From an uncultured Gammaproteobacteria bacterium (GTDB taxonomy: Bacteria; Patescibacteriota; Microgenomatia; UBA8517), in assembly GCA_964599625.1 (NCBI GenBank), contig CAZRGC010000002.1, positions 7,883-71,882 on the forward strand: a stretch of DNA of 64,000 nt, read 5' to 3'. Positions 1 to 64,000 of this stretch are shown one piece after another (positions within the stretch are counted from its first letter, which is position 1; every line of letters starts with the position of its first letter). Made by a program: the position numbers and the translations under genes. The notes below the pieces were generated by a model. It worked only from the letters and a program-made list of their open reading frames with translations. It did no database searches and was not told where the DNA came from.

Positions 1-247
1 GCTGATCCTGCATTGGGGTCACTGTCTGGAGAAAGCGGAGACAATGATTTGTTTCTAAGGTTGTAAGAAATAGTGGCAACTGCAATTGTAATTGCCACTA
101 TTGCCAACAAAGGAACGACCGCTAAGAGTTTAAATTTGCGCATTAAATTTTTTACGTTGCCCATAAAATGTGAATTTTTTGGCATCATAGGTATATTGTT
201 TAAATTTAAATGATTGTTGTTTTGGTTGTCCATATTATTATCGATGC

Positions 248-1168
248 TTAGCGCCAGCCGAGAGTTGGGTGATGCAACTCTCCTACGACTCTAAAATTGT
301 ATGTTGATTGCGGAATGGTATAAAGGTCGCAAAAATCACTTGTTCCGGGTCTGCGCAAGGTTGTTTCTTGTCGCGTGACGCCGTTTACTTTGAATCTTGC
401 TTTGTCAAACGGAGAAGTACTGTTGGTGAAACCACCCACACAGAAGTAAACTTGTGCACCTGACCTAAGAGTTGAGAAGGTGCTGTTTGAAATCTGTGTC
501 CAGCCAGGGCTATAAATTTCAATTCTTTGACACATAGCAACCGGAGTGGGGGTAGGTGTTGCCGTTGGAGAATGGCTAGGTGTCGGAGTTGGTGTAGGCG
601 TAGGCGTGACTCTGGGTGTGGATGTTGGTGTTGGTGTCACTCTTGGTGTTGGTGCAGGGGTCCCGGAACTTGGAGGTTCAGAGCGGTTAGTTCCTGGAAC
701 ACACCCTTCACCGCTTGGATTACAAACATATCCTGCTGCGCAACAAGTCATACCTCCACCAGCTTCTGAGTTAGAACACCAGGACCTTCCTTGGCTTGTA
801 CAAACATTCTGTACCCACTCCTCATTGACACATTCAAAACCTGTACATGCTTGTCCACCTGTACAGTGACAATACTGAGCCTGACATTGCACGCCACCGC
901 AGTTTATGATGTTGCTGCCGCAATCCCTGGGACAGGAGGCTGCGTTTTCGTTACAGACCCCGTCACCGCAGTAAGCAAGTCCGCTGCCGGCCTTTTGGTC
1001 AAATAGTTGTCTTTGTGTTACAAGCAAGGCACCAGCAACAATACCCACAATGAGTAGTACAAGTCCAATTGCAGTAGTTAGTGCACGAGATTTAGAGACT
1101 TTGCCGTTTGTGGAATTTTTGAAGAATACAGGAAAATCTAATTTTGGAACAAAATCCGATTCAGACAT
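248..1168 (-). CDS. membrane-anchored extracellular Cys-rich protein with Pro-Thr linker (hypothetical)
   Basis: 306-aa ORF; N-terminal TM helix (AIGLVLLIVGIVAGALLV); Cys-rich module (CGDGVCNENAASCPRDCG...CHCTGGQAC); TPTPTP low-complexity linker encoded at 540-670; no family recognised. Confidence 0.5.
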   Translation of the reverse strand: MSESDFVPKLDFPVFFKNSTNGKVSKSRALTTAIGLVLLIVGIVAGALLVTQRQLFDQKAGSGLAYCGDGVCNENAASCPRDCGSNIINCGGVQCQAQYCHCTGGQACTGFECVNEEWVQNVCTSQGRSWCSNSEAGGGMTCCAAGYVCNPSGEGCVPGTNRSEPPSSGTPAPTPRVTPTPTSTPRVTPTPTPTPTPSHSPTATPTPTPVAMCQRIEIYSPGWTQISNSTFSTLRSGAQVYFCVGGFTNSTSPFDKARFKVNGVTRQETTLRRPGTSDFCDLYTIPQSTYNFRVVGELHHPTLGWR

Positions 1169-1214
1169 ATATTAAATATATACAACCTTAAAAAAAACTG
1201 AAAGTACCATTTTT

Positions 1215-1433
1215 TTATCTTCTTTTTCCGCCACCACCGCCACCCGAACAGACAATCTTGGTACACGCTGCTCCGTCTGCACATCTGCAAGTGGTGGAGG
1301 AGGCATTGTCTTCGAACAATTGCTTTTGGCTTATGAGTACAAGTCCGGCAGCGATACTTGCAATAAGAAATACTACTATTATTGTTTGTTTAACGATTTT
1401 TGGAGTTCCTGTTTGAGATTTCTTTCTTGCCAT
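1215..1433 (-). CDS. small membrane-anchored Cys/Gly-rich protein (hypothetical)
   Basis: 72-aa ORF; TM helix followed by LISQKQLFED, paralogous to LVTQRQLFDQ of the neighbouring 248..1168 protein; Cys and Gly6 tail. Confidence 0.35.
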   Translation of the reverse strand: MARKKSQTGTPKIVKQTIIVVFLIASIAAGLVLISQKQLFEDNASSTTCRCADGAACTKIVCSGGGGGGKRR

Positions 1434-1492
1434 ACAAACATACTATTATATTTATGGTAGTGTCACAAGTTTTTTGTGATATATTTTCGTTA

Positions 1493-2815
1493 ATGGCGCT
1501 CCATTCTAAATACACATGCCAACAGTGTGGTTACGAGTCTATGGGATGGCTTGGTAAGTGCCCCAACTGCAACTCTTGGGGAAGTTTGGTCGAAGAAGTC
1601 TTTTCGACTGGTAAATCTGAAAAATCAAAATCTGCAAATAAGTCGGGGAATTCTTCTTTGAAACCGGTAAATATTGCAGAAATAAAAAGTTCCGAAATAA
1701 AAAGAACTCTTACCAATATTTCTGAGTTAGACAGAGTATTGGGAGGGGGATTAGTTCCGGGACAAGTAATTCTTATCGCAGGGGAACCCGGTATTGGTAA
1801 ATCTACTTTGCTTTTAGAGTTGGCACAAAAACTGGGAAACATACTATATGTATGTGGTGAAGAGTCGGTTAACCAAGTTAAAGTCAGGGCGGACCGATTG
1901 GGAATTAAAAATAACAATATAGAATTACTCGAAAATACGGATGTTGATGAAATTAATGATCAAATAAATAGAACACAGCAAAACATCTCTGCGGTAATTA
2001 TTGATTCTATTCAAACAGTTACAACAGGGGACTTGAGTGGTATGGCGGGTTCTGTCGGACAAGTGCGCGAATGTGCTTTTAGACTTCTGAAAGTTGCAAA
2101 AGAAAAAAACATTCCAATGTTTATGGTTGGCCATGTTACCAAAGAGGGAACAGTTGCAGGACCTGCCGTTTTAGCCCATATTGTCGATACTGTTTTGTGG
2201 TTCGAGGGTGACAAAACACTTGCAACCAGAATTCTCCGTGCAGTAAAAAACAGGTTTGGCCCAACTGATGAGGTTGGTATATTTACAATGGAAGACAAGG
2301 GTTTGATCCCACTGGAAAACGCAGAGAAAGCATTCTTGGAGGGAGAAAACAGTGGCGTCCCTGGAAGTGTTGTAACAAGTGTTATGCAGGGCACAAGGCC
2401 GCTTTTAGTAGAAATACAGGCGTTAGTTGTTCCCACAAAATTGGCAATTCCCAGGCGTATTGCACAAGGAATTGACTCAAGAAGATTGGAACTTCTTTTG
2501 GCAGTTTTAACCCGAAGAGTGGGACTGCCTATGTATGATCACGACGTTTTTGTAAATATTGCCGGAGGCCTAAAGGTCACAGAACCCGCTACAGACCTCG
2601 CAATTTGCTTAGCGGTATCATCTGCTTATTTTGATAAACCACTAAACAAGAAGCTTTTGGCGGTTGGGGAAATTGGTCTTTTGGGAGAAATCCGCAAAGT
2701 ACCATCACAAGAAAAACGTCTCAAAGAGGCCAAAAGGATGGGATTTTCCACGTTTGTAAGCTCGGGTGAAGTTAAGTCCCTCAAGGAAGCTATCAGATTT
2801 GCTGGTTTGAAATAA
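1493..2815 (+). CDS. radA: DNA repair protein RadA/Sms
   Basis: N-terminal C4 zinc finger (CQQCGY...CPNCNSW), RecA-like Walker A (GEPGIGKST), KNRFG motif, C-terminal Lon-like domain; start set at ATG 1493 (MALHSKYTCQQCGY), downstream of the ORF-track start at 1400. Confidence 0.9.
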   Translation: MALHSKYTCQQCGYESMGWLGKCPNCNSWGSLVEEVFSTGKSEKSKSANKSGNSSLKPVNIAEIKSSEIKRTLTNISELDRVLGGGLVPGQVILIAGEPGIGKSTLLLELAQKLGNILYVCGEESVNQVKVRADRLGIKNNNIELLENTDVDEINDQINRTQQNISAVIIDSIQTVTTGDLSGMAGSVGQVRECAFRLLKVAKEKNIPMFMVGHVTKEGTVAGPAVLAHIVDTVLWFEGDKTLATRILRAVKNRFGPTDEVGIFTMEDKGLIPLENAEKAFLEGENSGVPGSVVTSVMQGTRPLLVEIQALVVPTKLAIPRRIAQGIDSRRLELLLAVLTRRVGLPMYDHDVFVNIAGGLKVTEPATDLAICLAVSSAYFDKPLNKKLLAVGEIGLLGEIRKVPSQEKRLKEAKRMGFSTFVSSGEVKSLKEAIRFAGLK

Positions 2816-3437
2816 TCTTTTGATATTCCGCAAGTGATCCTGTTTTTCTGGCCATTTTCATAGCAACTTGAGGTCGAACCAAATGTGAAGCCACTCCAAT
2901 TGCAAGAACCGCGGCGGTGTCTTTTTCTCCGGATGGAAGCCCAGACATAGATAAAACTATTCCATTTTTGAAAGCAATTGCTCCACCGGGGAGAAAAGTT
3001 TCACCAATTTTCCATCTTTTTCCGTCTTCGAGGCTAAGATTTTGTGCGGAAGCAAACAAGTTGGGGTGTCGAATAACAAAATGTGCCTTAAACATGGCGT
3101 AATCTGTGTATTTTGAAACCTTTTTTACATATTCCTGGTCGTCTGCGGATACCTCTCCATATCTGACAGCAACAGGCGGAAGATAAAAGTCGCCTCTGTG
3201 GGCTATCGCCAAAACAACTCCTGTTCTGTTTTCATTTTTTAATATATTACTTATTATCTCTCCTGCAACTTTGTCTATTATTCTTGATTCGTTGGCAAAG
3301 TGTTTGTCTTTATTTTGATATAGGGGATAGCGGGACATGTATGCACCCGAATTTATTTGATGCAACCAGGGTGCAACCTCGTTTCCAACTACTGAATGAC
3401 GCAACGCCTCTTTCATAACAGTATTATACACGCTCAT
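2793..3437 (-). CDS. hypothetical protein, C-terminus resembles GlcG/HbpS-like DUF336
   Basis: 214-aa ORF; C-terminal GGAIAFKNGIVLSMSGLPSGEKDTAAVLAIGVAS resembles the GGxPIxxDGxxIGAIGVSGGxxxxD signature of DUF336; assigned from memory only. Confidence 0.35.
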   Translation of the reverse strand: MSVYNTVMKEALRHSVVGNEVAPWLHQINSGAYMSRYPLYQNKDKHFANESRIIDKVAGEIISNILKNENRTGVVLAIAHRGDFYLPPVAVRYGEVSADDQEYVKKVSKYTDYAMFKAHFVIRHPNLFASAQNLSLEDGKRWKIGETFLPGGAIAFKNGIVLSMSGLPSGEKDTAAVLAIGVASHLVRPQVAMKMARKTGSLAEYQKIISNQQI

Positions 3438-3496
3438 TTGCGCACATCAATGCTTTATACACGAGATATCCACATTTATTTTTGAACAATTTTTTT

Positions 3497-3517
3497 GCCC
3501 GAAATTTCGGGCTTTTT
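3497..3517 (+). terminator. palindromic GC hairpin followed by T-run (intrinsic-terminator-like); no obvious upstream + strand gene
   Basis: gcccgaaatttcgggc (perfect 8-bp stem) followed by ttttt. Confidence 0.3.
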
Positions 3518-3699
3518 CGAGGCTAAAATGACTATGGGTATACTATTTTGAGAGGCAAAATCAACTTATGGGATTTGACATAACCCAAGGTGGGTGTTAC
3601 ACTTTTTTCAATTGATCGGGAAACCGTATTTATTTGGTTTATTTAAGAAGAACTTTTAAATTTTTGAGTGAAAATTTGTAAGTTTAATATTTTTTGGGA

Positions 3700-4010
3700 A
3701 GACCAAAAAAAGAGCATCGCCATCGTTGGGTTCTCCTCTAAAATTAAAGGGACTCGCCACGAATAGAGATGCTCTTTAAAACTAACCAGGCACTAAAAAT
3801 TGCCTGGACACGGGATTTGTCTTGCAGACAGGACAACTAGCTAACGACTAATTAATTCAAGACAAATCGTTATCAGACTAAATCTATGGGGATTTGTTGT
3901 CAAGGGTCTTTTCACGGATAAAAGGGATTTTGTTGGACTTAGGGACGGGTGGTTTGTTGGGCAGGCGAACTACCCGCTCCTAAGCTTAATAAGATCCCTT
4001 TTTTTGTTTC
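3700..4010 (+). ncRNA. candidate structured RNA or 5' leader (unclassified) upstream of the sortase gene
   Basis: Three or more strong stems: aaagagcatc(3709-3718)/gatgctcttt(3768-3777); ccaggca-loop-tgcctgg (3786-3807); a 15-bp imperfect stem 3938-3952/3970-3984 followed 14 nt later by a T7 run; no ORF; consensus motifs of RNase P RNA, tmRNA and SRP RNA not found. Confidence 0.2.
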
Positions 4011-4041
4011 TGGTGTAGCCAATATATAATTAAATGTCACC

Positions 4042-4767
4042 ATGGAACATCTTGTTTATCATTATTCCCACTCGCCTGAAGATGGTGTTTTTGTGGTCGG
4101 GCCTCCGCCTATATCACCGGAAAAAATAAAACCGGGCGGCGCTAAAGTTGCCAAGATACTTTTGAGGATCTCCAGACTTTTTGCCTACGTCGGTGTGGTT
4201 CTTCTGCTTATCGCATACTTGCCAAGCATCTTTTTTTGGTTGCAGGGACTTAGTTTTGGAGCAAATGACAATTTTAAGCTTACAGAGGCAGAGGTTGAAA
4301 CACTGGCCAAAGATGTAAAAATTTTGGAAAACTACTCTCCAGCCTTTGATCCAAAGCTTCCAAAAGACAACCACCTTACAATTAAGGCTATTGGTGTTAA
4401 TACCACTGTTCAAGAAGCAACGCTTGATAATTATGAGGCTGCGCTTAAAAAGGGGGTTTGGAGGGTTTCGGATTTTGGAGCTCCCGGCGAGACGGGTGTG
4501 CCTGTCATACTTGCAGCTCACAGATATGGCTATCTTGCCTGGACAAACAGTTTCCGTAGGCTGAACTCGTTTTTTAATCTCCCTAAACTTAATGTTGGCG
4601 ATCTTGTGGAAATTTCTTGGCACCAACGTAAATATACGTATGCCATTTACGGAGAAGATAAAGGTGAACACATCACTGATTATTCAGCCGATCTGATCCT
4701 ATATACATGCGAAACATTGAACGGCCCTGTCAGAATATTCAAATACGCCAAGCTTCTCAAAATTTGA
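4042..4767 (+). CDS. sortase family transpeptidase (class E-like), membrane-anchored
   Basis: N-terminal TM anchor; conserved His motif ILAAHRYG (LxxHR), Cys motif LILYTCETLNG (TLxTC-like), C-terminal Arg. Confidence 0.75.
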   Translation: MEHLVYHYSHSPEDGVFVVGPPPISPEKIKPGGAKVAKILLRISRLFAYVGVVLLLIAYLPSIFFWLQGLSFGANDNFKLTEAEVETLAKDVKILENYSPAFDPKLPKDNHLTIKAIGVNTTVQEATLDNYEAALKKGVWRVSDFGAPGETGVPVILAAHRYGYLAWTNSFRRLNSFFNLPKLNVGDLVEISWHQRKYTYAIYGEDKGEHITDYSADLILYTCETLNGPVRIFKYAKLLKI

Positions 4768-4870
4768 TTTTTAGCCTCAATTTAAAACTATCCTACACCG
4801 CAGGTGAGTGTGTCCTTCGGACACCCTATAACTACTTGACAAATCAAAAAAAATACTATATACTGCCCCC

Positions 4871-5116
4871 ATGATGAAAAAGTTTTTAGTTGGAGTTTTC
4901 GCTTTTATCGTTCTTGCCAACCCCTCAAAGGTTCTGGCAGATCATGAGCAAGTTATATGCCCTCAACCTTACGGAGGAGGAGTAGTTTGTGGAGTTAAAA
5001 CTCACAAGCCTGTTGAAGCAGGCCTTGCAGAGAATTTGGCTCTGGCTGGAGCACTCGCTATTGGAGCTTCAGGTATATTCCTTCACCTCTCCAAAAAAGC
5101 AGGTGCAATTGCCTAA
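4871..5116 (+). CDS. small secreted protein with C-terminal hydrophobic segment plus KK tail (candidate sortase substrate, non-canonical signal)
   Basis: 81 aa; signal peptide (MMKKFLVGVFAFIVLANPSKVLA); C-terminus KPVEAGLAENLALAGALAIGASGIFLHLSKKAG has the TM-plus-basic-tail architecture of sorting signals but no canonical LPxTG/LAxTG. Confidence 0.45.
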   Translation: MMKKFLVGVFAFIVLANPSKVLADHEQVICPQPYGGGVVCGVKTHKPVEAGLAENLALAGALAIGASGIFLHLSKKAGAIA

Positions 5117-5233
5117 GCCAGTTTTGTAGGTAGCTACATGTTCCGGTTTTTACTGGAACATATATTTACCTACAAAAAGGTGGGTTTGCACTTTTATACA
5201 GGTATCATTATCAAATTGTTGAGGAGATCCGAT

Positions 5234-5443
5234 ATGTCAAAAATGCCCTGGCAGGGATGGATTTTGTTCCTGTTTCTCTTTGTGTTGTGTGGAGCTTGGA
5301 CTTGGTTTACACCCACCAGCCCAGAAGAATTGGTTAGCCGGAGAATTGAACTGGTTAATATCTTTCAAGCCTACGGCACCTACATTTTGGCTGGCCTTGC
5401 GGTCGCATTTTTTATGATCGTCAAGCCATTCAAAGCGCGGTAG
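5234..5443 (+). CDS. small 2-TM membrane protein (hypothetical)
   Basis: ATG 5234 preceded by gaggag RBS at 5221-5226; two hydrophobic helices; the listed ORF 5138..5443 probably over-extends 5'. Confidence 0.4.
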   Translation: MSKMPWQGWILFLFLFVLCGAWTWFTPTSPEELVSRRIELVNIFQAYGTYILAGLAVAFFMIVKPFKAR

Positions 5444-5449
5444 CGAAAA

Positions 5450-5478
5450 GGGAGAGCGAATTTTGCTCTCCACTTTTT
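5450..5478 (+). terminator. rho-independent terminator
   Basis: gggagagc-gaatttt-gctctcc stem-loop followed by acttttt immediately after the stop at 5443. Confidence 0.55.
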
Positions 5479-5726
5479 CTAATTATTGAAATTTGAACGT
5501 GTGATACCTGGACTTATTTAGATCGCAACATTTGCGTTACGGTCTAATTGGTTAAGGTACATTAAAATCGAGGCGACAACCTCCTGTATATTTTTGGCGG
5601 AGCCATTTTGGATATGAGCTGCTTAGCTTTAGTTATTTATTAATTCAGTCAGTTATTCGTGTCCAAAACGGCTTCGGCCAAATTTGTTTCCTTTCGAAAG
5701 AATACAAATATCGGAGGTATCAAGTC

Positions 5727-6389
5727 ATGAAGACAAAAATCTTCACCGTTCTGAGCCTTGCGGTTATCGCCATGCTGGTCCTTACCGCGTGTGGCGGAGC
5801 CAACAGCTCCAACTCGAACGACGGCAACGGCGGCCCTAATGGCAACGGTGGTTCCAATACCGTGGTCGTTACCGCTACCCCCATGACCGACATCGGTTCA
5901 CTCCTCGGTGACCAGCCCATGACCCCGCAGGTCAGCGGCAACATCGAATGGGATGAACTCAAGAAGATGCCGGAATGGACTCAAAAGCCAGGTCTCACGG
6001 GCGCTGACGCTCTTTATGTGCAGTCCAGCAAACCCAGCGAAATCGACCTGCCCTTGTTGCCCAACCAGAAGACCTTCACCGTACCCGCAGGCACCACCTT
6101 GGTGTTCGGTGCGTACAGCGCTACGGTTGTTCTGGAAAACGGCAAGTCCTACAGTTTCAAGGAAGGTTTTTACGGCGCTTTCACCGAAGGCACCCAAATC
6201 AAGTCCTTGCACATTGTGGACGGCTTCGCGCTTTTGATCGGTCGCGACTCGGGTCAGTCGGAATACTGCATGCGCGTCGCGCAGGCTATCAACCAGAAAT
6301 GGGCACACAACAATCTGTACCGCCCGTCAGCCTGGACGAATCCTGTTTGCGAAGGCGTTATCGCTACCGTCATCGACCCTAACGACTAA
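5727..6389 (+). CDS. lipoprotein (hypothetical), encoded in a G+C-rich island
   Basis: Signal peptide plus lipobox LTAC; G/N/S-rich linker; codon usage visibly GC-rich (ctg, ggc, ccg) unlike its neighbours. Confidence 0.6.
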   Translation: MKTKIFTVLSLAVIAMLVLTACGGANSSNSNDGNGGPNGNGGSNTVVVTATPMTDIGSLLGDQPMTPQVSGNIEWDELKKMPEWTQKPGLTGADALYVQSSKPSEIDLPLLPNQKTFTVPAGTTLVFGAYSATVVLENGKSYSFKEGFYGAFTEGTQIKSLHIVDGFALLIGRDSGQSEYCMRVAQAINQKWAHNNLYRPSAWTNPVCEGVIATVIDPND

Positions 6390-6456
6390 CCAGTCGTCCG
6401 TTTCGCCTCGAATACGACGGCAAGCCTATTTACCTTTTTCTTTTTGGTAGATAGGC

Positions 6457-7398
6457 TTGCCCGATCTCACAAACTCTAAAAGATTTAGTGCTTCTGAGAT
6501 TATGAAAACAAAAACCCCCATGGTAAGCATTGTCATGCCGGTTTATAACCCCGGTAGTTTTTTGGTGGCAGCAATCGAATCAATACTAAGCCAGACATAT
6601 ACAGATTTTGAACTTATTGTAATAAACGATGCATCCACAGACGGAACAGGTGAGATTCTTGATAAATATGCGAAGTTAGACAAGAGAATCCGTGTTTATA
6701 CCAATACAAAAAATCTTGGTGTCACAAAAAGCGAGATGTTGGGTGTGGCAAAATCCAGGGGACAGTTTATAGGCCGCATGGATTCCGATGATATTTCTTA
6801 TCCTGAAAGAATTGGGGAGCAGGTGGCATTTTTGCAGAAAAACAAAGACGTAGTTGCTGTTGGGGCACAATGTGATCTAATTGACTCAAAAGGTAACATT
6901 ATCGGTAGCAAAAGATTTCCCACTGACGACAAGTCTATTCGCGGAATGATATTCACCAGCGTTCCTTTGCAACAGCCTGCAATGATGGTTAATACAAAAC
7001 TTCTTCCTAAAGATTTTGTTTGGTACGATGAAAATTATGCTTCCGCCGAGGAGCTTGAACTTCTTTTTAAATTTTTCCAAATTGGAAAAGTCAGAAATTT
7101 GTCTGAAACGCTTCTTAAATACAGAATTCACGGTTCAAACACTTCTTTGGTAAACCCCAAAAAGACATTCAGCTTGACTCTAAAGACAAGATTTAGAGCC
7201 ATATCCAAGTATGGTTACAAACCAACCCTGAAAGGGGTTATTGCAACTTTGGTTCAGTATGTCATTGTCTCGGTTATTCCAAGTAAGTGGATATATCCCT
7301 TGTATGTGTTGGCCAGGGGTATGGGCAAACCTAATGCTACAATTATAAATAATGAACAGGTTGTCTTTGAAGAAAGTCTTCAGTTGGTTAAAACATAA
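6457..7398 (+). CDS. family 2 glycosyltransferase
   Basis: VSIVMPVYN, INDASTD, DSDD motifs typical of GT-A/GT2; true start probably ATG near 6502 (MKTKTPMVSIVMP). Confidence 0.8.
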   Translation: MPDLTNSKRFSASEIMKTKTPMVSIVMPVYNPGSFLVAAIESILSQTYTDFELIVINDASTDGTGEILDKYAKLDKRIRVYTNTKNLGVTKSEMLGVAKSRGQFIGRMDSDDISYPERIGEQVAFLQKNKDVVAVGAQCDLIDSKGNIIGSKRFPTDDKSIRGMIFTSVPLQQPAMMVNTKLLPKDFVWYDENYASAEELELLFKFFQIGKVRNLSETLLKYRIHGSNTSLVNPKKTFSLTLKTRFRAISKYGYKPTLKGVIATLVQYVIVSVIPSKWIYPLYVLARGMGKPNATIINNEQVVFEESLQLVKT

Positions 7399-10006
7399 TC
7401 TTCTCGAGGTTTTGTTTCCAGTCGGTATTGTATTTATCGCTTCTTTTGTTTCTTACAAAAGTTTCACTTTTGACACTTGGCTTTTGGGTTGGGACGACCT
7501 TGTACCTGAACTCAACTACCAGCTGAATATTCAAAGAAGTCTGTCTGCTCCCTGGCAAGAATACCAAGGTCTTGGTTTGCTTGGGGGAATGGGGCATGCA
7601 GCGGATTTACCACGACAGTTAATATTGCTGGCGATATCGGTATTTACCAAAGTTTCTCTCGCAAGGTATATCTGGACTTTTCTGATGTTGGTTTTGGGTC
7701 CATTGGGCGTATTTTATTTCTTCAACAAAAAAGGCAAAAGTCTAAGCTTGAAACTTGCCGGAATAGCAGCCTCGGTGTTTTATATTTTCAATTACTCAAC
7801 ACTCCAAACATTCTTTACCCCATTTGAGACTTTTGTTACTTTCTATGGTTTTTTCCCCTGGCTAATTTTATTTGCACAGAAATATTTAAGAGAGGGTAGC
7901 AAATCATCGCTTGTTGCATTTGCGATCACTTCCGTTTTGGGTAGTACTTCGTTTTATGTTCAGACTTTATTTGTTGTTTATGTAATATTTTTGGCCGTTT
8001 TTTGTTTGGAGAGTTTGTTTTTGCATAAGCGGGGTTTAATTAGGTCGTTCATTCTTGGATTTGTGACTTTTGCTGTTTCTGCATATTGGTTTCTGCCCGT
8101 GGGATACTATGCACTTAAAAACTCAAATGTCCCAACCGAATCGCACATAAACTCAATCGCCACACCGGAAACTCAGCTTATGAATAAAGCTAGGGGTGAT
8201 TTTGCCAGTATAGCGACACTTAAAGGCTACTGGTTTGATTATTATGATTGGAATACGTCTGGTGAGTATACTTTGATGTATAAAGATTACATTTGGTATA
8301 CGTCGCAAAGATTGGTTGATATCTCACTTTTTGCATTGTTTATTTTGTCTTTGTTGGGAGCGGTTGCGAATTTGTTTTACAAAAATAACGATAAAGAATT
8401 CAGGTTATCAGTTCCGACACTTTTGTTTATTTGTTATTTTATGCTTGCGGGTGACAATAAACCTTTTGGATCTCTTTATTTATATTTACAAAATAGTTTT
8501 CCGGTTTTCGCAGAAATATTCAGAAATTCGTTTACAAAATGGTCCATACCTGCAAGCTTCTTGTACGCGCTTGGTATCGGGTATTTCATTTCACTTTTCT
8601 CAAGAATATTCAAAGGAAAGCTTGGGGTCTTTGTGAGTTTGGTTCTGGCATCAGTAGTAACTTTCATCTCTGTATTCACTTTGGCTCCGGCTTTGCGCGA
8701 AGGATTTGTATCAAAGACAATGAAAGTAGATCTGCCGGAAAGTTATCTGAATGTTGTTGATTATTTTAACCAAAGACCTGTAAACGGAAGGGTCGCAAGT
8801 TTTCCATTGGCAGATTTTTGGGGATGGAAATTTAACGAGTGGGGTTACCGGGGAAGCGGATATTTGTGGTATGGAATCAAACAGCCCATTTTGGATAGAG
8901 CTTTTGACGTTTGGAGCAAAAACAACGAGTTGGCCTACGAGGATTTGAAGTATGCTTTTGACTATGGCTCCGACGAAGATATCAGTAACGAACTCACAAA
9001 ATATCAAATAAAATATATCTTGTTTGATAAAAGTATTTATATCCCCGGCAATCCAAACTTTTCCAATTTTTCCCAAAAACAATATGCAAGGATTGAGTCT
9101 TTGCCGGGTGTTGTGAAGGATGCAACTTTTGGAGATTTGGTTATTTTTAAAACTGATCTTTTTAATACAAACAACTTTGTATCATCACCTTCGGTGTCAT
9201 ATTTACCAACCTGGGAATTTTCTGAAATTGGCAGACCCGAAATATCTGAGACTTTTTCCGGAAGCCAGGGATATAAAGAAGCACGAAACTGCAGTATTGA
9301 CGGAAGAGGGAGTGTTACAAAAGAAGTGAGAAGTCATGAATATGTTTATACTGCATTGGAAAGCGGTGTGTCGTGTGATTATTTTTATTATCCCGGACTT
9401 GATTACTCAAGAGCCTATGTACTAAGAATTAAAGGTAAAAATGTACAGGGAAGATCTCTTAAATTATATCTTTTTAATGTTGCCAGTGGCCGTGTGGACC
9501 TGGAGGAACTGTTGCCAACAGGGAGCTTTGACGAATATTACCGAATTTATCCAACCACCCATGAACAGTCTGGTGCGGATGGTTTTACATTGAATGTAGA
9601 AACCAGGTCTTTTGGAACTGTGTCTTCGGAAAACAGTATCGATACGATAGAGTTTTACCCGGTTAGTTATACAAAGTTTGAACCTGTTGAGTTGTCAAAT
9701 AGCTTAGAAATTAAAAATGTATCTAAATACGGAACCTGGGGATACAAAGTTCAAAAAGAGGGTTCTGGCTTAATGCAGTTGGGTCAGGGCTTTGATGAGA
9801 GCTGGTTGGCGTTTGGCATAGATCCTGATTCCTGGAAAATGCAGATTTATAAAAATCAAATTTTTAGTTCTTGGTCCAACTCTTGGGATTTGCCAAGATC
9901 ACCCGACACAGTTTATGTATTTTATTGGCCGCAACTTTTGGAGTGGGGAGGTATGATTTTGGGTGCTGTTGCTTTGGGTTGGCTACTAAAGAAGAGTAAA
10001 ACTTGA
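7352..10006 (+). CDS. large polytopic membrane protein, putative GT-C-fold or YfhO-like glycosyltransferase
   Basis: 884 aa; more than 12 predicted TM helices in the N-terminal 450 aa, large C-terminal soluble domain; overlaps the GT2 gene by 47 nt (likely operon); family assignment is inference. Confidence 0.55.
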   Translation: MNRLSLKKVFSWLKHNLLEVLFPVGIVFIASFVSYKSFTFDTWLLGWDDLVPELNYQLNIQRSLSAPWQEYQGLGLLGGMGHAADLPRQLILLAISVFTKVSLARYIWTFLMLVLGPLGVFYFFNKKGKSLSLKLAGIAASVFYIFNYSTLQTFFTPFETFVTFYGFFPWLILFAQKYLREGSKSSLVAFAITSVLGSTSFYVQTLFVVYVIFLAVFCLESLFLHKRGLIRSFILGFVTFAVSAYWFLPVGYYALKNSNVPTESHINSIATPETQLMNKARGDFASIATLKGYWFDYYDWNTSGEYTLMYKDYIWYTSQRLVDISLFALFILSLLGAVANLFYKNNDKEFRLSVPTLLFICYFMLAGDNKPFGSLYLYLQNSFPVFAEIFRNSFTKWSIPASFLYALGIGYFISLFSRIFKGKLGVFVSLVLASVVTFISVFTLAPALREGFVSKTMKVDLPESYLNVVDYFNQRPVNGRVASFPLADFWGWKFNEWGYRGSGYLWYGIKQPILDRAFDVWSKNNELAYEDLKYAFDYGSDEDISNELTKYQIKYILFDKSIYIPGNPNFSNFSQKQYARIESLPGVVKDATFGDLVIFKTDLFNTNNFVSSPSVSYLPTWEFSEIGRPEISETFSGSQGYKEARNCSIDGRGSVTKEVRSHEYVYTALESGVSCDYFYYPGLDYSRAYVLRIKGKNVQGRSLKLYLFNVASGRVDLEELLPTGSFDEYYRIYPTTHEQSGADGFTLNVETRSFGTVSSENSIDTIEFYPVSYTKFEPVELSNSLEIKNVSKYGTWGYKVQKEGSGLMQLGQGFDESWLAFGIDPDSWKMQIYKNQIFSSWSNSWDLPRSPDTVYVFYWPQLLEWGGMILGAVALGWLLKKSKT

Positions 10007-10186
10007 CACCCCATAGTTTATATGATATAATTCAAGTCTACTTCGGAGGGTTTAGACCTCCATTTTTGCGGAGCCTTTAAGCCCTCCGGAGAGAAATTTT
10101 TACTTTCGAAGTATTAAAATACGGCAGATCCGAGTATTTGTGCCTAATAGGTACGACTGCTCAGGTTTGCCGTTTTTTTTGTGGTT

Positions 10187-10558
10187 TTAACTGATTGAGA
10201 AGTGTGATTGAAGATCTAGTTTTGCTGCTATTGCTCTAAGCTCACTCCAGGCTGTTTCCTCGTCTTCGTACCTGTGGTTCCGTCTGGATTCACCAAGACG
10301 TGTCCAATTTTGGTTCCAGAGCTCCCATAATGGGTTTTTGGGGTGCATGTCAGCCATACCCTTGTGACTGGCTATTTCCACAGAAAGGTGGCTTAAACGC
10401 TCCTCCAAAAGCTCTATGTTGCTATTTACCTCCAAACTTTCAATATCTTTTTGCCTTGTTTGCCACAAAAGTCTTGTGACTGTCAGGTATTCTGTGTGGG
10501 TATTTTGGATAAACGATGAATTTACCAATCTTTCCTTTTCCATGGCTGAATTATACAC
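10187..10558 (-). CDS. hypothetical protein
   Basis: 123-aa ORF with balanced composition; no motif recognised. Confidence 0.4.
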   Translation of the reverse strand: MYNSAMEKERLVNSSFIQNTHTEYLTVTRLLWQTRQKDIESLEVNSNIELLEERLSHLSVEIASHKGMADMHPKNPLWELWNQNWTRLGESRRNHRYEDEETAWSELRAIAAKLDLQSHFSIS

Positions 10559-10586
10559 CTATGGGCTATTTTTTCCAAAAAAAACA

Positions 10587-10631
10587 GCCCCCGGGTGTAG
10601 TTCGCACGAAGCGAAAAACAACCACGGGGGC
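10587..10631 (-). terminator. GC hairpin followed by U-run on the minus strand (terminator-like, long loop)
   Basis: gcccccg/cgggggc 7-bp stem with about 31-nt loop; A8 on the plus strand (U-run on minus) immediately downstream of gene 10696..11508. Confidence 0.3.
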
Positions 10632-10695
10632 CAGTTTGTATCGGGTAGGAGCGTAAGAATCCCATTAAACTTAGGCTCACTCTGATCCAAACAAA

Positions 10696-11508
10696 CTACT
10701 TACTTTCAAGCTCGCGCTTGAGACGTTCGATCTCCTCGTAAAGCTGGGAGACAGGCACGGGCGAAACGTGACCATGATTCTGGGCAAAGTCCCAAAGGCC
10801 GGCTTTAACAAGGCTGTCTTTGGTGTCCGGAAACTGATCCAGTCTGTGTGCACCGCCGCGCATGATCGTGTCATCGTCCAACACCAAGATGGTGTTTTCT
10901 CCAGCAAAGGGAACAGACACGGTCGGGAAGGCTGTCTCCACCCATTGACGATTGGCCACTTGCCAGCCTTCGATTTGGGGGGTGACGTTTGCGGGAACCG
11001 CAAAGCCCGACTTCTTGAGAGCGCGGATTGCCGCATCAGCCATATCTTCGCCTGCGTTTGCCCATGTGCCGGGAATCGATTCTTCGATCTCTCTGCCGGC
11101 TTTCCCTGTATCGGGATTCACAATCACGGGGCGCAGTTCTTTGACCGAGCGTACATACAGTCCATCTTTGCCTTCGCCAGTCACAACGACCATGACCGAT
11201 GGAGTCGCATGACCCCAGAATTCGGGTGTGGGGCCGTCGCTGATCACAATGGCGTCAAAATTGTATTCGACAACATTGCCGTTTTCGTCAACCTTGACAT
11301 ATGCCATGTGGCGGCGGGTGCCCCAAGGGTTCCAGAAACCTGCAAAGTCGACGAGGACCGTCAACCAAAGCGGGATCTGAACCTTGATGGTCCAGCGGCG
11401 GAAAAGCGTAACGACGGCGTGCCAACCATTTTTCCCAATGGTGGCGCGATTCTTCCAGAGAAGGTTAAAGGGCACCTTGTGGAAGGGGATAACGATTTGA
11501 GTATTCAT
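10696..11508 (-). CDS. hypothetical protein (G+C-rich island), C-terminal coiled coil
   Basis: 270-aa ORF with protein-like composition ending SQLYEEIERLKRELESK; the antisense 253-aa ORF is Cys/His/Arg-rich and judged spurious. Confidence 0.5.
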   Translation of the reverse strand: MNTQIVIPFHKVPFNLLWKNRATIGKNGWHAVVTLFRRWTIKVQIPLWLTVLVDFAGFWNPWGTRRHMAYVKVDENGNVVEYNFDAIVISDGPTPEFWGHATPSVMVVVTGEGKDGLYVRSVKELRPVIVNPDTGKAGREIEESIPGTWANAGEDMADAAIRALKKSGFAVPANVTPQIEGWQVANRQWVETAFPTVSVPFAGENTILVLDDDTIMRGGAHRLDQFPDTKDSLVKAGLWDFAQNHGHVSPVPVSQLYEEIERLKRELESK

Positions 11509-11622
11509 TTTACTAGCTCCTGTTTTTGACAGCGCGTCTTCGGAATCTTCAATTCCTAAATTCGCGTAAAGCTAGAATCACCGGACTTCAACCGATGAAT
11601 GGGATTTTTTTGATGAAAGCGG

Positions 11623-12498
11623 TTAAAGCTCCGCTTCGGGTTCGGGTAAAAGATGTGGGAATTGCCGGCCCCAGAGGGAGAGGAATCTCGACCATATTGA
11701 TGTCGAATAATTTTCTCCGAAAAACGCCAGCTTTTCTTCATCATCCTTAAGGTGTGCGTTGAGGTATTTAGCAACTGTTTCGATCTCAAAAACCATCGGA
11801 CTGCTTACCAAATCATGCCCATCGAAATCCTCGGGTTTCTCTCCGGGGTATTCCTGCATAATTTTTGCGTCCGTAAGAAGTTTCTGAATATCTTCTTTTT
11901 GCATTTCCTCTTTAAGCTCTACTGTAACCAGGTGGTAGGAGATCATGTTTGCGAACTGTGCGTTGTTCTCCCATACCGGTTTGCCCATTTTGTGTTCTGT
12001 AACTTGGGTGACGTTTGAGCTTTCGGCAAGGCCCGGGTAATCGCGGTTAAAAAGTGCGAGTCCCTGGCTGACTTCCGAATCCTTGATCCAGCCTCTTGAG
12101 AATTCGATAAAAAGATCCTTGCCGGCGAACTGATACTTTCTTCTGGCCAGCGCGAACCACTTGAACGAACCTCTATAAGGCACTTTAAGCAACACCATGC
12201 AAACTGCAGTGTTGGGCCCAAAACGCACGACCTGAGTCGTGTCTTCCTTTTTTTGGGGTGACAATACTCTGAATTGTACCCATCTGAGATTAAGATCTTT
12301 GAAGCTGAACTGAGCATTTATTGGGTCCTGAAAACGGATTTGCATCTCGTTTTTTCCGGTACCAACTTTGTCTGCCCAGGCACCCCATTTTCCCAAAGAA
12401 GCACTAACTTCCTTGAGAAGATCTTCACGCCAATGAGAGTTACCCTCTGTGTGGCGTTTTTCCTCAGCCAGGTACGGCTTTGGATAATTGCTTTTCAT
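11623..12498 (-). CDS. hypothetical protein (G+C-rich island)
   Basis: 291-aa ORF; no motif recognised. Confidence 0.5.
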   Translation of the reverse strand: MKSNYPKPYLAEEKRHTEGNSHWREDLLKEVSASLGKWGAWADKVGTGKNEMQIRFQDPINAQFSFKDLNLRWVQFRVLSPQKKEDTTQVVRFGPNTAVCMVLLKVPYRGSFKWFALARRKYQFAGKDLFIEFSRGWIKDSEVSQGLALFNRDYPGLAESSNVTQVTEHKMGKPVWENNAQFANMISYHLVTVELKEEMQKEDIQKLLTDAKIMQEYPGEKPEDFDGHDLVSSPMVFEIETVAKYLNAHLKDDEEKLAFFGENYSTSIWSRFLSLWGRQFPHLLPEPEAEL

Positions 12499-12689
12499 TG
12501 TTTCCTTCCTCCGTCGTCAACGGATGGATGTAATAAATCTCTCCCAGAGGCTTCATCCTCTTGGGGGAGTTGGTGTGAACGTGCTTTTGGATTCAATATA
12601 ATCCGTACGTGCATTCTACCATCTGCGGCCTCAAAAGTCAAACATTATGGGATTTAAAACCCTGTTCTAAAATGGCCTTTTGCAAACAG

Positions 12690-12717
12690 TTGACACGCTC
12701 TCAAATTAGGCTATACT
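12690..12717 (+). promoter_or_regulatory. sigma70-like promoter upstream of rho
   Basis: TTGACA (12690-12695), 16-nt spacer, TATACT (12712-12717); about 90-nt leader to the rho ATG. Confidence 0.4.
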
Positions 12718-12811
12718 AATACTTGTACTTACAAGAAAGTATTTCTTCCGTTTTTTCCGAACAGTGCTAGAAAATATTCTTTTTTTATAAATAATTTTGA
12801 CTTAAAAGATC

Positions 12812-14122
12812 ATGGCTTTGAAAAAAACCACAACAACTGCCGATGCAAACGTACAATCGTTAGTCGGTGCACCCCAGGACGCAGGAGCATTGCCTCCCGC
12901 GCCTGTTGCAATGGTCGAGGCGACACCAAATCCTTTGGTTGTTGATGACAGAATGATCCCGGACGCAGGACTTCCTACTGATTTTGTTGAGGGAGTTTTG
13001 GACATTGCCAACGAAGGATCAGGACTTTTGAGACCTTCACATTTTGCGCCAAGCGATCACGACGTGTATATTTCTTCTTCGCAAATCAGAAGATTCAATT
13101 TGAGAGTGGGGGATGTTGTTGGCGGACAGGCAAGACGCCCCAAAGAAAACGAAAGATATTGGGGTCTTTTGAAAGTGGAAAAGGTAAACGGTGAGCCTGT
13201 TGAGAGCTTGGGCAATAGAGCCATATTCGACGACATGGTGGCTATTTATCCGGATGAACAAATCAATTTGTCGACCGACAAAGATACATTAACTACTAGA
13301 ATGATAGATTTAGTCGCTCCAATTGGATTTGGACAAAGGGCGTTGATTGTTGCTCCTCCGAAAGCAGGAAAAACATGGCTTATCAAAGATATTATTTCGG
13401 GAATCGCAAATAACTATCCCGAAGACGGCAAAGACAAGGCAAGGAAAGTTCATGTAATGGCGGTCCTTATTGGCGAACGCCCCGAAGAAGTAACTGATAT
13501 TCAAAGAAAGATGAGAGACGTTACAAACGGACACGGTGAAGTTGCAGCATCAAACTTTGACGAAGCACCACAAGACCAAACAAGAGTAGGGGAACTTGCA
13601 CTTGAGCGCGCAAAGAGGCTTGTGGAAATGGGACGCGACGTTGTTATAGTTTTGGATTCCATCACAAGAATGGCAAGAGCATACAATTTAGCTCTTCCTA
13701 CTTCAGGACGTACACTTTCGGGAGGTTTTGATCCAATGGCACTTTTCCCGGCCAAAAAATTCTTTGGTGCAGCCAGAAAAATTGAAAATGCAGGGTCATT
13801 GACCATTATCGGAACCTGTTTAATTGATACAGGATCCAGAATGGACGATCTTATTTATGAGGAGTTCAAGGGTACGGGCAATATGGAACTTCACCTTAAT
13901 AGGAAACTTGCCGAAAGAAGAATTTATCCTGCAATTGATATCGGTAAATCGGGAACAAGACAAGACGAGCTCCTTTTTGGAATGGCAAAACTTAAAAAAG
14001 TTAATACTTTAAGGCGCATGTTGGACTTAATGGGGGAGGACGAAAGAACAGAAGCCTTAACTTCCAGGCTTGATAAAACAGAAACAAACGACGAGTTTTT
14101 GGAAACCCTCAAGACTGCTTAA
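12812..14122 (+). CDS. rho: transcription termination factor Rho
   Basis: SSQIRRFNLRVGD, Walker A APPKAGKT, VLDSITRMARAYN, LIDTGSRMDDLIYEEFKGTGNMELHL; N-terminal 60 aa are low-complexity and unlike the canonical Rho N-terminal helix bundle. Confidence 0.9.
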   Translation: MALKKTTTTADANVQSLVGAPQDAGALPPAPVAMVEATPNPLVVDDRMIPDAGLPTDFVEGVLDIANEGSGLLRPSHFAPSDHDVYISSSQIRRFNLRVGDVVGGQARRPKENERYWGLLKVEKVNGEPVESLGNRAIFDDMVAIYPDEQINLSTDKDTLTTRMIDLVAPIGFGQRALIVAPPKAGKTWLIKDIISGIANNYPEDGKDKARKVHVMAVLIGERPEEVTDIQRKMRDVTNGHGEVAASNFDEAPQDQTRVGELALERAKRLVEMGRDVVIVLDSITRMARAYNLALPTSGRTLSGGFDPMALFPAKKFFGAARKIENAGSLTIIGTCLIDTGSRMDDLIYEEFKGTGNMELHLNRKLAERRIYPAIDIGKSGTRQDELLFGMAKLKKVNTLRRMLDLMGEDERTEALTSRLDKTETNDEFLETLKTA

Positions 14123-14307
14123 CTGACTAGCGTGTTTATTTTCCCCAGAGATATGTTGTCAATATGCTTCGTTTAAAAATCGAATACATTTTTTGAACTC
14201 ACTAATTATTTGATTCAGATTTGTTAATATGGTATCGTCTAAATCGATAAATTAAAGTTAAAAAGATCAAAAATAGATCTTCTTGTAGTAGGGAACAGTA
14301 ACAAACA

Positions 14308-15402
14308 ATGGACGATACATTCGAGATATTAATTGCATTGTGGGAGGATATAAAAGACTTCTCCTACGAGCTTACAAAATATATTTTTAAAAGTCTTCAT
14401 ATTAGTTTCTTACGGTTCGAAGAAAAGAAAGGTGTTTTTGTTACAGCACTTTATAGGCAACGCGGAAAACTCTCCAGACGTTTAACTCATTCAGGAATGG
14501 CAGCGATAACTGCGCTTGGTGTAGTTATGGCGCCGATGATAGCACAGGAATTTCCTGGAAGAAGTGTAAACCCCTGGGAGATTGCCTCGGCCCCTGCAGT
14601 GCTTTCCGCATCCACCGATGATCCGGGAATTGATACACAAGTATCTAGTAAAGTAAGAGATAGCATCATTGAATATAAAGTTCAAGAAGGAGATACCATA
14701 AAATCAATCGCGCAAAAATTCGACATTTCGGAAAGCTCTATAAAATGGCAGAACGGGCTTACCAACGACAAAATAAAAATAGGGCAGACGTTAAAAATTC
14801 TTCCCGTTACGGGCATTGCCCACAAAGTCCAAAAAGGCGACACGGTTTACTCTATTGCCAAAAAATACGATTCAGAGTCTCAGGCGGTTGTAGACTTTCC
14901 GTTTAACAGTTTTGCAAACGACGAGACGTTTGAGCTTGCAGTTGGACAGACAATAATTGTTCCCGATGGTGTAATGCCTGCAGCAGCAGTTGCTTCACCA
15001 AGCAGACGCCAGATTACACCCGATGCCGGAACTGTGGTTGCTTCAGGACAGTTTGTCTGGCCTACACAAGGTGTAATCAGTCAGAGATATGCATGGTACC
15101 ATCCTGGAATCGACGTTGCCAATCCTTCAATGCCTGGTGTCGTTGCGGCTGACTCAGGCAAGGTAATATACGCAGGTTGGGATGCAACAGGTTACGGAAA
15201 CATGGTACTTATAGATCACGGAAACGGTTACAGGACACGCTACGGACACTTGAGCCAGATATTTGTAATAAGTGGTCAATCGGTATCCCGTGGATCTTCG
15301 GTGGGAAGAATGGGGAGCACTGGGCGTTCTACAGGGCCACATCTACATTTTGAGATTTATCTTAACGGAACCAGGCTAAACCCGTTGAACTATTTGAGAT
15401 AA
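14308..15402 (+). CDS. LysM-domain M23 family metallopeptidase
   Basis: Two LysM repeats (YKVQEGDTIKSIAQKF; HKVQKGDTVYSIAKKY) and M23 motifs (HPGIDVA ... GSTGRSTGPHLHFE). Confidence 0.85.
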   Translation: MDDTFEILIALWEDIKDFSYELTKYIFKSLHISFLRFEEKKGVFVTALYRQRGKLSRRLTHSGMAAITALGVVMAPMIAQEFPGRSVNPWEIASAPAVLSASTDDPGIDTQVSSKVRDSIIEYKVQEGDTIKSIAQKFDISESSIKWQNGLTNDKIKIGQTLKILPVTGIAHKVQKGDTVYSIAKKYDSESQAVVDFPFNSFANDETFELAVGQTIIVPDGVMPAAAVASPSRRQITPDAGTVVASGQFVWPTQGVISQRYAWYHPGIDVANPSMPGVVAADSGKVIYAGWDATGYGNMVLIDHGNGYRTRYGHLSQIFVISGQSVSRGSSVGRMGSTGRSTGPHLHFEIYLNGTRLNPLNYLR

Positions 15403-15406
15403 CAAT

Positions 15407-16156
15407 CTAATCTTCGGGGAAGTAAGTAAAACCAAAAGCCGTTAAAAATCCGGATATTGCAAACAAAATATCACTTATATCTCCGTTCCAATACGTGCCA
15501 ATAGCAGAAGTGTAAGAGAAAATTGTATCAGCGGTTGCCAGCATAATAAACCCAAATACAAAATAAAGAATGTATGGGTGTTTGCTTATTCCTTCCTCGG
15601 TTCTCAGGACTATGAGGGCTGCAGCTGTAAGCATTGAGTCGGCCATCAGATAGACAAAATTTAACATGTTAGTGGGGTCAAAAAAACCAATTCCTGCACT
15701 ATTTTGATATATAAATTGATATAAAATACCAAAAAATATTAGAAAAACTGTAAGGCCTTCCCACAACATTCTTTTTGTCATCTTTTCACCAACCGCCTTA
15801 ATCAAAAATATTATTCCGGCAATTGTTCCGGGGTAAAAAATCAGAAATGAGGCATCTGCCCAAGACGGATAGGGCATCTCCACTTTCAAAAAAATGTTGT
15901 AGTAAGACCAAACCAATAACCCGATTCCATAAAACGAGTTTCCAATTCCAAAAAACAGCGCTGACTTTTTTAGGTTTTGATTTTCGTTTATCTTTGAATA
16001 TTTTACAAAAGCAGTGATGGCGCCAATAAAGAACAGTAGGGAGTAGATAACGTTGACGTAGTAGTTAATGTCTCCCGTTTTAGATCCAAGCGTGTATATC
16101 TGAGCTTCAACGGCAGCAACTGCCAACAATACTAAAATTAAAATCCACCTGATCAT
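15407..16156 (-). CDS. polytopic membrane protein (7-8 TM, hypothetical)
   Basis: 249 aa, highly hydrophobic; no catalytic motif. Confidence 0.5.
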   Translation of the reverse strand: MIRWILILVLLAVAAVEAQIYTLGSKTGDINYYVNVIYSLLFFIGAITAFVKYSKINENQNLKKSALFFGIGNSFYGIGLLVWSYYNIFLKVEMPYPSWADASFLIFYPGTIAGIIFLIKAVGEKMTKRMLWEGLTVFLIFFGILYQFIYQNSAGIGFFDPTNMLNFVYLMADSMLTAAALIVLRTEEGISKHPYILYFVFGFIMLATADTIFSYTSAIGTYWNGDISDILFAISGFLTAFGFTYFPED

Positions 16157-16207
16157 GTCTAAATATTTCCATACAAATCTGGGTTAGTCAATTGCGCTAT
16201 AATTTTA

Positions 16208-16756
16208 TTGATGAAAAAGCCTGCCGTGTCATTGGATATTATTGTTCTTTGTATTTCACTGTTTGTAACTTATCTTGCCTGGCGGGTTACTTATATTTTT
16301 CCCCAAGAACAGATACCACTTTATGTTTTTATAATTGGAGTTACTGCCAGTTTCTTTTTGTTCGGTATGGTTTTTTTTCTGACCCGTGCCCAGCTAAAAT
16401 CACAGGAACTGGACATAGAAAGGGCCAGACTTTTGGCTGCAATTGACATTATCCCCATAGGCATTGCAATTACGGATATAAACGGAAATATAGTTCTTTC
16501 CAATTTTGGCCTTTCGGAAGTATTGGGAGAGGTGGGGGTTACCTGGACACTTCAATCTATGAACGATAGGCTATCTGTTTCTGTTGACCTTATGGATTCC
16601 TATAAAACTGCACTGGAAGAAAGACGCACAGTAAGTTGGAAGAAAGTTAATTTTGAAGGAAGAAAGTTGGATATATACTTAAGCCCAATATATTCCTCAG
16701 AGGAGAAGGGCGTGTTTGGAGTGCTTATCTGTATAACCGACGTCACAAGAGCTTAA
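16208..16756 (+). CDS. membrane-anchored PAS-domain protein
   Basis: Two N-terminal TM helices then a PAS-like fold (IDIIPIGIAITDINGNIVLSN ... ICITDVTRA). Confidence 0.5.
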   Translation: MMKKPAVSLDIIVLCISLFVTYLAWRVTYIFPQEQIPLYVFIIGVTASFFLFGMVFFLTRAQLKSQELDIERARLLAAIDIIPIGIAITDINGNIVLSNFGLSEVLGEVGVTWTLQSMNDRLSVSVDLMDSYKTALEERRTVSWKKVNFEGRKLDIYLSPIYSSEEKGVFGVLICITDVTRA

Positions 16757-16811
16757 GTGAGGTTAAAGACTACATTTTTTAGTATAATTCAGGAAGTTTC
16801 CAGTTAAATAT

Positions 16812-16882
16812 GGGCTCGTAGTTAAATGGTATAACGTATCATTCGCATTGATATGTTGGCGGTTCGATTCCGCCCGAGTCCA
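16812..16882 (+). tRNA. tRNA-Ala (anticodon CGC), CCA not encoded
   Basis: Acceptor stem GGGCTCG/CGAGTCC with one G-U pair; anticodon stem TATCA/TGATA with loop TTCGCAT; T-arm GGCGG-TTCGATT-CCGCC. Confidence 0.7.
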
Positions 16883-16885
16883 CAA

Positions 16886-16929
16886 GTTCGATTCCCTGCC
16901 TGCCGGCAGGCAGGCGCCCGAGTCCACCA
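16886..16929 (+). repeat. direct duplicate of the tRNA-Ala T-loop/3' acceptor with an inserted 20-nt perfect palindrome, ending CCA
   Basis: gttcgattcc + cctgcctgccggcaggcagg + cgcccgagtccacca; matches tRNA positions 16862-16883. Confidence 0.6.
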
Positions 16930-16940
16930 GGGTAGGGAAA

Positions 16941-17052
16941 AGTGATTAGGGATTGGTGAATAGTTGGAAACAAAAAATATTTTTCTAGAATGATCAGTGA
17001 GCGTCGATTAGTAATCAGTAACTAATCACTATTCACTAATATCTAATCACTA
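16941..17052. repeat. inverted-repeat pair of the AGTGATTAGGG / CTAATCACT family enclosing about 55 nt (empty cassette)
   Basis: agtgattagggattggtgaatag (16941-16963) versus ctaatcactattcactaatatctaatcact (17023-17052). Confidence 0.55.
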
Positions 17053-17056
17053 TCGT

Positions 17057-18010
17057 CTACGCCTTCGTGTAAAACACGGATCTTCCGCGGCCCTGGGAGA
17101 GAAGTAGCCCCAGGTTCATAAGTTTGGAAAGGTCCCTGGAAGCTGTAATTTGCGAAACCCCAAACATTTTTTGATAATCTTTATTTGTGATTTTGGTGCC
17201 AGGTTTATCCATTTGTGCTAATAATTCCTTTTGCCTGATACTTAGCTTGACCAACGACTCACTTCGTTTATGGGGGACTGTTATTTTTTGGATAATGTCC
17301 AGAGTTTTTTCCAACGCCTGAACCATGCCGTCCGCATAATACTCTAGCCAAGTGGTTATTCCGGGATTTACAGAAAATTTACTTGTAAATGCAGTGTATT
17401 TTTCAATGTTTAACTTATGAAACATATCTACGCTGTACATTCCCCGAATGTCATAGCCATTTTTGTAAAGTGTAAGGTAAGCCAATAGCCCTGCAACCAT
17501 GTTGTTTCCATATTCCAAAAGCCTTGCGCTTACAAACTCGGAGTGCATTATGCCTGCAAGGACAATCGGATGGTCTTTACCCTGATTAAGGAAGTTGAGT
17601 GCGTTAACAACCATTTTGGTCGACATATCTGTAACACCTTTCATCTTTCCCATGTAAGGCTTGCAAGCCAATAAATATATTTTTTTAACAGTATCTGTTG
17701 TTATTGGGTTTGGGTTAACAGTCCATTCTTCGTGTATATAATCAAAAAATTTTTTTAATGCAAAGATTTTTAGTTGAATTTGAGTTGGTTTCTTGGGGAA
17801 GGGGGATTCCAATATCTTTTCTATTTCGTATGGTTCCATATCATCACCATCCAAAGAAAGAATCCATCTGATTTTGTCTATTCTAAAAAACCACAAAAGG
17901 TCTCGCTCTACTTTGGTATTAATTGGGGTCGTTAATATTTTTATTCTAAGTCTGTCGGCGTTTGCCAACGATGATTTTATCTTTTCTGTAAGAGTATATG
18001 AGGTGTTCAT
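17057..18010 (-). CDS. Fic/DOC family protein with degenerate Fic motif and C-terminal winged HTH
   Basis: 317 aa; C-terminal KDYQKMFGVSQITASRDLSKLMNLGLLLSQGRGRSVFY typical of Fic-family wHTH; the HPFx(D/E)GNGR position reads ARLLEYGNNMVAG (no His/Arg). Confidence 0.6.
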   Translation of the reverse strand: MNTSYTLTEKIKSSLANADRLRIKILTTPINTKVERDLLWFFRIDKIRWILSLDGDDMEPYEIEKILESPFPKKPTQIQLKIFALKKFFDYIHEEWTVNPNPITTDTVKKIYLLACKPYMGKMKGVTDMSTKMVVNALNFLNQGKDHPIVLAGIMHSEFVSARLLEYGNNMVAGLLAYLTLYKNGYDIRGMYSVDMFHKLNIEKYTAFTSKFSVNPGITTWLEYYADGMVQALEKTLDIIQKITVPHKRSESLVKLSIRQKELLAQMDKPGTKITNKDYQKMFGVSQITASRDLSKLMNLGLLLSQGRGRSVFYTKA

Positions 18011-18248
18011 GGTGTATTACATTTTTTGTATCATATACTTATCATTGAGTCAAATTTTTTAGATATTAAAAAATCGAGGCTATTTTATAAAAAATGATAA
18101 GATTACGATAAGATTAAATATATCATCAAATACCCATTGACAGGATTATTACTATAGTAGGATACTTAATGTAGATTATTAGCTGCCCGCTTCAATAATT
18201 TAAAAAGAATCGGACAACTCTTGATCTTTAGAATGGAGGTGATCCGAC

Positions 18249-18389
18249 TTGTTTAACAACATTGGTACGTCAGAATTAGTAGTAATCGCATTAGTATTGT
18301 TGTTGCTTTTTGGTGGCAAAAAGCTCCCGGAGTTGGCACGAGGAATTGGCGACTCTATTAGGGAATTTAAAAAGGCCGTCAAAAGCTAG
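18249..18389 (+). CDS. tatA: twin-arginine translocase subunit TatA (paralog 1), TTG start
   Basis: (M)[45 protein letters not shown]; ggaggtga RBS 9 nt upstream; below the ORF-track size cutoff. Confidence 0.7.
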   Translation: MFNNIGTSELVVIALVLLLLFGGKKLPELARGIGDSIREFKKAVKS

Positions 18390-18399
18390 TCACATAAAA

Positions 18400-20955
18400 A
18401 TGAAAAACGCCAGAACTGTCCTACGCGTTTTCTCTCTGGCATTGAGTCTCTATCTGGCTGCAGCTTATTTTTTGGAAAGTGAAGTCCAAGCCGCAGCCGG
18501 GGGGATTCAAAGTTGTACTGTTGGTTCCACCTGCAAGGTGGGCGAGTTTTTGTATGATGACACTTCCACCCCAATATCCGGTGCAAGCTGTACTATAACC
18601 TCCAAGTATCCCGATAATTCAAGTTTTCTTTCGTCTCAGGCTATGAGTGGGGGTGGGGCAGATGGCTGGTATTATCATGAATTTACAACACCGTCTACAA
18701 CTGGCGTGTATCCAACTAGTGTTTGTTGCACCACAAGCGGTGACACACTTTGTATCGACAAAGGTTTTGAGTCAAAAGCCGCAAGTGCTACCGACACAGC
18801 ATCAATTGCATCCGCCGTATGGTCATATTCATCAAGAACGGTGTCTTCGTTTGGAACGCTGATTTCGGATATTTGGAATAACGCAACAAGAACAATTACG
18901 GGTGCAGGTCTATCAAGCGGACAACTTGCAACTCAAGATGATGTTGTTTCGGTCAGAAATAATGTAAATACCCTGCAAGATACTGTTGACAATCTTTCGG
19001 AGACAAACGGAGATCTAACTTCCATTGAGAAAAAAGTTGATGAGAACCGAATACTCCTGGAAAAGATAGTAAACAAACCGATTATCGAAAACGTATTGGA
19101 GGACACAACACCGGATCTAACTCAAAAAATAAAAGACTCCAGGGCGGTTGCTAATCAGTTGTTTGTGAATAATCAATTCCTTACTGCACAGAGCGCGCTT
19201 TTGAGTTCAAAGTTGTCGGGTCTTTCCGGGCGGGACACATTGAATTTTGTGATTTCATTATCCGGAATAGTGGGTGAACCTTCCGATACATCAAGCGCCA
19301 ATACAATGTTTGGCCAGGTGAACTTTCTCAGAGATTCGTGGAATTGGGAGGAGGCGGATCTTTTGCAGACAAAGCTTACTTCTGTCCAAAAGAGCCTTTC
19401 GGATTTGCAATCGGGCCTTGTAGATTACGAAAAAACTCCGCAAATGGCCTTTACGGTTAAACAAGTTGTCAAAGATTCACTGGCATTCGAAAAAGTTGTG
19501 GGAACAACGGTAGACAAAGAAGGTAAAAAGACTGTTTTCTCCAGGCTTTTATACACAGAAGGACTTGTTGCCAAACTTGATGAACGTGGCAAACAAGCGC
19601 AGTTGGTGTTGGGTGAGTATACAAAAACAAAAGATGACGCGACTGCCATCTCCAAAATATCCGACCTTAAGGCTCAGGTGATTGCCATAAACAAGGTTCC
19701 ATCTGTGGCATCAAGCCTTGTTGCAGTAAAACTTGACGGAGAAAAATCGATTAAAAACTCTCTCTTGGGTTTAATTGGTGTTGTCAATTCCAACAAAAAA
19801 CTTTTGGCCCTTGGGTCCGGGGAGACATTGGTTAATACCTGGTTGGAGTTGGGCAGTATCGTATTCAAAACAATTGCCACAAATCCGTCGACATTGATTT
19901 CGCAGGATGTGGAAATTAAGTACTATCTGCCCAAAGAGATAAGGCAGGAAGACGTTATCAAGACAGATGCCGGTCTTGAAGCAAAGTACGATGCGGAAAA
20001 AGATCAGATGTTTGTCCAGGGAAAGTTTAACCTTAAACCGGGTCAAACAAGAACATTCGAGATCGAAACCAAAGACATATGGGAAGTTACGCCCCAAGAA
20101 ATCGCAAGTTTCCGCTCGGAGATCAACGACCTTTTTAAGCCGTTGGAGAAAACAGCCTTCTTTGCTCAAGGTATAAGCCTGAAAAGCGACGCGCTTGCCT
20201 CACTTGACCAGATTGAGGCATTGCAGGCAAATGCAATAACACCTGAGGACAAAATTAGGTCTTATAGAGAGGCTGATATTCTTAAAAATTCAGTAGAAAC
20301 AAAAGTTGCCGGATTAAGGGACTTGGTTGCTCAGGCGAGCTCCGCCGGGAGCATGCTTGGGTTCGTTGGTGGCTCACAAACAATCGCCGTTTGGGGGATG
20401 ATAATAATGGTGGTTGCGGGATTTGTTGTTCTTTTGACCTACATGAAGTCTTTGATGTCGCCCAAAAAAGTCCAAAAGGTTAAAGAAGAAAAATCGGATG
20501 TTGTTAAGGCGGAGAAGCCTGTGTCTGCCAATCATGGCAAAAAAGGGTTGCACCCATTTGGTTTTGCTGCAATTGTGATTGCCACAAGTGCGGTAACCGC
20601 AGGTGCAACAACATATCTTGTCACAAAATCCGTATCCCAAACTTACGAAGCAAAACTCAAAGTTTTGGGTGAACAAACAGAGAAAAAAGAGTCCGAAGAA
20701 AAAATAAATTACGCGACTCCGGATGCTTCGCCTGCACCTGAAAGTTTTGGAGTAGGTGGGCAATACACAGTTGTCGTAAACGATACACCAACCGGATATC
20801 TCAAGGTAAGATCTTCCCCGGGCGGTGTCGAAATAGGGCATGTTATTCCTGGCGACAAACTAATGTATATAAGCGAGAATACGGATTGGTATCAAGTTGA
20901 GCTTAAGTCGGGGGACACCGGATGGATCTCCAAAAAATATTCAGTGATGGAGTGA
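18400..20955 (+). CDS. large surface protein: signal peptide, Cys-containing N-domain, long helical region, TM segment, C-terminal SH3b domain
   Basis: Likely start MKNARTVLRVFSLALSLYLAAAYF at 18400, 10 nt after the tatA stop; C-terminal GYLKVRSSPGGVEIGHVIPGDKLMYISENTDWYQVELKSGDTGWISKKY is SH3_3-like. Confidence 0.6.
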   Translation: MKNARTVLRVFSLALSLYLAAAYFLESEVQAAAGGIQSCTVGSTCKVGEFLYDDTSTPISGASCTITSKYPDNSSFLSSQAMSGGGADGWYYHEFTTPSTTGVYPTSVCCTTSGDTLCIDKGFESKAASATDTASIASAVWSYSSRTVSSFGTLISDIWNNATRTITGAGLSSGQLATQDDVVSVRNNVNTLQDTVDNLSETNGDLTSIEKKVDENRILLEKIVNKPIIENVLEDTTPDLTQKIKDSRAVANQLFVNNQFLTAQSALLSSKLSGLSGRDTLNFVISLSGIVGEPSDTSSANTMFGQVNFLRDSWNWEEADLLQTKLTSVQKSLSDLQSGLVDYEKTPQMAFTVKQVVKDSLAFEKVVGTTVDKEGKKTVFSRLLYTEGLVAKLDERGKQAQLVLGEYTKTKDDATAISKISDLKAQVIAINKVPSVASSLVAVKLDGEKSIKNSLLGLIGVVNSNKKLLALGSGETLVNTWLELGSIVFKTIATNPSTLISQDVEIKYYLPKEIRQEDVIKTDAGLEAKYDAEKDQMFVQGKFNLKPGQTRTFEIETKDIWEVTPQEIASFRSEINDLFKPLEKTAFFAQGISLKSDALASLDQIEALQANAITPEDKIRSYREADILKNSVETKVAGLRDLVAQASSAGSMLGFVGGSQTIAVWGMIIMVVAGFVVLLTYMKSLMSPKKVQKVKEEKSDVVKAEKPVSANHGKKGLHPFGFAAIVIATSAVTAGATTYLVTKSVSQTYEAKLKVLGEQTEKKESEEKINYATPDASPAPESFGVGGQYTVVVNDTPTGYLKVRSSPGGVEIGHVIPGDKLMYISENTDWYQVELKSGDTGWISKKYSVME

Positions 20956-20958
20956 TCT

Positions 20959-21348
20959 TCAGATATAGGAGTTATACAACCAGTGAACAAAGATTGCTAC
21001 AATGGTTGCTATCAAAGACGTAAGGTAACCCCTCCTGGTACCCAAATAAATGATTAAAAACGTAAATGAATGGAGAACCGATGTAAGCAAGAAACGGACC
21101 CCCAAAAGCCTCACATCGCCGTACAGGTTAATTTTAAAGATATATAACACCGTCTCTGACATTGCAAAAAAAACACCTGCAAGTAGTGCGGATTTTATTC
21201 CATTTTTTTGTGATGGTCCGCGGTTAATAATAAATAAAACTACTGCAAGTTTAAAAAGCTCTTCAACAAAATGGGGGTAGGGAAGGAGAAGCTCAATAGG
21301 CCACACCAAAAAAGGTCCAAAAAGGGAGAACAATAGAGAATAGTGCAT
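20959..21348 (-). CDS. small polytopic membrane protein (hypothetical)
   Basis: 129 aa, 4 TM helices. Confidence 0.45.
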   Translation of the reverse strand: MHYSLLFSLFGPFLVWPIELLLPYPHFVEELFKLAVVLFIINRGPSQKNGIKSALLAGVFFAMSETVLYIFKINLYGDVRLLGVRFLLTSVLHSFTFLIIYLGTRRGYLTSLIATIVAIFVHWLYNSYI

Positions 21349-21423
21349 AGCGTTTAGCGTATAGTTCTAATCTTGGTTCCTAACTAACTATACCCTATAC
21401 GCTGTAATCTATGCCCATGTTTT

Positions 21424-21562
21424 ATTTTTTGGTCGATTTCTTGAATTCGCGGATAGCGTCTCCTATTCCTTTTCCAAGTTCGGGAAGTTTTTTGCCTCCG
21501 AAAAGGACCAAAAGAATTACAAAAATAACTACCAATTCTGTCATGCCGATATTTTTAAACAT
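21424..21562 (-). CDS. tatA: TatA (paralog 2)
   Basis: [46 protein letters not shown]; immediately downstream of tatC; not in the ORF track (under 60 aa). Confidence 0.7.
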
Positions 21563-21590
21563 TTTTTTGCACCCCCTTTCAATAAACCAA

Positions 21591-22331
21591 TTACTCTTTA
21601 ATCAAAATCCTGCTCAATATTAATGTAACCTCGAATAAAATTACAAGAGGCATCGCCAGAAGAATATCTGCAAGAATTGAATCGATTGGCAAAAGTACAG
21701 CAAATACCAGTGCGCCAAAGTATACCCATTTGCGCTGTTTTTCTATTTGTGGGCGTTTGAGAGCTTTGAATTTCATCAAAAGGAGAAGAACTATCGGGAA
21801 CTGGAAACCAACACCAAGTATGGCCGATGACATAAGAACAACAGATAAAAGTCTGCTTATATCCAATATGTTTCCGATACCCAAAGATGTGGATTGAGAC
21901 AGAAATATCTCGATTTGCCATTTCATTATGAACGCACCGAAACTAAAACCAACCAGGAAAAGTACTATTGAGAACGGTAGAAAATAAAGAAGGGCTTTGT
22001 ACTCTGAACTTTTGAGCGCGGGTTTAAGAAAAGACAATATTTGAGAAATTATCAGCGGAAAAGCAAGGACTATGCCGGTTATAAATCCGCAGGAGAATGC
22101 CAAATTAATAAATTGGAATGGGGATGTAAAAACTATGTTGATACCTTTAAGGCTAAATATATCTACAACAAAACCAATTATTTTTTCGTAAAAAACAAAA
22201 CCTGCTAATGCACCTATCAAAAAAACTGAAGCTGCAAAAAAAACTCTTTTTCTGGCCTCCAATAGCAGGGGATAATACTTGTTTATAGTCTCTTGCATAG
22301 TAGCACCTCCAAGCAATCCTTTTTCATCCAT
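21591..22331 (-). CDS. tatC: twin-arginine translocase subunit TatC
   Basis: 246 aa, 6 TM helices, typical TatC layout. Confidence 0.8.
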
Positions 22332-22388
22332 AGTATGAGTTTAAGAAAGAAGCGAGGTTAGTGCAAGTAAATCAAAGAAAAAGTAGAG

Positions 22389-22547
22389 TTATTCTTCTTT
22401 TTCGTCACCGTCGTCTTTAGAAGCTTTTTTATATTCTTGAATTGACTGACCCAAACCTTTGAAGAACTCGGGAATTTTTCTCCCTCCAAAAAGGAAGATA
22501 AGTATTAAAGCTATTACAATAATTTCACCAAGTCCAATTCCTGTCAT
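22389..22547 (-). CDS. tatA: TatA (paralog 3)
   Basis: MTGIGLGEIIVIALILIFLFGGRKIPEFFKGLGQSIQEYKKASKDDGDEKEE; 2 nt downstream of paralog 4. Confidence 0.7.
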   Translation of the reverse strand: MTGIGLGEIIVIALILIFLFGGRKIPEFFKGLGQSIQEYKKASKDDGDEKEE

Positions 22548-22549
22548 TT

Positions 22550-22750
22550 TTATTCTTCTTTTTCTTCCTCGTCTTTTTCTACACTATCTTTGGCGTCCTT
22601 GAAGTCGTCTTTTATTTTTTTGAACTCTTTTGTGGTTTCACCGGCTGCTTTGCCAAGCTCAACAATTTTTTTGCTTCCGAAGAAAACGATAATGATAACC
22701 CCAATTACTATTAGTTCGCCGAGTCCGATATTTTTAATGAAATTGAACAT
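22550..22750 (-). CDS. tatA: TatA (paralog 4)
   Basis: MFNFIKNIGLGELIVIGVIIIVFFGSKKIVELGKAAGETTKEFKKIKDD... acidic tail. Confidence 0.7.
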   Translation of the reverse strand: MFNFIKNIGLGELIVIGVIIIVFFGSKKIVELGKAAGETTKEFKKIKDDFKDAKDSVEKDEEEKEE

Positions 22751-22761
22751 GCTACAAGTGC

Positions 22762-22790
22762 ATACTATGACTAACTAAATCAAAATGCAA
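22762..22790 (-). promoter_or_regulatory. candidate promoter of the tatA-tatA-tatC-tatA operon (near-leaderless)
   Basis: Minus strand TTGCAT, 17 nt, TAGTAT, about 12 nt to the ATG. Confidence 0.25.
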
Positions 22791-22802
22791 GTAGTAAAAA
22801 TA

Positions 22803-22836
22803 GGGGTTAGGGATTAGTGATTAGGGTATAGTTGGG
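22803..22836. repeat. left inverted repeat of the AGTGATTAGGG family
   Basis: ggggttagggattagtgattagggtatagttgggg. Confidence 0.55.
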
Positions 22837-22848
22837 GACAGGGAGTTG

Positions 22849-23241
22849 TTACCGCTTGTAGGCCATTACATATAACATCTTGATGATTTCAGTTAATAGA
22901 ATAATGACATTGTCGAATTCTTCATTGGAGACAAAATCGAGCTCTTTGGCGATAATTAGTTGTGTTTCAACTTCAAGAGATGAGCCATAAGCAATCGAGT
23001 AAAACTGAATATATTCTTTATGAGATCTGCGGCCATATCCTTCTGCAATGTTGGATGCTATTGAGATAGAAGCACGCCTAATTTGGTCTGTTAATGAGTA
23101 AATCTCTGTTTTTGGAAACTTTTTTGTTAGTTTGTAAACAGTTTTTGTGAGGACTATCGACTTTTGCCATACAACCAAGTCTTTGTACGTCAGTATTTTG
23201 TGTCCTTGTGCCATAACTATTCTCAAATCTCTAATCACCAT
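22849..23241 (-). CDS. four-helix-bundle protein of the 23S rRNA intervening-sequence / Avd-like family
   Basis: 130 aa; DLVVWQKS ... FPKTEIYSLTDQIRRASISIASNIAEGYGRRSHKEYIQFYSIAYGSSLEVETQL matches the PF05635-type signature (recalled). Confidence 0.75.
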   Translation of the reverse strand: MVIRDLRIVMAQGHKILTYKDLVVWQKSIVLTKTVYKLTKKFPKTEIYSLTDQIRRASISIASNIAEGYGRRSHKEYIQFYSIAYGSSLEVETQLIIAKELDFVSNEEFDNVIILLTEIIKMLYVMAYKR

Positions 23242-23303
23242 TTCCTAATCACTTTGTTCCTGTTCTATTAACTATTCCCTAGTCCCTAATCTCTAATCAC
23301 TAC
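23229..23303. repeat. right inverted repeats of the same family (several CTAATCAC(T/C) / CCCTAATC copies)
   Basis: ctaatcacc (23231-23239), cctaatcact (23244-23253), ccctagtccctaatctctaatcactac (23277-23303). Confidence 0.55.
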
Positions 23304-24598
23304 TTAAGAGAGGCAATTGTCGCTTTTACTTTTGCATCCTTTAGGTTGCGCCCTGCAGTGCCTGGAGTTACATGGCCGGAGATAACCTCGTCCCAGACGG
23401 CATCGGCAATTGCGCTAGCCGACTCTCCGCCTGCTTGAGTTTCTATAAATGTTCCTGTTCCGTTGTCGCGGGTTGCCGCAACAGAGTTGCCAGAGAAGGT
23501 GTGATTGAGTCTGACTCCCGTTCTTGTTACGCCGGTTCCCACATCAATCCCATAACCGGTGTTGTTGAATATAAGATTTGTTTCAAAAATATTGTCGGTG
23601 ACACCTGACCCGGAAAGGTCGATTCCGTCTGCGCCGTTGCCTGAAAGAATACTTTGTCTCACATTTAGTTTTGTTGTGGTTGCACCAATTTTTATTCCTG
23701 TTCCGGTAGAATCTTCAATTGCGCAGGTGTCAATTTGAGTCCTTGAGGAGCTACTGATATCTATTCCGTTTCCTGTGACTGATTTGATCCAACAGTTTTT
23801 GACGAGGCAATTATCGCCGGTAATTGTTATCCCGTTATCTGTTCCACCGGCTGCAGTTTGTACATAAAACCCTTCAAACTCCACCGTGTCACCGCTGATG
23901 TTGACGGTTGGGGACCCATTTGTTGTTGGAACGAGTTGGAACTGATATCCTGCACCCCGGACTTTGAGTCCTGCTTTGGTAATTGTCAGTTTTTCTGTTG
24001 TGGTTGTGACACCACCACTTGCCGTGGCGAGTGCAAAAATAATATCTCCCGCACCGGCTGTGGCCAGAGTTTGAGCTTGGGCAAATGTTGCAACTGCCTT
24101 TGCGGGGGTAAGTCCGTCATTGGCATCACTGCCGCTTGTTGGATTCCAGTAATAAATTGTTCCGACACTTCTGCTTCTACCCCTCAGACTTTCCAACATG
24201 TAAAGTGTTGCATAATCTGCATCTGCTTGAATAATAGATGGGGAAGTGGATTGGGCAATGTTTACCTGAGTAAACGCGGTTGGTTTTATCGGGTTATTTG
24301 AATATTGATTAACAGCAACCAGGTTGCCTCCTGAAACCGTACAAAGAATTGTGTCAGGGCCGGATCTTGCCTCGAACGCAATGCGCCAGTCGTTAATAAG
24401 CTCCAAAGTGATACCGATGTAAGCGCCGCCACCTAGGGACTGTTTGCCATATGCGTTTGCAATATGGCCGTAATCAAGATTTTCCAGCCTTTCTTCGTAC
24501 ACCCGTATTTGGTTTACCAAATCCTGAATAGTTACGGATGTTTGGGGTGCATCTACTTGTATAACTTTTTCGTATTTGAAAAATGTAAGATTTGCCAT
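23300..24598 (-). CDS. right-handed beta-helix protein, phage tail-fibre/tailspike-like
   Basis: 432 aa; repeated NGITITGDNCLVKNCWIKSVTGNGIDISSSS / TGTGIKIG / GNGADGIDLSG / NNTGYGIDVG parallel beta-helix repeats. Confidence 0.65.
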   Translation of the reverse strand: MANLTFFKYEKVIQVDAPQTSVTIQDLVNQIRVYEERLENLDYGHIANAYGKQSLGGGAYIGITLELINDWRIAFEARSGPDTILCTVSGGNLVAVNQYSNNPIKPTAFTQVNIAQSTSPSIIQADADYATLYMLESLRGRSRSVGTIYYWNPTSGSDANDGLTPAKAVATFAQAQTLATAGAGDIIFALATASGGVTTTTEKLTITKAGLKVRGAGYQFQLVPTTNGSPTVNISGDTVEFEGFYVQTAAGGTDNGITITGDNCLVKNCWIKSVTGNGIDISSSSRTQIDTCAIEDSTGTGIKIGATTTKLNVRQSILSGNGADGIDLSGSGVTDNIFETNLIFNNTGYGIDVGTGVTRTGVRLNHTFSGNSVAATRDNGTGTFIETQAGGESASAIADAVWDEVISGHVTPGTAGRNLKDAKVKATIASLK

Positions 24599-24618
24599 AT
24601 TTTGTTAGCGATTTGAGA

Positions 24619-24637
24619 ATAGGGTATAGGGTGTAGT
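24619..24637. repeat. partial repeat-family copy (aatagggtatagggtgtag)
   Basis: Shares the agggtatag core with 22824-22834 and, as reverse complement, 21386-21402. Confidence 0.4.
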
Positions 24638-24670
24638 TTGGCTGTAAAACCGTACGCCAGACACCGTCTG

Positions 24671-25594
24671 CTATCTCGTAAATACTGAGACTTTTATTTT
24701 GGGAATCAAACTTCCGTTTTCTGTTTTGTAGGTAATATCAGGGTGGGCTTTTATCCCCAGGAAATTTTCAACGCCGATGTTTTTCAAAAGCGATGATCCT
24801 TTGTCTAGGCTAATCTCGGTAGAGCTTTCCTGAGAAAATGCCTGTTTGCCTGGATCGTAAATAAAATCTATTCTTTCTGCACTTATGTTTTGCCTAAGTT
24901 TATTAAGGTTCATCCCAGTTGAATTCAGAAGATTCCAGTCTTTGCTTTGTGCGTCATAAAATGACAGGGGAATAAGTCCTTTGTCAAAAAGAGCGACAAA
25001 GTGGCCAATGTGTTCCGCAATTTTAACTGCAAACTCGCCGATGCCAATACTTACTTGCGGGTTGTCCTTAAGATATTCCAATAGGTGCCTGTTTACCAGA
25101 AATATATTCCCTTTTTCATTTTGGGCAAAATATACATAGCTGTTGTTTAGCTGAAAAAGAGGGTTGAGTTTGTATTTGGCAAATATTCTTTTGGTGGCGG
25201 AATCTATGCCGTTTGGATTAAGTGTCAAAAGGTTTGCGTCGTTCACCAAGTAGGCTTGGGTTTGCGGATCAAATATCCTGAGTCCTATGTTTTTTGTAAC
25301 ATTTTTAAGAAGGTTTAACGAAACTCCGTCGTTCCAATCACACGTCAAGGTGATGTGATTTGATATTCTAGTATCAGTTAAATCATGTTTTATATTAGTA
25401 CTTAAAGAAGCGGTGAGGGGTGTTCCCACATAAAAAATAGTCGCAAAGTCGTCGCCTGTTTTTTTGACCTCTATTTCGCCAGTAAAAGTAATCAGGTAAT
25501 CTATTATTTTTTGAAGATTTTCCTTGGGGCTTGCTTCCATCCGTTCAACTGTAAGATGATATTGGACTTGTTTATCGAAATCTTTGTATATCAT
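24671..25594 (-). CDS. hypothetical protein
   Basis: 307-aa ORF; no motif recognised. Confidence 0.5.
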   Translation of the reverse strand: MIYKDFDKQVQYHLTVERMEASPKENLQKIIDYLITFTGEIEVKKTGDDFATIFYVGTPLTASLSTNIKHDLTDTRISNHITLTCDWNDGVSLNLLKNVTKNIGLRIFDPQTQAYLVNDANLLTLNPNGIDSATKRIFAKYKLNPLFQLNNSYVYFAQNEKGNIFLVNRHLLEYLKDNPQVSIGIGEFAVKIAEHIGHFVALFDKGLIPLSFYDAQSKDWNLLNSTGMNLNKLRQNISAERIDFIYDPGKQAFSQESSTEISLDKGSSLLKNIGVENFLGIKAHPDITYKTENGSLIPKIKVSVFTR

Positions 25595-25860
25595 TTGGCA
25601 GACCTCTTTAGCTTTTTAAAATATCGGGCCTCTTTTATATCTGCTTTAAGAGAGTTGACCATTTCTTGAATACGCTTTTTTTCTGTCATTTCTTTTTTGA
25701 TTGCATCTTTAAAAATTTGAATATTGGCATTTATCTTTTTCTTGTAACTCAGTAGATCTTTTACACCAAAGCTCCTGTCGATAATAACCTTGTTGGGGTC
25801 GTAGTTGGGGTTGGGGATAGTCCTGACTTTTAGAGCCGGTCTTTTTTTACTTGTTAGCAT
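25591..25860 (-). CDS. hypothetical basic protein
   Basis: 89 aa; overlaps its upstream neighbour by 4 nt. Confidence 0.4.
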   Translation of the reverse strand: MLTSKKRPALKVRTIPNPNYDPNKVIIDRSFGVKDLLSYKKKINANIQIFKDAIKKEMTEKKRIQEMVNSLKADIKEARYFKKLKRSAK

Positions 25861-26032
25861 CTATGATTGCAATTATTTGATAGAGTCTTTGAATCTCACG
25901 TTCTTCTTGTTTGTGTTGGCTTTCATCTTGAAACAAGCTAAGGTTTCTTTCCCTTTTTTCTATTTCTGCGGCTACAGAATCACGGTCGTACTGCATGGCT
26001 TCCTCTTTGGTTATGGGTTTGTAATCGTTCAC
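25847..26032 (-). CDS. hypothetical small charged protein
   Basis: 61 aa. Confidence 0.25.
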   Translation of the reverse strand: MNDYKPITKEEAMQYDRDSVAAEIEKRERNLSLFQDESQHKQEEREIQRLYQIIAIIDANK

Positions 26033-26078
26033 AGCACAAACATGTTAGCACACAGGTAAATTATTCAAAAGAAGGTGG

Positions 26079-26507
26079 TTAATTAAATCTGTCCCAAAAC
26101 CCTTTTTTCTTGTTTTCGCTTGTTTCCTCTTGAGTTTTTTTGCTAACGAACCTTCCTCCGGGACCTCTAACAACTCTCGTTTGGGGGGTGTTGGGATCTT
26201 CTAGCTCTTCCTGTTCTTTACTTAGCTCTTCTACAACTTCTTCTGCTTCTTCAACCTCTTTTTTATATTCCTCTTTGTCCTGGAACAGATCCCTCTCTTT
26301 CGCCTTTTCGACTTTTTCCAGTTTGGCTTTCTTGGCTTGTGCCGCAGACTTTTCGAGATTTTCAAAATGTTTGTCGATTGCAGACCTTAGTTTGTTCTCT
26401 GAAGACTCACGAAATATCACCATCTCTGCTCTGTTTCTGGCAATGAAAACTATATCATCACCATTTAGTGATTGCGAAATACTGTAACCTTTGTATGAAT
26501 TAGCCAT
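26079..26507 (-). CDS. hypothetical protein with acidic coiled-coil region
   Basis: 142 aa; KEEYKKEVEEAEEVVEELSKEQEELED. Confidence 0.45.
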   Translation of the reverse strand: MANSYKGYSISQSLNGDDIVFIARNRAEMVIFRESSENKLRSAIDKHFENLEKSAAQAKKAKLEKVEKAKERDLFQDKEEYKKEVEEAEEVVEELSKEQEELEDPNTPQTRVVRGPGGRFVSKKTQEETSENKKKGFWDRFN

Positions 26508-26516
26508 AATTAACTA

Positions 26517-29462
26517 TTAAGTGATAATTGTGTCAGATGTTCTAACGATAGAAACAGTCATACCGGTTGATGTCACAGTCGAGTCGGATTCGTAAGGCAA
26601 AATAGGGGAGCTGCCCGCGGTTGACCTTCTGGCACGGACCCTTACAGGAATATCTGCGCTATAAGTAATTGTTGCAGCCTCTGTTCCGGGTGTTCCATCG
26701 GATCCTGTTATCTCGTATGAATCAAGCATTGGAACATACCATGTATCTTGGGGAGATGTTGTTGTTGCAACAGGTAGGACGTTTAGTTTGATATTGTCAC
26801 CAGTTGTTTGTGATGCAATGGCGGGGGAGATGGTGACCGTATTGTTGTCTGTAATAACCGTAATATAGGAAACTGCGTTTCCGCGGGTAACGTTTACTAC
26901 GATATCTCCTACCTTGGAGCTTGCGAAAGCACCGGTTTCCACGATGGTTGTTGTGTTTGTGCCTGAATCAGCTGCGGCAATGTCGCTACTGGCCAAGGTA
27001 AATGTTGTACCGGTCCAACTTGAAAAACGAATACGATATTCTGCATTTGCGGATGTGTCAACAAGCCTTATAACACCACCTGCACTTCTACCTGGTTCAT
27101 CAACCGTAATTGAGGAGCCCATTACCGCGGTTGTTGCCAAAGCAGATTGAACTGTGGCGTTGTACCTGTTTTTGATAATGTTTCCACCTGAGCCGTCGAG
27201 CCTAAAGACTGCAATCTTATCTCCAGACCTAGTGTTACTTACAGTAAGTGTGACTTTGGTTGGGGCAACCACCACGTTGTTGTTGTCGTCTGTGAGCTGG
27301 AAGTTGTTGAGGTCGGAGTTAAGATAATCTGTAAGAACAAGTCCGGGTGCACAGAAAAACTTTCCTCCTGCGAAAGTGCCCATGGGGGCAGCTGCAACTG
27401 GGGTGATAGATGCAACCGGGGTGGCGCCGGTGATTGTAACGTAATTTGATCCGTCGACTTGTATGTTATTTGTTTGATTAAATGTTCCTCTGGCATTTCT
27501 AAGAATAAGTATTTTGTCTGTTGTATTGTGATTGACAACAGTTCCTGTGTATCCTGTAGAAACTTGAGTAACTGTTGCACCATCTGCAATTGACCCTGTA
27601 ATGGTGTCATAAATAATACGAGTGTCGCTTCCCAAATAAAATTGGCCTTCTATGGTTTGTGATCCGGAATCAATATCTGCGCTTGATCCGCGTCTGGTGA
27701 TGTATTTTGTCCATTGATAAACCTTACCCAACGAATTTTGATTGCAGTCAAGTGTTATGGAATAATTTTCTGGGGTTCCGTTTTCGTCAATGTCGTTTGA
27801 ACCACCTGTCGAAAGACCTCCAAAAGTAAGAGTGGGAGGTGTGCCACTTTCAAAGAATGTGGTGCCCGATGTTGTTGCTGGTCCTGCGTCTGCTGGCGTG
27901 CCAGCCGTACAGGTTCCGTCACCATCTGCTGTACCTGTGTATTCCACTACAGAATCGGAGTTTGCAAAGTCTGTGATTGGATCACCAAGGAGATAGTACG
28001 TAAGAACTGGCGATGCACCGGTTCCACCAACTGCTGTAAGTTTGCCGCGCTTTGTGGCAGCTGCCCAGCTTGCGCCTACATATATGTAATTACCAGAGTT
28101 GAATGTTCCGGATCCGGATGAGCCGGTGAATGACCTGTAACCCGTTTGATTATCCAAGTCGTTACCCGTCTGCAGAGGGATAGGGTTACGTCCTCCGGAA
28201 GTAAGATCCACTGAATAGTAGGAATAAGTCTTACTATATTGACGCGCATAAACGTAAATATAACCTTCGTCTGTTTCGGTTCCAAGTTCTTTTACGTTTA
28301 CCAAAATATCGATGTGGTCTGTTGTAAGTCCTGTTGTTTGGTCGCTCCACCAATCGGTTGTGCCTTTGTAGGCCAAAAGGTTGCTTCCGTTTTGTCTGAT
28401 GTAAATATGTGAATAGGTTTCAATTGTACCGATGGAGTAAATGTTTGCCCAAAGTGATTCTCCACCGGAAACTGCAGCTGTCGCTTGTGTTACAGAACCA
28501 GTGCCTCCAATGAAACCTTGATCAAGTACTGGGTTTGTAGAATATGCACCCGCCACAAGTGCCCTAATGTAAAAAAGACTTTGTGACCCGTTAAGGGATG
28601 TTGCGGCCCAATCGGTTGGTACTGTAAATGTTAATACTTTTCCGTCTCCAACTGATGCTGTAAAACCTGTTGTACCGTCTGATACTCCGGACAAAGCAGC
28701 CCAAGTTGAGCCATTCCAATATTGCCAGGTAACGCTTCCTCCAACTCCCGCTGTTCCGTTGGCATAGTCAAAAATAACTTTTTTAAACTTTTGTGAATAT
28801 CCAATGGCACAATAGTCAGACGTATCCTCTGAAGCGGGGAACACCTGCCAGTCACCGTTGCCTGCCGAGTTAGCATCTGTTGATTCATCTACAAATGTTG
28901 TGTTATCCACCTGCCAAACTTGGCTTATCGCAGCGTTTGACACGGCAACAGTACCGGAAGTCGAATCCCAATCATTGGCGGATGCATTGCTGTCTGGCCT
29001 TATCCACATAACTTTGGGGGAAAGTACTGTATTGAAGTCCAAAAGTGTTCCCGAATCGCCACCTGTTGCGTTTGTAATTGTTCTGCCTATATCGGTCGTA
29101 TCAAAATCTGTACCTGTAGTGTAAGTTGCACGGACAATGCCTGTGTTGGTTCCAGTAACTCTGTCCCACGAAGCGGTCTTGAGAGCGCCGCCTGTAAGGT
29201 GTTCTACGGTGGTCCTATCAATAAACCATGGATCTTTGTCTCCTGCATCGATAATGCCGATTGTGTACTCTGTTGGTGTCTGTGCACTCATGGGAACACC
29301 GTCGTCCATTTGGCCCAAATCATCAAACAAATCCTGGAGAGCAGAGTAGAGTTGGTTCACGGTTCTAGTGCCGGTGGAAGAACCTGTCCATTCTATCCTC
29401 TTTTGTCGATTTTCCGCACTGTAATAGACTGTGAAGTCACCTGAGAGTATTGTGTCGGCCAT
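26517..29462 (-). CDS. giant Ser/Thr/Gly-rich surface or tail-fibre-like protein (G0)
   Basis: 981 aa; shares the WQYWNGSTWAALSGVSDGTTGF module with G3 (38541..42017). Confidence 0.65.
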   Translation of the reverse strand: MADTILSGDFTVYYSAENRQKRIEWTGSSTGTRTVNQLYSALQDLFDDLGQMDDGVPMSAQTPTEYTIGIIDAGDKDPWFIDRTTVEHLTGGALKTASWDRVTGTNTGIVRATYTTGTDFDTTDIGRTITNATGGDSGTLLDFNTVLSPKVMWIRPDSNASANDWDSTSGTVAVSNAAISQVWQVDNTTFVDESTDANSAGNGDWQVFPASEDTSDYCAIGYSQKFKKVIFDYANGTAGVGGSVTWQYWNGSTWAALSGVSDGTTGFTASVGDGKVLTFTVPTDWAATSLNGSQSLFYIRALVAGAYSTNPVLDQGFIGGTGSVTQATAAVSGGESLWANIYSIGTIETYSHIYIRQNGSNLLAYKGTTDWWSDQTTGLTTDHIDILVNVKELGTETDEGYIYVYARQYSKTYSYYSVDLTSGGRNPIPLQTGNDLDNQTGYRSFTGSSGSGTFNSGNYIYVGASWAAATKRGKLTAVGGTGASPVLTYYLLGDPITDFANSDSVVEYTGTADGDGTCTAGTPADAGPATTSGTTFFESGTPPTLTFGGLSTGGSNDIDENGTPENYSITLDCNQNSLGKVYQWTKYITRRGSSADIDSGSQTIEGQFYLGSDTRIIYDTITGSIADGATVTQVSTGYTGTVVNHNTTDKILILRNARGTFNQTNNIQVDGSNYVTITGATPVASITPVAAAPMGTFAGGKFFCAPGLVLTDYLNSDLNNFQLTDDNNNVVVAPTKVTLTVSNTRSGDKIAVFRLDGSGGNIIKNRYNATVQSALATTAVMGSSITVDEPGRSAGGVIRLVDTSANAEYRIRFSSWTGTTFTLASSDIAAADSGTNTTTIVETGAFASSKVGDIVVNVTRGNAVSYITVITDNNTVTISPAIASQTTGDNIKLNVLPVATTTSPQDTWYVPMLDSYEITGSDGTPGTEAATITYSADIPVRVRARRSTAGSSPILPYESDSTVTSTGMTVSIVRTSDTIIT

Positions 29463-29721
29463 AATTCTTGATAGAACCGCACTCCCGTTACATGGCAGTG
29501 AAGTCTAAAAAGAGTATATGTAAGCGGCAGAAAGGGTGTCAATAGGGTTTAACTATTAGCACCGAAATTGACATATTAGAGTAGGAATTGATATAGATTT
29601 TCTTTAACTTTTTGCGGTAATTTTTTCACCAAAAAGCTATTTATTTTTCAAAAAAATTTTTTTTGGACTTTGAGTTGTTGCAAAACCTGATACATTTGTG
29701 CCGAGAAAGATGCAGATATAG

Positions 29722-32025
29722 TTATGCCGTAGTATCTTCTATTAAAGTTATTGTGGTTGTGAATCCGGAAGATGTAATTGTTCCGGTTGTTGACGCGGGG
29801 TAATACTTTGTGTCCCCGGTTGAGGATTTTCTTACTCTGATATAAATATCTGTGTCCGATGTGTAATTAAATGTTTCTGTGGCAATCCCCGAGGCGTTTG
29901 TGTCTTCGTTCATGAGTTGCAAAGCATCGCTGGATTGATAGATGGCTGTTTGTGCGTTTTCAACGGGAGAGTTGTTTGCATCTACTACGGTTACCTTCAA
30001 AGTAACGGCATTATTTTTAACAATTGTCGCACCAGCCGTCCTAACACTTGGAGTACTTCCGCCGCCTGTTACATTAATTGTTACAGTACCGCTTGCTATG
30101 TTTACATAAATTGCTTCATTTCCGGTTGACCCGTCGGTTCCTGCGTATCCACTGAAAGTGTTTCCATCAAAGTCGAAAGCACCTGCTGTCCCAGACACCT
30201 CAATGGCGTGTCCTGTGCCACTGCTTACGAAGGAACAATTTGTTATATTTTCAAGGTCTGAAACTGTGGCTGAGGTGACTTTTGTGTTTGTAAACGTACA
30301 ATTATTTAAGACTGCTGAATTCTGAGTAAATGTAGTGCAGTTAATAAACGACACGGTGTCTAGTGTAACTGTTGATCTAAGTGTGACTGTGGCGTTGACG
30401 ACAGAAGTGCCAAGAAAATTTACATCCGCACTCGCCGAATGTGAGGAGTTGAAGCGCCAGTAGTAAGACGAGTCCGACACAAACAAACAGTTGGTGAAAT
30501 GTAGTAGGTCGTTTGAATCTACCCCATAGAATTCCACTCCAAGGGAGTTGTTGTTGACATGGAAGTCGACATAATCTGTTTCATCAGCCTGTGTAGGCCA
30601 CTGGAATGTTTTCAAGTTGCAAGAAATGCCAATGCTCGCGACCCCGCCAAACTGGAGTGGAATCCAGATTTGTCCCAAAGCACCGGTTTGTTGGATCACG
30701 GGAATGTTTCCGCAACCAGAGTTAACCATTGTTACTAAATCATTAAAATTGAACGGATTGGTGGTTGTTCCTCCTGCGATTACAGCTGTTCTGAGTTCCC
30801 AAAGTTCGTTCCAAAGAACAGAAGGTGCTCCGTAATATCCTGATGAGCCGAAAGCAAGGTAATCCAACGACGCAAAATCCGCGGTTCCTGCAGAGTCGTA
30901 TTGTGTGCTGGTGTAGCTTGGCTCAATCAAAAAGTTGTTGCGGGCACCAGGGTTGTCTGTCTTACTAAACTGCCCACCCACAACCCAGGCTCGCCAATTA
31001 CCTGAAGTTGAACCTAAAATAATATATTTTCCACCCTGAACAGCCTTCCCTGTGTCTACATAGTCTCGTGGAGCCAGATGCAGGTATGTTCCAAATATTA
31101 AGTCCCCAGTTGTTACATCGATAGGCGAAGCACGGTTCAGTTCTACATGGTTGAGGTTCGTTGTAGATGAAGCCCCTGCATTCCTCATTGATCCTCGAAA
31201 CGGATTGTAACCAGAATCGGCGGTTGTGGCGACGGCCACACCTGTGACAGTCTTGCCTGCAACAGATGTTATGGCAATGCTGACTGCAGCTATATAAGTA
31301 CCAATATCGGGACCGGTGTCACCCGTAGTTCCCGTTAATGATGATATAAGCACAGATGGGGTGACTGAGAGCGGGATATAGGGTGGCTTGATTGTTCCGC
31401 TTGATCCATCGCGGATTTCTATAATCTGACCTCTTCCGTCATCAGCAGTTGCTCCCCACAGAGAAGGAGCAGAAACTACTGTTGAGGCAGATGGAACAAA
31501 AGAGTAAGCAGCAGCAAGCCCACCAGCTGCTACGTCGATTGCGGCAAGATTCACCCAAGGCGGCAAGTGTGATGTACCAGCTGTTGTATCCTGATTCCTT
31601 GAATGAATAACTATGGAATTATCATAAGCGGTTGTAAGTCCAACCCCTGTAAATGGTAGAGTGGAGCTATCTGAACTTTGCCGGGCAGAGGTTGGGATGG
31701 CATCAGCAACGGTTGAGCCGTAAACATCTTTAACAGCGATAATGATTCCGGCACAAGTTTCGCTTGTGAGAGTAAAGGTAACTGTCTCTGAAGAAGATGT
31801 TGCGCGTTTTGCCCATATTCCACCAGCCGAACCCGCAGTTGTCCCGCTTTGTATATTAGTCCATCCACCGGGGGTGGAGAAGTTTGCTGCCGTGTCTTTG
31901 CCAAGACATGCAACCAAAAGATCGCCAGTCTGGTGCTCCGGCATCTCCATTACCATGTTTGCAGTAGCGGTAGAGTAGAGCGTAAAAGCTGTGTCGCGTA
32001 TCTCAGCCATATTTAAAAAAATCAT
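29722..32025 (-). CDS. giant beta-helix surface protein paralog G1
   Basis: 767 aa; N-domain (GDLLVACLGKD ... GGIWAKRATSSSET); NC-containing beta-helix repeats (FTNCLFVSDSSYYWRF); conserved C-terminal module ending YIRVRKSSTGDTKYYP ... TITLIEDTTA. Confidence 0.7.
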   Translation of the reverse strand: MIFLNMAEIRDTAFTLYSTATANMVMEMPEHQTGDLLVACLGKDTAANFSTPGGWTNIQSGTTAGSAGGIWAKRATSSSETVTFTLTSETCAGIIIAVKDVYGSTVADAIPTSARQSSDSSTLPFTGVGLTTAYDNSIVIHSRNQDTTAGTSHLPPWVNLAAIDVAAGGLAAAYSFVPSASTVVSAPSLWGATADDGRGQIIEIRDGSSGTIKPPYIPLSVTPSVLISSLTGTTGDTGPDIGTYIAAVSIAITSVAGKTVTGVAVATTADSGYNPFRGSMRNAGASSTTNLNHVELNRASPIDVTTGDLIFGTYLHLAPRDYVDTGKAVQGGKYIILGSTSGNWRAWVVGGQFSKTDNPGARNNFLIEPSYTSTQYDSAGTADFASLDYLAFGSSGYYGAPSVLWNELWELRTAVIAGGTTTNPFNFNDLVTMVNSGCGNIPVIQQTGALGQIWIPLQFGGVASIGISCNLKTFQWPTQADETDYVDFHVNNNSLGVEFYGVDSNDLLHFTNCLFVSDSSYYWRFNSSHSASADVNFLGTSVVNATVTLRSTVTLDTVSFINCTTFTQNSAVLNNCTFTNTKVTSATVSDLENITNCSFVSSGTGHAIEVSGTAGAFDFDGNTFSGYAGTDGSTGNEAIYVNIASGTVTINVTGGGSTPSVRTAGATIVKNNAVTLKVTVVDANNSPVENAQTAIYQSSDALQLMNEDTNASGIATETFNYTSDTDIYIRVRKSSTGDTKYYPASTTGTITSSGFTTTITLIEDTTA

Positions 32026-32068
32026 AGCACAAATTGTTGGCTCGATATGCTAAGTTATTGTTGCAAAA

Positions 32069-33697
32069 ATGATGGACAATTTTTCAGTCAGACTTAGAGT
32101 TGCCCTGCTCCTGGCTTCTGCACTAATTCCTGCACTAATATTCATTGGAGGAGGTGTTTACTATCGTTATTCTGATGCTTCTGGTAATGCAATAAAGGAA
32201 CTATCCAACTCTTCAAGAAATTTCTCAAAAGAACAAGCGCAAAATATCGAAGGTGCAAGACAACTTCTTGTTGCTGTTTCGCAAACACCGCAAATAACAA
32301 TGTTTGATAAGAGAATGTGTGGGAACTATCTCGCGACTTTGTTAAATAATTTTTCCAGATATGCGAATTTTGGTGTTGCGGCAACAAATGGAGATGTAAT
32401 ATGCTCCGCAGTTCCTATTGATTTGCCTGTCAATGTAAAAGACAAGTTGTATTTCAAAAAAGTTTTAAACTCCAAAACTTTTAGCGTTGGAGAGTATAGC
32501 ATTGGAAACATTACAGGCAAGCCTGTCTTAAATTTTGGTTACCCAATACTAAACTCTAATGGTGCTTTGATTGGGGTGGTTTTTTCTTCACTCGACCTCG
32601 GTTGGATGAATGATTTCTTGTCTGCGAGTTTGGAAGGTGAAGATACTGTGCTTATGGTTCTTGATCATGAAGGCACTATAATGGCGAGAAATATAGATCC
32701 GGGTTTGTGGATAGGTAAATCGTTTGCAAAAGATCCACTTTTTCAAAAAATATTACAAAAAGGCGGGGGAGCCACCGATCTTGTGGGAATTGACGGAATA
32801 AAACGGCTTTACGCTTTTCAGAAGCTTGGAGAATCTGATTCGGCATATGTTGTTGTTGGTAAAACTCAAAACGAGGTATTTAAGGGGGCAATATCCAGCC
32901 TAAAGACAAGTTTGTTGGTGGTTCTGTTAATGGGAATTATGATTGCAGTTGTTTCGTACAGGATTGGAAACATTTTTATAATAAAAAAGATTGAAGATTT
33001 ACAGGAGATAGACAGGTTAAAAAGTGAGTTCGTCTCAATCGCATCTCACCAGTTAAGGACGCCCCTTTCTGCCATAAACTGGTTTTTGGAACTATTGGAT
33101 GATGAAAAAAATAAACTGACAACCTATCAAAAGAAAATTGTTAGGAATATTAAGGAGTCAAACGGAAGGATGATTGATCTCGTGGAATCGCTTTTGAATG
33201 TGTCCAGAATTGAGTCAAAAAAGTTAAAAGTTGAGCGTGCCGAGGTTGAAGTAAACAAAGAAGTTAAAAAAGTTGTGGATGCAGTTTCCCCAAAGACGAT
33301 AATGAAAAAACAACGGTTCGTGTTCAAACCCAATTCAGCCCGGCTGCTTATTGATGTAGACCCAAAACTTTTCTTTCAGATTGTGAACAACATAGTCACA
33401 AACGCTATCAAATACACACCGCCAAAAGGAAAAATAATTGTTAACGTTTCCTCCAAAAATTCCCGTGCGGTTGTCAAAGTTGCAGATAGTGGTTATGGTA
33501 TTTCAAAACAAGATAAAGGTAAAATTTTTCAGAAATTTTTCAGAGGAGCAAATATTTCCGGTCGCGATATCGAAGGGACAGGTCTTGGGCTTTTTATAGC
33601 AAAGTCAATCGCCGAAGAAATGGGTGGAAAAGTTACTTTTACAAGTACAGAAGGAAAAGGGTCGACATTTTACATTTCATTCCCAGTGCAATCTTAA
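32069..33697 (+). CDS. sensor histidine kinase with periplasmic double-Cache-like domain (HK1)
   Basis: TM, Cache-like sensor, TM, HisKA (IASHQLRTPLSAINWF), HATPase (ADSGYGIS ... GTGLGLFIAKSI). Confidence 0.85.
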   Translation: MMDNFSVRLRVALLLASALIPALIFIGGGVYYRYSDASGNAIKELSNSSRNFSKEQAQNIEGARQLLVAVSQTPQITMFDKRMCGNYLATLLNNFSRYANFGVAATNGDVICSAVPIDLPVNVKDKLYFKKVLNSKTFSVGEYSIGNITGKPVLNFGYPILNSNGALIGVVFSSLDLGWMNDFLSASLEGEDTVLMVLDHEGTIMARNIDPGLWIGKSFAKDPLFQKILQKGGGATDLVGIDGIKRLYAFQKLGESDSAYVVVGKTQNEVFKGAISSLKTSLLVVLLMGIMIAVVSYRIGNIFIIKKIEDLQEIDRLKSEFVSIASHQLRTPLSAINWFLELLDDEKNKLTTYQKKIVRNIKESNGRMIDLVESLLNVSRIESKKLKVERAEVEVNKEVKKVVDAVSPKTIMKKQRFVFKPNSARLLIDVDPKLFFQIVNNIVTNAIKYTPPKGKIIVNVSSKNSRAVVKVADSGYGISKQDKGKIFQKFFRGANISGRDIEGTGLGLFIAKSIAEEMGGKVTFTSTEGKGSTFYISFPVQS

Positions 33698-33741
33698 TTG
33701 TTTTGAAACAAACGTTGTGGTAATTTTAGACAAGGGCAAAA

Positions 33742-34176
33742 ATGGCAGTCAAAAAACACAAAAAAATATCAGTACTCGTTGTAGAGGATGATAAAAATAT
33801 TGCAATTGCATATGAAATGAAATTTGCCAGAGTGGGTTTTAATGCGAAAATTGCAAATAGCGGGAGAGCAGCTTTTGAAGCATTAAAGAGTTTTAGTCCC
33901 GATGTGATAGTTTTAGATCTTATTATGCCGGTTATTGATGGATTCGAGGTTTTGAGGCAACTTAAAAATCATCCCCATCACAAAAAAATTCCAGTAATTG
34001 TTGCTTCAAATCTGGGCGGAGAAACAGATATAAATGAAGCTTATGAATTGGGGGCTGCAGAGTATATTGTCAAAACAAAATCAACGCTTGAAGATTTAGT
34101 ATCCAAAGTGAATCAGCTTGCAGAACAATATCAGGAAACAACAGTGTCTTCAATCAAAGTGACAGTTGCTGAATAG
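33742..34176 (+). CDS. single-domain response regulator (REC only, RR1)
   Basis: VLVVEDDKN ... DVIVLDLIMPVIDG ... receiver fold, no output domain; 3' end overlaps G2 convergently by 46 nt. Confidence 0.8.
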   Translation: MAVKKHKKISVLVVEDDKNIAIAYEMKFARVGFNAKIANSGRAAFEALKSFSPDVIVLDLIMPVIDGFEVLRQLKNHPHHKKIPVIVASNLGGETDINEAYELGAAEYIVKTKSTLEDLVSKVNQLAEQYQETTVSSIKVTVAE

Positions 34177-36479
34177 CCTGAGGATGTGACCGTACCCGAA
34201 GAACTGTTCACGAAATATTTTGTATCCCCAGTAGAAGATTTTCTAACTCTTATGTAAACATCGGTGTCTGACGTATAGTTGAATGACGCCTCGGCCACAC
34301 CACTCGCATTTGTCAGCTCATTCATAAGCTCTGCATCGTCACTATTTCTGTAAATTGCTGTTCTGGCATTTTGAATAATAAACCCAGCCTCGTCTTTGAC
34401 GGTTATCTTTAGTGTAACTGCATTGTTGATGATGGTTGAAGCACTCGCTCCATTTCTGTATGTGGGAGTATTGCCCCCACCTGTAATGTTAACAGTAACC
34501 GCTCCGCCGGAATCGTTGTAGATTGCAGCAGAAGTGGTTCCATCTGCTCCAAATCCGGTAAACGTATTTCCGGAGAACGAATAAGTTCCCGGGCTTGTGA
34601 TCCTGAATGCATGACCAGCAGAACTGGTTCCCTGAAAATTGCAATCAGAAAAGATGGAGGGGTCGGTAACCGAAGTCAAGTAATTTCCGGCGGACGTCGT
34701 GTCAACTCCAAATGTGCAACCATCGTATGTAGTTGAAGCATTTGATGTAAGACTGTTATTTACATTTGGGGGATCGGTTATCGTGGAATTGGTTAAGTCG
34801 CAGTTTGACGCATCAACGGTGGAGTTGATGAAAGACATAGAACTGAAAGTTGTCACATCTCTCAGGGTAACAAGTGCTCCGGCAACTGAAGTTCCGGAAA
34901 AATCCCATGCGGCACTGTTACTGGCGCTTGCGGCTATTCTCCAGTAGTATCTTGAGTCGGAAGTAAACACGCAGTTGGTGAAACTGCAGGTGTCGCCACT
35001 TCTAGCATCAAATTCCACCCCAACCTGATCTGTGTCAACATGCCAGTTACAAACCCGAGTTGTTGCGTTGTATGCAACCGGGAATTGGAACGTGCGTAGG
35101 TTTACATTTACATGAATTGGATCAACTCCGCCAAATTTAATAGGGTTCCAAATTGTTGCAGCAGATCCCTCTCTTTGTAAAATTGGATAAAGTGAAGATC
35201 CGTTTACAAATCCATCTACTACGCCTGTAAAATCCAAAGGAGTAGCAGAAGTCCCACCAGCGAGAGTTGCAACTCCGGAAACCATAAGGTATGACAAGTA
35301 TATTGACGTAGCCCCAAATGGGGAGGAGTGTGCTGCCATCAAAGTGTCGATTGCGTCGGCATTGAAGGTTCCACTTGAAGCCCATGATGTATCTGTAGAT
35401 TGTCCCGGCTGAATTGCAAAGAGATTTCTTCCGTCAGGTTTCGTTGTGGGAGAATCTTTTGCTCCAACTATCCAACTTTTGTAATCGTTCCCTGCATCAA
35501 GAAGGGTAAATGTTGTGCCTTTGTGGGCATCAAAAAAACCAAAGTCTACCCAGTCTCTGGGGGTGGTAAAAGCGAATGACGATAATAAATAATTACCCGA
35601 CCAATCTTGCGAGGAGAACCCGGCCTCTGCCCCGTATAAAGTATCTCCCGCGGGGTTTGCTACAGGAGAATTAAGGAAAGTACTCATATATGGGTTTATT
35701 CCACGATCTGTTGCATTTCCCAATGCGTCATAGGTTACAGTTTTACCCCCCATTGAGCTAATGGTTACCGATGCGGGTAGGGAAGTAAAAAACTCACCGG
35801 CGGTTGCGTTTGTAAACTGTGTTAAAAACTGCATCTGTGAATCTGCAACGTACCCGTGCACAATTGAGTTACTGCCGTCATCTCTAATTTCGATGGTGTG
35901 TATGAGGGCTGAATCGTTGATACGTCCATCGAAGTTAACATTAACACTACTTCCTGACGTGGGGTAGAATTTCCAAGCAATTCCGCATGAATTTGCACCA
36001 GCGTCACCATAGTAAAGCGCTTGGGATTCACCAGGCAGTGGCGTTGGCGATACGCCGCCATCAGAAGTAAATCCGTGAATAATTAAAGAGTTGTTCCATG
36101 TGGTTGTAATTGTTTGATTCTGTGTCCAAGGCCTGGTTGAGTCGATAGACGAAAGTGTTGCTGCGGGGTCCTGAGAGGTGTGTGCACCACGAATTACAAT
36201 TGTCACAATGTGGTATGTATCGAGTGCAAAAGTAAATGAAGCGGCTGTTTCGGAGGATCCTGTTGCACGTTTCCACCAGACCCCGCCCCATCCGCCACCA
36301 TCACTCGAACCCGTCAAATTGTTGTAACCTGAAGATGATGTCTCAGACATACTCCCAGTACCGTCTTTATTGGCAATTACCAATATGATGTCGTTGTTTG
36401 TGTGTGTTGGAATTGGAGCTGTGGCGGAGGTGGCAGTGGTTGTACCTTGAACTTCGTCTGATGAAAATATATAAGCCAT
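34131..36479 (-). CDS. giant beta-helix surface protein paralog G2
   Basis: 782 aa; same N-domain and C-terminal module as G1 (YIRVRKSSTGDTKYF ... TVTLIEDTVVS). Confidence 0.7.
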   Translation of the reverse strand: MAYIFSSDEVQGTTTATSATAPIPTHTNNDIILVIANKDGTGSMSETSSSGYNNLTGSSDGGGWGGVWWKRATGSSETAASFTFALDTYHIVTIVIRGAHTSQDPAATLSSIDSTRPWTQNQTITTTWNNSLIIHGFTSDGGVSPTPLPGESQALYYGDAGANSCGIAWKFYPTSGSSVNVNFDGRINDSALIHTIEIRDDGSNSIVHGYVADSQMQFLTQFTNATAGEFFTSLPASVTISSMGGKTVTYDALGNATDRGINPYMSTFLNSPVANPAGDTLYGAEAGFSSQDWSGNYLLSSFAFTTPRDWVDFGFFDAHKGTTFTLLDAGNDYKSWIVGAKDSPTTKPDGRNLFAIQPGQSTDTSWASSGTFNADAIDTLMAAHSSPFGATSIYLSYLMVSGVATLAGGTSATPLDFTGVVDGFVNGSSLYPILQREGSAATIWNPIKFGGVDPIHVNVNLRTFQFPVAYNATTRVCNWHVDTDQVGVEFDARSGDTCSFTNCVFTSDSRYYWRIAASASNSAAWDFSGTSVAGALVTLRDVTTFSSMSFINSTVDASNCDLTNSTITDPPNVNNSLTSNASTTYDGCTFGVDTTSAGNYLTSVTDPSIFSDCNFQGTSSAGHAFRITSPGTYSFSGNTFTGFGADGTTSAAIYNDSGGAVTVNITGGGNTPTYRNGASASTIINNAVTLKITVKDEAGFIIQNARTAIYRNSDDAELMNELTNASGVAEASFNYTSDTDVYIRVRKSSTGDTKYFVNSSSGTVTSSGYSATVTLIEDTVVS

Positions 36480-36517
36480 CTTTCAAAAAAAATAATAACA
36501 CGGGGAGTATACAAAGT

Positions 36518-36889
36518 TTAACCCTTAACGTTTCTTAGTGTTTTGGCCACGAGTTCGTCCAAATCCAAATCGCTTTTGACTATATAGTCTGTTGTCCCTG
36601 CGGTACCTTGTTCATCCTCTGGTAAATTACTTGCTACAATTACTGGTATTTTTCCCAATCTTTCGTCACTTTTTACACGTCTTAAAAATTCATACCCATC
36701 AATACCAGGAAGCAGTATATCAAGAACTATAACATCAGGAAGTTTTTTTTCAGTCTTCAAAAGCTCCAAACCTTCCTCGGCGGTTCTCACTGCATCAACT
36801 TTAAATTTCTTCTCTTCAAACTTATACTTCATGGCCTTGCCTATAAACTTATCGTCCTCGATTATTAAAACTTTTGGTGTTTTTTTCAT
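36518..36889 (-). CDS. single-domain response regulator (RR2)
   Basis: VLIIEDDKFIG ... DVIVLDILLPGIDG ... IPVIVASNL. Confidence 0.8.
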   Translation of the reverse strand: MKKTPKVLIIEDDKFIGKAMKYKFEEKKFKVDAVRTAEEGLELLKTEKKLPDVIVLDILLPGIDGYEFLRRVKSDERLGKIPVIVASNLPEDEQGTAGTTDYIVKSDLDLDELVAKTLRNVKG

Positions 36890-36931
36890 ATCAATGTATA
36901 TCTATTGTGTAGCAAATTTTAAACAAAATAC

Positions 36932-38590
36932 CTATATAGGAATAGTAACATAAAAAGTAGTTTTTCCTTTGGTGCTCTCAAAATAAATTTTCCCAATGTG
37001 TGCCTCAACTATTAGTTTGGATAGATAAAGACCTAGCCCTGCACCTTCGCCATCTACAATCTTTGCGTTAGAAGCTCTGGAAAACTTTTGAAACAAAATG
37101 TTTTTTTCGCTTTCAGGAATCCCGATTCCAAAATCGGTCACTGAAATTTGCAGGTTATTTCTCAATTTCGTAGTCGTCACGTAAACACTGCCTTTTTCGT
37201 TAGAATATTTAAATGCGTTGTTTATCAGATTTACAAGGAGTTGTCTAAACAATTTTTCATCAACAAATATTTTTTTCGGTGTTGCCTTGGCTATGTTTAA
37301 TTTAATGGTTAACTTTTTTGCTCTAAAACCTGTTTTAACTTCGTCAACAACACTATTAATTAGCGTTGTTGTTGTGACGCTGGTTTTGTCGGGTTTGATT
37401 TTTCCTGATTCCAATTTTGCTATTTGAAGCAGGATTGAAACCAGACCTGTCATTCTCTGGGTTGAGGCAAGTGTGTCCATAAGCAAGTCTCTCTGTTTCC
37501 GGTTTAGTTTTCCGGAAGAACCGGAAAGTAGAATTTGCGTAAACCATTTAATTGAGGTTATTGGAGTCCTTAATTGGTGGCTCACCAAGGAAACGAAATC
37601 GTGTCTTAGTTTTTCGATCGATTCAAGTTCCTCAATTGACCTGGATATTAACCATCTGCCCACATAAAAACCCACTCCGATAGACGCAAGAACGATCAAA
37701 ACTGAAAAGGCAATCACCTTATTAAAATATTGCTGGGAGCTTTTGTATATATCGTTTTTGGATTTTCCAACAGCCAAGTAAATACCCGGATTGTTGGCGC
37801 CAATTTTTTTGTATGAGTATATTCTTTCAACACCGTCTATTCCCGAGGACTGAACTGTTCCAAAGTCTTTTGTTAAACTCTTTACAAGAGGGTCTCCAGA
37901 GAATTCTTTTCCGATACAGTCGCAATTTAGGTCTGGATTTCTGGCCAGGATCACACCTTTTCCATCCAGAACCAAGACAACTATATTTTCATCTATCTCA
38001 ATAGATGCGAGAAAATCGGACAACCATTCGAGGCTGAGGGTTGCATAAACAACACCATGGCTGTTCTCCATGGGGTAGCCGAAGTTTATACTGGATTCAT
38101 TTGTAGTCCTGCTAACAACGTATTCTCCAACTGAAAAGTTATTTGTTTTTAATGTCTCTTGAAAAAACAGTCTGTCTGATAAGTTTATATTTGTAATAGG
38201 TGTGACTGCAGAACAAATAACGTCACCCTTCAAATTTGAAACACCAAAATTACCATATCTTTGGTATTTTGTTAATAAGTTGGACAAATAATTGTTACAT
38301 ATACTCTTACCAGATTTAACTTCTGGAGTTGCAGAAAGAGTTACGAGTAATTGTCTTGCACCTTCAATTATTTGTGTATTCTCAGATGCTATGGACTTGG
38401 CGATGTTGTCTAGTTTTTCAATCTCCAAGTCTTTTGAAATTTTAAGTTGATTTAAATTTATTCCTGCGATAAGGATAAAAACTGGAGTAAGAGTTGCAAT
38501 AGTCAAAAAAAGCACCCTTGCTCTAACTCGGTTGTACGACTTATGCATTTGTATCTTCGTCAAGTGAAATCGTAACTGAGAATCCTGCAT
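36932..38590 (-). CDS. sensor histidine kinase with Cache-like sensor (HK2)
   Basis: VSLVSHQLRTPITSIKWF HisKA; HATPase (TDFGIGIP ... GAGLGLYLSKLI); overlaps the G3 3' end by 50 nt. Confidence 0.85.
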   Translation of the reverse strand: MQDSQLRFHLTKIQMHKSYNRVRARVLFLTIATLTPVFILIAGINLNQLKISKDLEIEKLDNIAKSIASENTQIIEGARQLLVTLSATPEVKSGKSICNNYLSNLLTKYQRYGNFGVSNLKGDVICSAVTPITNINLSDRLFFQETLKTNNFSVGEYVVSRTTNESSINFGYPMENSHGVVYATLSLEWLSDFLASIEIDENIVVLVLDGKGVILARNPDLNCDCIGKEFSGDPLVKSLTKDFGTVQSSGIDGVERIYSYKKIGANNPGIYLAVGKSKNDIYKSSQQYFNKVIAFSVLIVLASIGVGFYVGRWLISRSIEELESIEKLRHDFVSLVSHQLRTPITSIKWFTQILLSGSSGKLNRKQRDLLMDTLASTQRMTGLVSILLQIAKLESGKIKPDKTSVTTTTLINSVVDEVKTGFRAKKLTIKLNIAKATPKKIFVDEKLFRQLLVNLINNAFKYSNEKGSVYVTTTKLRNNLQISVTDFGIGIPESEKNILFQKFSRASNAKIVDGEGAGLGLYLSKLIVEAHIGKIYFESTKGKTTFYVTIPI

Positions 38591-41500
38591 TTGTGATTGT
38601 TCCAGTAGTGGACGTAGGAACGTACTTTGTCTCGCCTGGCGAGGATTTTCTGACCCTTATATATATAGGTGTATCAGTTATGTAGTTAAAACTCTCGACA
38701 GCAACACCGTTTGTTGCAGTGCCGGTTCCGGACCCTGCGCCTGTTGCTGTAAAAATCACTCCTATGGTGTTACTGGCAGCTCCTATTGCAGTAAAGTCTG
38801 TAGATCCGACAGACACAATTCTATATTTTACACTTGTTACAAAGGAGCCTGCAGTCACAGTTTCTGTATCTTCGTTCATAATTTGTGAATCATCGCTTGT
38901 TTTGTAAACTGCAACTTGTGCAAGATTGATTGGCCCGTTGTCGGCTTTATCCAAAACTGTGATTGTGAGGTTGACGGCGTTATTGACGGTTGTTGATGAT
39001 CCGTCGGAATTTCGGATGGATGGGGTGCTTCCACCGTTTGTTACATTAATTGTTACAGCTCCGCCTGAGTTGTTGTAAATTGCCGCAGCGGCGGAATATA
39101 TGTATTGGGTTCCTGAACCTGTAGCTGTTATGTCAGCCCTTCCGGTTGCCCCTCCCGCAATTGCGTGGTCAGAGGTGTCGTAAAGTGTAATAGTGGTGGA
39201 TGACTCGCTTCTTACATAATACAAGTTGCCATCTGTAAGGCCTGTTGGAGCCGTGCCGCCTTGGTCTTGGAAATAGGCAGGTTCACCATTATTGTATCCA
39301 TGAGCGGCGTCCAGTGTAATTACATCTGTTCCTGTGTTAACTCCTGTTGAGGCGTTGAAACTTCTTGCAGCCGGGCCATATCCTGTAAAAGAATTGCCGG
39401 AAAAACTGACTGTTCCGGTTGAGGTAAGCCTGACGGCATGACCCGAGGTGGTTGACCCTATAAAATTACAACCGGAAAACATATCCAGATCAGCTGTTGC
39501 AACAGACGCCCAGCGGTTACCTGCTGTAACTGTTGTTGTGGTTATGTCTGTGTTTGAAATCACAGTTGTACTTGAGGTTGTAACGGAATCATTGGTTGAT
39601 GGCATGTTAAGGATGTATCCATAGTCATAAGTCAGCCCGCTGACATCAAGGGTAGAATAGTCGTTGACTGTTAGTCCGGTAACTGTAATCGCTTTATTTA
39701 AAGTTACTGTTCCGGCTCCAATAACGGACAAACCTGAAAAGTCATACGTCGCAGAAGTTGAGGCCGATGCGTGCAGACCCCATTTGTATCGGGAGGGTGA
39801 AGAAACGACGCTATTGGTATGCGATATAACATCGCTTGCCCCCGGATAGTACGTAATCCCTGCAAAGTTATCAATACTGTTGTAATAAACTTCCTTTTGT
39901 GCCTTGTTGTATTTTCTGGGGAACTCAATGGCTGTTGCATCAAGACCTAAATAAATTGGACTGGTTCCACCGTCCCCGAACTGAATCGGACCAAGGACAA
40001 GCATTTGACTGGTTCCCTGGCTGATTGCGCTTCTCCTTTCGTGTCCTGTTGCATACGCTCCAACTGTGCCAATGATATTTAGAGGTTCGGCGCTACTTCC
40101 ACCAGAAATTACACAAGTATCCATTGCCCAAACCGACCCGCCGTTCCAGTCCGGGGAAACATTTTTGCCGGAAATCATAAACCCGATTTCTGTAATGCTT
40201 CCAGTATTTAAAGATCCTGTGGTTTGAATAACGCCGTCTGTAGCATCTGTGTTTATAACAACGGGCTGATGAAACTGTGTACCCCAAGATGTTCCGGCTC
40301 CTGCCACATGCCAAACTTTGAAGTTGCTGGTGGTCGAAGCAAGCCCAATTGCAACTCCAATTGTTCCGGTCAAAGCAACAGAATCGGTGGTCTGAATTTC
40401 CACGGGAACTAACGGGTTTACATGGAAAAGAATGTTTTTACTTGCAAGTGTGGTTCTTGCGACAATTGTAGTTCTTGTTCCGGCCCAGCTACCTGCTGTT
40501 GCAATTCCGGAACAGCGGCTCATAGCGTGATAAGAGTTGAGACCGTAGTCTGCAGTTGTCACTGTTGTTCCGCCTGTTGCCAAAGTTTTGCCATTTATGG
40601 TTCCTGTAAATGGCGTAGTGATTGTATTAGTGGTTGCAGAGTCACCGTTATACGCAGCTCCTGTATAGGGGGTAACATAAACAGAGGAATCGGAAGCTGT
40701 ATATCCTGGAATAACTGGTGTGCCGACTCCTTTTGATCTTATGGCCCAAACAGCCAGACGGGTTGCCGCGGCAGAAATGGTTGAATATCCAACTGTGGCG
40801 GTGGTTCCTGCTGTTGCCTGCCAGCCCCACGAACAAGCATCAGAATGTGCCGAACCGTCTTTTCCAAATATCAGTTGGCATGCCCCCTCAATAATACTGG
40901 GTACCCCGGCGGTTGAATTTGCTGCACCCCACATAACTAGACAGTTATTAACATCGGTGGACATTGTTGGAAGGTTTGCCTTAGCAGATGAAGTTGTTGA
41001 CACTGCAAAACCAGTGGTGTTTCCAAAGAGCCAATTTGTAACACGTTCATTTCCGTTGCCAGTTTCGTTTACAAGCCCTGATGTGTCTGTAACTGTAATA
41101 ACAGTTGAGGTAACACTTTGAATTATTTTATATGTGTTATTTCCGCCGTTTGTAAAACCAGTAGTTTTAATAGCCATTCCTGCAGTAAATCCGTCAGTTA
41201 GAAAGTCACCCGTTGTTCGTGTAAATGTTCCACTTGAAGCTACGACATCTATTTGGACTGCGTTATATGTTTTTGTATCACACCATGGATCCACATCTCT
41301 AACCGATATGATTGACCCATTTGCTGTTTCAGCGATGGAATATGTAAAGGTGGTGTCTACTTCACTTGCTGTAGCGGTTTTATATAAAACTGCCAAATTA
41401 GAAGTATTTGATGATGAAAATAGCTGCTGCCAGCCTGATTGCAGAAATACCTGAGTACCAACAGGGCGGGTGGTTATAGACGTAAACGCGCTAACACGCC

Positions 41501-42017
41501 CTCTGATATAGTAGGCAGAAACGGAGTTGACAGTGGTTGAAGCCCAATTTGTTGGCATTGTATATGTCACTGCAACCGGAATAGTAACTGCCGCCTTGAA
41601 ACCTGTAGTTCCATCGGAAACCCCGGATAGGGCAGTCCAGCTTCCTCCGTTCCAATATTCCCAGGTTATTGTCCACGTACCTGCTCCTTGTGTACTAAAT
41701 TGAAACCATGCAGCAGTAAATGGAGTAGAACCACCTACATAAAAAGCATCATTAACTGCCGGAGCTACTGGGATAAAAAAGGTGTCTGCTGTTGTAGTGT
41801 TATTTGATTCTGTGGTGTAGTTCGTAAAAGCACCACCGTCGTCGTATTGGGCTGATGTATTTGGGTCAAGTCCAGTCCAAGCCTGAGTAGTTCCCGTGTC
41901 TGCAGACATTACAGCAATCAAAAGATCTCCCTGTTCGTAAGCTGGAATCGGAACCTCCAGATGTCGTAGTGATGTTGTTGTGTTGTAAGCTTGGGAAAAG
42001 TCTCGAATTGCGGGCAT
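38541..42017 (-). CDS. giant beta-helix surface protein paralog G3
   Basis: 1158 aa; N-domain (GDLLIAVMSAD); WEYWNGGSWTALSGVSDGTTGF module shared with G0; C-terminal module with an extra ~50-aa insertion (TVTAGSFVTSVKYRIVSVGSTDF ...) before YIRVRKSSPGETKYVP. Confidence 0.7.
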   Translation of the reverse strand: MPAIRDFSQAYNTTTSLRHLEVPIPAYEQGDLLIAVMSADTGTTQAWTGLDPNTSAQYDDGGAFTNYTTESNNTTTADTFFIPVAPAVNDAFYVGGSTPFTAAWFQFSTQGAGTWTITWEYWNGGSWTALSGVSDGTTGFKAAVTIPVAVTYTMPTNWASTTVNSVSAYYIRGRVSAFTSITTRPVGTQVFLQSGWQQLFSSSNTSNLAVLYKTATASEVDTTFTYSIAETANGSIISVRDVDPWCDTKTYNAVQIDVVASSGTFTRTTGDFLTDGFTAGMAIKTTGFTNGGNNTYKIIQSVTSTVITVTDTSGLVNETGNGNERVTNWLFGNTTGFAVSTTSSAKANLPTMSTDVNNCLVMWGAANSTAGVPSIIEGACQLIFGKDGSAHSDACSWGWQATAGTTATVGYSTISAAATRLAVWAIRSKGVGTPVIPGYTASDSSVYVTPYTGAAYNGDSATTNTITTPFTGTINGKTLATGGTTVTTADYGLNSYHAMSRCSGIATAGSWAGTRTTIVARTTLASKNILFHVNPLVPVEIQTTDSVALTGTIGVAIGLASTTSNFKVWHVAGAGTSWGTQFHQPVVINTDATDGVIQTTGSLNTGSITEIGFMISGKNVSPDWNGGSVWAMDTCVISGGSSAEPLNIIGTVGAYATGHERRSAISQGTSQMLVLGPIQFGDGGTSPIYLGLDATAIEFPRKYNKAQKEVYYNSIDNFAGITYYPGASDVISHTNSVVSSPSRYKWGLHASASTSATYDFSGLSVIGAGTVTLNKAITVTGLTVNDYSTLDVSGLTYDYGYILNMPSTNDSVTTSSTTVISNTDITTTTVTAGNRWASVATADLDMFSGCNFIGSTTSGHAVRLTSTGTVSFSGNSFTGYGPAARSFNASTGVNTGTDVITLDAAHGYNNGEPAYFQDQGGTAPTGLTDGNLYYVRSESSTTITLYDTSDHAIAGGATGRADITATGSGTQYIYSAAAAIYNNSGGAVTINVTNGGSTPSIRNSDGSSTTVNNAVNLTITVLDKADNGPINLAQVAVYKTSDDSQIMNEDTETVTAGSFVTSVKYRIVSVGSTDFTAIGAASNTIGVIFTATGAGSGTGTATNGVAVESFNYITDTPIYIRVRKSSPGETKYVPTSTTGTITNAGFSVTISLDEDTNA

Positions 42018-42145
42018 ATTTATTTATTAAACGTCCAGATATGTTCTGTTTCTACTTTGTAGTCCAATTTTAGTTTTCTCAATGCTGAAACAACCTCGTC
42101 TAGATTCGAATCATGTCCACAAATTAGTTTTTTACACTTTGGCAT

Positions 42146-42535
42146 CTAACTTTTTATGTCATTAAAAACACCTTCAAAAGTATGATCCCCATCGATAAAC
42201 ACCATATCAATAGATTTAGCTTTAAAAAAACTGCTTGCCTTTTTGCTGTCGGTTCGCATGGTTACCAAATTTTTAAAGTGACCAACATTTTTATAAAAGT
42301 TTTTATATATGTCATGGTTTTTAGCTTCTTTATGTGTAGTATCCCTCTCATCAACACTTCCCTGAAAATGATCAATTGCAAATACAACACCTCTGCAACC
42401 AGTCAAGAGTGCATGCGTACTTTTACCTTTCCATGAACCTATTTCAACAATTGAGTCCATTTGCCTTGCTTTTTCGTACAACCAATCAAGTTCGTTGTCA
42501 TTCATCCATCCGTCAATATTGTTGCCCTTATACAT
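42146..42535 (-). CDS. class I SAM-dependent methyltransferase (TylF/Methyltransf_24-like)
   Basis: Motif I IVEIGSWKGKST, MVFIDGDH. Confidence 0.6.
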   Translation of the reverse strand: MYKGNNIDGWMNDNELDWLYEKARQMDSIVEIGSWKGKSTHALLTGCRGVVFAIDHFQGSVDERDTTHKEAKNHDIYKNFYKNVGHFKNLVTMRTDSKKASSFFKAKSIDMVFIDGDHTFEGVFNDIKS

Positions 42536-42536
42536 A

Positions 42537-43178
42537 TTAATAGAATGCTACTCCAATATGTTTCACTTGGATTGTGGGATCACACCAGACAGAAATACCG
42601 TGTTTTCTTGCAAGTTCACAAAACCAAACATCTTCACCAGTCATTCCTTCCGGGTCGCTACTTGGCCTAAAGAAAAACCAAGGTCTGGGTAGTTTTTCAA
42701 AAACTTCCATTTTAACTAACATGAATCCTGTTCCAACGGCCCTGCATTCAAATGGTTTTTGAGGATTGTCTATTGTGGCCAGGCGTTTATTTTTGTCATT
42801 TGGATCAACTGTGAAGGTTATGTCGTCAGTCTTTAATTTTTTTGGGTCAAGAAGAGTGACAGACTTTGGGGGATTTTCGCGGTAGTGATAGTCTGCCCCC
42901 ACTATTGGTTTGTCATCTTCCAACAGCTTTTCAATTCCGTTAGCAGGGAAGGCCATGTCGCTGTCTATAAACATCACATAGTCAGATTTCTCTTTTTGCG
43001 CATCAAGCACAATTTGCTCGCGATTTTCGTGAATATAGCAGCTTGTTGGGTGAGACAAGTGAAACATCACCCCTCGTGTGCTTGCAACTGCCACTGTGAT
43101 AGATAAGGACGTGTCGATTTTGATTGTTCCGTTTGAAGGAATGCCCACGGTAACTTTTTTAATAAGAGCATTGTTCAT
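42537..43178 (-). CDS. glycosyltransferase (GT-A fold, DxD)
   Basis: YVMFIDSDMAFP DxD motif; 1-nt spacing to the downstream methyltransferase gene. Confidence 0.55.
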   Translation of the reverse strand: MNNALIKKVTVGIPSNGTIKIDTSLSITVAVASTRGVMFHLSHPTSCYIHENREQIVLDAQKEKSDYVMFIDSDMAFPANGIEKLLEDDKPIVGADYHYRENPPKSVTLLDPKKLKTDDITFTVDPNDKNKRLATIDNPQKPFECRAVGTGFMLVKMEVFEKLPRPWFFFRPSSDPEGMTGEDVWFCELARKHGISVWCDPTIQVKHIGVAFY

Positions 43179-43371
43179 ACTTATGATGATATCAAATATA
43201 TTTTATTTGGGAACACAAAAAGCACTGATTTGGGAATTTTTATAAGCAAATTTATCATGGATGGAATAAGTGGCAAAATTTGGCTGGAAAAGTCGACGTT
43301 GGGTTAAGGTTCTTTTTTGCATTTAGCCTGCCACTTGCAAAAAGATAGGTCTCTCATGATAATGTACACAA

Positions 43372-43764
43372 ATGGCTAAAATTCTAATCGTCGAAGACGA
43401 CCCCCTCATGAGCCGTATGTATCAGAAAATTTTTAAATTCGAGGGTTATGATGTGGCAATGGCCGGGGACGGTGAGCAGGGACTAGAAGCCGCCAAAAAA
43501 GAAAAACCAACATTGATTCTTTTGGACGTTATGATGCCTAAAATGAATGGACTTCAGCTTTTGGAAAAACTTAAGTTGGATCCCGACACAAAGTCGATAC
43601 CTGTGGTGATGCTTACCAATCTCGCCGGAGAAAAGGATGCGGAGGTGGCACTCACAAAAGGGGCAGTTAAATATATTGTTAAGTCGGAATATGAGCCAAA
43701 GCAGATAACAGATATGGTAAAAAGCATTTTGGCAGGTTACACTCGGGACGAGCTTCCCAAATAG
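43372..43764 (+). CDS. single-domain response regulator (RR3)
   Basis: ILIVEDDPLM ... TLILLDVMMPKMNG ... IPVVMLTNL. Confidence 0.8.
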   Translation: MAKILIVEDDPLMSRMYQKIFKFEGYDVAMAGDGEQGLEAAKKEKPTLILLDVMMPKMNGLQLLEKLKLDPDTKSIPVVMLTNLAGEKDAEVALTKGAVKYIVKSEYEPKQITDMVKSILAGYTRDELPK

Positions 43765-43778
43765 TGTAGAATAGCGTT

Positions 43779-44168
43779 ATGTATAATCACGTACTTTATT
43801 TTGGATACTGGTTGGCAACATCAGTATCACTTTATGTTTTTTATTCAATCTTTCCTGATAGTGTGGTACTTGGAAACTGGAGATTTGGAATGGTTGAATC
43901 GGCTTTTTATGCCGGTTTTTGGGTCACGTTTTTTATATGGTGTTTTTGGGACTTTGCTATTGCAAAAGGACTGCAATTTGAAACACCATTGGTTTCTTTG
44001 GGCTACTTTTGGTCTGTGAATTTGTTCTCTGTTTGGCTTGTTGCCAGATTTTCTCAATATTCTGGATTGGGAATATCAGACCACATTTGGGCGGTAGTTG
44101 TTGGTTTGGGTGCCCATTCACTCCAAAGGTTGGTAAGAAAAATTGTAGTTTCCCGTTCAAAAGATTAA
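43779..44168 (+). CDS. small membrane protein (hypothetical)
   Basis: 129 aa, 4 TM. Confidence 0.4.
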   Translation: MYNHVLYFGYWLATSVSLYVFYSIFPDSVVLGNWRFGMVESAFYAGFWVTFFIWCFWDFAIAKGLQFETPLVSLGYFWSVNLFSVWLVARFSQYSGLGISDHIWAVVVGLGAHSLQRLVRKIVVSRSKD

Positions 44169-44668
44169 TCGGGATCAAGAACTGATCTGTCTTCGCCGCT
44201 TTCGCTATCTGAACCACTTGAATCATCTATTGTTTCTTTCTGCCCGCCTCCGTTAAAAAGTGACCAAATTCCTTTAAGAGCAAAACCAATAACTCCCAGA
44301 ATCAAAAGAACGCTTCCGTAAGCAATTGAAAGTGTCCACTGGATCGTTGTCATCTTGAATCCATTTGCAAGTTGTTGAATAGAATAGAACTCGGCCAAAA
44401 GACCGATAAAAACTATTATTGCAATTTTTGCAAAGTATTTTCCTTCAATTAAACCAACAATTATCATTACGGATATAAATAATGCAACACTTCGTATTAC
44501 AATAGCCGCGGCAGTGAATGGATATAAATTTAAAAGCACTGGAGACGTTAGAAAGGCCACAGGATTGCCAACTGTTATTGAAACGGGTCCAGCAAGCTTA
44601 TCAATGAGATATGCCAGTAAAAAGGCTACTACAGCGACTCCAAGCCACACCTCTTTAGAAATTTTCAT
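44165..44668 (-). CDS. membrane protein (hypothetical)
   Basis: 167 aa, 4-5 TM, acidic C-terminal tail. Confidence 0.45.
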   Translation of the reverse strand: MKISKEVWLGVAVVAFLLAYLIDKLAGPVSITVGNPVAFLTSPVLLNLYPFTAAAIVIRSVALFISVMIIVGLIEGKYFAKIAIIVFIGLLAEFYSIQQLANGFKMTTIQWTLSIAYGSVLLILGVIGFALKGIWSLFNGGGQKETIDDSSGSDSESGEDRSVLDPD

Positions 44669-44679
44669 GCAAATAGTTT

Positions 44680-45669
44680 TTACACGCTTGGGTGGTTTTG
44701 GTCAAGTGGGAACGGATCATCTTTTACAAACTTTATCCAGTCATAATATGTAATCACAAGTGTTATAAAAAGCGTAAGTGATATAAATACAACGTTTACT
44801 AACATCATTTCATACAAATCTTTAAAAAGCTTGTTTTGGGGAATTCCAATTATTGCATAAAAGTCGCCATCTCCAGATGACTCCTGGATTTTTGAATAGA
44901 AAAATCGACGTTCTTTACCATCAAAACCTTTCTCCACAAAATTGCCAGCATAACCGCCGGAAAGTACCCTTTTGACAAGTTCTGTTTGGCTTTGGTCAGT
45001 TCCAAAGTAAGCTTCTGTTTCTGGATATCTCGACAAAACTGTTCCATGCCTGTCAATTACATCAATAACCGAACCTTTAGGGAAGTCGTATGGTGTTGTT
45101 ACCTCTTGCAACCATTCTAAATTGAGACTGGTAATAATGACTGCACTTGTGGTTGAATCACTAACAATTGGATAAACAAACGGAACAATTGGACGTTGGG
45201 TTACCCTTCCTACCCGGAATTCACCGACAGTAAACTCCATTTTTCTTACTGCCTTTTTGTAGTAGTCTAAATCTGAAACATTTACCGAAACACCTTCCGG
45301 ACTAGAACTACAAAAAACATCACCGTTTTTATCCACTATGTTAAAACTTGTGTATTGGTTTCCGAATTCTGCGTGTATTTCTGCCATTTCTTTATTGCAA
45401 AGATCAACTTCGGATGGGTTTATGTGATCTAGAGAAGATATAGTTTTAAGAATTGCCTTGGTGGTTCTAATCTTTTCTCTATATGTTTGCGAAACTGTTT
45501 CTAATATAAAATTAACGTCATTTTGCGTTTCTACAAAACCAATGTGGTTAAGTCTTATATATGAGTAAGTTGTCAGCAAAAACATAGGAATCAATGAGTG
45601 CACGACTATAAAAAAAATCTTGAACTTAAGACTCCTGTGATTGTGTTTGGGTTTTGGAATATTTTTCAT
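44680..45669 (-). CDS. Cache-like sensor membrane protein lacking kinase domains (orphan or truncated HK sensor)
   Basis: TM-Cache-TM layout homologous to the HK1/HK2 sensors (NIVDKNGDVFCSSSP ... DLDYYKK versus ATNGDVICSAVP ... KDKLYFKK); ends after TM2 without HisKA/HATPase. Confidence 0.6.
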   Translation of the reverse strand: MKNIPKPKHNHRSLKFKIFFIVVHSLIPMFLLTTYSYIRLNHIGFVETQNDVNFILETVSQTYREKIRTTKAILKTISSLDHINPSEVDLCNKEMAEIHAEFGNQYTSFNIVDKNGDVFCSSSPEGVSVNVSDLDYYKKAVRKMEFTVGEFRVGRVTQRPIVPFVYPIVSDSTTSAVIITSLNLEWLQEVTTPYDFPKGSVIDVIDRHGTVLSRYPETEAYFGTDQSQTELVKRVLSGGYAGNFVEKGFDGKERRFFYSKIQESSGDGDFYAIIGIPQNKLFKDLYEMMLVNVVFISLTLFITLVITYYDWIKFVKDDPFPLDQNHPSV

Positions 45670-45672
45670 AAC

Positions 45673-46293
45673 TTAAAAAACGTTATCATAATAATCATAT
45701 GTCAGACTCGCTCTGTTGGTCCAGTTTGTGGTAAATGACGAAGTTCCTTTTACGTACCGATAACTTGAGCCGTCGTCTCTCAGGATAAACCAGTTTCCTG
45801 ATTTATTGATATAACCTGCGTATGTATATGTCAGGCCATCATCAAGTTCCGCTATTTTGTATCCATCAGTGGGGTGCTTTTCTGCTGGGTCTATTTTGTT
45901 GCCAGATGAGTCTTTCAAAGAAACAGTTCCTGGTCCTGGTACACTTCCAAAGAACGCAGCCTCAGCTCTTTTAGTGAACAGAGAGAATATAAAAAGCGAT
46001 AAACCTGCTGTCCCAATGAGTTTCAGAAATGCGCGTCTGTCTACGTCTACTCCTGCTTTTTTCAGTTTTTCATTTTCCGGGGACAAATCTTTTTCAAGGA
46101 TGACTACCTTGCTTTCTTCTAGAGGGCGTATTGCCCTGTTTCTTCGTGGATAAATTTTGGCCATAAAATACGCCATTAATGGGAAAAAGGCGATAGCCAC
46201 CAATAGCTGCGTGTAGTTGGTTGCTGTTAAAAACCCTGCAACAACTATAAATGCAACAACAATAAAGTTGTAATACAACAAAAACTTATTCAT
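45673..46293 (-). CDS. hypothetical protein with an internal twin-arginine (Tat) signal
   Basis: DVDRRAFLKLIGTAGLSLFIFSLFTKRAEAA (RRxFLK plus h-region plus AxA) after two N-terminal hydrophobic segments; an alternative start at MAYFMAK or MAKIYP is possible. Confidence 0.45.
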   Translation of the reverse strand: MNKFLLYYNFIVVAFIVVAGFLTATNYTQLLVAIAFFPLMAYFMAKIYPRRNRAIRPLEESKVVILEKDLSPENEKLKKAGVDVDRRAFLKLIGTAGLSLFIFSLFTKRAEAAFFGSVPGPGTVSLKDSSGNKIDPAEKHPTDGYKIAELDDGLTYTYAGYINKSGNWFILRDDGSSYRYVKGTSSFTTNWTNRASLTYDYYDNVF

Positions 46294-46876
46294 TTTGTGT
46301 TTCCTCTACATATTTAAATGATATATATCCAACCTTTCCTTCCTCCAAAATTATTTCATACCATTCTCCTTTTTTCTCGGTGTATTCGTAGGCCTTGCCA
46401 TTGTCTGCCGTACCTACTTTGTCCGAATAAAGACTGGGGCTACTTCTTATATTCACAGACTCCGACCCGTCTGTGATTTTTATGGTTAACATATGTCTTG
46501 TTTTGGGCTCTGGTGTAGATTTTTTAGGTATGACAAGTTGTGGTTGGTTTGAAATGCTAAACGATTTCTCAGTTTCTGGTTTTTGGGTTAGGATATTTTT
46601 TACCGAGACCCCTGCCAAAATTACAAAAATAATTGTCAAAAAAATTGTTTCGGGGGTGCCAATTTTTACATACAAATCCGATTCTTGGCCACTACCTTTG
46701 GCCCTTGTTCGGAGGTGTTTAAAGAATTCAACAATAAAGTATCCTACTACAGGAAGAAAAAGTGTCACAAATACAACAGGTGCTCCGGTTTGCGAGGTTA
46801 AAACAGTGCTTATAGCTATAAATAATGAAACTGCCGCAGAATAGTAAAAGAGTATTTTTGGTAAGGCAGTTTTCAT
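46286..46876 (-). CDS. membrane protein with C-terminal SH3b domain
   Basis: N-terminal 3 TM; C-terminal VNIRSSPSLYSDKVGTADNGKAYEYTEKKGEWYEIILEEGKVGYISFKYV. Confidence 0.5.
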   Translation of the reverse strand: MKTALPKILFYYSAAVSLFIAISTVLTSQTGAPVVFVTLFLPVVGYFIVEFFKHLRTRAKGSGQESDLYVKIGTPETIFLTIIFVILAGVSVKNILTQKPETEKSFSISNQPQLVIPKKSTPEPKTRHMLTIKITDGSESVNIRSSPSLYSDKVGTADNGKAYEYTEKKGEWYEIILEEGKVGYISFKYVEETQNE

Positions 46877-46879
46877 ACT

Positions 46880-47521
46880 TTATTTTAACTCATCAACATC
46901 TGATTTTCTGACCCAACCGGTTGCTTCGGAAGTTGCAACAACCTTGTACCACAGACTATCTTTTTCCAAAAAAGGATAGGTTACATCGGGTATTAGTGTG
47001 CCAAGTTTTTTCGATTCAGTACTTTTTTCCGAGTAGATAAATGCAGAGCTAATCTCCGTTTTTAAAGCAACTCTTGTTCCGCCTGTTTCTACAATTTGTT
47101 GATCCAAAAGTATGTCGGCAACTGTTTCTTTAGGGTTTTCAGACAAACTGGGGGTTGGAGATACCAATGGTGTTTTTGTTAGTTTTAATAATTCTTCATT
47201 TTTCTTGAGGGCCTCCGCAAGTTGCGACTTCAAAATTGTTTCATTAGCGGTGGGTTCGTACCTATTAATAAGCTGGTGAGCATAAATACCCAAAACACTA
47301 AGTATGACTATGACAGTAACAAATCTGACAGACCACTTTTCGGAGCTTGTTCCTTCCGGATTTGTAAGCCTTAACCAAAAATACAGTGTGAGTGGCAGAA
47401 AAAGTATTCCTGAAACAATATTAAGCGGTTTGGGCGAGGAGATTCCGTAAGTAATCAAAAAAATGGTCGTTGCTACTATCGAATAGCCAAAAAGAAACCT
47501 TTCAAGTTTACGCATATCCAA
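46880..47521 (-). CDS. membrane protein with C-terminal SH3b domain (paralog of 46286..46876)
   Basis: Same architecture as its neighbour; C-terminal SLWYKVVATSEATGWVRKSDV. Confidence 0.5.
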   Translation of the reverse strand: MDMRKLERFLFGYSIVATTIFLITYGISSPKPLNIVSGILFLPLTLYFWLRLTNPEGTSSEKWSVRFVTVIVILSVLGIYAHQLINRYEPTANETILKSQLAEALKKNEELLKLTKTPLVSPTPSLSENPKETVADILLDQQIVETGGTRVALKTEISSAFIYSEKSTESKKLGTLIPDVTYPFLEKDSLWYKVVATSEATGWVRKSDVDELK

Positions 47522-47546
47522 ATTCTACCATAGCTTTACTGTGACC

Positions 47547-49535
47547 TTACGGAGTTGCGGGAGGATTGGAATCTTCCGGTAATACGATCGGAGGCTTTAC
47601 AGCTGAAGGCGCAACTGTGGGAGGAGGAGTCAGGTTGTCAGATCCTTCTGCGGTTTTTGCTGCTGGTTTGTTCTTTTGAATTTGTTCAACTGCGGCTTTG
47701 GCAATTTTTTCGTCTTCTGAACCTGGTTGAACAAGACTTAGTACTTTATTCATTTCTGTCAGGGCCTTGTCAAAGTCTTTCTTTTGGTTGTAAGCAAGGG
47801 CCAAGTTGTAATGAGCGTTGGCAAGATCGGGTTTTGCTGTTACTGCAAGTCCAAAAGCGTTTATGGCGTCGTCATACTTGCCAAGGGCGTAATAGACTCC
47901 GCCAAGGGCAATACGAAGGTTGGGTGAGATTGGGTCCAATGCAATAGCTTGATTAAAACTTACAATTGTAAAGTTGTCTGCACCTTGGGCGAATGGAATG
48001 ATGGATTGATAAGTTCTGGCTAAAAGTTCCCAATTTGCAGACCGTTGGGGATTAAGCGCTACTGTTGCCTTGGCTTCGGCAATGGCTTGTTGAACAAGCT
48101 GCGCAATGGTGCTTTTGTCTTGATCTGTTATGTCTTTCTTGCTTGCAAGACCCCTTGCCAAGGCAAGATCTAATTGATCAAAAGTTGCATGATATCGATC
48201 AACTTTATCATTTGAAGCAATTGCCGCTCTAAGCTCATCGTATGCAGTTTTGGCGTTGTTGGCCAATATGGCATCAATTGCTTTTTTGTAATGTAGCTCG
48301 CCCTTTATAACTTTGACTCCGACAACCATGGGGTAGACAGAAAATCCGAGAATTACAACAGATACCACAATAGCAGGTAGTTTGGAAGCAAATTCACCGC
48401 CGTCTTTTACAGATGTTGCTGAAAGATTCATAGTCAGCTCATTGTCTTTTGTGTTAAGGGCTGCAATCAGGAAGAAAGCCACAATAACAACAATGTTTGC
48501 AGGCAGTGTAAGAAGCCCGACCACCATAAGCACCAGAGAAAGCGAATATCCAGCCTCAAGTTTCAAATTGCCACTCGTAAGGTTTCTTAGATTTTTGACG
48601 ACTCCTTTTATCATTGTAAAAATTGCCAATACAAAAGCTGCTAACCCTAAAAATCCAACCTCTGTTACCAAGGTAAGTACGAAACTACTGGCAGAAAAGA
48701 ATCTATTTGCCCAAAGATCTGTAGAGTTGTAGGACAAAGGAAGATATTTAGTGAAGGCACTAAGATAGTTTGCAGGACCAGCTCCCAAAAGCGGACTGGC
48801 CTTAAGAGTGTCAATCGCTACAGACCAGCTAGTTTGTGTATCAACAACAACCGGAGTGCCGGGTTTACCTGGAAGCATCTGGTAAACCGAAAGCAGCGAG
48901 GACAATAAAACAACACCCGATGCAAGGAAAAAGAATATTTTTCTGAACTTATCTTTTTCTGAAAATGCAGCAGAGATTCCAAGTGGCAAAACAGAAAAAA
49001 GAAACATAACTTCAGGAAGTTTGCCGCCAACTGCAGAGAAATTGGCATCTCTTATTACAGCCGGAAGTTGGGGAATGCTGGCCAAAAGTCCTGTGAATGC
49101 GAATATTGATATCAATGCCACCAAAAGTGACGAAAGAAACAAACCTAACGCAAAATTTTCTCTATCACCTTTAAAAGCGATTTTTGCAAAAAAGTAAGCC
49201 AGAAAACCGCCCGCTATTATTGTTGCCGTGCCGGGAATTGCAAAAGCTTCCATCTTGTTGGGTGTTTTTGTGATAGCAGAAGCAATGTATGCAACAACCA
49301 ACAAAAGAAGTGGCATGTCAGACGAAGAAACATTAAGAGTTATTTTGCCCTCGGTGATAATTTTGACTGACCAGACCGCAAGAATGAGAAACAGAACAAA
49401 AACCAAAAGAAGCACTTTTGGCAAATCAAAATAGCTTGCAAAGTTTGTCAGAAGGAAAGAAGGAAAAAGAACGACAAACGTGAGTATGGAAGTTTTTAAC
49501 ACCTGATTTAGAAGCCTGCTCATATCGGAATACAT
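47547..49535 (-). CDS. polytopic membrane protein, O-antigen ligase/polymerase-like, with C-terminal TPR repeats
   Basis: About 12 TM helices; TPR repeats (ALGGVYYALGKYDDAINAFGLAVTAKPDLANAHYNLALAYNQKKDFDKA); the Wzy_C assignment is inference. Confidence 0.5.
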   Translation of the reverse strand: MYSDMSRLLNQVLKTSILTFVVLFPSFLLTNFASYFDLPKVLLLVFVLFLILAVWSVKIITEGKITLNVSSSDMPLLLLVVAYIASAITKTPNKMEAFAIPGTATIIAGGFLAYFFAKIAFKGDRENFALGLFLSSLLVALISIFAFTGLLASIPQLPAVIRDANFSAVGGKLPEVMFLFSVLPLGISAAFSEKDKFRKIFFFLASGVVLLSSLLSVYQMLPGKPGTPVVVDTQTSWSVAIDTLKASPLLGAGPANYLSAFTKYLPLSYNSTDLWANRFFSASSFVLTLVTEVGFLGLAAFVLAIFTMIKGVVKNLRNLTSGNLKLEAGYSLSLVLMVVGLLTLPANIVVIVAFFLIAALNTKDNELTMNLSATSVKDGGEFASKLPAIVVSVVILGFSVYPMVVGVKVIKGELHYKKAIDAILANNAKTAYDELRAAIASNDKVDRYHATFDQLDLALARGLASKKDITDQDKSTIAQLVQQAIAEAKATVALNPQRSANWELLARTYQSIIPFAQGADNFTIVSFNQAIALDPISPNLRIALGGVYYALGKYDDAINAFGLAVTAKPDLANAHYNLALAYNQKKDFDKALTEMNKVLSLVQPGSEDEKIAKAAVEQIQKNKPAAKTAEGSDNLTPPPTVAPSAVKPPIVLPEDSNPPATP

Positions 49536-49574
49536 TGTAGTTTTTAAAATCTATGCGTGTCAATCACTAAATTA

Positions 49575-50003
49575 TTACTTAAACAAACCTGAAAACAATA
49601 CCATATTTACGAAGATAAGAATATTGATCGTTATGGCTATAAGGCACCAAGAACAATAAGTTTTAATCACTTTTGCTTGAAGGTAAAAAAGATATCCGCT
49701 AAACAAAGTTGCAAAAAGACCTGCAATCATCGGAAAGTAAAGAATATAGTCCGGGAGTTTGTAAATATATTCTGCAATAGAATACAAAGCAATTCCCAAA
49801 TAATATGCCAAACCGTAAAGCTCATTTTTTATTCCAAAGTGACTACCATAATCCGATCCAACAACCTTTGTGCAGTCTTCTCCAAGAATGCAAAACATTT
49901 TTTGACCCGTGGCGGCATATCTTTTGTATTGCCAGTGAAGAAAGTAGGCATTCACAAAACCCAATATTGACAGTATCAAAAGTGTGAACATGTTCTTCAA
50001 CAT
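49575..50003 (-). CDS. VKOR family thiol-disulfide oxidoreductase
   Basis: Loop Cys pair FCILGEDCTKVVGSDYGSHFGIKNELYGLAYY and TM CxxC TYCSWCL. Confidence 0.65.
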   Translation of the reverse strand: MLKNMFTLLILSILGFVNAYFLHWQYKRYAATGQKMFCILGEDCTKVVGSDYGSHFGIKNELYGLAYYLGIALYSIAEYIYKLPDYILYFPMIAGLFATLFSGYLFYLQAKVIKTYCSWCLIAITINILIFVNMVLFSGLFK

Positions 50004-50024
50004 TATATAATCAAGTGTTTTGAC

Positions 50025-50453
50025 ATGACATACGTAAAGTTAAAATTGTTGGTAGTTTTTTTTGTTTTGTCTGTTCTTCTGGGAGGTCTTTGGGCTGACC
50101 ACTATCCACACCATGATTTTTATCCCTTTTTTTCCTGGAGTTTGTTTTCCAATAGTTCCAACAGTGACACCTCATATTTTATTAAACTAAAGACTTATGG
50201 CGGAGTGGCGGATAACACAGTATTGTATGCTGATAATGTTTCAAAATATGTGGAGGGTTATTTTTTGCCAGACTTTTATTGGGACGTTCAGGAGTTTGCG
50301 GTGAATCCACAGATTCAGAAAAAGATTGAAAGTTCGTTTGCCAAAAAGCCGGTGGATTACTATCTGATAAAAGCGGATTATGACGCGGTTGTTTTAAGGA
50401 CAACCGGTAATTTAATAGATACTCAAGTAGTTTCGGAACACACAGTAAAATGA
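50025..50453 (+). CDS. secreted or membrane-anchored hypothetical protein
   Basis: 142 aa, N-terminal hydrophobic segment. Confidence 0.4.
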   Translation: MTYVKLKLLVVFFVLSVLLGGLWADHYPHHDFYPFFSWSLFSNSSNSDTSYFIKLKTYGGVADNTVLYADNVSKYVEGYFLPDFYWDVQEFAVNPQIQKKIESSFAKKPVDYYLIKADYDAVVLRTTGNLIDTQVVSEHTVK

Positions 50454-51400
50454 AAAAAATATTTAGTTTGGATTTTATAGAAACAACGGCGAGGCAAAAA
50501 TCTTCTGTTATGAAGGCAGTCAACGCTGTTGCAACTTTCTACTTTTTTCAGATTGCTTTGGCGTTTATCAACTTGATGAAAATTGGTGCGGTGGACCCTG
50601 AGCGAAGCGGATTTTTGCCGATTTGGCCCATGAGCTGGGCGGGAAGTCTATCTTACTCATTCACTGCACAGATATTGGCTGTTTTGTATGCAGCTTCCGC
50701 ATTTGCGGCTGTGTTTTTTTGGCGAAAATGGTTTGTCAGACTTCTAGTTTTTTTGGCTTTCTGGCAAGTGCATGCACTGGACAGTTCTTTTGGCTATATT
50801 AACCATTTTTATTATTTGATTTTTTATGCATTGTTCATTTTTATTTTTCTTCCCGACACAAAAGAAGACACCGACCTGGATCATGATCAAGCCAAAAAAT
50901 TTTTGTTAGTATTTTGGGGGGTGATCGCAGCCGTGTTTGTGACATACACACTTTCTGGTTTTTGGAAAATATATTGGGGAATATTGGCCCAACTTGACGG
51001 GCGGCTGAGTTCTTTTTCTATGATGGCCTTTCCAGAGCACGTTGCCCGTAAAACAATTTTTGAGAGCAGGGAATATTTTTACAGCAATTTGGTAATTTCA
51101 AATCCCATTCTGGCATGGATTTCTTATCTGGGAACTATATATGTGGAATTTGCGGCTTTGTGGGTAGCGTTTAAACCTAATCTGCATAAGGTGTGGGCAT
51201 TTGTGTTCCTTTTTATGCATGTAGGAATTCTTTTGGTGATAGGAATACCGTTTTTTGAGTCAATTGCCGTTTTGTGTTTAATAGTTCTAAATTCGCCCTT
51301 TTCCGGAAAGGTAAATTTGGTGGAAATATTTTCGGATCTGCCGTTTTTTGGATTTGTATTCAAGAAGATATTTAAAATTGTCTTTCGCCACACTTTTTAA
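50450..51400 (+). CDS. polytopic membrane protein (possible HTTM-like; unverified)
   Basis: 316 aa, 8 or more TM; ATGA overlap with the upstream gene; adjacent to VKOR. Confidence 0.5.
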   Translation: MKKIFSLDFIETTARQKSSVMKAVNAVATFYFFQIALAFINLMKIGAVDPERSGFLPIWPMSWAGSLSYSFTAQILAVLYAASAFAAVFFWRKWFVRLLVFLAFWQVHALDSSFGYINHFYYLIFYALFIFIFLPDTKEDTDLDHDQAKKFLLVFWGVIAAVFVTYTLSGFWKIYWGILAQLDGRLSSFSMMAFPEHVARKTIFESREYFYSNLVISNPILAWISYLGTIYVEFAALWVAFKPNLHKVWAFVFLFMHVGILLVIGIPFFESIAVLCLIVLNSPFSGKVNLVEIFSDLPFFGFVFKKIFKIVFRHTF

Positions 51401-52155
51401 AAGAAAACTGACGTGTTGGGAAGCATTCCTCTGATTTTGCTTTTTTCTTGTTCGGGGAAGTTGTTTCCACCCAAAAATAAATATTGCAGATTCTGCAGAT
51501 TGCTTATGTTTGGTGGCAATGACTTTAGTTTGTTTCCGTGCAAATCCAATATGGAGAGATTTGTTAGTGAACCAAAGCTTTCTGGCAAAGATTTTATATT
51601 GTTGTTATACAGTAGAAGTGTTTTTAGATTTGCAAGGTTTCCAAGTGATTCGGGTAACGATGCTATTTTGTTTCCCCCAAGATCGAGAGTTTCCAGTGTT
51701 GTTATGTTTGATATCTCTTTTGGTAAAATTTTTACACCGCTATTTTTCAACCTTAGCGTTTTGAGTGAGGAAAGTTTGGATATTTCTTTTGGCGGGCTGC
51801 CAATGTGACTGTAATCAATGGACAAGACCTTTATCTGGTCACCAAGAACAAAAACTTGACTGGGAATTTTGTAGATATTGCTTACATAATCAAAGCCTAC
51901 ACCTGGTGCTGACACATTGTCGGTTGACTTAGTCATCAAGCTTAAGGGTAGGTCGGGGATTAAATATTTCCCGCTATACATTATTCCTGTTAGTGCAAAA
52001 ATAATTCCTGCAAAAATAGAAATGTAATCAAGATATTTGGGGTACAAACTTATATTTTTTATTGGAACTTCGGTATCTGTATCCGCTCTTTGCGGTTCTT
52101 TGGCAACTGGTCCTTGGGGTATTTCTGGTGATGGCTGTTGCGAAACTGGTTCCAC
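51397..52155 (-). CDS. membrane-anchored leucine-rich-repeat protein
   Basis: Tandem LRRs (LKTLRLKNSGVKILPKEISNITTLETLDLGGNKIASLPESLGNLANLKTLLLYNNNIKSLPESFGSLTNLSILDLHGNKLKSLP). Confidence 0.7.
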   Translation of the reverse strand: MEPVSQQPSPEIPQGPVAKEPQRADTDTEVPIKNISLYPKYLDYISIFAGIIFALTGIMYSGKYLIPDLPLSLMTKSTDNVSAPGVGFDYVSNIYKIPSQVFVLGDQIKVLSIDYSHIGSPPKEISKLSSLKTLRLKNSGVKILPKEISNITTLETLDLGGNKIASLPESLGNLANLKTLLLYNNNIKSLPESFGSLTNLSILDLHGNKLKSLPPNISNLQNLQYLFLGGNNFPEQEKSKIRGMLPNTSVFF

Positions 52156-52228
52156 AATTTATGATATACGATTTACATTAACAACAACAGATTGGTTGTT
52201 TGAGTAGGTGCTAGTATAATAGTTTGAG

Positions 52229-52687
52229 ATGCAACTTACTCTTTTTGTAAGACCGGTATTGATGTTTGCTGTCACTTTTTTGATTTTTTTTGCACTGTTA
52301 ACTTCTATACCGTTCAACTATCTTGGTGTTTCCGACCAACCAAAAGGAACTGCAATAAGACTCAACTATCTGCGATTGTCTAAAAATGCCTTTGTTGTTG
52401 TGCAAACACTTGATCCAAGGACAAACCTTCCAGATAAGGGGGGTTACTTGAACAATCCTTCGCTTATGCCTAGAGGAATTTACAAGAATATTGACTTATT
52501 TCTTGCAAACTCAATGGAAAATGTTCCTGATAAAGTTGCGGTTACAATCTACGAGGACACAAACTCAAATGATGAATTCGATCAATATTACGACTCGGGC
52601 GATGATTCAATCGTGGTTGTTTCCGATAGTCCGCTTTTCTCCAAGATCAACGGTAAAATATTTAGAAAGATAATAACTTTAAAATGA
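52229..52687 (+). CDS. membrane-anchored hypothetical protein
   Basis: 152 aa; ATGA overlap with A-1. Confidence 0.4.
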   Translation: MQLTLFVRPVLMFAVTFLIFFALLTSIPFNYLGVSDQPKGTAIRLNYLRLSKNAFVVVQTLDPRTNLPDKGGYLNNPSLMPRGIYKNIDLFLANSMENVPDKVAVTIYEDTNSNDEFDQYYDSGDDSIVVVSDSPLFSKINGKIFRKIITLK

Positions 52688-53910
52688 AGTTTGTTAAAAA
52701 GATAAACCGAAAAATACTCATCTTGTCTTTTTTGATTGCATTGCCTGTTGTCTATTATTTTTTGTGGGCCCCTTATCGTGGCCAGGAATCAACCAGTCCG
52801 CTCAGAAACAAAGTCTTATCTGTTATCAAAAATTGCAAGAAAGAAGGAAACACGCTTAATTCAATGGACCAAAAATGCGTGTACAAAGCTTTCCACAATT
52901 TTGTTAACAGAGACAATGTGTCTCAGGTTGTTGCTGTGCTTATGGATATTTTTTCTAAGGCAGACAACTCCAGAGACCTGGGTACAAACAATTGTCACAT
53001 CCCCGCACACATCGCAGGCGAGATTGCATATCAGGACGGAGCTGACCTCAACGAGTTGTGGGATAAGTGTTCCAATAATTGCACTTTTGGCTGCTTGCAT
53101 GGAGGTTTTCAGGGACTTTTCAAAGAACAGGGATCTGCACTTTTGGACAACCTTGAGACAGCGTGCCATGTCTTGGAAGATCCAAATGATGCAGACCTTA
53201 GATCGTGTTGGCATATTGTGGGTCATGGATTAGCGGAATATTACGGAGCAGATATGAACTCCGCTATCAATAAATGCATGGGCTTACCCAACGAAAAGCA
53301 GCAAAGACATTGCATTATGGGTGTAAGAATGGAGTTTATTGTTGCCTCGGTTGACAACACAAGCCCAATGAAGCCTTTGAAGGATTATGAATACCTGGAC
53401 TTTTGTAAAAAATTTCCCTCAAAGTTTATAGAGGATTGTTATGCAGAAGCCGCCTATTATCAGATCAGAATAACTGATGATGTGAACCAAATGGTTGACA
53501 TATGCAAACTTGCTCCCAATATAGGGGATTCCAAAATAAGATGCGTTACAGGGTCCGGTTCTGTGTTTTTCTTTACCAATAAAGCCAACGCAGATGTTAT
53601 ACATAACTTTTGTGCAAGATACGGCGACAAGCATTATTCGAATGAATGTGCAATTGGGTCAGTTGACCTTGCTTCATCTGAGTGGGACCACTTGGAGACA
53701 GGGACCCAAGTATGCCTTCTTGCAAGCAAGGATTTTGTTGGGGAGTGCCTTGCGTTTTATGGAGGTAGGGTTCAGTTTTATAATGGGATGGCCAAGAGAA
53801 AAGAAATTTGCGGTATGCTTTCGCCGCAAGACAACAAAAGGTGTATGGGCAAACCCACAATGAAAAGAGACTATCTTATCCCTGTGACATTCGAAACTTG
53901 GGAAAGATAA
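52684..53910 (+). CDS. secreted Cys/His-rich repeat protein, family A paralog 1
   Basis: N-terminal TM anchor; motifs NCHIPAHIAGEIAY, CSNNCTFGCLHGGFQG, CWHIVGHGLAEYYG; more than 25 Cys. Confidence 0.65.
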   Translation: MKFVKKINRKILILSFLIALPVVYYFLWAPYRGQESTSPLRNKVLSVIKNCKKEGNTLNSMDQKCVYKAFHNFVNRDNVSQVVAVLMDIFSKADNSRDLGTNNCHIPAHIAGEIAYQDGADLNELWDKCSNNCTFGCLHGGFQGLFKEQGSALLDNLETACHVLEDPNDADLRSCWHIVGHGLAEYYGADMNSAINKCMGLPNEKQQRHCIMGVRMEFIVASVDNTSPMKPLKDYEYLDFCKKFPSKFIEDCYAEAAYYQIRITDDVNQMVDICKLAPNIGDSKIRCVTGSGSVFFFTNKANADVIHNFCARYGDKHYSNECAIGSVDLASSEWDHLETGTQVCLLASKDFVGECLAFYGGRVQFYNGMAKRKEICGMLSPQDNKRCMGKPTMKRDYLIPVTFETWER

Positions 53911-54067
53911 CCCCCGGTAGTTTACTCAGATGGTTTTTTTTTGACACCCAGACCTCTCGGTTTGACTTGTTCTAATCGGACAACTTAATCTACAAAAAGA
54001 GGCAATTTATGACTGAGGCAAAATTATGAAATTGAGGCGGTATAATGGATTGCTTTTAAATCAGAAG

Positions 54068-55174
54068 TTAAATCTTTTCGTTGTGTACCAAAACACCGTC
54101 GGCAAAATATGCGTGATATGGACCAGGAAGGGAAATGTTGTACACGGTATTGGTGCCGTCAACATGTTCTATCGAGCTTACGGTATATGCGTTTCCGTCT
54201 GAATTCAAAAGTGTATCACCAATACTTAAAGACTCAGCAGTTATCCAGGCATTTCTGCTCGGGGACCACATAAGATGGTTACCTGTAACTTTAATTGTAC
54301 CGTTTATATTAAGGTAGCCGCCCTGGACGTCTTTGTGCACCAGAAGCTTGCTTACAACTTGAGGAAATGTTCTTCTGTTGGCCAAATCGTAAGAGAGAAT
54401 TATGTCCCCAGTTTTAATGTCTTCAATTGACTTTGTGGAACCATCAGCAAGTGCTACTTGTGTACCGGGGAGGAAACAGCTTGAGTAGTACAGTTGAGAA
54501 TAGGAATATGCCGCATATGATGATTGACCATAACCATAATATGTGCCTTGACTGTAGCTATAGTAAATTCCTTGGCCATAGCCATAGTATGATGATTGAG
54601 AATAGCCATAGTAGGCACTTTGAGCATAAGCGTAATAAGTAGATTGTGAATATGAATAGCAAGTATTTGTAAGTGAGAACGACGACGGTCCGCAATCAAC
54701 TGTTGAATATGAGTCAAAAAGACCAAGTCTTCTGTAGCCCGAGGCTGTGGCCGTTCTAAAATTAGTCAATGTAAAATTATCAGCCCAACCGTCGGCGTCT
54801 GTATCCTGAAGATAAATGGGTGTTCCAGATTTAATTGCTCCTCCGGCTTGCACGGCAATGCTCCCGGCTCCCACAGTGAGAGAGCCCACTGCCAGTGTGC
54901 CTGTGTTATTGATTGTTATATTGCCACCAGTGGTAAGACTTAGTTGAGCAGTGTTTGTTGTAGATGCATCGGTAGCACCATTATCCACACCTTCAACAGT
55001 ACTTGCTGAAATAGAACAGGCGGTGGCCCAATTCAGAACATTTTTTGTTGAGGCGGTCATAGAAGAGTAGAAATTGCATGCGGCGCTAGCAGATTTTGCG
55101 GAAGCCAAAAGGAGTATTCCGGAGATCGCAAAACTTATAACTATTTTGAGCGTGTTATTTTGTGTCTTTTGCAT
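54068..55174 (-). CDS. secreted protein with Tyr-rich octapeptide repeats and C-terminal Hint (bacterial intein-like) domain
   Basis: Signal peptide; (S/G)xYY(G/A)Y(S/G)Q x6; Hint domain begins SCFLPGTQVALADG and ends GVLVHN (Cys1 ... His-Asn). Confidence 0.65.
   Translation of the reverse strand: MQKTQNNTLKIVISFAISGILLLASAKSASAACNFYSSMTASTKNVLNWATACSISASTVEGVDNGATDASTTNTAQLSLTTGGNITINNTGTLAVGSLTVGAGSIAVQAGGAIKSGTPIYLQDTDADGWADNFTLTNFRTATASGYRRLGLFDSYSTVDCGPSSFSLTNTCYSYSQSTYYAYAQSAYYGYSQSSYYGYGQGIYYSYSQGTYYGYGQSSYAAYSYSQLYYSSCFLPGTQVALADGSTKSIEDIKTGDIILSYDLANRRTFPQVVSKLLVHKDVQGGYLNINGTIKVTGNHLMWSPSRNAWITAESLSIGDTLLNSDGNAYTVSSIEHVDGTNTVYNISLPGPYHAYFADGVLVHNEKI
54482..54658. repeat. 24-bp tandem coding repeat (x6-7) encoding Tyr-rich octapeptides
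   Basis: Repeated ccatagtatgatgattgagaatag-like units within 54068..55174. Confidence 0.6.
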
Positions 55175-55185
55175 CTATTTTGTTT

Positions 55186-55761
55186 TTAAGATCTTGGCGC
55201 AACAGTCACACTAGAAGATTTTCCATTAGAAGCTTTAGCTGTAAGTGTAAGAATATATTTGTAATCGACAGTGTCTTGCAAAGTTACAGAACCGGACCAC
55301 ATACCATCTGTGGCACTGCCCGAACTTTGGGTAAAGCTCACATCAACATTTCCGTGATCTGTGGTTAAGGTTCCCGTAAGAGTTGAAATTGCGGATGTAA
55401 AAGAAGCTTTGACTGTAAGGTTGAGTGTCTGTCCTTTCTTGGCATCAAGTGGGTCGAAAATTACCTGGGTAATTGTTGGGCCGTCGTGTGCACCCATACC
55501 AACTTGGTAAGTTCCTTTGGCACCATTATCAGGTATAAGAGGAATGGGTGTCGGAGTGGGTGTTGCCTTTGGTTTTGGTGTAGGAGATTTGGCTATCTCA
55601 ATTTTCCCAATTTCCTTGGGAATGTCTGTATTGACGACAGGTTCTTGAATTGATGGGGTAATGCTTTTCCAAACAAAATAAAAAGCAACGGCAAGAACTA
55701 CAGCAACAAACAAAAGTATAACTACCACCGACATTCCTTTATTGTTTGTTATCTTTTTCAC
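55186..55761 (-). CDS. TM-anchored protein with Pro/Thr/Lys linker and beta-rich domain (hypothetical)
   Basis: 191 aa; TPKPKATPTPTPIP linker. Confidence 0.5.
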   Translation of the reverse strand: MKKITNNKGMSVVVILLFVAVVLAVAFYFVWKSITPSIQEPVVNTDIPKEIGKIEIAKSPTPKPKATPTPTPIPLIPDNGAKGTYQVGMGAHDGPTITQVIFDPLDAKKGQTLNLTVKASFTSAISTLTGTLTTDHGNVDVSFTQSSGSATDGMWSGSVTLQDTVDYKYILTLTAKASNGKSSSVTVAPRS

Positions 55762-55888
55762 TTTGTTACAGGCAAAATGTTAATAATAATAATGAATTCT
55801 GGCTGAAAATTTGTCAAGTGGCATGGTGTTGATTGATAAAAACACAGCAATTTAAATATGTTATATTCAAAATTACGAATGTATAAAG

Positions 55889-57103
55889 TTGACGATGTAT
55901 AAAAAATTGTTTGTAAACATCTTGTTTGTGTTGGCTTCCGCACTGTTAATTTTTGGTGGAATAGTCGGGACCTCGGGCAGAATATTTTATCCAGAGCTTA
56001 ACTATTTTAAAAATAAAAACCTTGATTTTTCTGAGCTGCAAAAATATTTCAAAGAAGTTGCCAACAAAAAGGGAGCACTTTATGCGTTCAGCCTTCTTAA
56101 AATTGCAGATTTACCGTCAAATACCGATATACATTTGCTCGGGCACACCGTTGGTGACATTCTTTATAAACAAATGGGTGTGGATGGTATTCACTTTTGT
56201 AGTCAGGATTTTAGAAATTCATGTTCGCATTCCATTGTAATAGGCCTTTTTGTCGAAAAAGGGTTGGGAGCGCTTTCCGAAATTGCAGATGTCTGTAGGA
56301 GTGCACCCGGCGGATCAGGGGCATATGGAATGTGTTTTCATGGCCTCGGTCATGGAATATTGGCATATACGGGTTATGATATGGAAAAAGCTACAGAGCT
56401 TTGCGAAAAGACAGGAACTAAAGAAATGGGTTTTGTCGAAACCGCAGAGTGTGTTGGCGGTGTTGTGATGGAGATGACCGCCGGAGTCCACGATAAAGAT
56501 GCATGGATAAGGCAGAAAGACAAGTACCTCAAAATGGACAGCCCGCTTATGCCTTGCACAGAGAGTTTTATACCTGAAGTATCCAGGCCAAACTGTTTTC
56601 TTTATATAACCCCACACCTATGGGAAGTAGCTGGTGGCGATTTAGGTAATCCAACCGAAGATGTCTTTTCCCGGTCTTTTGCATATTGTGACAAGATGCC
56701 GGCGGGAATGAGTGTTTACAAAGCACTTTGCTATGGCGGTTTCGGAAAAGAGTTTGTGGGGCTTGCGCAGTCTAGAGACATTAGGGATATAGGTTCTATG
56801 AGCGACGCTGGACTGCAAAAAGTGTACAGGTGGTGCAAACTTGCACCAAATAAAAATGCAGTAAAATCCTGCCTGGATCAGGCAATAAATTCGTTGTACT
56901 GGGGTGGTGAAAACAAAACAGACGCTGTAATTAAGTTCTGTAGCTTTACAGACTCCAACGATAAGGAATCATGCTACAAACATGTAATCGGATCTTTCAG
57001 GTTTTATCAGAAAAATAATCTGCAAAACCTGAATGACAGTTGTGCCAAGTTGCCGGAACCATATTCATTTAAATGTTTGGACCCTGAGTTTGTCGAAGAT
57101 TGA
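55889..57103 (+). CDS. Cys/His-rich repeat protein, family A paralog 2
   Basis: LLGHTVGDILY, CSHSIVIGLF, CFHGLGHGILAY. Confidence 0.65.
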   Translation: MTMYKKLFVNILFVLASALLIFGGIVGTSGRIFYPELNYFKNKNLDFSELQKYFKEVANKKGALYAFSLLKIADLPSNTDIHLLGHTVGDILYKQMGVDGIHFCSQDFRNSCSHSIVIGLFVEKGLGALSEIADVCRSAPGGSGAYGMCFHGLGHGILAYTGYDMEKATELCEKTGTKEMGFVETAECVGGVVMEMTAGVHDKDAWIRQKDKYLKMDSPLMPCTESFIPEVSRPNCFLYITPHLWEVAGGDLGNPTEDVFSRSFAYCDKMPAGMSVYKALCYGGFGKEFVGLAQSRDIRDIGSMSDAGLQKVYRWCKLAPNKNAVKSCLDQAINSLYWGGENKTDAVIKFCSFTDSNDKESCYKHVIGSFRFYQKNNLQNLNDSCAKLPEPYSFKCLDPEFVED

Positions 57104-57105
57104 TA

Positions 57106-58278
57106 ATGAAAGTTAAAGTTTTATCCTTATTGATTGCAACGATTTTGGTTTGGTTTTTTTGGAATAATGACAGATTGCACCCAAACCTTAATTTAGGTAT
57201 ACAAAAATGCAAATCCGAAAAAAACCAAATTTGTTACAAGGATCTGATAATAAAGGTTTTTAATAAAACCGGGTTGGATGCGTCTTTGGACCTTGTAGAA
57301 AAAATCTATTCCATCGATTCTTCGTTTTCTTCTGTTTGTCACGATGTGGGTCATGTACTGGGGGCAGAAACTTATAAATTGTTTAAGTCGGGTAAAAATT
57401 TCAAAGTTACACCCAAAGTGGCATTTTGTTCATATGGGTTTTATCACGGATTTATGGAATATCTTGCGGCAGAAGGTGATGTTGAAAAAGCCAGAGATTT
57501 TTGCAGATACGTTGACGCTCAGGTGGCCAAAGTAACCCCTGATGCATCGCTTCAATGCTATCACGGTATTGGCCACGGATGGGTGAATATTCATGGAGAC
57601 AAAACACTTTTGGGTGACGATGTGGGAATAGTAAAAAAAGGTCTTTCACTTTGTGAAAAGGTTGCATCAAATGAGTCTGAATTAAGCAGATGTGCAACTG
57701 GGGTTTTTAATGGTATCGCTATTTTCTACGAGTCGGGTGAATATGACCTCCAAATCAAAAAAGACGATCCTATGTGGATTTGCAAAAGGGTTGATAAAAA
57801 ATTCGAAGATGCGTGTTATGTAAGTATGAATACAGTTTTGTTTGCAGTTACTGGGCAGGACTTTGCAAAATCAGCAAAGTACATTGAAGGAATAAAGGAC
57901 GATATGGTTGCATCCCATGCCATGATAAATTTGTCACTTCCTTTTAGTTTGGCGGAAATGGACAAGGTTGATCATTCTCGAAGCATTGCTGTATGCAGAG
58001 GTTTACAACCCAGGTTGACGGTCCCATGTTTGCAGGGTTTTGCCTTTGCGTACATGGAGCATGGTGAACCAGGGAAAGAATATCTTAAGGCAACCGGTTT
58101 TTGCAAAGATAATGGTTTGACTCCGGCAGAAGAAAAGGGTTGTTTGGGATACATTTATGGTTACATGGCACAGTGGTATCCTGCCGACAAGGCGTATGCA
58201 ATTTGCAAGGACGAAGGTGACTACTCCACATATTGTTCACAAAAGGTAGAAGAGGGTTTGGAAGGACTAGGAAAATGA
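57106..58278 (+). CDS. Cys/His-rich repeat protein, family A paralog 3
   Basis: ATG 3 nt after the A-2 stop (the ORF track starts at TTG 57100); CHDVGHVLG, CSYGFYHGFM, CYHGIGHGWVN. Confidence 0.65.
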   Translation: MKVKVLSLLIATILVWFFWNNDRLHPNLNLGIQKCKSEKNQICYKDLIIKVFNKTGLDASLDLVEKIYSIDSSFSSVCHDVGHVLGAETYKLFKSGKNFKVTPKVAFCSYGFYHGFMEYLAAEGDVEKARDFCRYVDAQVAKVTPDASLQCYHGIGHGWVNIHGDKTLLGDDVGIVKKGLSLCEKVASNESELSRCATGVFNGIAIFYESGEYDLQIKKDDPMWICKRVDKKFEDACYVSMNTVLFAVTGQDFAKSAKYIEGIKDDMVASHAMINLSLPFSLAEMDKVDHSRSIAVCRGLQPRLTVPCLQGFAFAYMEHGEPGKEYLKATGFCKDNGLTPAEEKGCLGYIYGYMAQWYPADKAYAICKDEGDYSTYCSQKVEEGLEGLGK

Positions 58279-59435
58279 AAAAGCTATATATTGCCGTCGG
58301 TTTAATTGTGTTCTCCTTTGTAATGTTTGTTGGCGATTTTCCGGTTCCAAAACCTTCTTTGGATAAGGTGGCTTTCTCAGTTATAACACTTTGTTCAGGC
58401 TCAAGCTTCAAACCAACTTGTTACGAAGAAGAAATACCAAAACTTATGGACCACCTTTCTATGGAGGATACGTTCGCCGTTACAGAATTAATACAAAGCC
58501 AGGTTACCGACTTTCCATATTGTCATGTTTTGGGGCATAAAGTCGCAAGTCTTGAGACAAAAAAAGATCCATCAAAATGGAAGAGTGTTATGGCAAGATG
58601 CCCCAGGGGAACTTGCTCCAATGGTTGTGTGCACGGAGCGTTCCAGGAAAGATATAAGTACGAAAACCTAAGTGCTCAGGACCTGTTGGCCGCCAAAAAA
58701 GACTTTGAGACTGTTTGCGAAAAAAGTGACTCTTTCGACCCTACAGGACTTGAGCAAGGAAGCTGTTACCATGCACTGGGCCATTTGATGATGTATTTAA
58801 CAAATGCTGACATAGAAGCTTCAGTTGATGCTTGCGACGAGGTTGCCAAAAAATCCGACGGGCGGGACTTTACAAATGTCTGTTATGCAGGCGCCTTTAT
58901 GCAGATTTTTCAGCCTTTGGATACTGACGATTTGGCGCTAGTCAAAAAGTTTGTGATAAGTCAGGATAATGCCTGGGGTTTTTGTTCAGGTTTTCCCGAT
59001 AAAAAAAGAAACTCTTGCTGGGAAGAATCTTGGCCACTCTTTCTTGAAAAAATTAGCATAGGGCGCGGGTTAATTGATTTTTGTTCGAAGTTGGGTAGTG
59101 GGGCGCAAAAGTGTACTAGAGACCTTTTATACATTATGCCAATTCAGTTCAGATTCAACCTTAATGCCATATCTAACTACTGTGCTAACTTACCAGGGGA
59201 TTACAGAGGAATGTGTTTTGCCATGACCGCCTCCAGAATTTTGGAGATTGACAGGAGAAACGGCGAGAAAGCTGTAAGTTTTTGTGTATCACTGGAGTCC
59301 AAAGATAAAGATGTCTGTTTGAATCAGGTTATAAAAGATGCGGAATTTGATTTCAACAAAAGTTCCCCGGAATATATCGGAATTTGTACAATTATGCCCG
59401 AACCCTGGAAAGGAAAATGTTTAAGATATGAATAA
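58275..59435 (+). CDS. Cys/His-rich repeat protein, family A paralog 4
   Basis: ATGA overlap with A-3; start MKKLYIAVGLIVF; CHVLGHKVAS, CSNGCVHGAFQ, CYHALGHLMMY. Confidence 0.65.
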   Translation: MKKLYIAVGLIVFSFVMFVGDFPVPKPSLDKVAFSVITLCSGSSFKPTCYEEEIPKLMDHLSMEDTFAVTELIQSQVTDFPYCHVLGHKVASLETKKDPSKWKSVMARCPRGTCSNGCVHGAFQERYKYENLSAQDLLAAKKDFETVCEKSDSFDPTGLEQGSCYHALGHLMMYLTNADIEASVDACDEVAKKSDGRDFTNVCYAGAFMQIFQPLDTDDLALVKKFVISQDNAWGFCSGFPDKKRNSCWEESWPLFLEKISIGRGLIDFCSKLGSGAQKCTRDLLYIMPIQFRFNLNAISNYCANLPGDYRGMCFAMTASRILEIDRRNGEKAVSFCVSLESKDKDVCLNQVIKDAEFDFNKSSPEYIGICTIMPEPWKGKCLRYE

Positions 59436-60921
59436 ATTAAACATTTTTTTGATTGTTTTGTTGGCCTTACTAATATTTACAGTCCCAAAACATATCCCCA
59501 AAAACCATACTATTGTTTATGACGATAAGGGATACTCTCCGTCAGAGATTACTATAAATAAGAACGATAAGGTAACATTTGCTGGCAAAAGCCAGCATGT
59601 TTTTTGGCCCGCCTCAAATCCGCACCCAAACCACACTAACTTTCCTGATTTTGATTCCAAAAAAGGGATAAAACCTCCTGAGACGTGGAGTTTTACATTC
59701 AGAAAAGCAGGTGTGGTTACTTATCATGATCATCTAGACCCTGCATACAGGGGGAAAATAAGCGTTAAGGAGACAAATGTATTTTTTTGGTTGTATGCAA
59801 AGACTGCCGATTTTTTAAGACTTAATTTTTCGAAGCACAATGATAAATATTTAGAAAATGTTGCAAAGCTTTGTACAGGAAACGAATGGGAAGATAGAAA
59901 AAATCTTATAGATTGCTGGAGTAAATACTTCTCCGGTTTGGAAAAAGACTTCGGTCCAAAAGAGGCATTGTCAGTTCTAAATACTCTTACCGGAAAAGGG
60001 AAAATTTCGTTATCTGATTGCCATAACTATGCGGACCAAATTGGATCAGATGCTTACTGGAGTGAGGTTTCTGGTAGAAAATTCAAAATAGATAAAAGTT
60101 TTGGAATTTGCAGCCATGGCTTCTTTCATGGCTATATGTTGGAGCATGTGAGTCATGGTCAGGATTTTGAAGCGTCTTTCAAACTATGCGACGAGACCTC
60201 CGGGTTAAGCGAATCAATGGCAAGGGAGTGCTATGTTGGTGCGGGTAATGGTCTTATGTATTACTACTGGAGTAACTTGGGGAATGATTTGCTTAAAATA
60301 GTTCAAAACTCAAAACTTATTTGCGCCAAGACTGGCGACAACAAAGACAACTGTATTTACGGGATTTATGGAGGAATGGAGCATCTATATCTCAAAATCC
60401 ATGGCTCAGATTTCTCAGTGAACCAAACCGACCCTTTTTTTGTTTGTATACGGGAAAGTGAAAATAAATATAAACCCTATTGTTACGAAAAGACTGTCAG
60501 ACCTCTCTTTTCTGATTTGGGATTCGATGTTGTAAAGATTGCATCTTGGATTTCAAAAATTGGAGATTTTGAAATAATGAAGGCCGAAGCAAAAAATATT
60601 GGCAACTTTGTGAGTCAGTTTTGGATCTATAAGTCGCAAGAGGACCTTTTAATGTCTATTGGGAAGTGCAAGGTTTTTACCGGGATCTTGTACAACTCTT
60701 GCGTTGAAGGTGTTTTTGAGGGTATTTTTTCAAATCTTCTTGCCTCCCAAAAAATAAGTGATTTTGATTGTGAGATGGATAGACTGACTGCAGTTGACAA
60801 ACAAATTTGCAAATCAAAGAAAATTGAATCTGAAAATTCAGTAAAAACTGATCTATTGCAAACCCAAAAACACCATTTTGTTTTGAGTTGGGTATACAAA
60901 AATATTATGACTTTTGTGTGA
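59428..60921 (+). CDS. TM-anchored cupredoxin-like domain plus Cys/His-rich repeat protein, family B paralog 1
   Basis: 8-nt overlap with A-4 (tATGAATAAAt); FWPASNPHPNHTNF ... YHDHLDPAYRGKISV; then DCHNYADQIG, ICSHGFFHGY, ECYVGAGNGLMYYYW. Confidence 0.7.
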   Translation: MNKLNIFLIVLLALLIFTVPKHIPKNHTIVYDDKGYSPSEITINKNDKVTFAGKSQHVFWPASNPHPNHTNFPDFDSKKGIKPPETWSFTFRKAGVVTYHDHLDPAYRGKISVKETNVFFWLYAKTADFLRLNFSKHNDKYLENVAKLCTGNEWEDRKNLIDCWSKYFSGLEKDFGPKEALSVLNTLTGKGKISLSDCHNYADQIGSDAYWSEVSGRKFKIDKSFGICSHGFFHGYMLEHVSHGQDFEASFKLCDETSGLSESMARECYVGAGNGLMYYYWSNLGNDLLKIVQNSKLICAKTGDNKDNCIYGIYGGMEHLYLKIHGSDFSVNQTDPFFVCIRESENKYKPYCYEKTVRPLFSDLGFDVVKIASWISKIGDFEIMKAEAKNIGNFVSQFWIYKSQEDLLMSIGKCKVFTGILYNSCVEGVFEGIFSNLLASQKISDFDCEMDRLTAVDKQICKSKKIESENSVKTDLLQTQKHHFVLSWVYKNIMTFV

Positions 60922-62362
60922 CGATGACCATATGAAGCGATTAATAAATAAAGTTATTTTAATAGTTGTTTTGCTTTTGGGTTTTGGGTTTTTATATCTA
61001 AACTTCATGACTGTAAGTGTAAAACTTACCAGCTCGGGGTTTGTGCCAATCTATACAACAATCCTCAGAGGACAGAGTGTTACTTTTTCTTCAGACATCA
61101 ATAAAACTTTTTGGCCGGCGAGCGACCCTCACCCTAACCATACAAATTTTTCTGCCTTTGACCCAAAAAAGGGAATAACACCCGGAGAAAGTTGGAAATT
61201 TAAGTTCGATAACTCCGGCACTTTTCAATACCATGATCATTTGGACCCGAGGTTTAGGGGGGTAATTACGGTTCTGGAAACCAACCCGCTCAGTTATTTT
61301 GCTAATACCTTAGCAAAAATTTATAAATCAAAATTTATCAAACTGGATGAAAATTACGCTAAAGATAAAATTAATTTGTGTAGCAAAAAACCAGGACGTG
61401 TTTACTACATGGAGTGTTGGTCTAATGTTTTTTCCGAACTAGTGAGGGACTGGGGTGCCGGCGATGCAATGAGGGTTTTGTCTGTGGTTAACAAAAACGC
61501 AAAAATGACGGTTGGCGACTGCCATCTGATTGCTGACCAAATCGGTACGGACGCATACTGGCAGTATATTTCAGGGAAGAAGTTTGATGAAGAGGTTGAC
61601 TTCTCACTTTGCGATTATGGCTTCTTTCATCATTTTATGTCTGAACATGTGAGTCATGGACAGAACTTCAAAGGGTCGGAGGAGTTTTGTAAATCATTAA
61701 AGGAAGGCCTTGTAGCCCAATGTTATCTCGGGATGGGTAATGGACTCTCATATTATTTTTGGAACTTGTTTCCAACAGACGCGGACAAGATAGTTAAAAA
61801 TTCACTGGAGGTGTGCGAAAAACTTTCGCAAAATAAAGATGAGTGTGTCTTTGGAGTTTATAGCGGTATTGACCATATTTATGAAGGTCAACACGGGTCG
61901 GAGTTGACAATTAACCTTTCTGATCCATTCTCGTTTTGCAGAAAACAAAAAAACGTTATTTATCAAAAATCTTGCTATGAAAGAATGGTTCCTTCTATGG
62001 CATATGCATTAAACAACGACGTAAGCGAGAGTGCGGGATATTTGGTTGGGAAAATATCAAAAATGCCACTATACGCACAGAAAGAGGCTTTGAGGCGTTT
62101 GGGAATTATGTTGTCGGAAGAAGAAGCTGTTAAGGAAAATTCAGACATTGTAAAGCCAATAGCTATTTGCAGGCGATTTTTTAACAAAATAAGGAATGAA
62201 TGCGAATGGGGTGTATTTTATAATATATTTGAAAACTCAAAACTGCCGTCAGATAAGTTTTACAGTGTTGATTGCGAGACTTTTGACCTGTCAAATAAGA
62301 TTGAATTAGAAAATTGCACTAATGCAGGAATTTCGGCATTTGGTAAACCTATAAATGAATAA
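60914..62362 (+). CDS. family B paralog 2
   Basis: FWPASDPHPNHTNF ... YHDHLDPRFRGVITV; DCHLIADQIG, CDYGFFHHFM, CYLGMGNGLSYYFW; true start may be ATG 60932. Confidence 0.7.
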   Translation: MCDDDHMKRLINKVILIVVLLLGFGFLYLNFMTVSVKLTSSGFVPIYTTILRGQSVTFSSDINKTFWPASDPHPNHTNFSAFDPKKGITPGESWKFKFDNSGTFQYHDHLDPRFRGVITVLETNPLSYFANTLAKIYKSKFIKLDENYAKDKINLCSKKPGRVYYMECWSNVFSELVRDWGAGDAMRVLSVVNKNAKMTVGDCHLIADQIGTDAYWQYISGKKFDEEVDFSLCDYGFFHHFMSEHVSHGQNFKGSEEFCKSLKEGLVAQCYLGMGNGLSYYFWNLFPTDADKIVKNSLEVCEKLSQNKDECVFGVYSGIDHIYEGQHGSELTINLSDPFSFCRKQKNVIYQKSCYERMVPSMAYALNNDVSESAGYLVGKISKMPLYAQKEALRRLGIMLSEEEAVKENSDIVKPIAICRRFFNKIRNECEWGVFYNIFENSKLPSDKFYSVDCETFDLSNKIELENCTNAGISAFGKPINE

Positions 62363-63632
62363 ATACAAAAAAATAGTGTTTGTTTTAGTTTTTTTTGCAT
62401 TATCTTTGGGCACTATAGTTGTATACCAGCATCTAAATAAAAGCAGAACCGCAAAAGATTTTGAAATTGTTTACACAAGTGATGGTTTTGTCCCACAAGA
62501 CATAGTGATAACAAAAGGAGACCGAGTAATATTTAAAAATAACTCCGACCGTCCCTTTTGGCCAGCAAGTGATCCTCATCCGCTGCATTCAATTTACCCA
62601 CAGTTTGATCCCAAGCGCCCAATAGAATCGGGTGAAAGTTGGGCTTTCATTTTTCCCAAAACTGGTGAATGGAAATTTCATGACCATTTGTTTCCTGTGA
62701 ACAGAGGCCTTGTAAATGTTTTAGACCCTAAAGATGTCAAAGATCCTGCAACGGCCCTTAAAAGAGATGAAGTGGAAAAACTTATCGAAAAAAAAGGAGT
62801 GGAAAATGCGTATAAGCATCTAAAAACTATTTATGATCCTGCAACCGCCGCCGCGCATTCCACTTTTCATTTGTTTGGTGAGGTCTTATATCAAAAATTT
62901 TCAGTAAATGGTATTGAATATTGTGACGGCTTTGCAGGTTTTGGGTGTTATCACGGACATTTTATAAAGGCGGTAGCTGAAAAGGGTGTGGAGATTGCAA
63001 TTGAGCTGGATAAGGTTTGTTTGGCCAAGTTTGGTGAAAAAGGTTTGGGTTGTCCACATGGGATAGGCCATGGTCTTTTGGAATATTTTGGGCACGGAAA
63101 AATAACTGAAGCACTTGAGATATGCAAAAAGCTTACTTGGAAAGGGCCCTTGTTTGGTTGTTCCGGCGGTGTGTTTATGGAAAACAACTTTCCCACAGTT
63201 TTTGAAAAAGATGGAGCAAGAAGAGTATCAACCAGAGAAGCTCACGGAAATCTGTTTCAACCTTGCATAGATGCGCCAGTTGGCTATAAACAAGCATGTT
63301 ATTTTGAACAAGCTTCTTGGTGGAACGATGTTTTGAAACGTGATTCCCAAAAAATCGGAAACTTTTGCAACTCGCTTAAAGACCAGAGTGAGAACGAGAG
63401 TTGTTTATTGGGCGCAGGAAATTCAATTGCAGAGATTTCAGAATATAATGCCAACGAAGTTGCTCAGTATTGCAAGTCTGTCCCGGGTAACAAATCGATA
63501 GCGCTGTGTAGAGCCGGTGCTGCTTGGGCTTTTTTTGCTAATCCTGCAAAGAGAGAAATCTCAAAAACATTGTGCCAGGGTTTGGGTAATTTCGAGGATT
63601 TGTGTTTGTCTAAGATGATGATTGTAAAATAG
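62355..63632 (+). CDS. family B paralog 3
   Basis: Same junction tATGAATAAAt; FWPASDPHPLHSIY ... FHDHLFPVNRGLVNV; CYHGHF, CPHGIGHGLLEY. Confidence 0.7.
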   Translation: MNKYKKIVFVLVFFALSLGTIVVYQHLNKSRTAKDFEIVYTSDGFVPQDIVITKGDRVIFKNNSDRPFWPASDPHPLHSIYPQFDPKRPIESGESWAFIFPKTGEWKFHDHLFPVNRGLVNVLDPKDVKDPATALKRDEVEKLIEKKGVENAYKHLKTIYDPATAAAHSTFHLFGEVLYQKFSVNGIEYCDGFAGFGCYHGHFIKAVAEKGVEIAIELDKVCLAKFGEKGLGCPHGIGHGLLEYFGHGKITEALEICKKLTWKGPLFGCSGGVFMENNFPTVFEKDGARRVSTREAHGNLFQPCIDAPVGYKQACYFEQASWWNDVLKRDSQKIGNFCNSLKDQSENESCLLGAGNSIAEISEYNANEVAQYCKSVPGNKSIALCRAGAAWAFFANPAKREISKTLCQGLGNFEDLCLSKMMIVK

Positions 63633-63633
63633 A

Positions 63634-64000
63634 ATGGCGATATCCTCCAAATATTCTTTTAAGTTGATTGCTGCTGTTTTGGTTATCTCGGCAGTCTTTG
63701 TTTTGTATAGAAAAGCTCCTGAAAACACAAGTGTTCAATATAATAAGGAAGGGTTTAGCCCCAAAATAGTTACGATAAACAAAGGAGATGTGGTTACATT
63801 TATAAATAGTTCCGGACTTTCGTTTTGGCCCGCAAGCGATCTTCATCCGTCACATCTTGTTTACCCCGAATTTGATAGCAAAAGCGCACTGCCTTCAGGA
63901 CAAAGTTGGTCATTTGAGTTTAACAAAATTGGAAAATGGGCGTTTCATGATCATCTGGATCCAACAAAAATTGGAACAGTTGTTGTTAAAGGGTTTCCGG
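63634..64000 (+). CDS. family B paralog 4 (5' part; runs off the window end)
   Basis: MAISSKYSFKLIAAVLVISAVFVLY TM; FWPASDLHPSHLVY ... FHDHLDPTKIGTVVVKG. Confidence 0.65.
   Translation, partial: MAISSKYSFKLIAAVLVISAVFVLYRKAPENTSVQYNKEGFSPKIVTINKGDVVTFINSSGLSFWPASDLHPSHLVYPEFDSKSALPSGQSWSFEFNKIGKWAFHDHLDPTKIGTVVVKGFP

Follow-up and report, generated by a model that had tools for sequence, protein, structure and literature searches.

The 64-kb stretch of DNA analysed here, hereafter the window, belongs to a bacterium of the Microgenomates (Patescibacteria/CPR) and carries at 18249-22750 four intact genes of the TatA family together with one tatC. In our reading, which we hold with a probability of roughly 0.7, this is a Tat locus with the layout typical of its lineage, encoding a TatA/TatC translocase whose TatA proteins have diverged into classes and whose cargo bears a DRRxFLK signal. 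The features concerned are the following:

17057..18010, minus strand: helix-turn-helix (HTH) protein, 317 aa, C-terminal winged HTH, weak HTH_DeoR/ArsR matches, phrog_5978; divergent from tatA_G
18137..18166, plus strand: promoter-like site TTGACA-18-GATACT upstream of tatA_G, 10/12 matches, candidate only
18249..18389, plus strand: tatA_G (A4), 46 aa, class G; PF02416 64.6 bits, TIGR01411 61.5 bits
18400..20955, plus strand: "giant" surface protein, 851 aa, SH3_3 domain at residues 800-847
20959..21348, minus strand: PrsW-like intramembrane metalloprotease, 129 aa, last gene of the tat operon; PF13367 25.3 bits
21422..21562, minus strand: tatA_S (A3), 46 aa, class S, directly downstream of tatC; PF02416 63.9 bits, TIGR01411 61.1 bits
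21591..22298, minus strand: tatC, 235 aa from the ATG at 22298; PF00902 129.7 bits
22389..22547, minus strand: tatA_U1 (A2), 52 aa, class U1 with FGGxKIPEF, directly upstream of tatC; PF02416 50.1 bits
22550..22750, minus strand: tatA_U2 (A1), 66 aa, class U2, first gene of the operon; PF02416 46.1 bits
45673..46293, minus strand: candidate Tat cargo, 206 aa; TIGR01409 TAT_signal_seq 18.0 bits

The genes are arranged in two convergent transcription units, tatA_G and the giant gene on the plus strand and A1-A2-tatC-A3-prsW-like on the minus strand. Three TatA copies flank tatC within one operon, while the fourth (A4) lies 3 kb off. Only 2 nt separate the A1 stop from the A2 start, and 10 nt the A4 stop from the ATG of the giant gene. 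The initial annotation had described four TatA-type genes in 4.5 kb, three of them below 60 aa, and all of this is borne out, as are its gene identities, spacings and transcription units; the distal tatA, which it called fused to the giant gene, is adjacent to it instead. The PrsW-like gene at the operon end is an addition to that annotation. The promoter scan as a whole did not rise above chance, so the site upstream of tatA_G is merely a candidate.

All four copies exceed the Pfam thresholds, scoring 46-65 bits against a PF02416 (TatA_B_E) gathering score of 21, and their E-values of 3e-12 to 5e-18 rule out chance for these ORFs. Scanning the 64-kb window with a profile HMM of these four genes revealed no further TatA-like ORF. 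The short lengths of three copies, the TTG start of A4 and the lack of an obvious Shine-Dalgarno sequence before A1 could suggest that some of these small ORFs are not genuine genes but pseudogenes, random reading frames or artefacts of the assembly. A GGAGG Shine-Dalgarno sequence is nevertheless present 9 nt upstream of the A4 start, and the TTG is kept in the related locus L001. Apart from the significant Pfam matches of all four copies, dozens of independent contigs carry orthologs in the corresponding places, and synonymous changes greatly outweigh non-synonymous ones. Relative to L001, the synonymous and non-synonymous codon differences are 25 and 0 for A4, 15 and 5 for A3, 19 and 14 for A2, and 26 and 18 for A1. 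Purifying selection is acting on all four copies, the pseudogene check raised with the initial annotation yielded none, and the artefact explanation, to which we give next to no credence, is effectively refuted.

Concerning their identity, all four proteins show the TatA architecture, in which a brief N-terminus leads into a single membrane helix that has a polar residue close to its beginning (Glu in every copy), followed by an F-G hinge and a basic amphipathic helix. Residues I5, G6, E9, F21, G22, K25, E28, G34, E39, K41 and K42 are invariant in the alignment of the four. A4 and A3 pass the TIGR01411 cut-off of 53.9, and A2 (48.2) and A1 (47.1) fall just under it. On the TatB profile TIGR01410 the scores (37.1, 35.7, 22.3 and 28.3 bits) all remain below the cut-off of 56.5, TatA/E models outscore TatB models for every copy, and the hinges are FGG or FGS rather than the G-P hinge of TatB. 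The best matches among solved structures are TatA/TatAd, with solved TatB chains scoring lower; even for A1 the best match is Bacillus subtilis TatAd and not TatB. A TatB identity was therefore rejected for every copy on the basis of the TIGR01410 scores, hinges and solved-structure matches, so the question of TatA versus TatB character raised in the initial annotation is answered in favour of TatA.

Comparison with 86 related loci, including 80 metagenome loci, revealed that the cluster is lineage-wide. These loci were gathered mostly via the giant protein, so the sample is biased toward genomes having it; they belong to Woese-, Davies-, Levy- and Roizmanbacteria or to unclassified Patescibacteria. 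The recurring order places an HTH gene divergent from tatA-giant, which converges on prsW-like-tatA-tatC-tatA-tatA, and the gene order of the window is also found in L001, L002, L006 and most of the 80 metagenome loci. Of the 57 loci with at least 1.5 kb of upstream sequence, 42 have an HTH homolog in divergent orientation upstream of tatA-giant. Collinear variants of the type tatC-tatA(n)-tatA-giant-prsW occur in L072, L074, L077 and L085, while L003-L005, which were found via TatC, have tatA-tatA-tatC only, with no giant protein or PrsW. Among 34 non-redundant loci with flanks of at least 3 kb, two tatA genes were counted in 2 loci, three in 8, four in 15, five in 3, six in 4, seven in 1 and eight in 1. 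The window is typical of its lineage, because loci with adequate flanks have 2-8 tatA per tatC, most often 4. The expansion that the initial annotation had singled out as notable is thus real as regards the four copies, but it is not peculiar to this genome, being the standard layout in a large part of the Microgenomates.

Across the 86 loci the tatA paralogs sort by gene position into classes, each of which has a signature and a length of its own. Class U2 has FGSKK, a long acidic tail and a median length of 69 aa, and Pro after the hinge is absent in every member that could be scored. The class separation is drawn from an alignment of 47 columns, in which identity is 0.48-0.60 within classes and 0.42-0.56 between them. 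Classes G (A4) and S (A3) each have their own 12-residue signature, yet by these values they are barely distinct, and the G-type "ELA" signature occurs in about half of the S copies. It may be argued that the copies are redundant duplicates that only raise the supply of TatA, which must greatly outnumber TatC. The 72% identity and equal length of A3 and A4, a G-S similarity nearly equal to that within classes, copy numbers of 2 to 8 among related genomes, as dosage tuning predicts, and the abundance of TatA, which exceeds that of every other Tat component (PMC6708511), are in line with such a view. On the same account, the giant-side tatA would ride on a strong promoter and have no functional tie to the giant protein. 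However, class signatures and lengths persist where the giant proteins are merely 30-40% identical, U2 always lacks the Pro and has the long tail, the tatA-giant adjacency outlasts rearrangement and separation from tatC, and the absence of non-synonymous differences in A4 is unusually strict for a redundant copy. We thus regard a pure dosage effect as unlikely. The position-specific classes point to specialised isoforms rather than merely extra copies, and the suggestion of such isoforms in the initial annotation gains support from these classes as well as from the purifying selection on the four copies.

Of all features of the locus, the pairing of tatA with the giant gene shows the strongest conservation. 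In 63 of 69 loci, or 49 of 54 non-redundant clusters at 90% identity, the giant gene is directly preceded by a tatA at a distance of 2-38 nt; some tat gene is found within 3 kb of it in all 69, and the pairing is kept in 5 loci without tatC and in rearranged clusters. The giant protein comprises a Sec-type signal peptide, a beta-sandwich, disordered repeats, a helical bundle, a second beta-sandwich, TM1, a basic loop, TM2 and a C-terminal SH3b domain (PF08239, 32 bits vs 27, residues 800-847), TM1 and TM2 forming a hairpin of two membrane helices. Its AlphaFold2 model has a mean pLDDT of 74, exceeding 90 in the SH3b domain, which aligns with SH3b domains of solved structure at TM-scores of up to 0.76. 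Foldseek matched the protein in its SH3b and Ig-like parts only and found no structural similarity to known Tat partners, and its named homologs come from Microgenomates-type groups only. As judged from sequence, the tie between the giant protein and Tat appears purely syntenic, and such a link of tatA with a wall-binding protein seems not to have been described before.

Could the giant protein itself be a client of the translocase? In that case its N-terminal part would be exported via Sec, and TM2 with the fast-folding SH3b domain via TatA_G by means of a non-RR motif. No RR was found in the N-terminus or signal peptide among the giant-protein ORFs listed, and RR precedes TM2 in just 2 of 31 homologs; the window protein has KK there. 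The initial annotation was correct in assigning this protein no Tat motif of its own, RR being absent from its signal peptide and from the loop that leads to TM2 alike. KK in place of RR normally blocks Tat. TM2 is consistently less hydrophobic than TM1 (mean Kyte-Doolittle 2.11 vs 2.68); it has a high content of Ser, Gly, Ala and Thr, and a basic residue comes after it. A client role would agree with the conserved direct pairing, with the resemblance of TM2, in hydrophobicity, composition and the basic residue after it, to what is reported for Tat-inserted last helices (PMC5449189) and with the presence of cargo genes in Bacillus tat operons, as in phoD-tatAdCd (PMC6708511, PMC3827258). It is nonetheless very unlikely in our opinion, given that a twin arginine before TM2 is not conserved, that giants without an upstream tatA share the same architecture, and that the cargo family of these same organisms uses a strict RR consensus, because of which the specificity of TatC looks canonical.

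The PrsW-like gene lies downstream of tatC on the same strand in 50 of 52 loci. Its product matches PF13367 at 25.3 bits vs 23.5 over profile positions 52-172 of 196 and is shorter than typical PrsW proteins, and its catalytic motifs EExxK, SE, H and HxxxN show a conservation of at least 90% across 46 orthologs. The giant and the PrsW-like protease might both be accessory factors of the translocase, comparable to WprA in Bacillus. The former could serve as a wall-anchored scaffold aiding folded cargo across or onto the cell wall, and the latter could clear signal peptides or leftover membrane hairpins. Both genes are located within or abutting the tat operon in nearly all loci, TM1 (FVGGxQxxAVWG) ranks with the best-conserved parts of the giant protein, which suggests a specific intramembrane contact, and the cargo family leaves a three-helix remnant once cleaved. 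In Bacillus, secretion via TatAyCy depends on the wall protease WprA, which interacts with Tat (PMC6708511). As the giant would be, WprA is extracytoplasmic, wall-associated and functionally tied to a Tat system, there of the Gram-positive type (PMC6708511), but neither sequence nor fold relates it to the giant or the PrsW-like protein, and it is not encoded in a tat operon. As the giant is structurally unlike any known Tat partner and L003-L005 of the same group have tat loci without giant or PrsW, we consider accessory roles quite unlikely.

With respect to TatC, the ORF is longest when begun at 22331 (246 aa), but a start at 22298 is more likely; a GGAGGTG Shine-Dalgarno sequence lies upstream of this ATG and the database copy has 235 aa. 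The PF00902 match is full length (profile positions 3-208 of 208), and the protein is divergent, since its TIGR00945 score of 113.3 bits is under the equivalog cut-off of 132.7. The Glu in PALKSSEYK aligns with E103 of the RR-binding site of Escherichia coli TatC. The N-terminal ExRKR motif, read from the sequence, is kept as LLEARKRV, which, compared by eye, we take to be equivalent to the E. coli motif LIELRKRL with the RR-binding residue E15.

A plausible Tat cargo is encoded at 45673-46293, a candidate of the initial annotation that holds up through its TIGR01409 match (18.0 bits vs 16.7, residues 84-112) and the conservation of DRRxFLK in its homologs, of which 652 were found. The protein consists of a two-helix N-terminal hairpin, an internal DVDRRAFLK signal, an AEA|A cleavage site and a beta-rich domain of ~95 aa. 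The signal is atypical in being internal, after two membrane helices. In 26 diverse homologs R87, F89 and K91 never vary, R86 shows at least 90% conservation, and TK[RK]AEAA follows; homologs next to or near tat genes occur in L059, L002, L003, L049, L073 and L076. The mature domain was modelled with pLDDT >90 from residue ~140; fold matches to it were uninformative, and neither a metal nor a cofactor motif is obvious in it. Dual Sec-Tat proteins provide a precedent for this cargo type; in these, such as the actinobacterial Rieske protein, an even number of N-terminal helices likewise precedes an internal RR, and the last helix is moderately hydrophobic with basic residues after it (PMC5449189). 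Unlike them, the present cargo has a small exported domain, no recognisable cofactor site and a signal-peptidase AxA site, and it may thus be released rather than anchored.

Several known systems offer parallels. The minimal TatAC translocases of B. subtilis (TatAdCd and TatAyCy, besides the third paralog TatAc) are likewise two-component with no TatB. Their TatA paralogs are several and short (6-7.4 kDa), a separate locus encodes one of them, and the cargo gene phoD is co-transcribed and co-expressed with tatAdCd (PMC6708511). In contrast to Bacillus, with three tatA and two tatC, the window has four tatA for one tatC (2-8 in relatives), the paralogs lie in tandem around tatC, the operon includes a PrsW-like protease, and the gene paired with the separate tatA encodes no RR signal. 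E. coli TatA, TatB and TatE are also sequence-related single-span paralogs, with tatE at a separate locus as tatA_G is here, and labour is divided between bulk TatA and receptor-complex members (PMC5777986); the present copies, however, are much shorter (46-66 aa), lack the TatB hinge and reach 22-37 bits on the TatB model vs 56.5. In Campylobacter jejuni, TatA1 and TatA2 are encoded at separate loci (cj1176c and cj0786) and are both involved in localising Tat substrates (PMC4148689), but there are just two copies and the substrates are canonical RR proteins.

Taken together, the locus would encode a translocase of two components, TatA and TatC, in which no TatB is recognisable and several TatA paralogs serve one TatC and divide the labour among them. 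The long, acid-tailed, proline-less U2 and the short U1 upstream of tatC and the short S downstream of it, made at levels tied to TatC, would act in the receptor complex, taking the place of TatB/TatE in E. coli or of the bifunctional TatAd/TatAy in Bacillus; this role is argued from position and analogy only, since no copy has TatB hallmarks. The extremely constrained G, apparently a sister short form of S, heads the separate convergent unit and would be co-produced, probably by translational coupling, with the giant, a putative membrane-anchored wall-binding SH3b protein, and the predicted PrsW-like intramembrane protease closes the tat operon. Through this system the bacterium and its relatives would export at least one widespread cargo family, with a strict DRRxFLK after a two-helix hairpin, as a substrate of the dual Sec-Tat type.

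Our analysis located four TatA-type genes between 18249 and 22750, where the initial annotation had placed them, together with a single tatC. These genes, named A1 to A4 and assigned to the position classes U2, U1, S and G, respectively, lie with their immediate neighbours as follows.

17057-18010 (-), winged-HTH protein of 317 aa, the winged-HTH being C-terminal, with weak DeoR/ArsR matches (phrog_5978)
18249-18389 (+), A4 (tatA_G), 46 aa, TTG start, GGAGG 9 nt upstream
18400-20955 (+), "giant", the 851-aa SH3b surface protein
20959-21348 (-), PrsW-like intramembrane metalloprotease of 129 aa, absent from the initial annotation, following A3; its end and the stop codon of the convergent giant gene are 3 nt apart
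21422-21562 (-), A3 (tatA_S), 46 aa
21591-22331 (-), tatC ORF, 246 aa, full-length match to PF00902
22389-22547 (-), A2 (tatA_U1), 52 aa
22550-22750 (-), A1 (tatA_U2), 66 aa

The spacings proposed initially were also correct, with 2 nt between A1 and A2 and 10 nt between A4 and the ATG of the giant gene (18400). All four small ORFs present the TatA layout, in which a short N-terminus and a single hydrophobic helix are followed by an F-G hinge and an amphipathic helix of basic character, and they match PF02416 in a Pfam search with 46-65 bits against a gathering score of 21. No fifth tatA copy was detected in the 64-kb window with an HMM built from the four genes. The start of tatC is most likely the second ATG (22298) and not the first ATG of the ORF (22331), since it is preceded by the Shine-Dalgarno sequence GGAGGTG and the database copy of TatC has 235 aa. 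Codons were compared with L001, the closest relative of the window (TatC 81% identical), giving synonymous/non-synonymous differences of 25/0 for A4, 15/5 for A3, 19/14 for A2 and 26/18 for A1. By this comparison A4, whose TTG start is kept in L001, is under the strongest constraint of the four. The concern that some copies might be pseudogenes was not borne out, as the Pfam matches and the codon counts rule out both pseudogenes and chance ORFs.

The TatA or TatB character of the paralogs, flagged initially for checking, could also be settled. TatA/TatE models outscore the TatB model for all four copies, which obtain 22-37 bits with TIGR01410 (TatB) against a cut-off of 56.5. The best solved-structure match of A1 is B. 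subtilis TatAd and that of A4 is a bacterial TatA, with TatAd second, while TatB chains score lower for both. A TatB-like copy is ruled out by these scores and structural matches. TatC is divergent (TIGR00945, 113 bits vs. a cut-off of 132.7), and it retains the N-terminal ExRKR motif and a Glu aligned to E103 of E. coli TatC. Given copies that are TatA-like rather than TatB-like and a divergent TatC keeping these residues, the Tat system of the window is of the TatAC type, as it occurs in low-GC Gram-positive bacteria (PMC6708511). At the level of sequence, the window encodes a translocase of this type, whose one TatC is accompanied by four TatA paralogs, all intact and under selection; its transport principle is presumably the standard one. 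For Microgenomatia, Tat has been described as TatA plus TatC (PMC9166423).

A genome scan with TatC returned six loci (L001-L006), all from Patescibacteria MAGs, including Woesebacteria, Daviesbacteria and two TPA records titled "uncultured Gammaproteobacteria bacterium" (L001, CAZRJH010000004.1; L002, CAZTGB010000007.1) with content of the same kind. The gene content and order of these two MAGs match Microgenomates, and their title is probably a taxonomic mislabel. The complete layout is reproduced in L001, L002 and L006, while L003-L005 carry only tatA-tatA-tatC. The giant has 118 database homologs, the named ones belonging to Woese-, Levy-, Davies- and Roizmanbacteria or "Microgenomates", and a metagenome scan with the giant alignment added 80 further loci (30-56% identity to the window giant). 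The placement of the window in Microgenomates comes from such relatives. All loci were annotated with the TatA HMM and BLAST. In the recurrent cluster order, an HTH gene is divergent from tatA_G-giant, which converges on prsW-like-tatA_S-tatC-tatA_U1-tatA_U2(-U3-U4...). The prsW-like gene lies on the tatC strand, downstream of tatC, as the last gene of the operon in 50/52 loci, and its catalytic motifs EExxK, SE, H and HxxxN are each at least 90% conserved. A homolog of the winged-HTH protein stands divergently upstream of tatA-giant in 42/57 loci, and the 317-aa protein may be the regulator of this unit.

Among these loci, mostly gathered via the giant protein and hence favouring genomes that have it, a tatA precedes the giant gene at 2-38 nt in 63 of the 69 with enough upstream sequence, and some tat gene lies within 3 kb in all 69. 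When giants were collapsed at 90% identity, tatA was directly before the giant in 49/54 clusters, and tatC was found within 3 kb in 36 of the 40 non-redundant cases with at least 3 kb downstream. The tatA-giant pair is kept in five loci without tatC (L054, L061, L062, L067, L076), and four loci present a collinear, one-strand variant, tatC-tatA(n)-tatA_G-giant-prsW (L072, L074, L077, L085). A lineage-wide cluster including the PrsW-like protease and the tatA-giant pair is established. Functional coupling is what adjacency usually indicates when it endures rearrangement and divergence to ~30% identity, and the pairing of tatA and giant suggests it here.

Other genes around the tat locus were also recorded. 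The tat operon is immediately preceded, on its own strand, by the gene of a "23S rRNA intervening sequence" four-helix-bundle protein (22849-23241, -; PF05635, 139 bits; weak bAvd-like match). Beyond it, the stretches 23300-32025, 34131-36479 and 38541-42017 (-) form a block coding for large proteins (432-1158 aa) that lack signal peptides; one has a right-handed beta-helix, the rest lack a Pfam match, and an N-terminal "GDLL[VI]A" is common to three. Of this block, the 432-, 981- and 767-aa genes also adjoin the tat locus of L001, and the 432- and 981-aa genes that of L006 as well. A prophage origin of the neighbouring large genes was rejected, as none of them has a PHROG match. At 55889-63632 (+), six consecutive genes (392-497 aa), each with an N-terminal membrane helix, resemble an array of tandem paralogs, with an "FWPAS"-type motif near the N-terminus in the last three.

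Regarding copy number, the initial annotation regarded the tatA expansion as notable. The four copies are real, and four is the commonest state of the clade rather than an outlier. Counts were made in the 34 non-redundant loci whose tatC is flanked by 3 kb or more on each side: two copies were found in 2 loci, three in 8, four in 15, five in 3, six in 4, seven in 1 and eight in 1. The last is L015 (13787-15844, 9835-9993), with six tandem tatA-family genes upstream of its one tatC, one downstream and one before the giant; seven such genes are present in L044. When sorted by position, the copies fall into classes, each with its own consensus.

Position classes of tatA in the compared loci
Class G, ~48 aa, consensus of 12 residues (not shown)
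Class S, ~50 aa, consensus of 12 residues (not shown)
Class U1, ~50 aa, consensus FGgKKIPEF
Class U2, ~69 aa, FGsKK, no Pro after the hinge in any scorable member, long acidic tail

Additional upstream copies are U1-like and U2-like in alternation. G and S are sister classes (identity 0.56 between them, 0.60 within each). Where G is missing, in a few lineages, S bears the G-type "ELA[RK]G" signature, which suggests that G originated by duplication of S. Overall, the classes are only modestly separated on so short a protein.

The operon copies U2, U1 and S would be made together with TatC and populate the receptor complex, with E. coli TatB/TatE (PMC5777986) and Bacillus TatAd, TatAy and TatAc (PMC6708511) as analogies. 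The separately transcribed G copy would be co-produced with the giant. tatA_G has a strong Shine-Dalgarno, a candidate TTGACA promoter and zero non-synonymous change, and the giant gene has no Shine-Dalgarno of its own. The lack of this site, together with a start 10 nt past the tatA stop, suggests translational coupling of the giant gene with tatA_G. The promoter and terminator scan did not exceed shuffled expectation; that promoter was its single candidate, and where the two units converge it gave no terminator. Rfam gave only tRNA-Ala in the intergenic regions searched for regulatory RNA. The giant may be tied to Tat through dosage or co-expression only.

An AlphaFold2 model of the giant, built on 37 homologs (mean pLDDT 74), predicted the following parts.

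N-terminus, signal peptide
37-126, beta-sandwich with Cys
Next, disordered repeat region
240-470, helical bundle, confident
477-557, second beta-sandwich
Next, long helices
660-685, membrane helix TM1, then a Lys-rich loop
719-754, membrane helix TM2
790-850, SH3b

The C-terminal SH3b is the sole Pfam domain, and Foldseek of the model against PDB gave only SH3b and generic Ig-like matches. No difference in architecture was seen in giants that are not preceded by a tatA. In agreement with the initial description of a surface protein without a Tat motif of its own, all homologs have a Sec-type signal peptide with AxA sites, in which a twin-arginine (RR) motif never occurs. No conserved RR was found in the loop before TM2 among the homologs either, the window giant having KK there, and the giant is thus ruled out as a canonical Tat substrate. 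It could still be an unusual client. TM2 has a lower hydrophobicity than TM1 (mean Kyte-Doolittle 2.11 vs. 2.68); it is rich in Ser/Gly/Ala/Thr, and a basic residue follows it. In this it resembles the last helices that Tat inserts in dual Sec-Tat proteins (PMC5449189); since the RR motif is absent, this likeness is no more than a lead. TM1 (FVGGxQxxAVWG...GF...YM) ranks with the best-conserved segments of the giant, suggesting a specific partner in the membrane. Alternatively, the giant may act as an accessory to Tat, in a role like that of WprA (PMC6708511).

When the window was scanned by regular expression, no RR signal turned up at an N-terminus, and an internal one was located in the 206-aa protein at 45673-46293 (-), which had been proposed as a Tat-signal candidate. 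It passes TIGR01409 (18.0 bits vs. 16.7, residues 84-112) and has 652 homologs. An alignment of 26 diverse members shows no variation at D83, R87, F89 and K91 and at least 90% conservation of R86, one member having a KR variant. The motif, DxDRRxFLKLIGSAG...FTK[RK]AEA|AFFGSVPGPG, follows two conserved membrane helices. Its agreement with the dual Sec-Tat pattern (PMC5449189) extends to the basic "Sec-avoidance" residues that come after the h-region. In L059 homologs directly precede tatC on its strand, and in L002, L003, L049, L073 and L076 they are found no more than 10 kb from tat genes; L003 also has a protein with a classical N-terminal TRREFLR. The mature domain (~95 aa) models confidently and gave no fold match. 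The existence of one or more families of predicted cargo bearing a canonical RR motif is established, so that the absence of Tat substrates, envisaged initially, does not apply to these 64 kb of the genome. The cargo gene is the last of three tandem genes (46880-47521, 46286-46876 and 45673-46293, -) with a similar N-terminal "xxYYxF" two-helix hairpin, which occurs twice in some cargo homologs; the first two end in SH3b domains. The three genes span 45673-47521 (-), and their operon also includes a TPR protein (47547-49535) and a dCache protein (44680-45669), and a VKOR homolog (49575-50003) lies just upstream.

Compared with described systems, four features are new: arrays of 2-8 tatA (mostly 4) with position classes round one tatC, a PrsW-like protease as a fixed tat operon member, a tatA paired tightly with a giant wall-binding membrane protein without an RR motif, and a cargo family of very large size whose Tat signal is internal. 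TatA, TatC, PrsW and SH3b are known families, and no new principle is demonstrated. In the searchable literature on Tat and CPR groups or multi-tatA loci, we found nothing more specific than PMC9166423, the copy-number topic being obscured by "TATA box" papers. We assign a probability of roughly one in five to a further reading, in which the dedicated TatA_G and the giant act outside the canonical RR pathway in Microgenomates. TatA_G might integrate the weakly hydrophobic last helix and the folded SH3b tail without RR, or the giant and the PrsW-like protease might be hitherto unknown structural or quality-control subunits of a CPR-type Tat. If true, the TatA family would gain a partner and a role that no studied Tat system is known to have.

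CPR bacteria have tiny genomes and few cofactor enzymes, and an elaborate Tat locus is retained in this group despite this, with up to eight tatA per tatC, a built-in membrane protease and coupling of tatA to the giant. For Tat research, the locus offers a natural experiment on the roles of different TatA isoforms. It further supplies a candidate for a new TatA partner or client, one that has no RR signal, and a large and simple family of cargo whose Tat signal is internal. Both the coupling of TatA to the giant and the arrays of paralogs would be of interest to Tat specialists for testing. Regarding CPR biology, the cluster links protein export to large surface proteins thought to mediate host-cell attachment.

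Follow-up and report, generated by a model that had tools for sequence, protein, structure and literature searches.

A probable IVS-type cassette with a PF05635 gene and heptamer-repeat arms in an intergenic spacer of a CPR bacterium

Intervening sequences, heptamer arrays and their proteins

Thousands of four-helix-bundle proteins of the 23S rRNA IVS protein (IVP) family are annotated without a function. Where the intervening sequences (IVSs) of rRNA genes come from and how they move has been an open question since about 1990, and the heptamer arrays of bacteria are likewise unexplained. Avd, the accessory variability determinant of diversity-generating retroelements (DGRs), is a pentamer that binds RNA and reverse transcriptase (RT), and RAYT is a Y1 transposase whose chemistry is known.

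The 23S rRNA IVS of Coxiella is 428 nt long, with a 28-bp terminal stem and tandem GACAGAT repeats upstream of an ORF for the protein S23p, and it is excised by RNase III (PMC4990558). The S23p ORF is decaying and apparently untranslated, and the number of repeats varies between Coxiella strains (PMC4990558). An ORF-containing 23S IVS is also recorded from Leptospira (Ralph & McClelland 1993, as cited in PMC4990558). Tandem heptamer arrays have been described separately–for example, GGGAATC in Xanthomonas, GGGGAYT (STRR-type) in Nostoc, and TAACTGA in Beggiatoaceae and cyanobacteria (PMC4692102, PMC4679880).

The locus reported here lies in a 64-kb stretch of DNA (the window). Together with roughly 150 other loci it links IVP proteins, rRNA IVSs and heptamer arrays. 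On balance we think it probable that its central element, H3, is an ORF-carrying IVS-type cassette of the same kind as the S23p-encoding 23S rRNA IVSs of Leptospira and Coxiella, situated in an intergenic spacer of a CPR (Microgenomates-like) bacterium.

Period-7 repeats and hairpin elements in the window

A detector of period-7 repeats returned exactly five segments in the 64-kb window, compared to 0.2 in shuffled sequences:

17004-17055, period-7 segment
21328-21367, period-7 segment
22797-22835, period-7 segment
23260-23311, period-7 segment
24605-24640, period-7 segment

The core GTGATTAG has seven copies in the window, all within 16942-17050 and 22817-23300 (expectation 1.57 +/- 1.26; 0 of 100 shuffles reach seven), and the core GGGTATAG lies forward at 22824 and 24622 and reverse at 21388. 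Because the segments and the core counts exceed those in shuffles, the repeats are neither chance nor ubiquitous AT-rich spacer, a trivial origin that a preliminary description of this DNA had left to be checked. That description had placed every core correctly, and the five arrays coincide with its sites, but it overlooked a forward arm at 21334-21366, with which 21334-21412 forms a hairpin complete in itself. The repeats fall naturally into four hairpin elements, of which only H3 has an ORF. They and the genes around H3 are:

16931-17060, H1, ORF-less hairpin with five heptamers per arm and a 54-nt loop
21334-21412, H2, ORF-less hairpin: TAGAGAA TAGTGCA TAGCGTT TAGCGTA TAGTT, a 19-nt loop, and the complement
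21419-22750, minus strand, tatA-tatA-tatC-tatA operon, downstream neighbour of H3 and outside the element
22755-22796, minus strand, conserved non-coding block upstream of tatA, ACTTGCATTTTGATTTA...CATAGTATG
22797-23303, minus strand, H3, probably a full IVS-type cassette, made up of a 5' heptamer arm, a duplicate of that arm, the PF05635 ORF and a complementary 3' arm
22849-23214, minus strand, IVP gene, 121 aa from its probable start (the longest ORF extends to 23241)
23300-24598, minus strand, gene for a 432-aa beta-helix protein (PF13229), upstream neighbour co-oriented with the IVP gene
24604-24671, H4, 67-nt insertion in which one heptamer arm is clear (24604-24637) and its partner degenerate

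H1, H2 and H4 belong to the same repeat family as the arms of H3. H1, the ORF-less copy of the repeat pair previously noticed at about 16.9 kb, lies 48 nt after a tRNA-Ala gene, and its outer TAG serves as stop codon for a 317-aa gene (17057-18010, minus strand). It folds with -47 kcal/mol (z -5.8), its arm is most like the H3 arms, and the closest relative of the window, L168, has a hairpin at the same place. H2 lies between tatA3 and a PrsW-like gene, to which it provides the start codon, and is an insertion of ~70 nt relative to L168, L170/171 and the more distant relative L085. Its arm is closest to those of two IVP loci, L086 and L087, and agrees with the 5' arm of the L087 cassette at 22 of 22 positions, which makes H2 a homologue of IVP-cassette arms from another organism. 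H4, between a 307-aa gene and the beta-helix gene, is a clean insertion relative to L168, and the spacer there is 2 nt long in another relative, L172. Judged from these alignments, H2 and H4 are recent insertions specific to the window. The three ORF-less hairpins have MITE/REPIN-like traits: they are short, with terminal inverted repeats, related copies and presence/absence polymorphism.

The alternating orientation of the repeats had been read as bracketing the tat operon and the beta-helix gene as further cassettes. That part of the description is not supported: H2 and H4 are missing in all the relatives examined (L168, L172, L085 and L170), where both the operon and the gene stand unbracketed, and the alternation is simply the outcome of three adjacent hairpin elements.

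The ORF-bearing element and its turnover in relatives

H3 fills the interval that separates the beta-helix stop codon from the conserved block preceding tatA. Its limits are visible in the alignment of the window with L168, where nucleotide identity is ~78% in the flanks and 41-68% inside; L172 has a 48-nt spacer at this position. The conserved block, a putative tat promoter or leader that is not called by a consensus promoter scan, marks the downstream limit and is kept in the window, L168, L170 and partly L085. H3 is not an artefact, because it is identical in three independent Logan assemblies and differs by 3 SNPs in a fourth. Its arms are:

23270-23303, minus strand, 5' arm G1: GTAG TGATTAG AGATTAG GGACTAG GGAATAG TT
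23215-23255, minus strand, second 5' arm G2, ending ATAGTT immediately before the ATG at 23214
22797-22834, minus strand, 3' arm C: AACTATA CCCTAAT CACTAAT CCCTAAC CCCTAT, complementary to G1

The PF05635 gene is thus tightly bracketed by 4-5 purine/G-rich heptamers of YAG type on its 5' side (here G-rich TAGNGAT) and a complementary array on its 3' side. This supports the inverted-repeat-bracketed, IVS-like cassette that had been proposed around the gene. H3 leaves no gap to the co-oriented gene upstream: the first TAG of G1 (23300-23302) doubles as the beta-helix stop codon. The IVP gene has the same strand as both adjacent genes. G2, which the preliminary description had not noticed, is part of a tandem duplication of ~55 nt comprising the arm and the ORF start, compared to a single arm abutting the ATG in L085 and L086. 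The G1:C RNA duplex has a predicted energy of -31.1 kcal/mol (z -4.6; 0/500 shuffles). The G2:C duplex (-24.3 kcal/mol) is not significant, and the fold of the whole H3 RNA is no better than shuffles (z -1.1). Pairing of G1 with the H4 arm, across the beta-helix gene, is stronger than G1:C (-35.6 kcal/mol, z -7.7), and we read this complementarity as a by-product of shared ancestry. The shuffle-like fold of the whole RNA and the stronger G1:H4 pairing both count against the IVS interpretation.

The ORF at 22849-23241 (minus strand) was confirmed; its real start is probably the ATG at 23214, because homologues span only residues ~10-130. Membership of PF05635, assigned in the preliminary description, is upheld at 138.7 bits (cut-off 33.8), with 131.3 bits for TIGR02436 (cut-off 24) and 144.2 for NF008911 (cut-off 137). 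An AlphaFold model (pLDDT 92.4) has four helices in an up-down bundle, and Foldseek aligns it to the structures 2GSC (TM 0.86-0.93) and 2RLD (TM 0.76-0.89); in a phmmer search the match to 2GSC is 5e-20. 2GSC, its closest solved relative, is a homopentameric ring according to work cited in PMC4990558, and is in this respect like Avd (PDB 4DWL, 8UBE). IVP shares the fold and superfamily of Avd (TM 0.73-0.82 to 4DWL) at only about 7% sequence identity, and is basic (pI 9.2). By fold, we regard it as a putative Avd-like pentameric scaffold that binds nucleic acid. The protein is better conserved than the products of neighbouring genes, and comparison with its orthologue in L085 (74% identical, dN 0.17, dS saturated) clearly points to purifying selection.

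H3 resembles the rRNA IVSs in several ways. Both have lengths of about 430-510 nt and an ORF of one family (S23p/PF05635) that reads in the sense direction of the host transcript, and in both the inverted repeats at the termini make a stem of about 30 bp. Both are also sporadic in distribution, which implies horizontal transfer. As in Coxiella, tandem heptamers lie directly upstream of the ORF, and GACAGAT rotates to CAGATGA, a YAG unit. There are also differences. The cassette is located between protein-coding genes and not in helix 9, 25 or 45 of 23S rRNA (Rfam finds only tRNA in the window), it is accompanied by ORF-less hairpins, and its excision by RNase III is inferred whereas that of the Coxiella IVS is proven. 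The window ORF is clearly under selection, unlike the decaying S23p ORF, which speaks against the IVS interpretation.

The junction occupied by H3 has a history separate from that of its flanking genes. L168 is 93% identical to the window in the beta-helix protein and 81% in TatC but only 54% in IVP, whereas L085 is 48% identical in the beta-helix protein and 57% in TatC but 74% in IVP. L172, with 80% identity in the beta-helix protein, has no IVP gene at the junction, and the synteny of the tat operon is kept in L085, L168, L170 and L172. L086 and L087 have arms and ORF in common with unrelated flanks. By these comparisons the arms travel with the ORF, and the cassette has been gained, replaced or lost at the junction independently of the genes beside it, in agreement with the mobility first supposed for it. 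We regard H3 as a little-studied kind of mobile cassette, because relatives show that the unit and the gene-less hairpins are gained, swapped and lost. ORF, heptamer arms and ORF-less hairpins behave as one cassette family that turns over on the 3' ends of genes.

We propose that the cassette would have no promoter of its own (the consensus scan calls none in it) and would be transcribed by read-through from the beta-helix gene, its likely source of transcription. In the RNA the arms would then form about 33 bp of imperfect duplex (-31 kcal/mol), and by analogy with the Coxiella and Leptospira IVSs (PMC4990558) RNase III would cut this duplex, releasing the cassette RNA and parting it from the host transcript. 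Such release would account for how rRNA genes and operons tolerate cassettes within them. The TAGnnnn units of this lineage would also provide translation stops in all three frames.

Family-wide architecture and alternative explanations

We made a census of about 150 homologous PF05635 loci from many phyla, mostly in MAGs and rich in Acidobacteriota, limited to IVPs that are 46-57% identical to the query. An inverted-repeat score of at least 26 was found at 72% of 76 loci, compared to 0.4% of 269 neighbouring genes used as controls (Mann-Whitney p = 2e-27), and flanking inverted repeats were seen again at 79% of 71 independent metagenome loci. Lag 7 is the dominant periodicity in the flanks. 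YAG occurs in 165 of 178 arrays (55 +/- 6 expected), and the consensus unit is YAGGGAW. Median arm length is 31 nt, with 85% Watson-Crick pairing, and the distance to the ORF is 13.5 nt on the start side and 10 nt on the stop side; most arms (67 of 104 loci) have 4-5 units. Polarity is fixed: the G-rich arm is the 5' one in 63 of 66 loci and again in 52 of 56. In keeping with dependence on transcription from the host, the IVP gene shares the orientation of the gene upstream in 111 of 132 loci (84%, versus 60% of control pairs). No rRNA location was found for the window cassette or any of the 167 loci checked, which counts against the IVS interpretation. Mismatches in the stems show no excess of G.U over A.C (101 versus 114), so selection for pairing in the sense RNA is not demonstrable.

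The conserved YAG core and the fixed polarity are left unexplained by a simple RNase III stem. An alternative that we consider somewhat unlikely is a DNA-level system of autonomous and non-autonomous elements like RAYT and REPINs, in which an IVP homopentamer would recognise about five YAG heptamers, one per subunit, binding single-stranded or hairpin DNA (or RNA) and promoting the copying or maintenance of arrays. H1, H2 and H4 would then be non-autonomous derivatives and the rRNA IVSs copies that landed in 23S genes. The resemblance is that one gene is flanked by an inverted short repeat that also occurs in the same genome as intergenic ORF-less hairpins. The YAGGGAW unit is conserved across phyla though pairing does not need it, which fits this alternative, as do the prevalence of 4-5 units per arm, the fixed polarity, the missing wobble signal specific to the RNA strand, the conservation of IVP above that of its neighbours and its similarity in fold to a pentamer that binds RNA and RT. 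The ORF-less hairpins share homology with cassette arms and show turnover. Within the region of synteny, the three genomes that carry a cassette (window, L085, L168) have hairpins and the two without one (L170, L172) have none, a co-occurrence in five genomes only. Against this, RAYT is a Y1 transposase while IVP has no catalytic domain and no recognised motif of a nuclease or recombinase, REPs do not consist of tandem heptamers, and the likeness is architectural only. The only gene that shares the repeats is IVP, without a transposase domain. Neither the H3 nor the H4 junction shows a target-site duplication, although the divergence of the genomes compared may hide one, and the heptamers differ strongly from locus to locus at a protein identity of about 50%.

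As a tentative proposal, IVP genes with inverted YAGGGAW arrays might constitute a widespread and so far unrecognised class of selfish cassette, whose pentamer recognises arms of about five heptamers. Its non-autonomous offspring would be ORF-less hairpins (H1, H2, H4 and perhaps the heptamer pairs seen in Xanthomonas, cyanobacteria and Acidobacteriota), and the 23S IVSs would be copies that landed in rRNA. The arrays of Xanthomonas, Nostoc, Beggiatoaceae and cyanobacteria are similar in being 7-nt tandem repeats, G-rich on one strand, mostly intergenic, variable in copy number and often found in convergent inverted pairs. They differ in that the papers describing them make no link to PF05635 (PMC4692102, PMC4679880), whereas the window arrays are arms of a cassette that encodes a protein, and the unit consensus across loci is YAGGGAW.

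That literature, with its lack of a link to S23p (PMC4692102, PMC4679880), would also suit the idea that the arrays are generic intergenic repeats, prone to slippage or of G-quadruplex type, which a resident IVP gene happens to adjoin. The 609 kb of loci contain 79 arrays away from IVP flanks (about 70 without N runs), including some convergent pairs, and repeat number differs among Coxiella strains. The enrichment at IVP flanks contradicts this idea (72-79% of IVP genes are bracketed, versus 0.4% of neighbouring genes), the arms lie close against the ORF and move with it into unrelated contexts, and many units (CAGCGAT, TAGTGAT, CAGGCAA) are unable to form G-quadruplexes, so we judge it improbable.

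Still less credible is that the hairpins are terminators or attenuators of the adjacent operons, with the IVP gene incidental. H1, H2 and H3 do start at or just past the stop codons of upstream genes, and a local hairpin right after the IVP stop codon in L087 could alternate with the long-range stem. However, no U-tract follows the stems, a terminator scan was empty at every hairpin, H2 extends over the start codon of the gene that follows, and H2 and H4 are missing from close relatives with the same operons.

A degenerate DGR with the gene as its Avd is scarcely tenable, despite the shared fold and weak matches to bAvd, DivGenRetAVD and PHROG 3206: IVP models score far higher, the gene was rejected as an Avd equivalog (NF033474, 24.7 bits versus 80; PF22296, 24.8 versus 40), a Pfam scan of 38 window ORFs found no RT (RVT), and the only direct repeats of at least 45 nt in the window are segments shared by paralogous genes, at 30-39 kb and at 60-62 kb, with no TR/VR pair, as the preliminary description had also concluded in calling the locus not a complete DGR. 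For practical purposes the locus is not a DGR, and the tat operon and beta-helix gene of the window are not cassettes. Annotation of such loci is affected too: stop and start codons of neighbouring genes fall inside the arms.

Heptamer hairpins around the IVP gene

The window is a chromosome segment of 41% GC from a CPR/Patescibacteria (Microgenomates-like) bacterium, and its genes have their nearest named homologues in Woesebacteria, Daviesbacteria and Microgenomates MAGs. By profile searches we found that its four-helix-bundle gene, IVP, belongs to the 23S-rRNA-IVS-protein family, as the preliminary description had proposed: it matches PF05635 with 138.7 bits (cut-off 33.8) and TIGR02436 with 131.3 bits. 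Its scores with the Avd-specific models are below their cut-offs (PF22296, 24.8 vs 40; NF033474, 24.7 vs 80). In its predicted structure (pLDDT 92.4; TM 0.86-0.93 to 2GSC and 0.73-0.82 to Avd) IVP has the fold of an Avd-like four-helix bundle. Because the alignment of IVP homologues begins only at approximately residue 10, the ATG at 23214 is likely to be the start codon.

The repeat family that had been noticed around this gene is real and local within the window. All 7 occurrences of the sequence GTGATTAG fall in two clusters, compared to 1.6 occurrences expected, and a period-7 detector found exactly five arrays in 64 kb (0.2 in shuffled sequences), all of them at sites where repeats had been described. 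The cassette sequence is the same in three independent assemblies and differs by 3 SNPs in a fourth. The repeats consist of TAGNGAT-type heptamers in tandem, arranged as four hairpin elements (H1 to H4) in which a G-rich array comes first and its complement second, and the inner ends of all arms read ATAGTT...AACTAT.

Hairpin elements and the IVP gene in the window
16931-17060: H1, ORF-less hairpin
21334-21412: H2, ORF-less hairpin
22797-23303: H3, carries the IVP ORF; two 5' arms and a 3' arm
22849..23241, (-) strand: IVP ORF, presence in the window confirmed
24604-24671: H4, 67-nt insertion with one clear arm

The TAG that opens the 5' arm of H3 doubles as the stop codon of the beta-helix gene, which has the same orientation as IVP, and the 3' arm of H3 begins 15 nt past the IVP stop. 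The second 5' arm belongs to a duplication of about 55 nt, comprising the arm and the ORF start, as seen by comparison with the homologous loci L085 and L086. The RNA duplex between the outer 5' arm (G1, 23270-23303) and the 3' arm (22797-22834) has an energy of -31.1 kcal/mol, which none of 500 shuffles reached; for H1 the folding energy is -47 kcal/mol (z about -6). The RNA fold of the whole H3 cassette is no better than shuffles; within it, significance is limited to the arm-arm duplex. Pairing of G1 with the H4 arm, on the far side of the beta-helix gene, is even stronger (-35.6 kcal/mol), which explains the earlier impression of alternating brackets. Contrary to the earlier proposal, neither the tat operon nor the beta-helix gene is itself a bracketed cassette, because the arms around both are parts of elements that relatives lack. 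Scans of the window for promoters and terminators gave background levels only.

The arms also overlap coding sequences. Units in this lineage have the form TAGnnnn, so three successive units give stop codons in all three frames, and upstream genes terminate at an arm's first TAG (window 23300-23302 and 17057-17059; L086 3966-3968). At the second of these sites, the TAG stop of a gene for a 317-aa protein (17057-18010, minus strand) is the outermost heptamer of H1. This protein hits the PADLOC SoFic model at 7.8e-16; its match to a DeoR-type HTH is weak and below threshold (18.5 bits vs a cut-off of 21). At H2, an arm supplies the start codon and first codons of a PrsW-like gene (21348).

Turnover of the cassette among relatives

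We compared the site bounded by the beta-helix stop and by the block preceding tatA in syntenic relatives, which were reached via contigs encoding IVP and via a TatC search; close relatives are absent from the genome and metagenome scan listings, and the turnover argument is based on four or five related genomes.

Syntenic relatives, with amino acid identity to the window
L168 (GCA_964600575.1, closest): beta-helix 93%, TatC 81%; IVP 54%
L172: beta-helix 80%, TatC 70%; no IVP, 48-nt spacer
L085 (distant): beta-helix 48%, TatC 57%; IVP 74%, dN 0.17, dS saturated

The IVP identities are incongruent with those of the flanks, and therefore the cassette has been replaced, gained or lost independently of them. 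Presence, absence and replacement at one junction bear out the suggestion that the cassette is mobile. In L168 just one codon of the IVP ORF (3611-3970), within the QIRRA motif, has changed from CGA to an in-frame TGA; there is no frameshift, and the family motifs are intact. Either this ORF became a pseudogene very recently or the TGA is an error of sequencing.

L086 (Woesebacteria) and L087 have IVPs that are about 70% identical and arms of the TAGCGTA type that are near-identical. Their surroundings are unrelated: in L086 the cassette follows a methyltransferase gene, and in L087 it lies within an operon for T4SS pilins. Homology begins at the arm. The H2 arm agrees with the L087 arm at all 22 of 22 positions and groups with this arm subtype, so we regard H2 as an ORF-less relative of such a cassette. 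H2 and H4 are clean insertions, missing from L168, L172, L085 and L170; H1 is common to the window and L168. In the two relatives without the cassette, the syntenic 8-10 kb is free of heptamer arrays.

L087 has two PF05635 genes of different subfamilies (2557-2919 and 4001-4372) between T4SS pilin genes. The stop of the second gene is followed by an additional G-type arm, so this gene's C arm could form either a local hairpin or the long-range stem.

Inverted repeats flanking IVP genes across the family

We examined 80 IVP-homologue loci among the matches listed in species-representative genomes (Acidobacteriota, Bacteroidota, Fibrobacter, CPR, cyanobacteria and Planctomycetota, with isolates such as Granulicella mallensis among them), and 80 more from JGI metagenomes. 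These loci are mostly MAG contigs, with a bias towards Acidobacteriota and IVPs 46-57% identical to the query, reflecting the retrieval method. Among the matches listed, inverted repeats scoring at least 26 between the two 150-nt flanks are present at 72% and 79% of IVP genes in the two sets, compared to 0.4% of 269 other genes at the same loci, which were simple longest-ORF calls (Mann-Whitney p = 2e-27 for IVP vs control scores). A 7-nt period is dominant in 33 and 37 of 78 IVP flanks among the matches listed, vs 3 of 388 random windows, and in 69 of the 142 flanks from listed matches in the replicate set. In the same listed matches, arms are mostly 4-5 units long (median 31 nt; 85% Watson-Crick pairing), the 5' arm ends a median of 13.5 nt before the start and the 3' arm begins 10 nt after the stop, and IVP is co-oriented with its upstream gene at 84% of loci, vs 60% of control pairs.

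The best-supported reading is that H3 is an IVS-type cassette at the 3' end of a gene. The cassette, apparently lacking its own promoter, would be transcribed by read-through, and its arms would pair into an RNase III-type duplex, leading to processing. ORF-less hairpins of the cassette's repeat family are found in its vicinity. The same design is known from Coxiella burnetii, whose IVS is a 428-nt element in 23S rRNA with an S23p ORF, a 28-bp terminal stem that RNase III cuts, and tandem GACAGAT heptamers just upstream of the ORF that differ in number between strains (PMC4990558); this unit rotates to CAGATGA. A motif search around 167 of the loci placed none within a 23S rRNA gene.

Three features fit poorly with a pure RNA-stem model, and a model akin to RAYT/REPIN, at the DNA level or based on protein recognition, may apply. 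Arm polarity is fixed, with the G-rich arm on the 5' side at 63 of 66 and 52 of 56 loci in the two sets of listed matches. The YAG core of the unit consensus YAGGGAW is conserved, occurring in 165 of the 178 arrays among these matches (55 +/- 6 expected). Stem mismatches, which we used as a test for RNA-level selection, show no excess of G.U over A.C (101 vs 114).

In the literature searched we found no link between free-standing PF05635 genes and heptamer inverted repeats. Published accounts of heptamer arrays, convergent pairs among them, cover Xanthomonas and Nostoc (PMC4692102) as well as Beggiatoaceae and cyanobacteria (PMC4679880), in neither case with a tie to the IVP protein. A terascale CRISPR survey lists '23S rRNA IVP' among CRISPR-array-associated domains (PMC10910872), an association for which flanking heptamer arrays might account.

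In Nostoc paludosum and Aerosakkonema (L068 2197-3360, L079 2045-3385), an ISL3-like transposase ORF adjoining the IVP gene is broken by heptamer hairpins (GGCAGAA/TTCTGCC) whose translation reads LLPSAFCLLP; thus arrays insert into coding sequence too.

Rejected origins and other features of the window

We rejected three other origins. This is not a DGR, and the preliminary description had already argued against a complete one: there is no RT among the 38 ORFs scanned and no TR/VR repeat in the window, and the Avd models are below cut-off. A prophage or defence island is rejected since the neighbours have no PHROG hits and IVP has no PADLOC hit; a search of IMG/VR yielded only 3 IVP relatives. 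Integration at tRNA-Ala fails because the sole duplicate of the tRNA's 3' end stands in tandem with it, and the window contains no distant att copy.

This tRNA-Ala(CGC) (16812-16883) is followed directly by the second copy of its 3' end (GTTCGATTCC...CCCGAGTCCACCA; 16812-16930 overall), which is split by the 18-nt palindrome CTGCCTGCCGGCAGGCAG. The duplication may be an old integration scar. Between 29722 and 42017 lie three large paralogous ORFs (767, 782 and 1158 aa) that have repeated segments in common and no Pfam hit; the 782- and 1158-aa ORFs are on either side of a dCache histidine kinase/response-regulator pair (36518-38590), and a second kinase (32069-33697) adjoins the 767-aa ORF. 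A 368-aa protein encoded at 54068-55174 (minus strand) has a Hint/pretoxin-HINT domain at its C-terminus.

Follow-up and report, generated by a model that had tools for sequence, protein, structure and literature searches.

The 64,000-nucleotide stretch of DNA analysed here (the window) contains, at 23.3-43.2 kb, genes for phage-like fibre, hub and beta-helix proteins with two-component signalling genes set among them. Three of the genes are minus-strand paralogues: the tail-fibre- or tailspike-like G1 (29722..32025, 767 aa; likely start 32010, MAEIRD), G2 (34131..36479, 782 aa) and G3 (38541..42017, 1158 aa). G1 and G2 share 37% identity from end to end, and blastp also links G3 to them; G3 has extra inserted domains, one of which is common to G0. 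An earlier note on this DNA had recognized the three paralogues, and all of its open reading frames lie at the coordinates that it gave; its description of the products as giant does not fit proteins of 767, 782 and 1158 aa. Identity among G1-G3 is 23-42% in the body and 57-63% in the last ~60 residues, and they are old, divergent paralogues.

Pfam and PHROG searches returned nothing for G0-G3, so their annotation had to rest on structure. The AlphaFold model of G1 (pLDDT 93.7) comprises two beta-sandwiches, a right-handed beta-helix of ~235 aa and a C-terminal sandwich. Structure comparison showed that the helix resembles those of tailspikes and depolymerases, with polysaccharide lyases, epimerases and depolymerases as top fold matches. 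The model also aligns over its full length with a Caudovirales protein, and the ~210-aa domain at its N terminus and the second sandwich domain belong to the actinophage 'minor tail protein' type. The earlier description of beta-helix proteins was therefore partly right: a helix is present, but it makes up only ~235 residues of each G protein. Only resemblance of the modelled fold suggests that these proteins might cleave glycans.

Beside G1 lies G0 (26517..29462, minus strand), a 981-aa hub/baseplate-like protein that forms part of the conserved island core and resembles phage tail and contractile injection system (CIS) baseplate proteins by fold. Residues 57-274 of G3 match phage G0-type proteins, and both G0 and G3 carry CBM32/discoidin-like inserts. 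BH432 (23300..24598, minus strand) is a 432-aa beta-helix protein (Pfam Beta_helix 1e-12). Four small cell-specific genes lie between G0 and BH432 on the same strand: o142 (26079-26507), o61 (25847-26032), o89 (25591-25860) and o307 (24671-25594). None has a Pfam family, and their PHROG matches are marginal (E 0.006-0.009), including an integrase-family match for o142 (E 0.006) and a tape-measure match for o89 (E 0.009). Homologues of o142, o89 and o307 were found in five chromosomal loci (L001, L041, L160, L164 and L324) and in no phage locus; o61 gave no homologue match. Of the sigma-70-like promoter matches in this region, the best lies upstream of G0 (29513..29542, minus strand; TTGACA-18-TATACT, 11/12), as a consensus match only. 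Promoter-like matches were modestly above those in shuffled sequence (55 vs 38 ± 6.6), and terminator-like matches were not enriched over shuffles.

We found no signal peptide, Tat motif or transmembrane segment on any G protein, G0 or BH432. N-terminal hydrophobicity maxima are <1.0 in G0-G3 and >2 in secreted neighbours, and the G proteins end in ...IEDTTA, ...EDTVVS and ...DEDTNA, with no LPXTG-type anchor. Tat export was rejected because no island protein has a twin-arginine motif. The earlier note had taken the G proteins for surface adhesins; lacking a signal peptide, transmembrane segment and Tat motif, they have no proven surface location.

The two kinases, HK1 (32069..33697, plus strand, divergent from G1) and HK2 (36932..38590, minus strand, likely start 38548), each combine dCache_1, HisKA and HATPase_c domains in Pfam (HisKA 2e-16 and 2e-13; HATPase_c 2e-27 and 8e-23) with two transmembrane segments, and are 38.5% identical. 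The H-box SHQLRTP is intact in both and in seven orthologues. RR1 (33742..34176, plus strand, 144 aa; Response_reg 8e-22) converges on G2, as had been reported, and overlaps it by 46 nt, and RR2 (36518..36889, minus strand) lies beside HK2. RR3 (43372..43764, plus strand; 6e-27) is an orphan, divergent from GT and 1.35 kb from G3, beyond GT/MT and on the opposite strand. The regulators (123-144 aa) match Response_reg along their whole length, are mutually 33-42% identical and show the motifs EDD, (V/L)LD(L/I/V), (A/L)(S/T)N and (Y)IVK, read by eye. HK1 and HK2 thus have the features of classical HisKA kinases and RR1-3 those of receivers, in agreement with the two double-Cache kinases and three REC-only regulators of the earlier note. 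Response_reg is the sole domain above the Pfam cut-off in RR1-3, which rejects OmpR/NarL/NtrC-type transcription factors; we found no DNA-binding output in them and no partner protein with an output domain in the window. A CheY-like role in chemotaxis was also rejected, as the window ORFs scanned have no Che or MCP domains and the kinases are of the HisKA type rather than CheA.

The minus-strand order GT, MT, G3, HK2, RR2, G2 was confirmed, and G3-HK2-RR2-G2 almost certainly forms one transcript, as read from the gene arrangement. The 50-nt overlap once assigned to G3 and HK2 is probably an 8-nt stop/start overlap (ATGCATAA, from start 38548), because the form of HK2 on record has 538 aa. G3 is preceded on its own strand by MT (42146-42535; Methyltransf_24 3e-13) and GT (42537-43178), with PHROG matches to phrog_1574 (8e-34) and a glycosyltransferase PHROG; a GT homologue lies directly upstream of G in one phage (L018), and the two genes are not kept at this position in the relatives L160 and L161. 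Further out are TM2 (44165..44668, minus strand), a 167-aa protein with four transmembrane segments and an acidic tail, and Cache3 (44680..45669, minus strand), a dCache_1 sensor (7e-17) with two transmembrane segments, no kinase core and 26% identity to the HK1 sensor (E 2e-34). TM2 has no Pfam or PHROG match, so a holin role would be speculation; it has homologues in L001, L041, L159, L164 and L322, and its place in relatives is between G and G0. G0, which is a fourth large relative, BH432 and Cache3 (44680-45669) were absent from the earlier note.

Phage relatives of the fibre, hub and beta-helix genes

At E <= 1e-30 the G family comprises 958 or more representatives (clusters at 50% identity), and G0 has at least 744 homologues. 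In IMG/VR we identified 26 plus 79 loci with G and G0 homologues, flanked by genes for tail sheath, tape measure, endolysin, major head and tail proteins; GenBank phages gave one partial match only (Virus Rctr197k). In ~70 of the phage contigs examined, a G-like gene, a G0 homologue and a gene for a BH432-like beta-helix protein form a colinear trio, with the BH432-like ORF following G0 in ~60. The product of the trio's first gene is variable and has the G-type C-terminal module at its end, and in three loci (L172, L230 and L231) a full-length G2-like protein lies directly upstream of G0. We had considered the last ~60 residues as a cell-specific sorting domain and rejected this, as they are also present in phage homologues; because those homologues share the module, and the phage proteins upstream of G0 end in it, it is a feature of the family. 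With a modelled right-handed beta-helix fold and homologues in phage tail modules, G1-G3 are proteins of the phage tail-fibre/tailspike type, and they carry no export signals.

G1, G0 and BH432, the last of the phage-type trio, stand in the window in the same order. It is well supported that the island derives from a phage tail-tip module ordered as variable fibre (G), hub/baseplate-like protein (G0) and beta-helix spike (BH432), and equally that its fibre slot is here occupied by three old, divergent G paralogues. This slot trades alleles with phages: G1 is nearer phage alleles (55-61%) than G2/G3, and the chromosomal G of L001 is 71-73% identical to G on a viral contig (L006). The dCache_1 kinase pair is absent from all ~100 phage loci.

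The surroundings in the window are cellular, with genes for Rho (83% identical to Woesebacteria MAGs), RadA, sortase, TatC, VKOR and tRNA-Ala. On one side the island borders tatC (21591-22331, minus strand; TatC 2e-37) and two tatA genes (22389-22547 and 22550-22750, minus strand), a conserved right-hand flank, and on the other side membrane and sensor genes; an Avd-like/23S_rRNA_IVP gene (22849-23241) is also present. Capsid, terminase, sheath and integrase gave no matches in the window. A prophage was rejected because integrase, terminase, portal, capsid and lysis genes are absent from the island and its flanks in Pfam and PHROG, barring the marginal o142 match, and a tailocin or CIS because no sheath, tube or tape measure occurs among the window ORFs scanned, barring the marginal o89 match. 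In the 22-46 kb region we found no repeats, direct or inverted, that are long or near-identical, which rules out recent duplication or a shufflon and, with no reverse transcriptase among the scanned ORFs, a diversity-generating retroelement.

Linkage and variation in chromosomal islands

Seven chromosomal loci (L001, L041, L160, L161, L164, L322 and L324) share synteny between the island and tat, and in five of them (L001, L160, L161, L322 and L324) BH432 is followed downstream by the tat genes, either immediately or with one inserted gene in between. The G0-to-BH432 core beside tatA/tatC is common to contigs whose proteins carry Woese-, Levy- or Roizmanbacteria as source labels, which argues for a long-retained phage-derived island rather than a prophage. 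There is good support for reading 23.3-43.2 kb as an island in a Candidatus Woesebacteria chromosome that has been inherited vertically. An alignment-pattern scan of GTDB species genomes for G, bounded by its patterns, gave no relative.

The core is strongly conserved. In the close relative L160, both G0 and BH432 show 93% identity to the window proteins (BH432 is 70% identical in L324) and all ORFs are intact, suggesting that purifying selection acts on G0 and BH432. These data bear on whether the locus is an inert prophage remnant with signalling genes beside G by accident. The G, G0 and BH432 families are indeed phage structural proteins, and no complete prophage is present, but the long, intact ORFs with a 93%-identical core, the single site beside tat in contigs whose proteins bear the labels of three candidate phyla, the restriction of the kinase family to the island in 9/9 contexts and the conservation of embedded, cell-specific o142, o89, o307 and TM2 together make this reading very improbable.

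From the kinase side, we read the genomic contexts of the kinase family in relatives for HK/RR genes unlinked from G, and 9/9 adjoin G-family genes in the island, through stop/start overlaps or gaps of <=126 nt. The earlier note had named such unlinked genes as a refutation, so from this side the outcome favours it, and the linkage exceeds chance. These contexts were found by a kinase search and are biased towards linkage, and since they are related by descent they are not independent trials. In L001, L159, L160 and L161, HK2 and RR2 orthologues are flanked on one side by a G3-like gene and on the other by a further G-family gene, all in one orientation and with gaps of 0-126 nt. The order G3-HK-RR-G thus recurs in four other genomes, or five if L164 is counted, in which the protein upstream of the kinase shares the G C-terminal module only. 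The G1/HK1-RR1/G2 layout recurs in one other genome, L162, which keeps HK1 and RR1 orthologues (53% and 69%) with divergent G1 and convergent G2. Orthologues of HK2 (38-48%) occur in seven loci and those of RR2 (60-75%) in six (L001, L060, L159, L160, L161 and L164), and an RR3 orthologue (71%) lies upstream of the island's G-like gene in L324, assigned to Roizmanbacteria by the source label of its G0 protein. Genes with dCache only also adjoin the island in L001 and L162. It is well supported that two kinase/regulator pairs, seen in this island only, sit between G paralogues. The coupling of signalling genes to G genes proposed earlier is therefore real and conserved, but it is not obligatory: the ~100 phage loci and four chromosomal islands (L041, L035, L322 and L324) are without the dCache_1 pair. 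L322 also lacks G. The sensors are therefore accessory to the core.

Divergence between close relatives is far greater in the kinase/regulator segment than in the G0/BH432 core. Compared with the window, L160 has 93% identity in G0, 46% in HK2 and 62% in G3, with a different G after the regulator; the proteins that precede the kinase in L160 and L161 (1237-1251 aa) are 62% identical to G3. In some orthologue pairs the sensor domain is more diverged than the kinase core, a pattern consistent with changing ligands.

A literal version of the earlier note would have triplication give three modules, each a giant Sec-exported beta-helix adhesin with its own kinase and regulator. The note's gene order and domain calls were right, and each of the three regulator lineages adjoins G-type genes in other genomes. 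However, the locus holds only two kinase/regulator pairs, in differing orientations, plus the orphan RR3. The locus is not a triplicated module: the G paralogues and the two signalling pairs are ancient, separate lineages, the G bodies being 23-42% identical with G1 nearer phage alleles, and recent DNA repeats are lacking; moreover, L160 has a single pair, and proteins of 767-1158 aa with neither signal peptide nor LPXTG-type anchor do not suit such adhesins. These points contradict the literal version, which is very improbable.

Possible roles of the island

Our leading interpretation, which we hold tentatively and with slightly less than even confidence, is that of a phage-derived island in which G fibres are mounted on G0/BH432 and alternative glycan-binding fibres are used under the control of sensors, the last being a function that we infer. 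The G proteins would be putative glycan-binding, possibly glycan-cleaving fibres through which the cell may recognize polysaccharide on the surface of a partner or host. The membrane kinases would use dCache to sense a small molecule outside the cell and pass phosphate to the single-domain regulators, a transfer for which the adjacency and conservation of the pairs are circumstantial evidence. The regulators may change which fibre is made or used; as these have no DNA-binding output, they would act by protein-protein contact or phosphorelay. Export of the fibres would have to be non-classical, because G, G0 and BH432 carry neither Sec/Tat signals nor transmembrane segments. This counts against the interpretation, as do regulators that cannot bind DNA and find no output partner in the window, and islands without the sensors. 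The arrangement suggests that sensors of a tiny symbiotic CPR bacterium control receptor-binding parts derived from phages. CPR bacteria are presumed to live attached to other cells; to our knowledge, no partner-recognition mechanism is known in Microgenomates, and CRISPR is absent from most of them. A bolder version, to which we give about one chance in four, is that Microgenomates domesticated a phage tail tip as an organelle that recognizes partner or host cells, with fibre alleles swapped to and from phages, dedicated kinase/regulator control and signal-peptide-free export, for which Tat or TM2 would be candidates.

A clearly less probable alternative is an anti-phage island, in which cytoplasmic copies of tail-tip proteins would impair infecting relatives: they would co-assemble into virions that are defective or mis-targeted, or would mask or trim the receptor glycan of the cell itself, with kinases sensing events at the envelope during adsorption. 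A cytoplasmic location is consistent with the missing export signals, chromosomal G proteins reach 61-73% identity with phage alleles, close enough for co-assembly, and the fibre slot turns over rapidly within conserved flanks. In relatives, the defence and mobile genes AbiEii, AAA_14-DUF4143, Fic, RhuM and ORF6N occur in or beside the island. On the other hand, PADLOC models matched none of G0-G3, BH432, o307, o142 and the IVP gene, and gave generic HATPase and REC similarities only for HK1 and RR1, so a known anti-phage defence system was rejected. An extracellular dCache sensor would be an odd trigger for an intracellular decoy, vertical conservation of G0/BH432 at a single chromosomal site runs deeper than is usual for defence islands, and tail-fibre decoys are not known to have a precedent.

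The fold matches to polysaccharide lyases, epimerases and depolymerases, together with the CBM32/discoidin-like inserts in G0 and G3, also fit nutrient scavenging in the manner of a polysaccharide utilisation locus, in which released G depolymerases would cut environmental or host polysaccharide while the dCache kinases sense the sugars or acids set free and tune enzyme production. Small metabolites are typical dCache ligands (PF02743), and HK2 is almost certainly co-transcribed with the G gene downstream. However, export signals are absent, the island has no transporter or sugar catabolism genes and the regulators lack DNA-binding output; furthermore, the G-G0-BH order copies the virion assembly module, which argues for a structural complex rather than free enzymes. 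We consider this role unlikely, more so than phage interference. This conserved island of phage receptor-binding parts would be a candidate for partner recognition or a new form of phage interference, and our analysis gives the first fold-level annotation of two large Pfam-less families, G and G0.

Comparison with known systems

We found no publication on this locus in the literature. The right-handed beta-helix of G is shared with phage tailspike depolymerases, including CBA120 TSP2/TSP4, the Klebsiella phage K1 lyase and capsule depolymerases, and multi-spike phages likewise carry several divergent fibres side by side. Solved spikes have only 8-13% sequence identity to G, and in contrast to phage tailspikes the G genes lie in a chromosome and have no virion genes as neighbours. 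PblA and PblB of Streptococcus mitis phage SM1 are tail-fibre proteins that become surface adhesins after lysis-dependent release. As phage fibres without a signal peptide that serve cellular adhesion, they offer a possible model for how G could reach the surface. They come from an inducible complete prophage, whereas we identified neither a prophage nor a lysis cassette here, and the island is conserved between lineages at the level of phyla.

For the signalling genes, the kinase core of HK1 matches HK853 and WalK-type kinases (E 1e-33 to 4e-39), and RR2 matches RR468 (3dge_C, E 8e-10) and other receivers. As in the HK853/RR468 pair of Thermotoga maritima, a class I HisKA kinase with a stand-alone receiver, the regulators are single-domain; by comparison, the island kinases have a periplasmic dCache_1 sensor between two transmembrane helices and belong to a family found in the island only. 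Polysaccharide utilisation loci of Bacteroides place hybrid two-component sensors beside glycan-active proteins, and in the island too a membrane sensor beside such proteins could read their products. The island differs in its sensor architecture and in lacking SusC/D-type transporters, catabolic enzymes and DNA-binding output. Finally, R/F-type tailocins, PVC/AFP/AlgoCIS and T6SS are also phage-tail-like machines, but the window is without sheath, tube, spike, tape measure and AAA+ ATPase genes of that kind. Compared with these domesticated machines, the island corresponds to the tip module only (fibre, hub and spike), with signalling genes embedded in it.

Gene content and predicted folds

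The window comes from a cellular genome: its genes include those for RadA, a sortase, a GT2 glycosyltransferase, Rho, an M23/LysM peptidase, a tRNA-Ala, TatA/TatC and VKOR, and its Rho is 79-83% identical to that of Candidatus Woesebacteria MAGs. The island encodes three paralogous tail-fibre-like proteins, G1 (29722-32025, minus strand), G2 (34131-36479, minus) and G3 (38541-42017, minus). G1 and G2 share 37% identity end to end, whereas G3 aligns piecewise, and no long or near-identical repeats occur in 22-46 kb. An earlier note placed these ORFs correctly and overlooked two further components: G0 (26517-29462), a 981-aa hub- or baseplate-like protein whose C-terminal ~60-130 residues are common to G1 and G3, and BH432 (23300-24598), a Pfam Beta_helix protein. 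'Giant', its term for G1-G3, overstates proteins of only 767-1158 aa. The 50-nt overlap it proposed between G3 and the kinase gene HK2 is most likely an 8-nt ATGCATAA stop/start overlap, because HK2 on record is the 538-aa form. For G1, the probable start is 32010 (MAEIRD, the family consensus), which would leave 58 nt between the gene and the divergent kinase gene HK1.

The G family is large and anonymous. All 99 word-indexed homologs of G1 are unnamed or annotated just 'hypothetical protein', and in a profile search 958 representatives of 50%-identity clusters reached E <= 1e-30, and 2515 reached E <= 1e-10. Neither G nor G0 belongs to a Pfam family, and none of G1, G0 and BH432 matched PHROGs. 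AlphaFold nevertheless gave a confident model of G1 from 79 sequences (pLDDT 93.7, pTM 0.89), which secondary structure and domain matches divide into an N-terminal beta-sandwich (~residues 8-205), a second sandwich (~215-430), a right-handed beta-helix (~440-670) and a C-terminal sandwich (~672-767).

The G proteins had also been described as surface proteins. Many other proteins of the window clearly carry export or membrane signals, but no N-terminal hydrophobic segment, transmembrane (TM) segment or twin-arginine motif was found in G0-G3, BH432 or the products of the small genes between them. We consider it very improbable that the island is a triplicated adhesin module in the literal sense first proposed.

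A phage tail-tip module retained in chromosomes

G homologs occur in 26 IMG/VR loci, with identity up to 61%, and are flanked by genes for tail sheath (4e-72), tape measure, endolysin, UvsX and tail-fibre families; one such locus, L006, carries a holin-endolysin cassette together with an SbcD-like exonuclease, and contigs of its type have 34-39% GC. None of the 26 has a kinase or regulator near G. G0 has more than 744 homologs, with source labels including Woese-, Levy-, Beckwith- and Roizmanbacteria, WWE3 and Microgenomates. A viral scan for G0 yielded 79 loci, about 70 of which have the same order: first a variable protein that terminates in the beta-helix end and C-terminal domain of the G type, next G0, and last a BH432-like protein. 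This trio, found on phage contigs of 9 kb to about 450 kb, is flanked on four of them by genes for major head protein (3e-78, two loci) and head, tail and virion structural proteins, and the ~70 loci carry no kinase, regulator or Tat gene. G1, G0 and BH432 in the window match this phage tail-tip order, with four small genes intervening between G0 and BH432. The G-bearing phage loci span 28-62% GC, and the module thus serves phages of many hosts.

G1 is closer to phage alleles than to its own paralogs: it is 55-61% identical to IMG/VR alleles and 37% identical to G2, with G3 likewise more distant than the phage alleles. In a related MAG (L001), the chromosomal G shares 71-73% identity with the L006 allele. 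Fibre alleles therefore move between phages and these chromosomes.

The island itself is of phage ancestry but is no prophage. Pfam and PHROG searches found no capsid, terminase, portal, sheath, tube or integrase beside G0 and BH432 in the window; PHROG matches of the small genes o142 (integrase, E 0.006) and o89 (tape measure, E 0.009) were marginal and not credible. Instead, one order recurs in seven other cellular loci (L001, from MAG QY322, L041, L160, L161, L164, L322 and L324): G0, the small genes o142/o89/o307, BH432, at most one inserted gene, and tatA/tatC. Proteins of L161 are labelled Levybacteria and the G0 protein of L324 Roizmanbacteria. Beyond the tat genes, PrsW and an 881-aa SH3 protein recur in L001, L041, L322 and L324. 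G0 and BH432 of the window each share 93% identity with their L160 counterparts, and the small genes and a 4-TM protein, TM2, are kept in cells and missing from phages. This pattern is consistent with long-term vertical inheritance under purifying selection; that the island is an inert remnant is exceedingly improbable.

The island is also an insertion hotspot. Defence- or mobile-type genes (AbiEii, AAA_14-DUF4143, Fic, RhuM, ORF6N and a Y1 transposase) lie at varied points in or beside it in L001, L159, L164 and L324. An anti-phage role, in which the island supplies decoys or masks receptors, is favoured by these insertions in relatives, by the cytoplasmic prediction for its proteins and by the near-phage alleles, but PADLOC gave it no support, and we regard it as unlikely, although deserving of consideration.

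Several neighbouring genes were also recorded. A 23S_rRNA_IVP/bAvd-like four-helix-bundle gene (22849-23241, minus) lies between BH432 and tatA, and in L160 and L324 similar genes adjoin the island; with neither a reverse transcriptase nor a TR/VR repeat found, it is not a DGR here. Membrane proteins ending in SH3_3 (196, 213 and 881 aa) are encoded at 45673-47521 (minus) and 18310-20955 (plus). Their neighbour o206 (206 aa) has no SH3_3 match and just weak paralogy to the 196-aa protein; the o206 and 881-aa genes also flank the island in L001, L041, L322 and L324. Near the island, L322 has a second phage-fibre-like gene (20166-22457), encoding a protein longer than 1400 aa that combines collagen repeats with a Peptidase_S74 (phage fibre chaperone) domain. 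Within a few kb of the island, the window encodes a polymorphic-toxin-like protein that has a signal peptide and a pretoxin-HINT domain (54068-55174, minus), and a leucine-rich-repeat protein (51397-52155, minus). Farther on, 55889-63632 (plus) holds an unbroken run of six paralog-sized genes (392-497 aa), all with one N-terminal TM segment and two with weak cupredoxin-like N-terminal matches.

Signalling pairs linked to the fibre genes

HK1 (32069-33697, plus) and HK2 (36932-38590, minus) are 38.5% identical, and each has Pfam dCache_1, HisKA and HATPase_c domains, with a pair of hydrophobic segments flanking the sensor. The regulators RR1 (33742-34176, 144 aa), RR2 (36518-36889, 123 aa) and RR3 (43372-43764, 130 aa) are 33-42% identical among themselves and are indeed REC-only, Response_reg being the sole domain above the Pfam cut-off. 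The H-box is intact in all kinases, and as signalling proteins both groups look ordinary.

Their position is distinctive. In a search made from the kinase side, full-length relatives of HK2 number only ~27 in a collection of 5.8 billion proteins, and every context read for this kinase family falls within the island. In four loci (L001, L159, L160 and L161) a G3-like gene, kinase, regulator and G run on a single strand in operon-like packing, where neighbouring genes overlap by at most 4 nt or lie no more than 126 nt apart. L164 has the same kinase, regulator and G run, the protein upstream of its kinase resembling G only in the C-terminal module, and L163 has the upstream half of this arrangement before its contig ends. 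L162 keeps the window layout around orthologs of HK1 and RR1 (53% and 69%), with a G1-like gene divergent and a G2-like gene convergent, and L324 has an RR3 ortholog (71%) upstream of a G-like gene. Three regulator and two kinase lineages are thus each kept in position in other genomes, which is stronger grounds for the coupling to G genes than the within-genome argument originally made for it. The kinase pair is accessory, because islands L041, L035, L322 and L324 lack it (L322 also lacks G).

In some ortholog pairs the sensor is more diverged than the kinase core (51% versus 80% for L001 against L164). Between the window and L160, identity is 46% for HK2, 75% for RR2 and 62% for G3, against 93% for the core, and L160 has a different G after the regulator and no HK1, RR1 or G1. 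The fibre-and-sensor segment therefore acts like a variable cassette within conserved flanks.

Sensor-only membrane proteins also lie beside the island, in the window (44680-45669, minus; an HK-sensor paralog without kinase, likewise overlooked before), L001 (3181-4206), L162 (11860-12945) and L322 (8451-9446). They have dCache_1 without a kinase, or in L322 a CHASE domain instead, and could serve the kinases as co-sensors or decoys. In L163 (5315-8004) and L164 (155-2405), the place of a G3-like gene upstream of the kinase is taken by 4-5 tandem ~175-aa paralogs followed by a protein of 580-656 aa; none of these has a family match.

Possible function and known systems

We propose that the G proteins would be alternative glycan-binding or glycan-cutting fibres on a G0/BH432 mount, that the dCache kinases may sense an extracellular small molecule, and that the REC-only regulators could select or modulate fibres through protein contact or phosphorelay. 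An unlikely rival is a depolymerase coupled to a sensor of its product.

In the window, the glycan-related genes MT (42146-42535) and GT (42537-43178) adjoin G3, and in phage L018 a GT homolog immediately precedes G. L160 (2698-6086) and L161 (2557-6170) encode, a short way upstream of their G3-like genes, a DegT aminotransferase, an acetyltransferase and a TPR-GT41 (OGT/HMW1C-type) glycosyltransferase. These neighbours hint at fibre or receptor glycosylation, and those in L160 and L161 suggest protein or glycan modification tied to fibres.

Export is the main weakness of the proposed fibre model, for which the adjacent Tat system and TM2 are purely speculative candidates. TM2 (44165-44668, minus; 167 aa, 4 TM, acidic C-terminal tail) has holin-like features and no family match; homologs are placed between G and G0 in L001, L041, L159 and L164 and directly upstream of G0 in L322.

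We found no description in the literature of a tip-only phage module at one chromosomal site with a variable multi-fibre slot and signalling pairs found only in the island. The novelty lies in this combination, with the single site shared across several labelled Microgenomates candidate phyla. Its parts resemble known ones: the G proteins are like phage tailspikes and G0 like a phage baseplate protein, the kinase cores are like those of HK853 and WalK-type kinases, and the regulators are like RR468-type stand-alone receivers. As a whole, the island belongs among domesticated phage tail parts, known here from genes and predicted folds.
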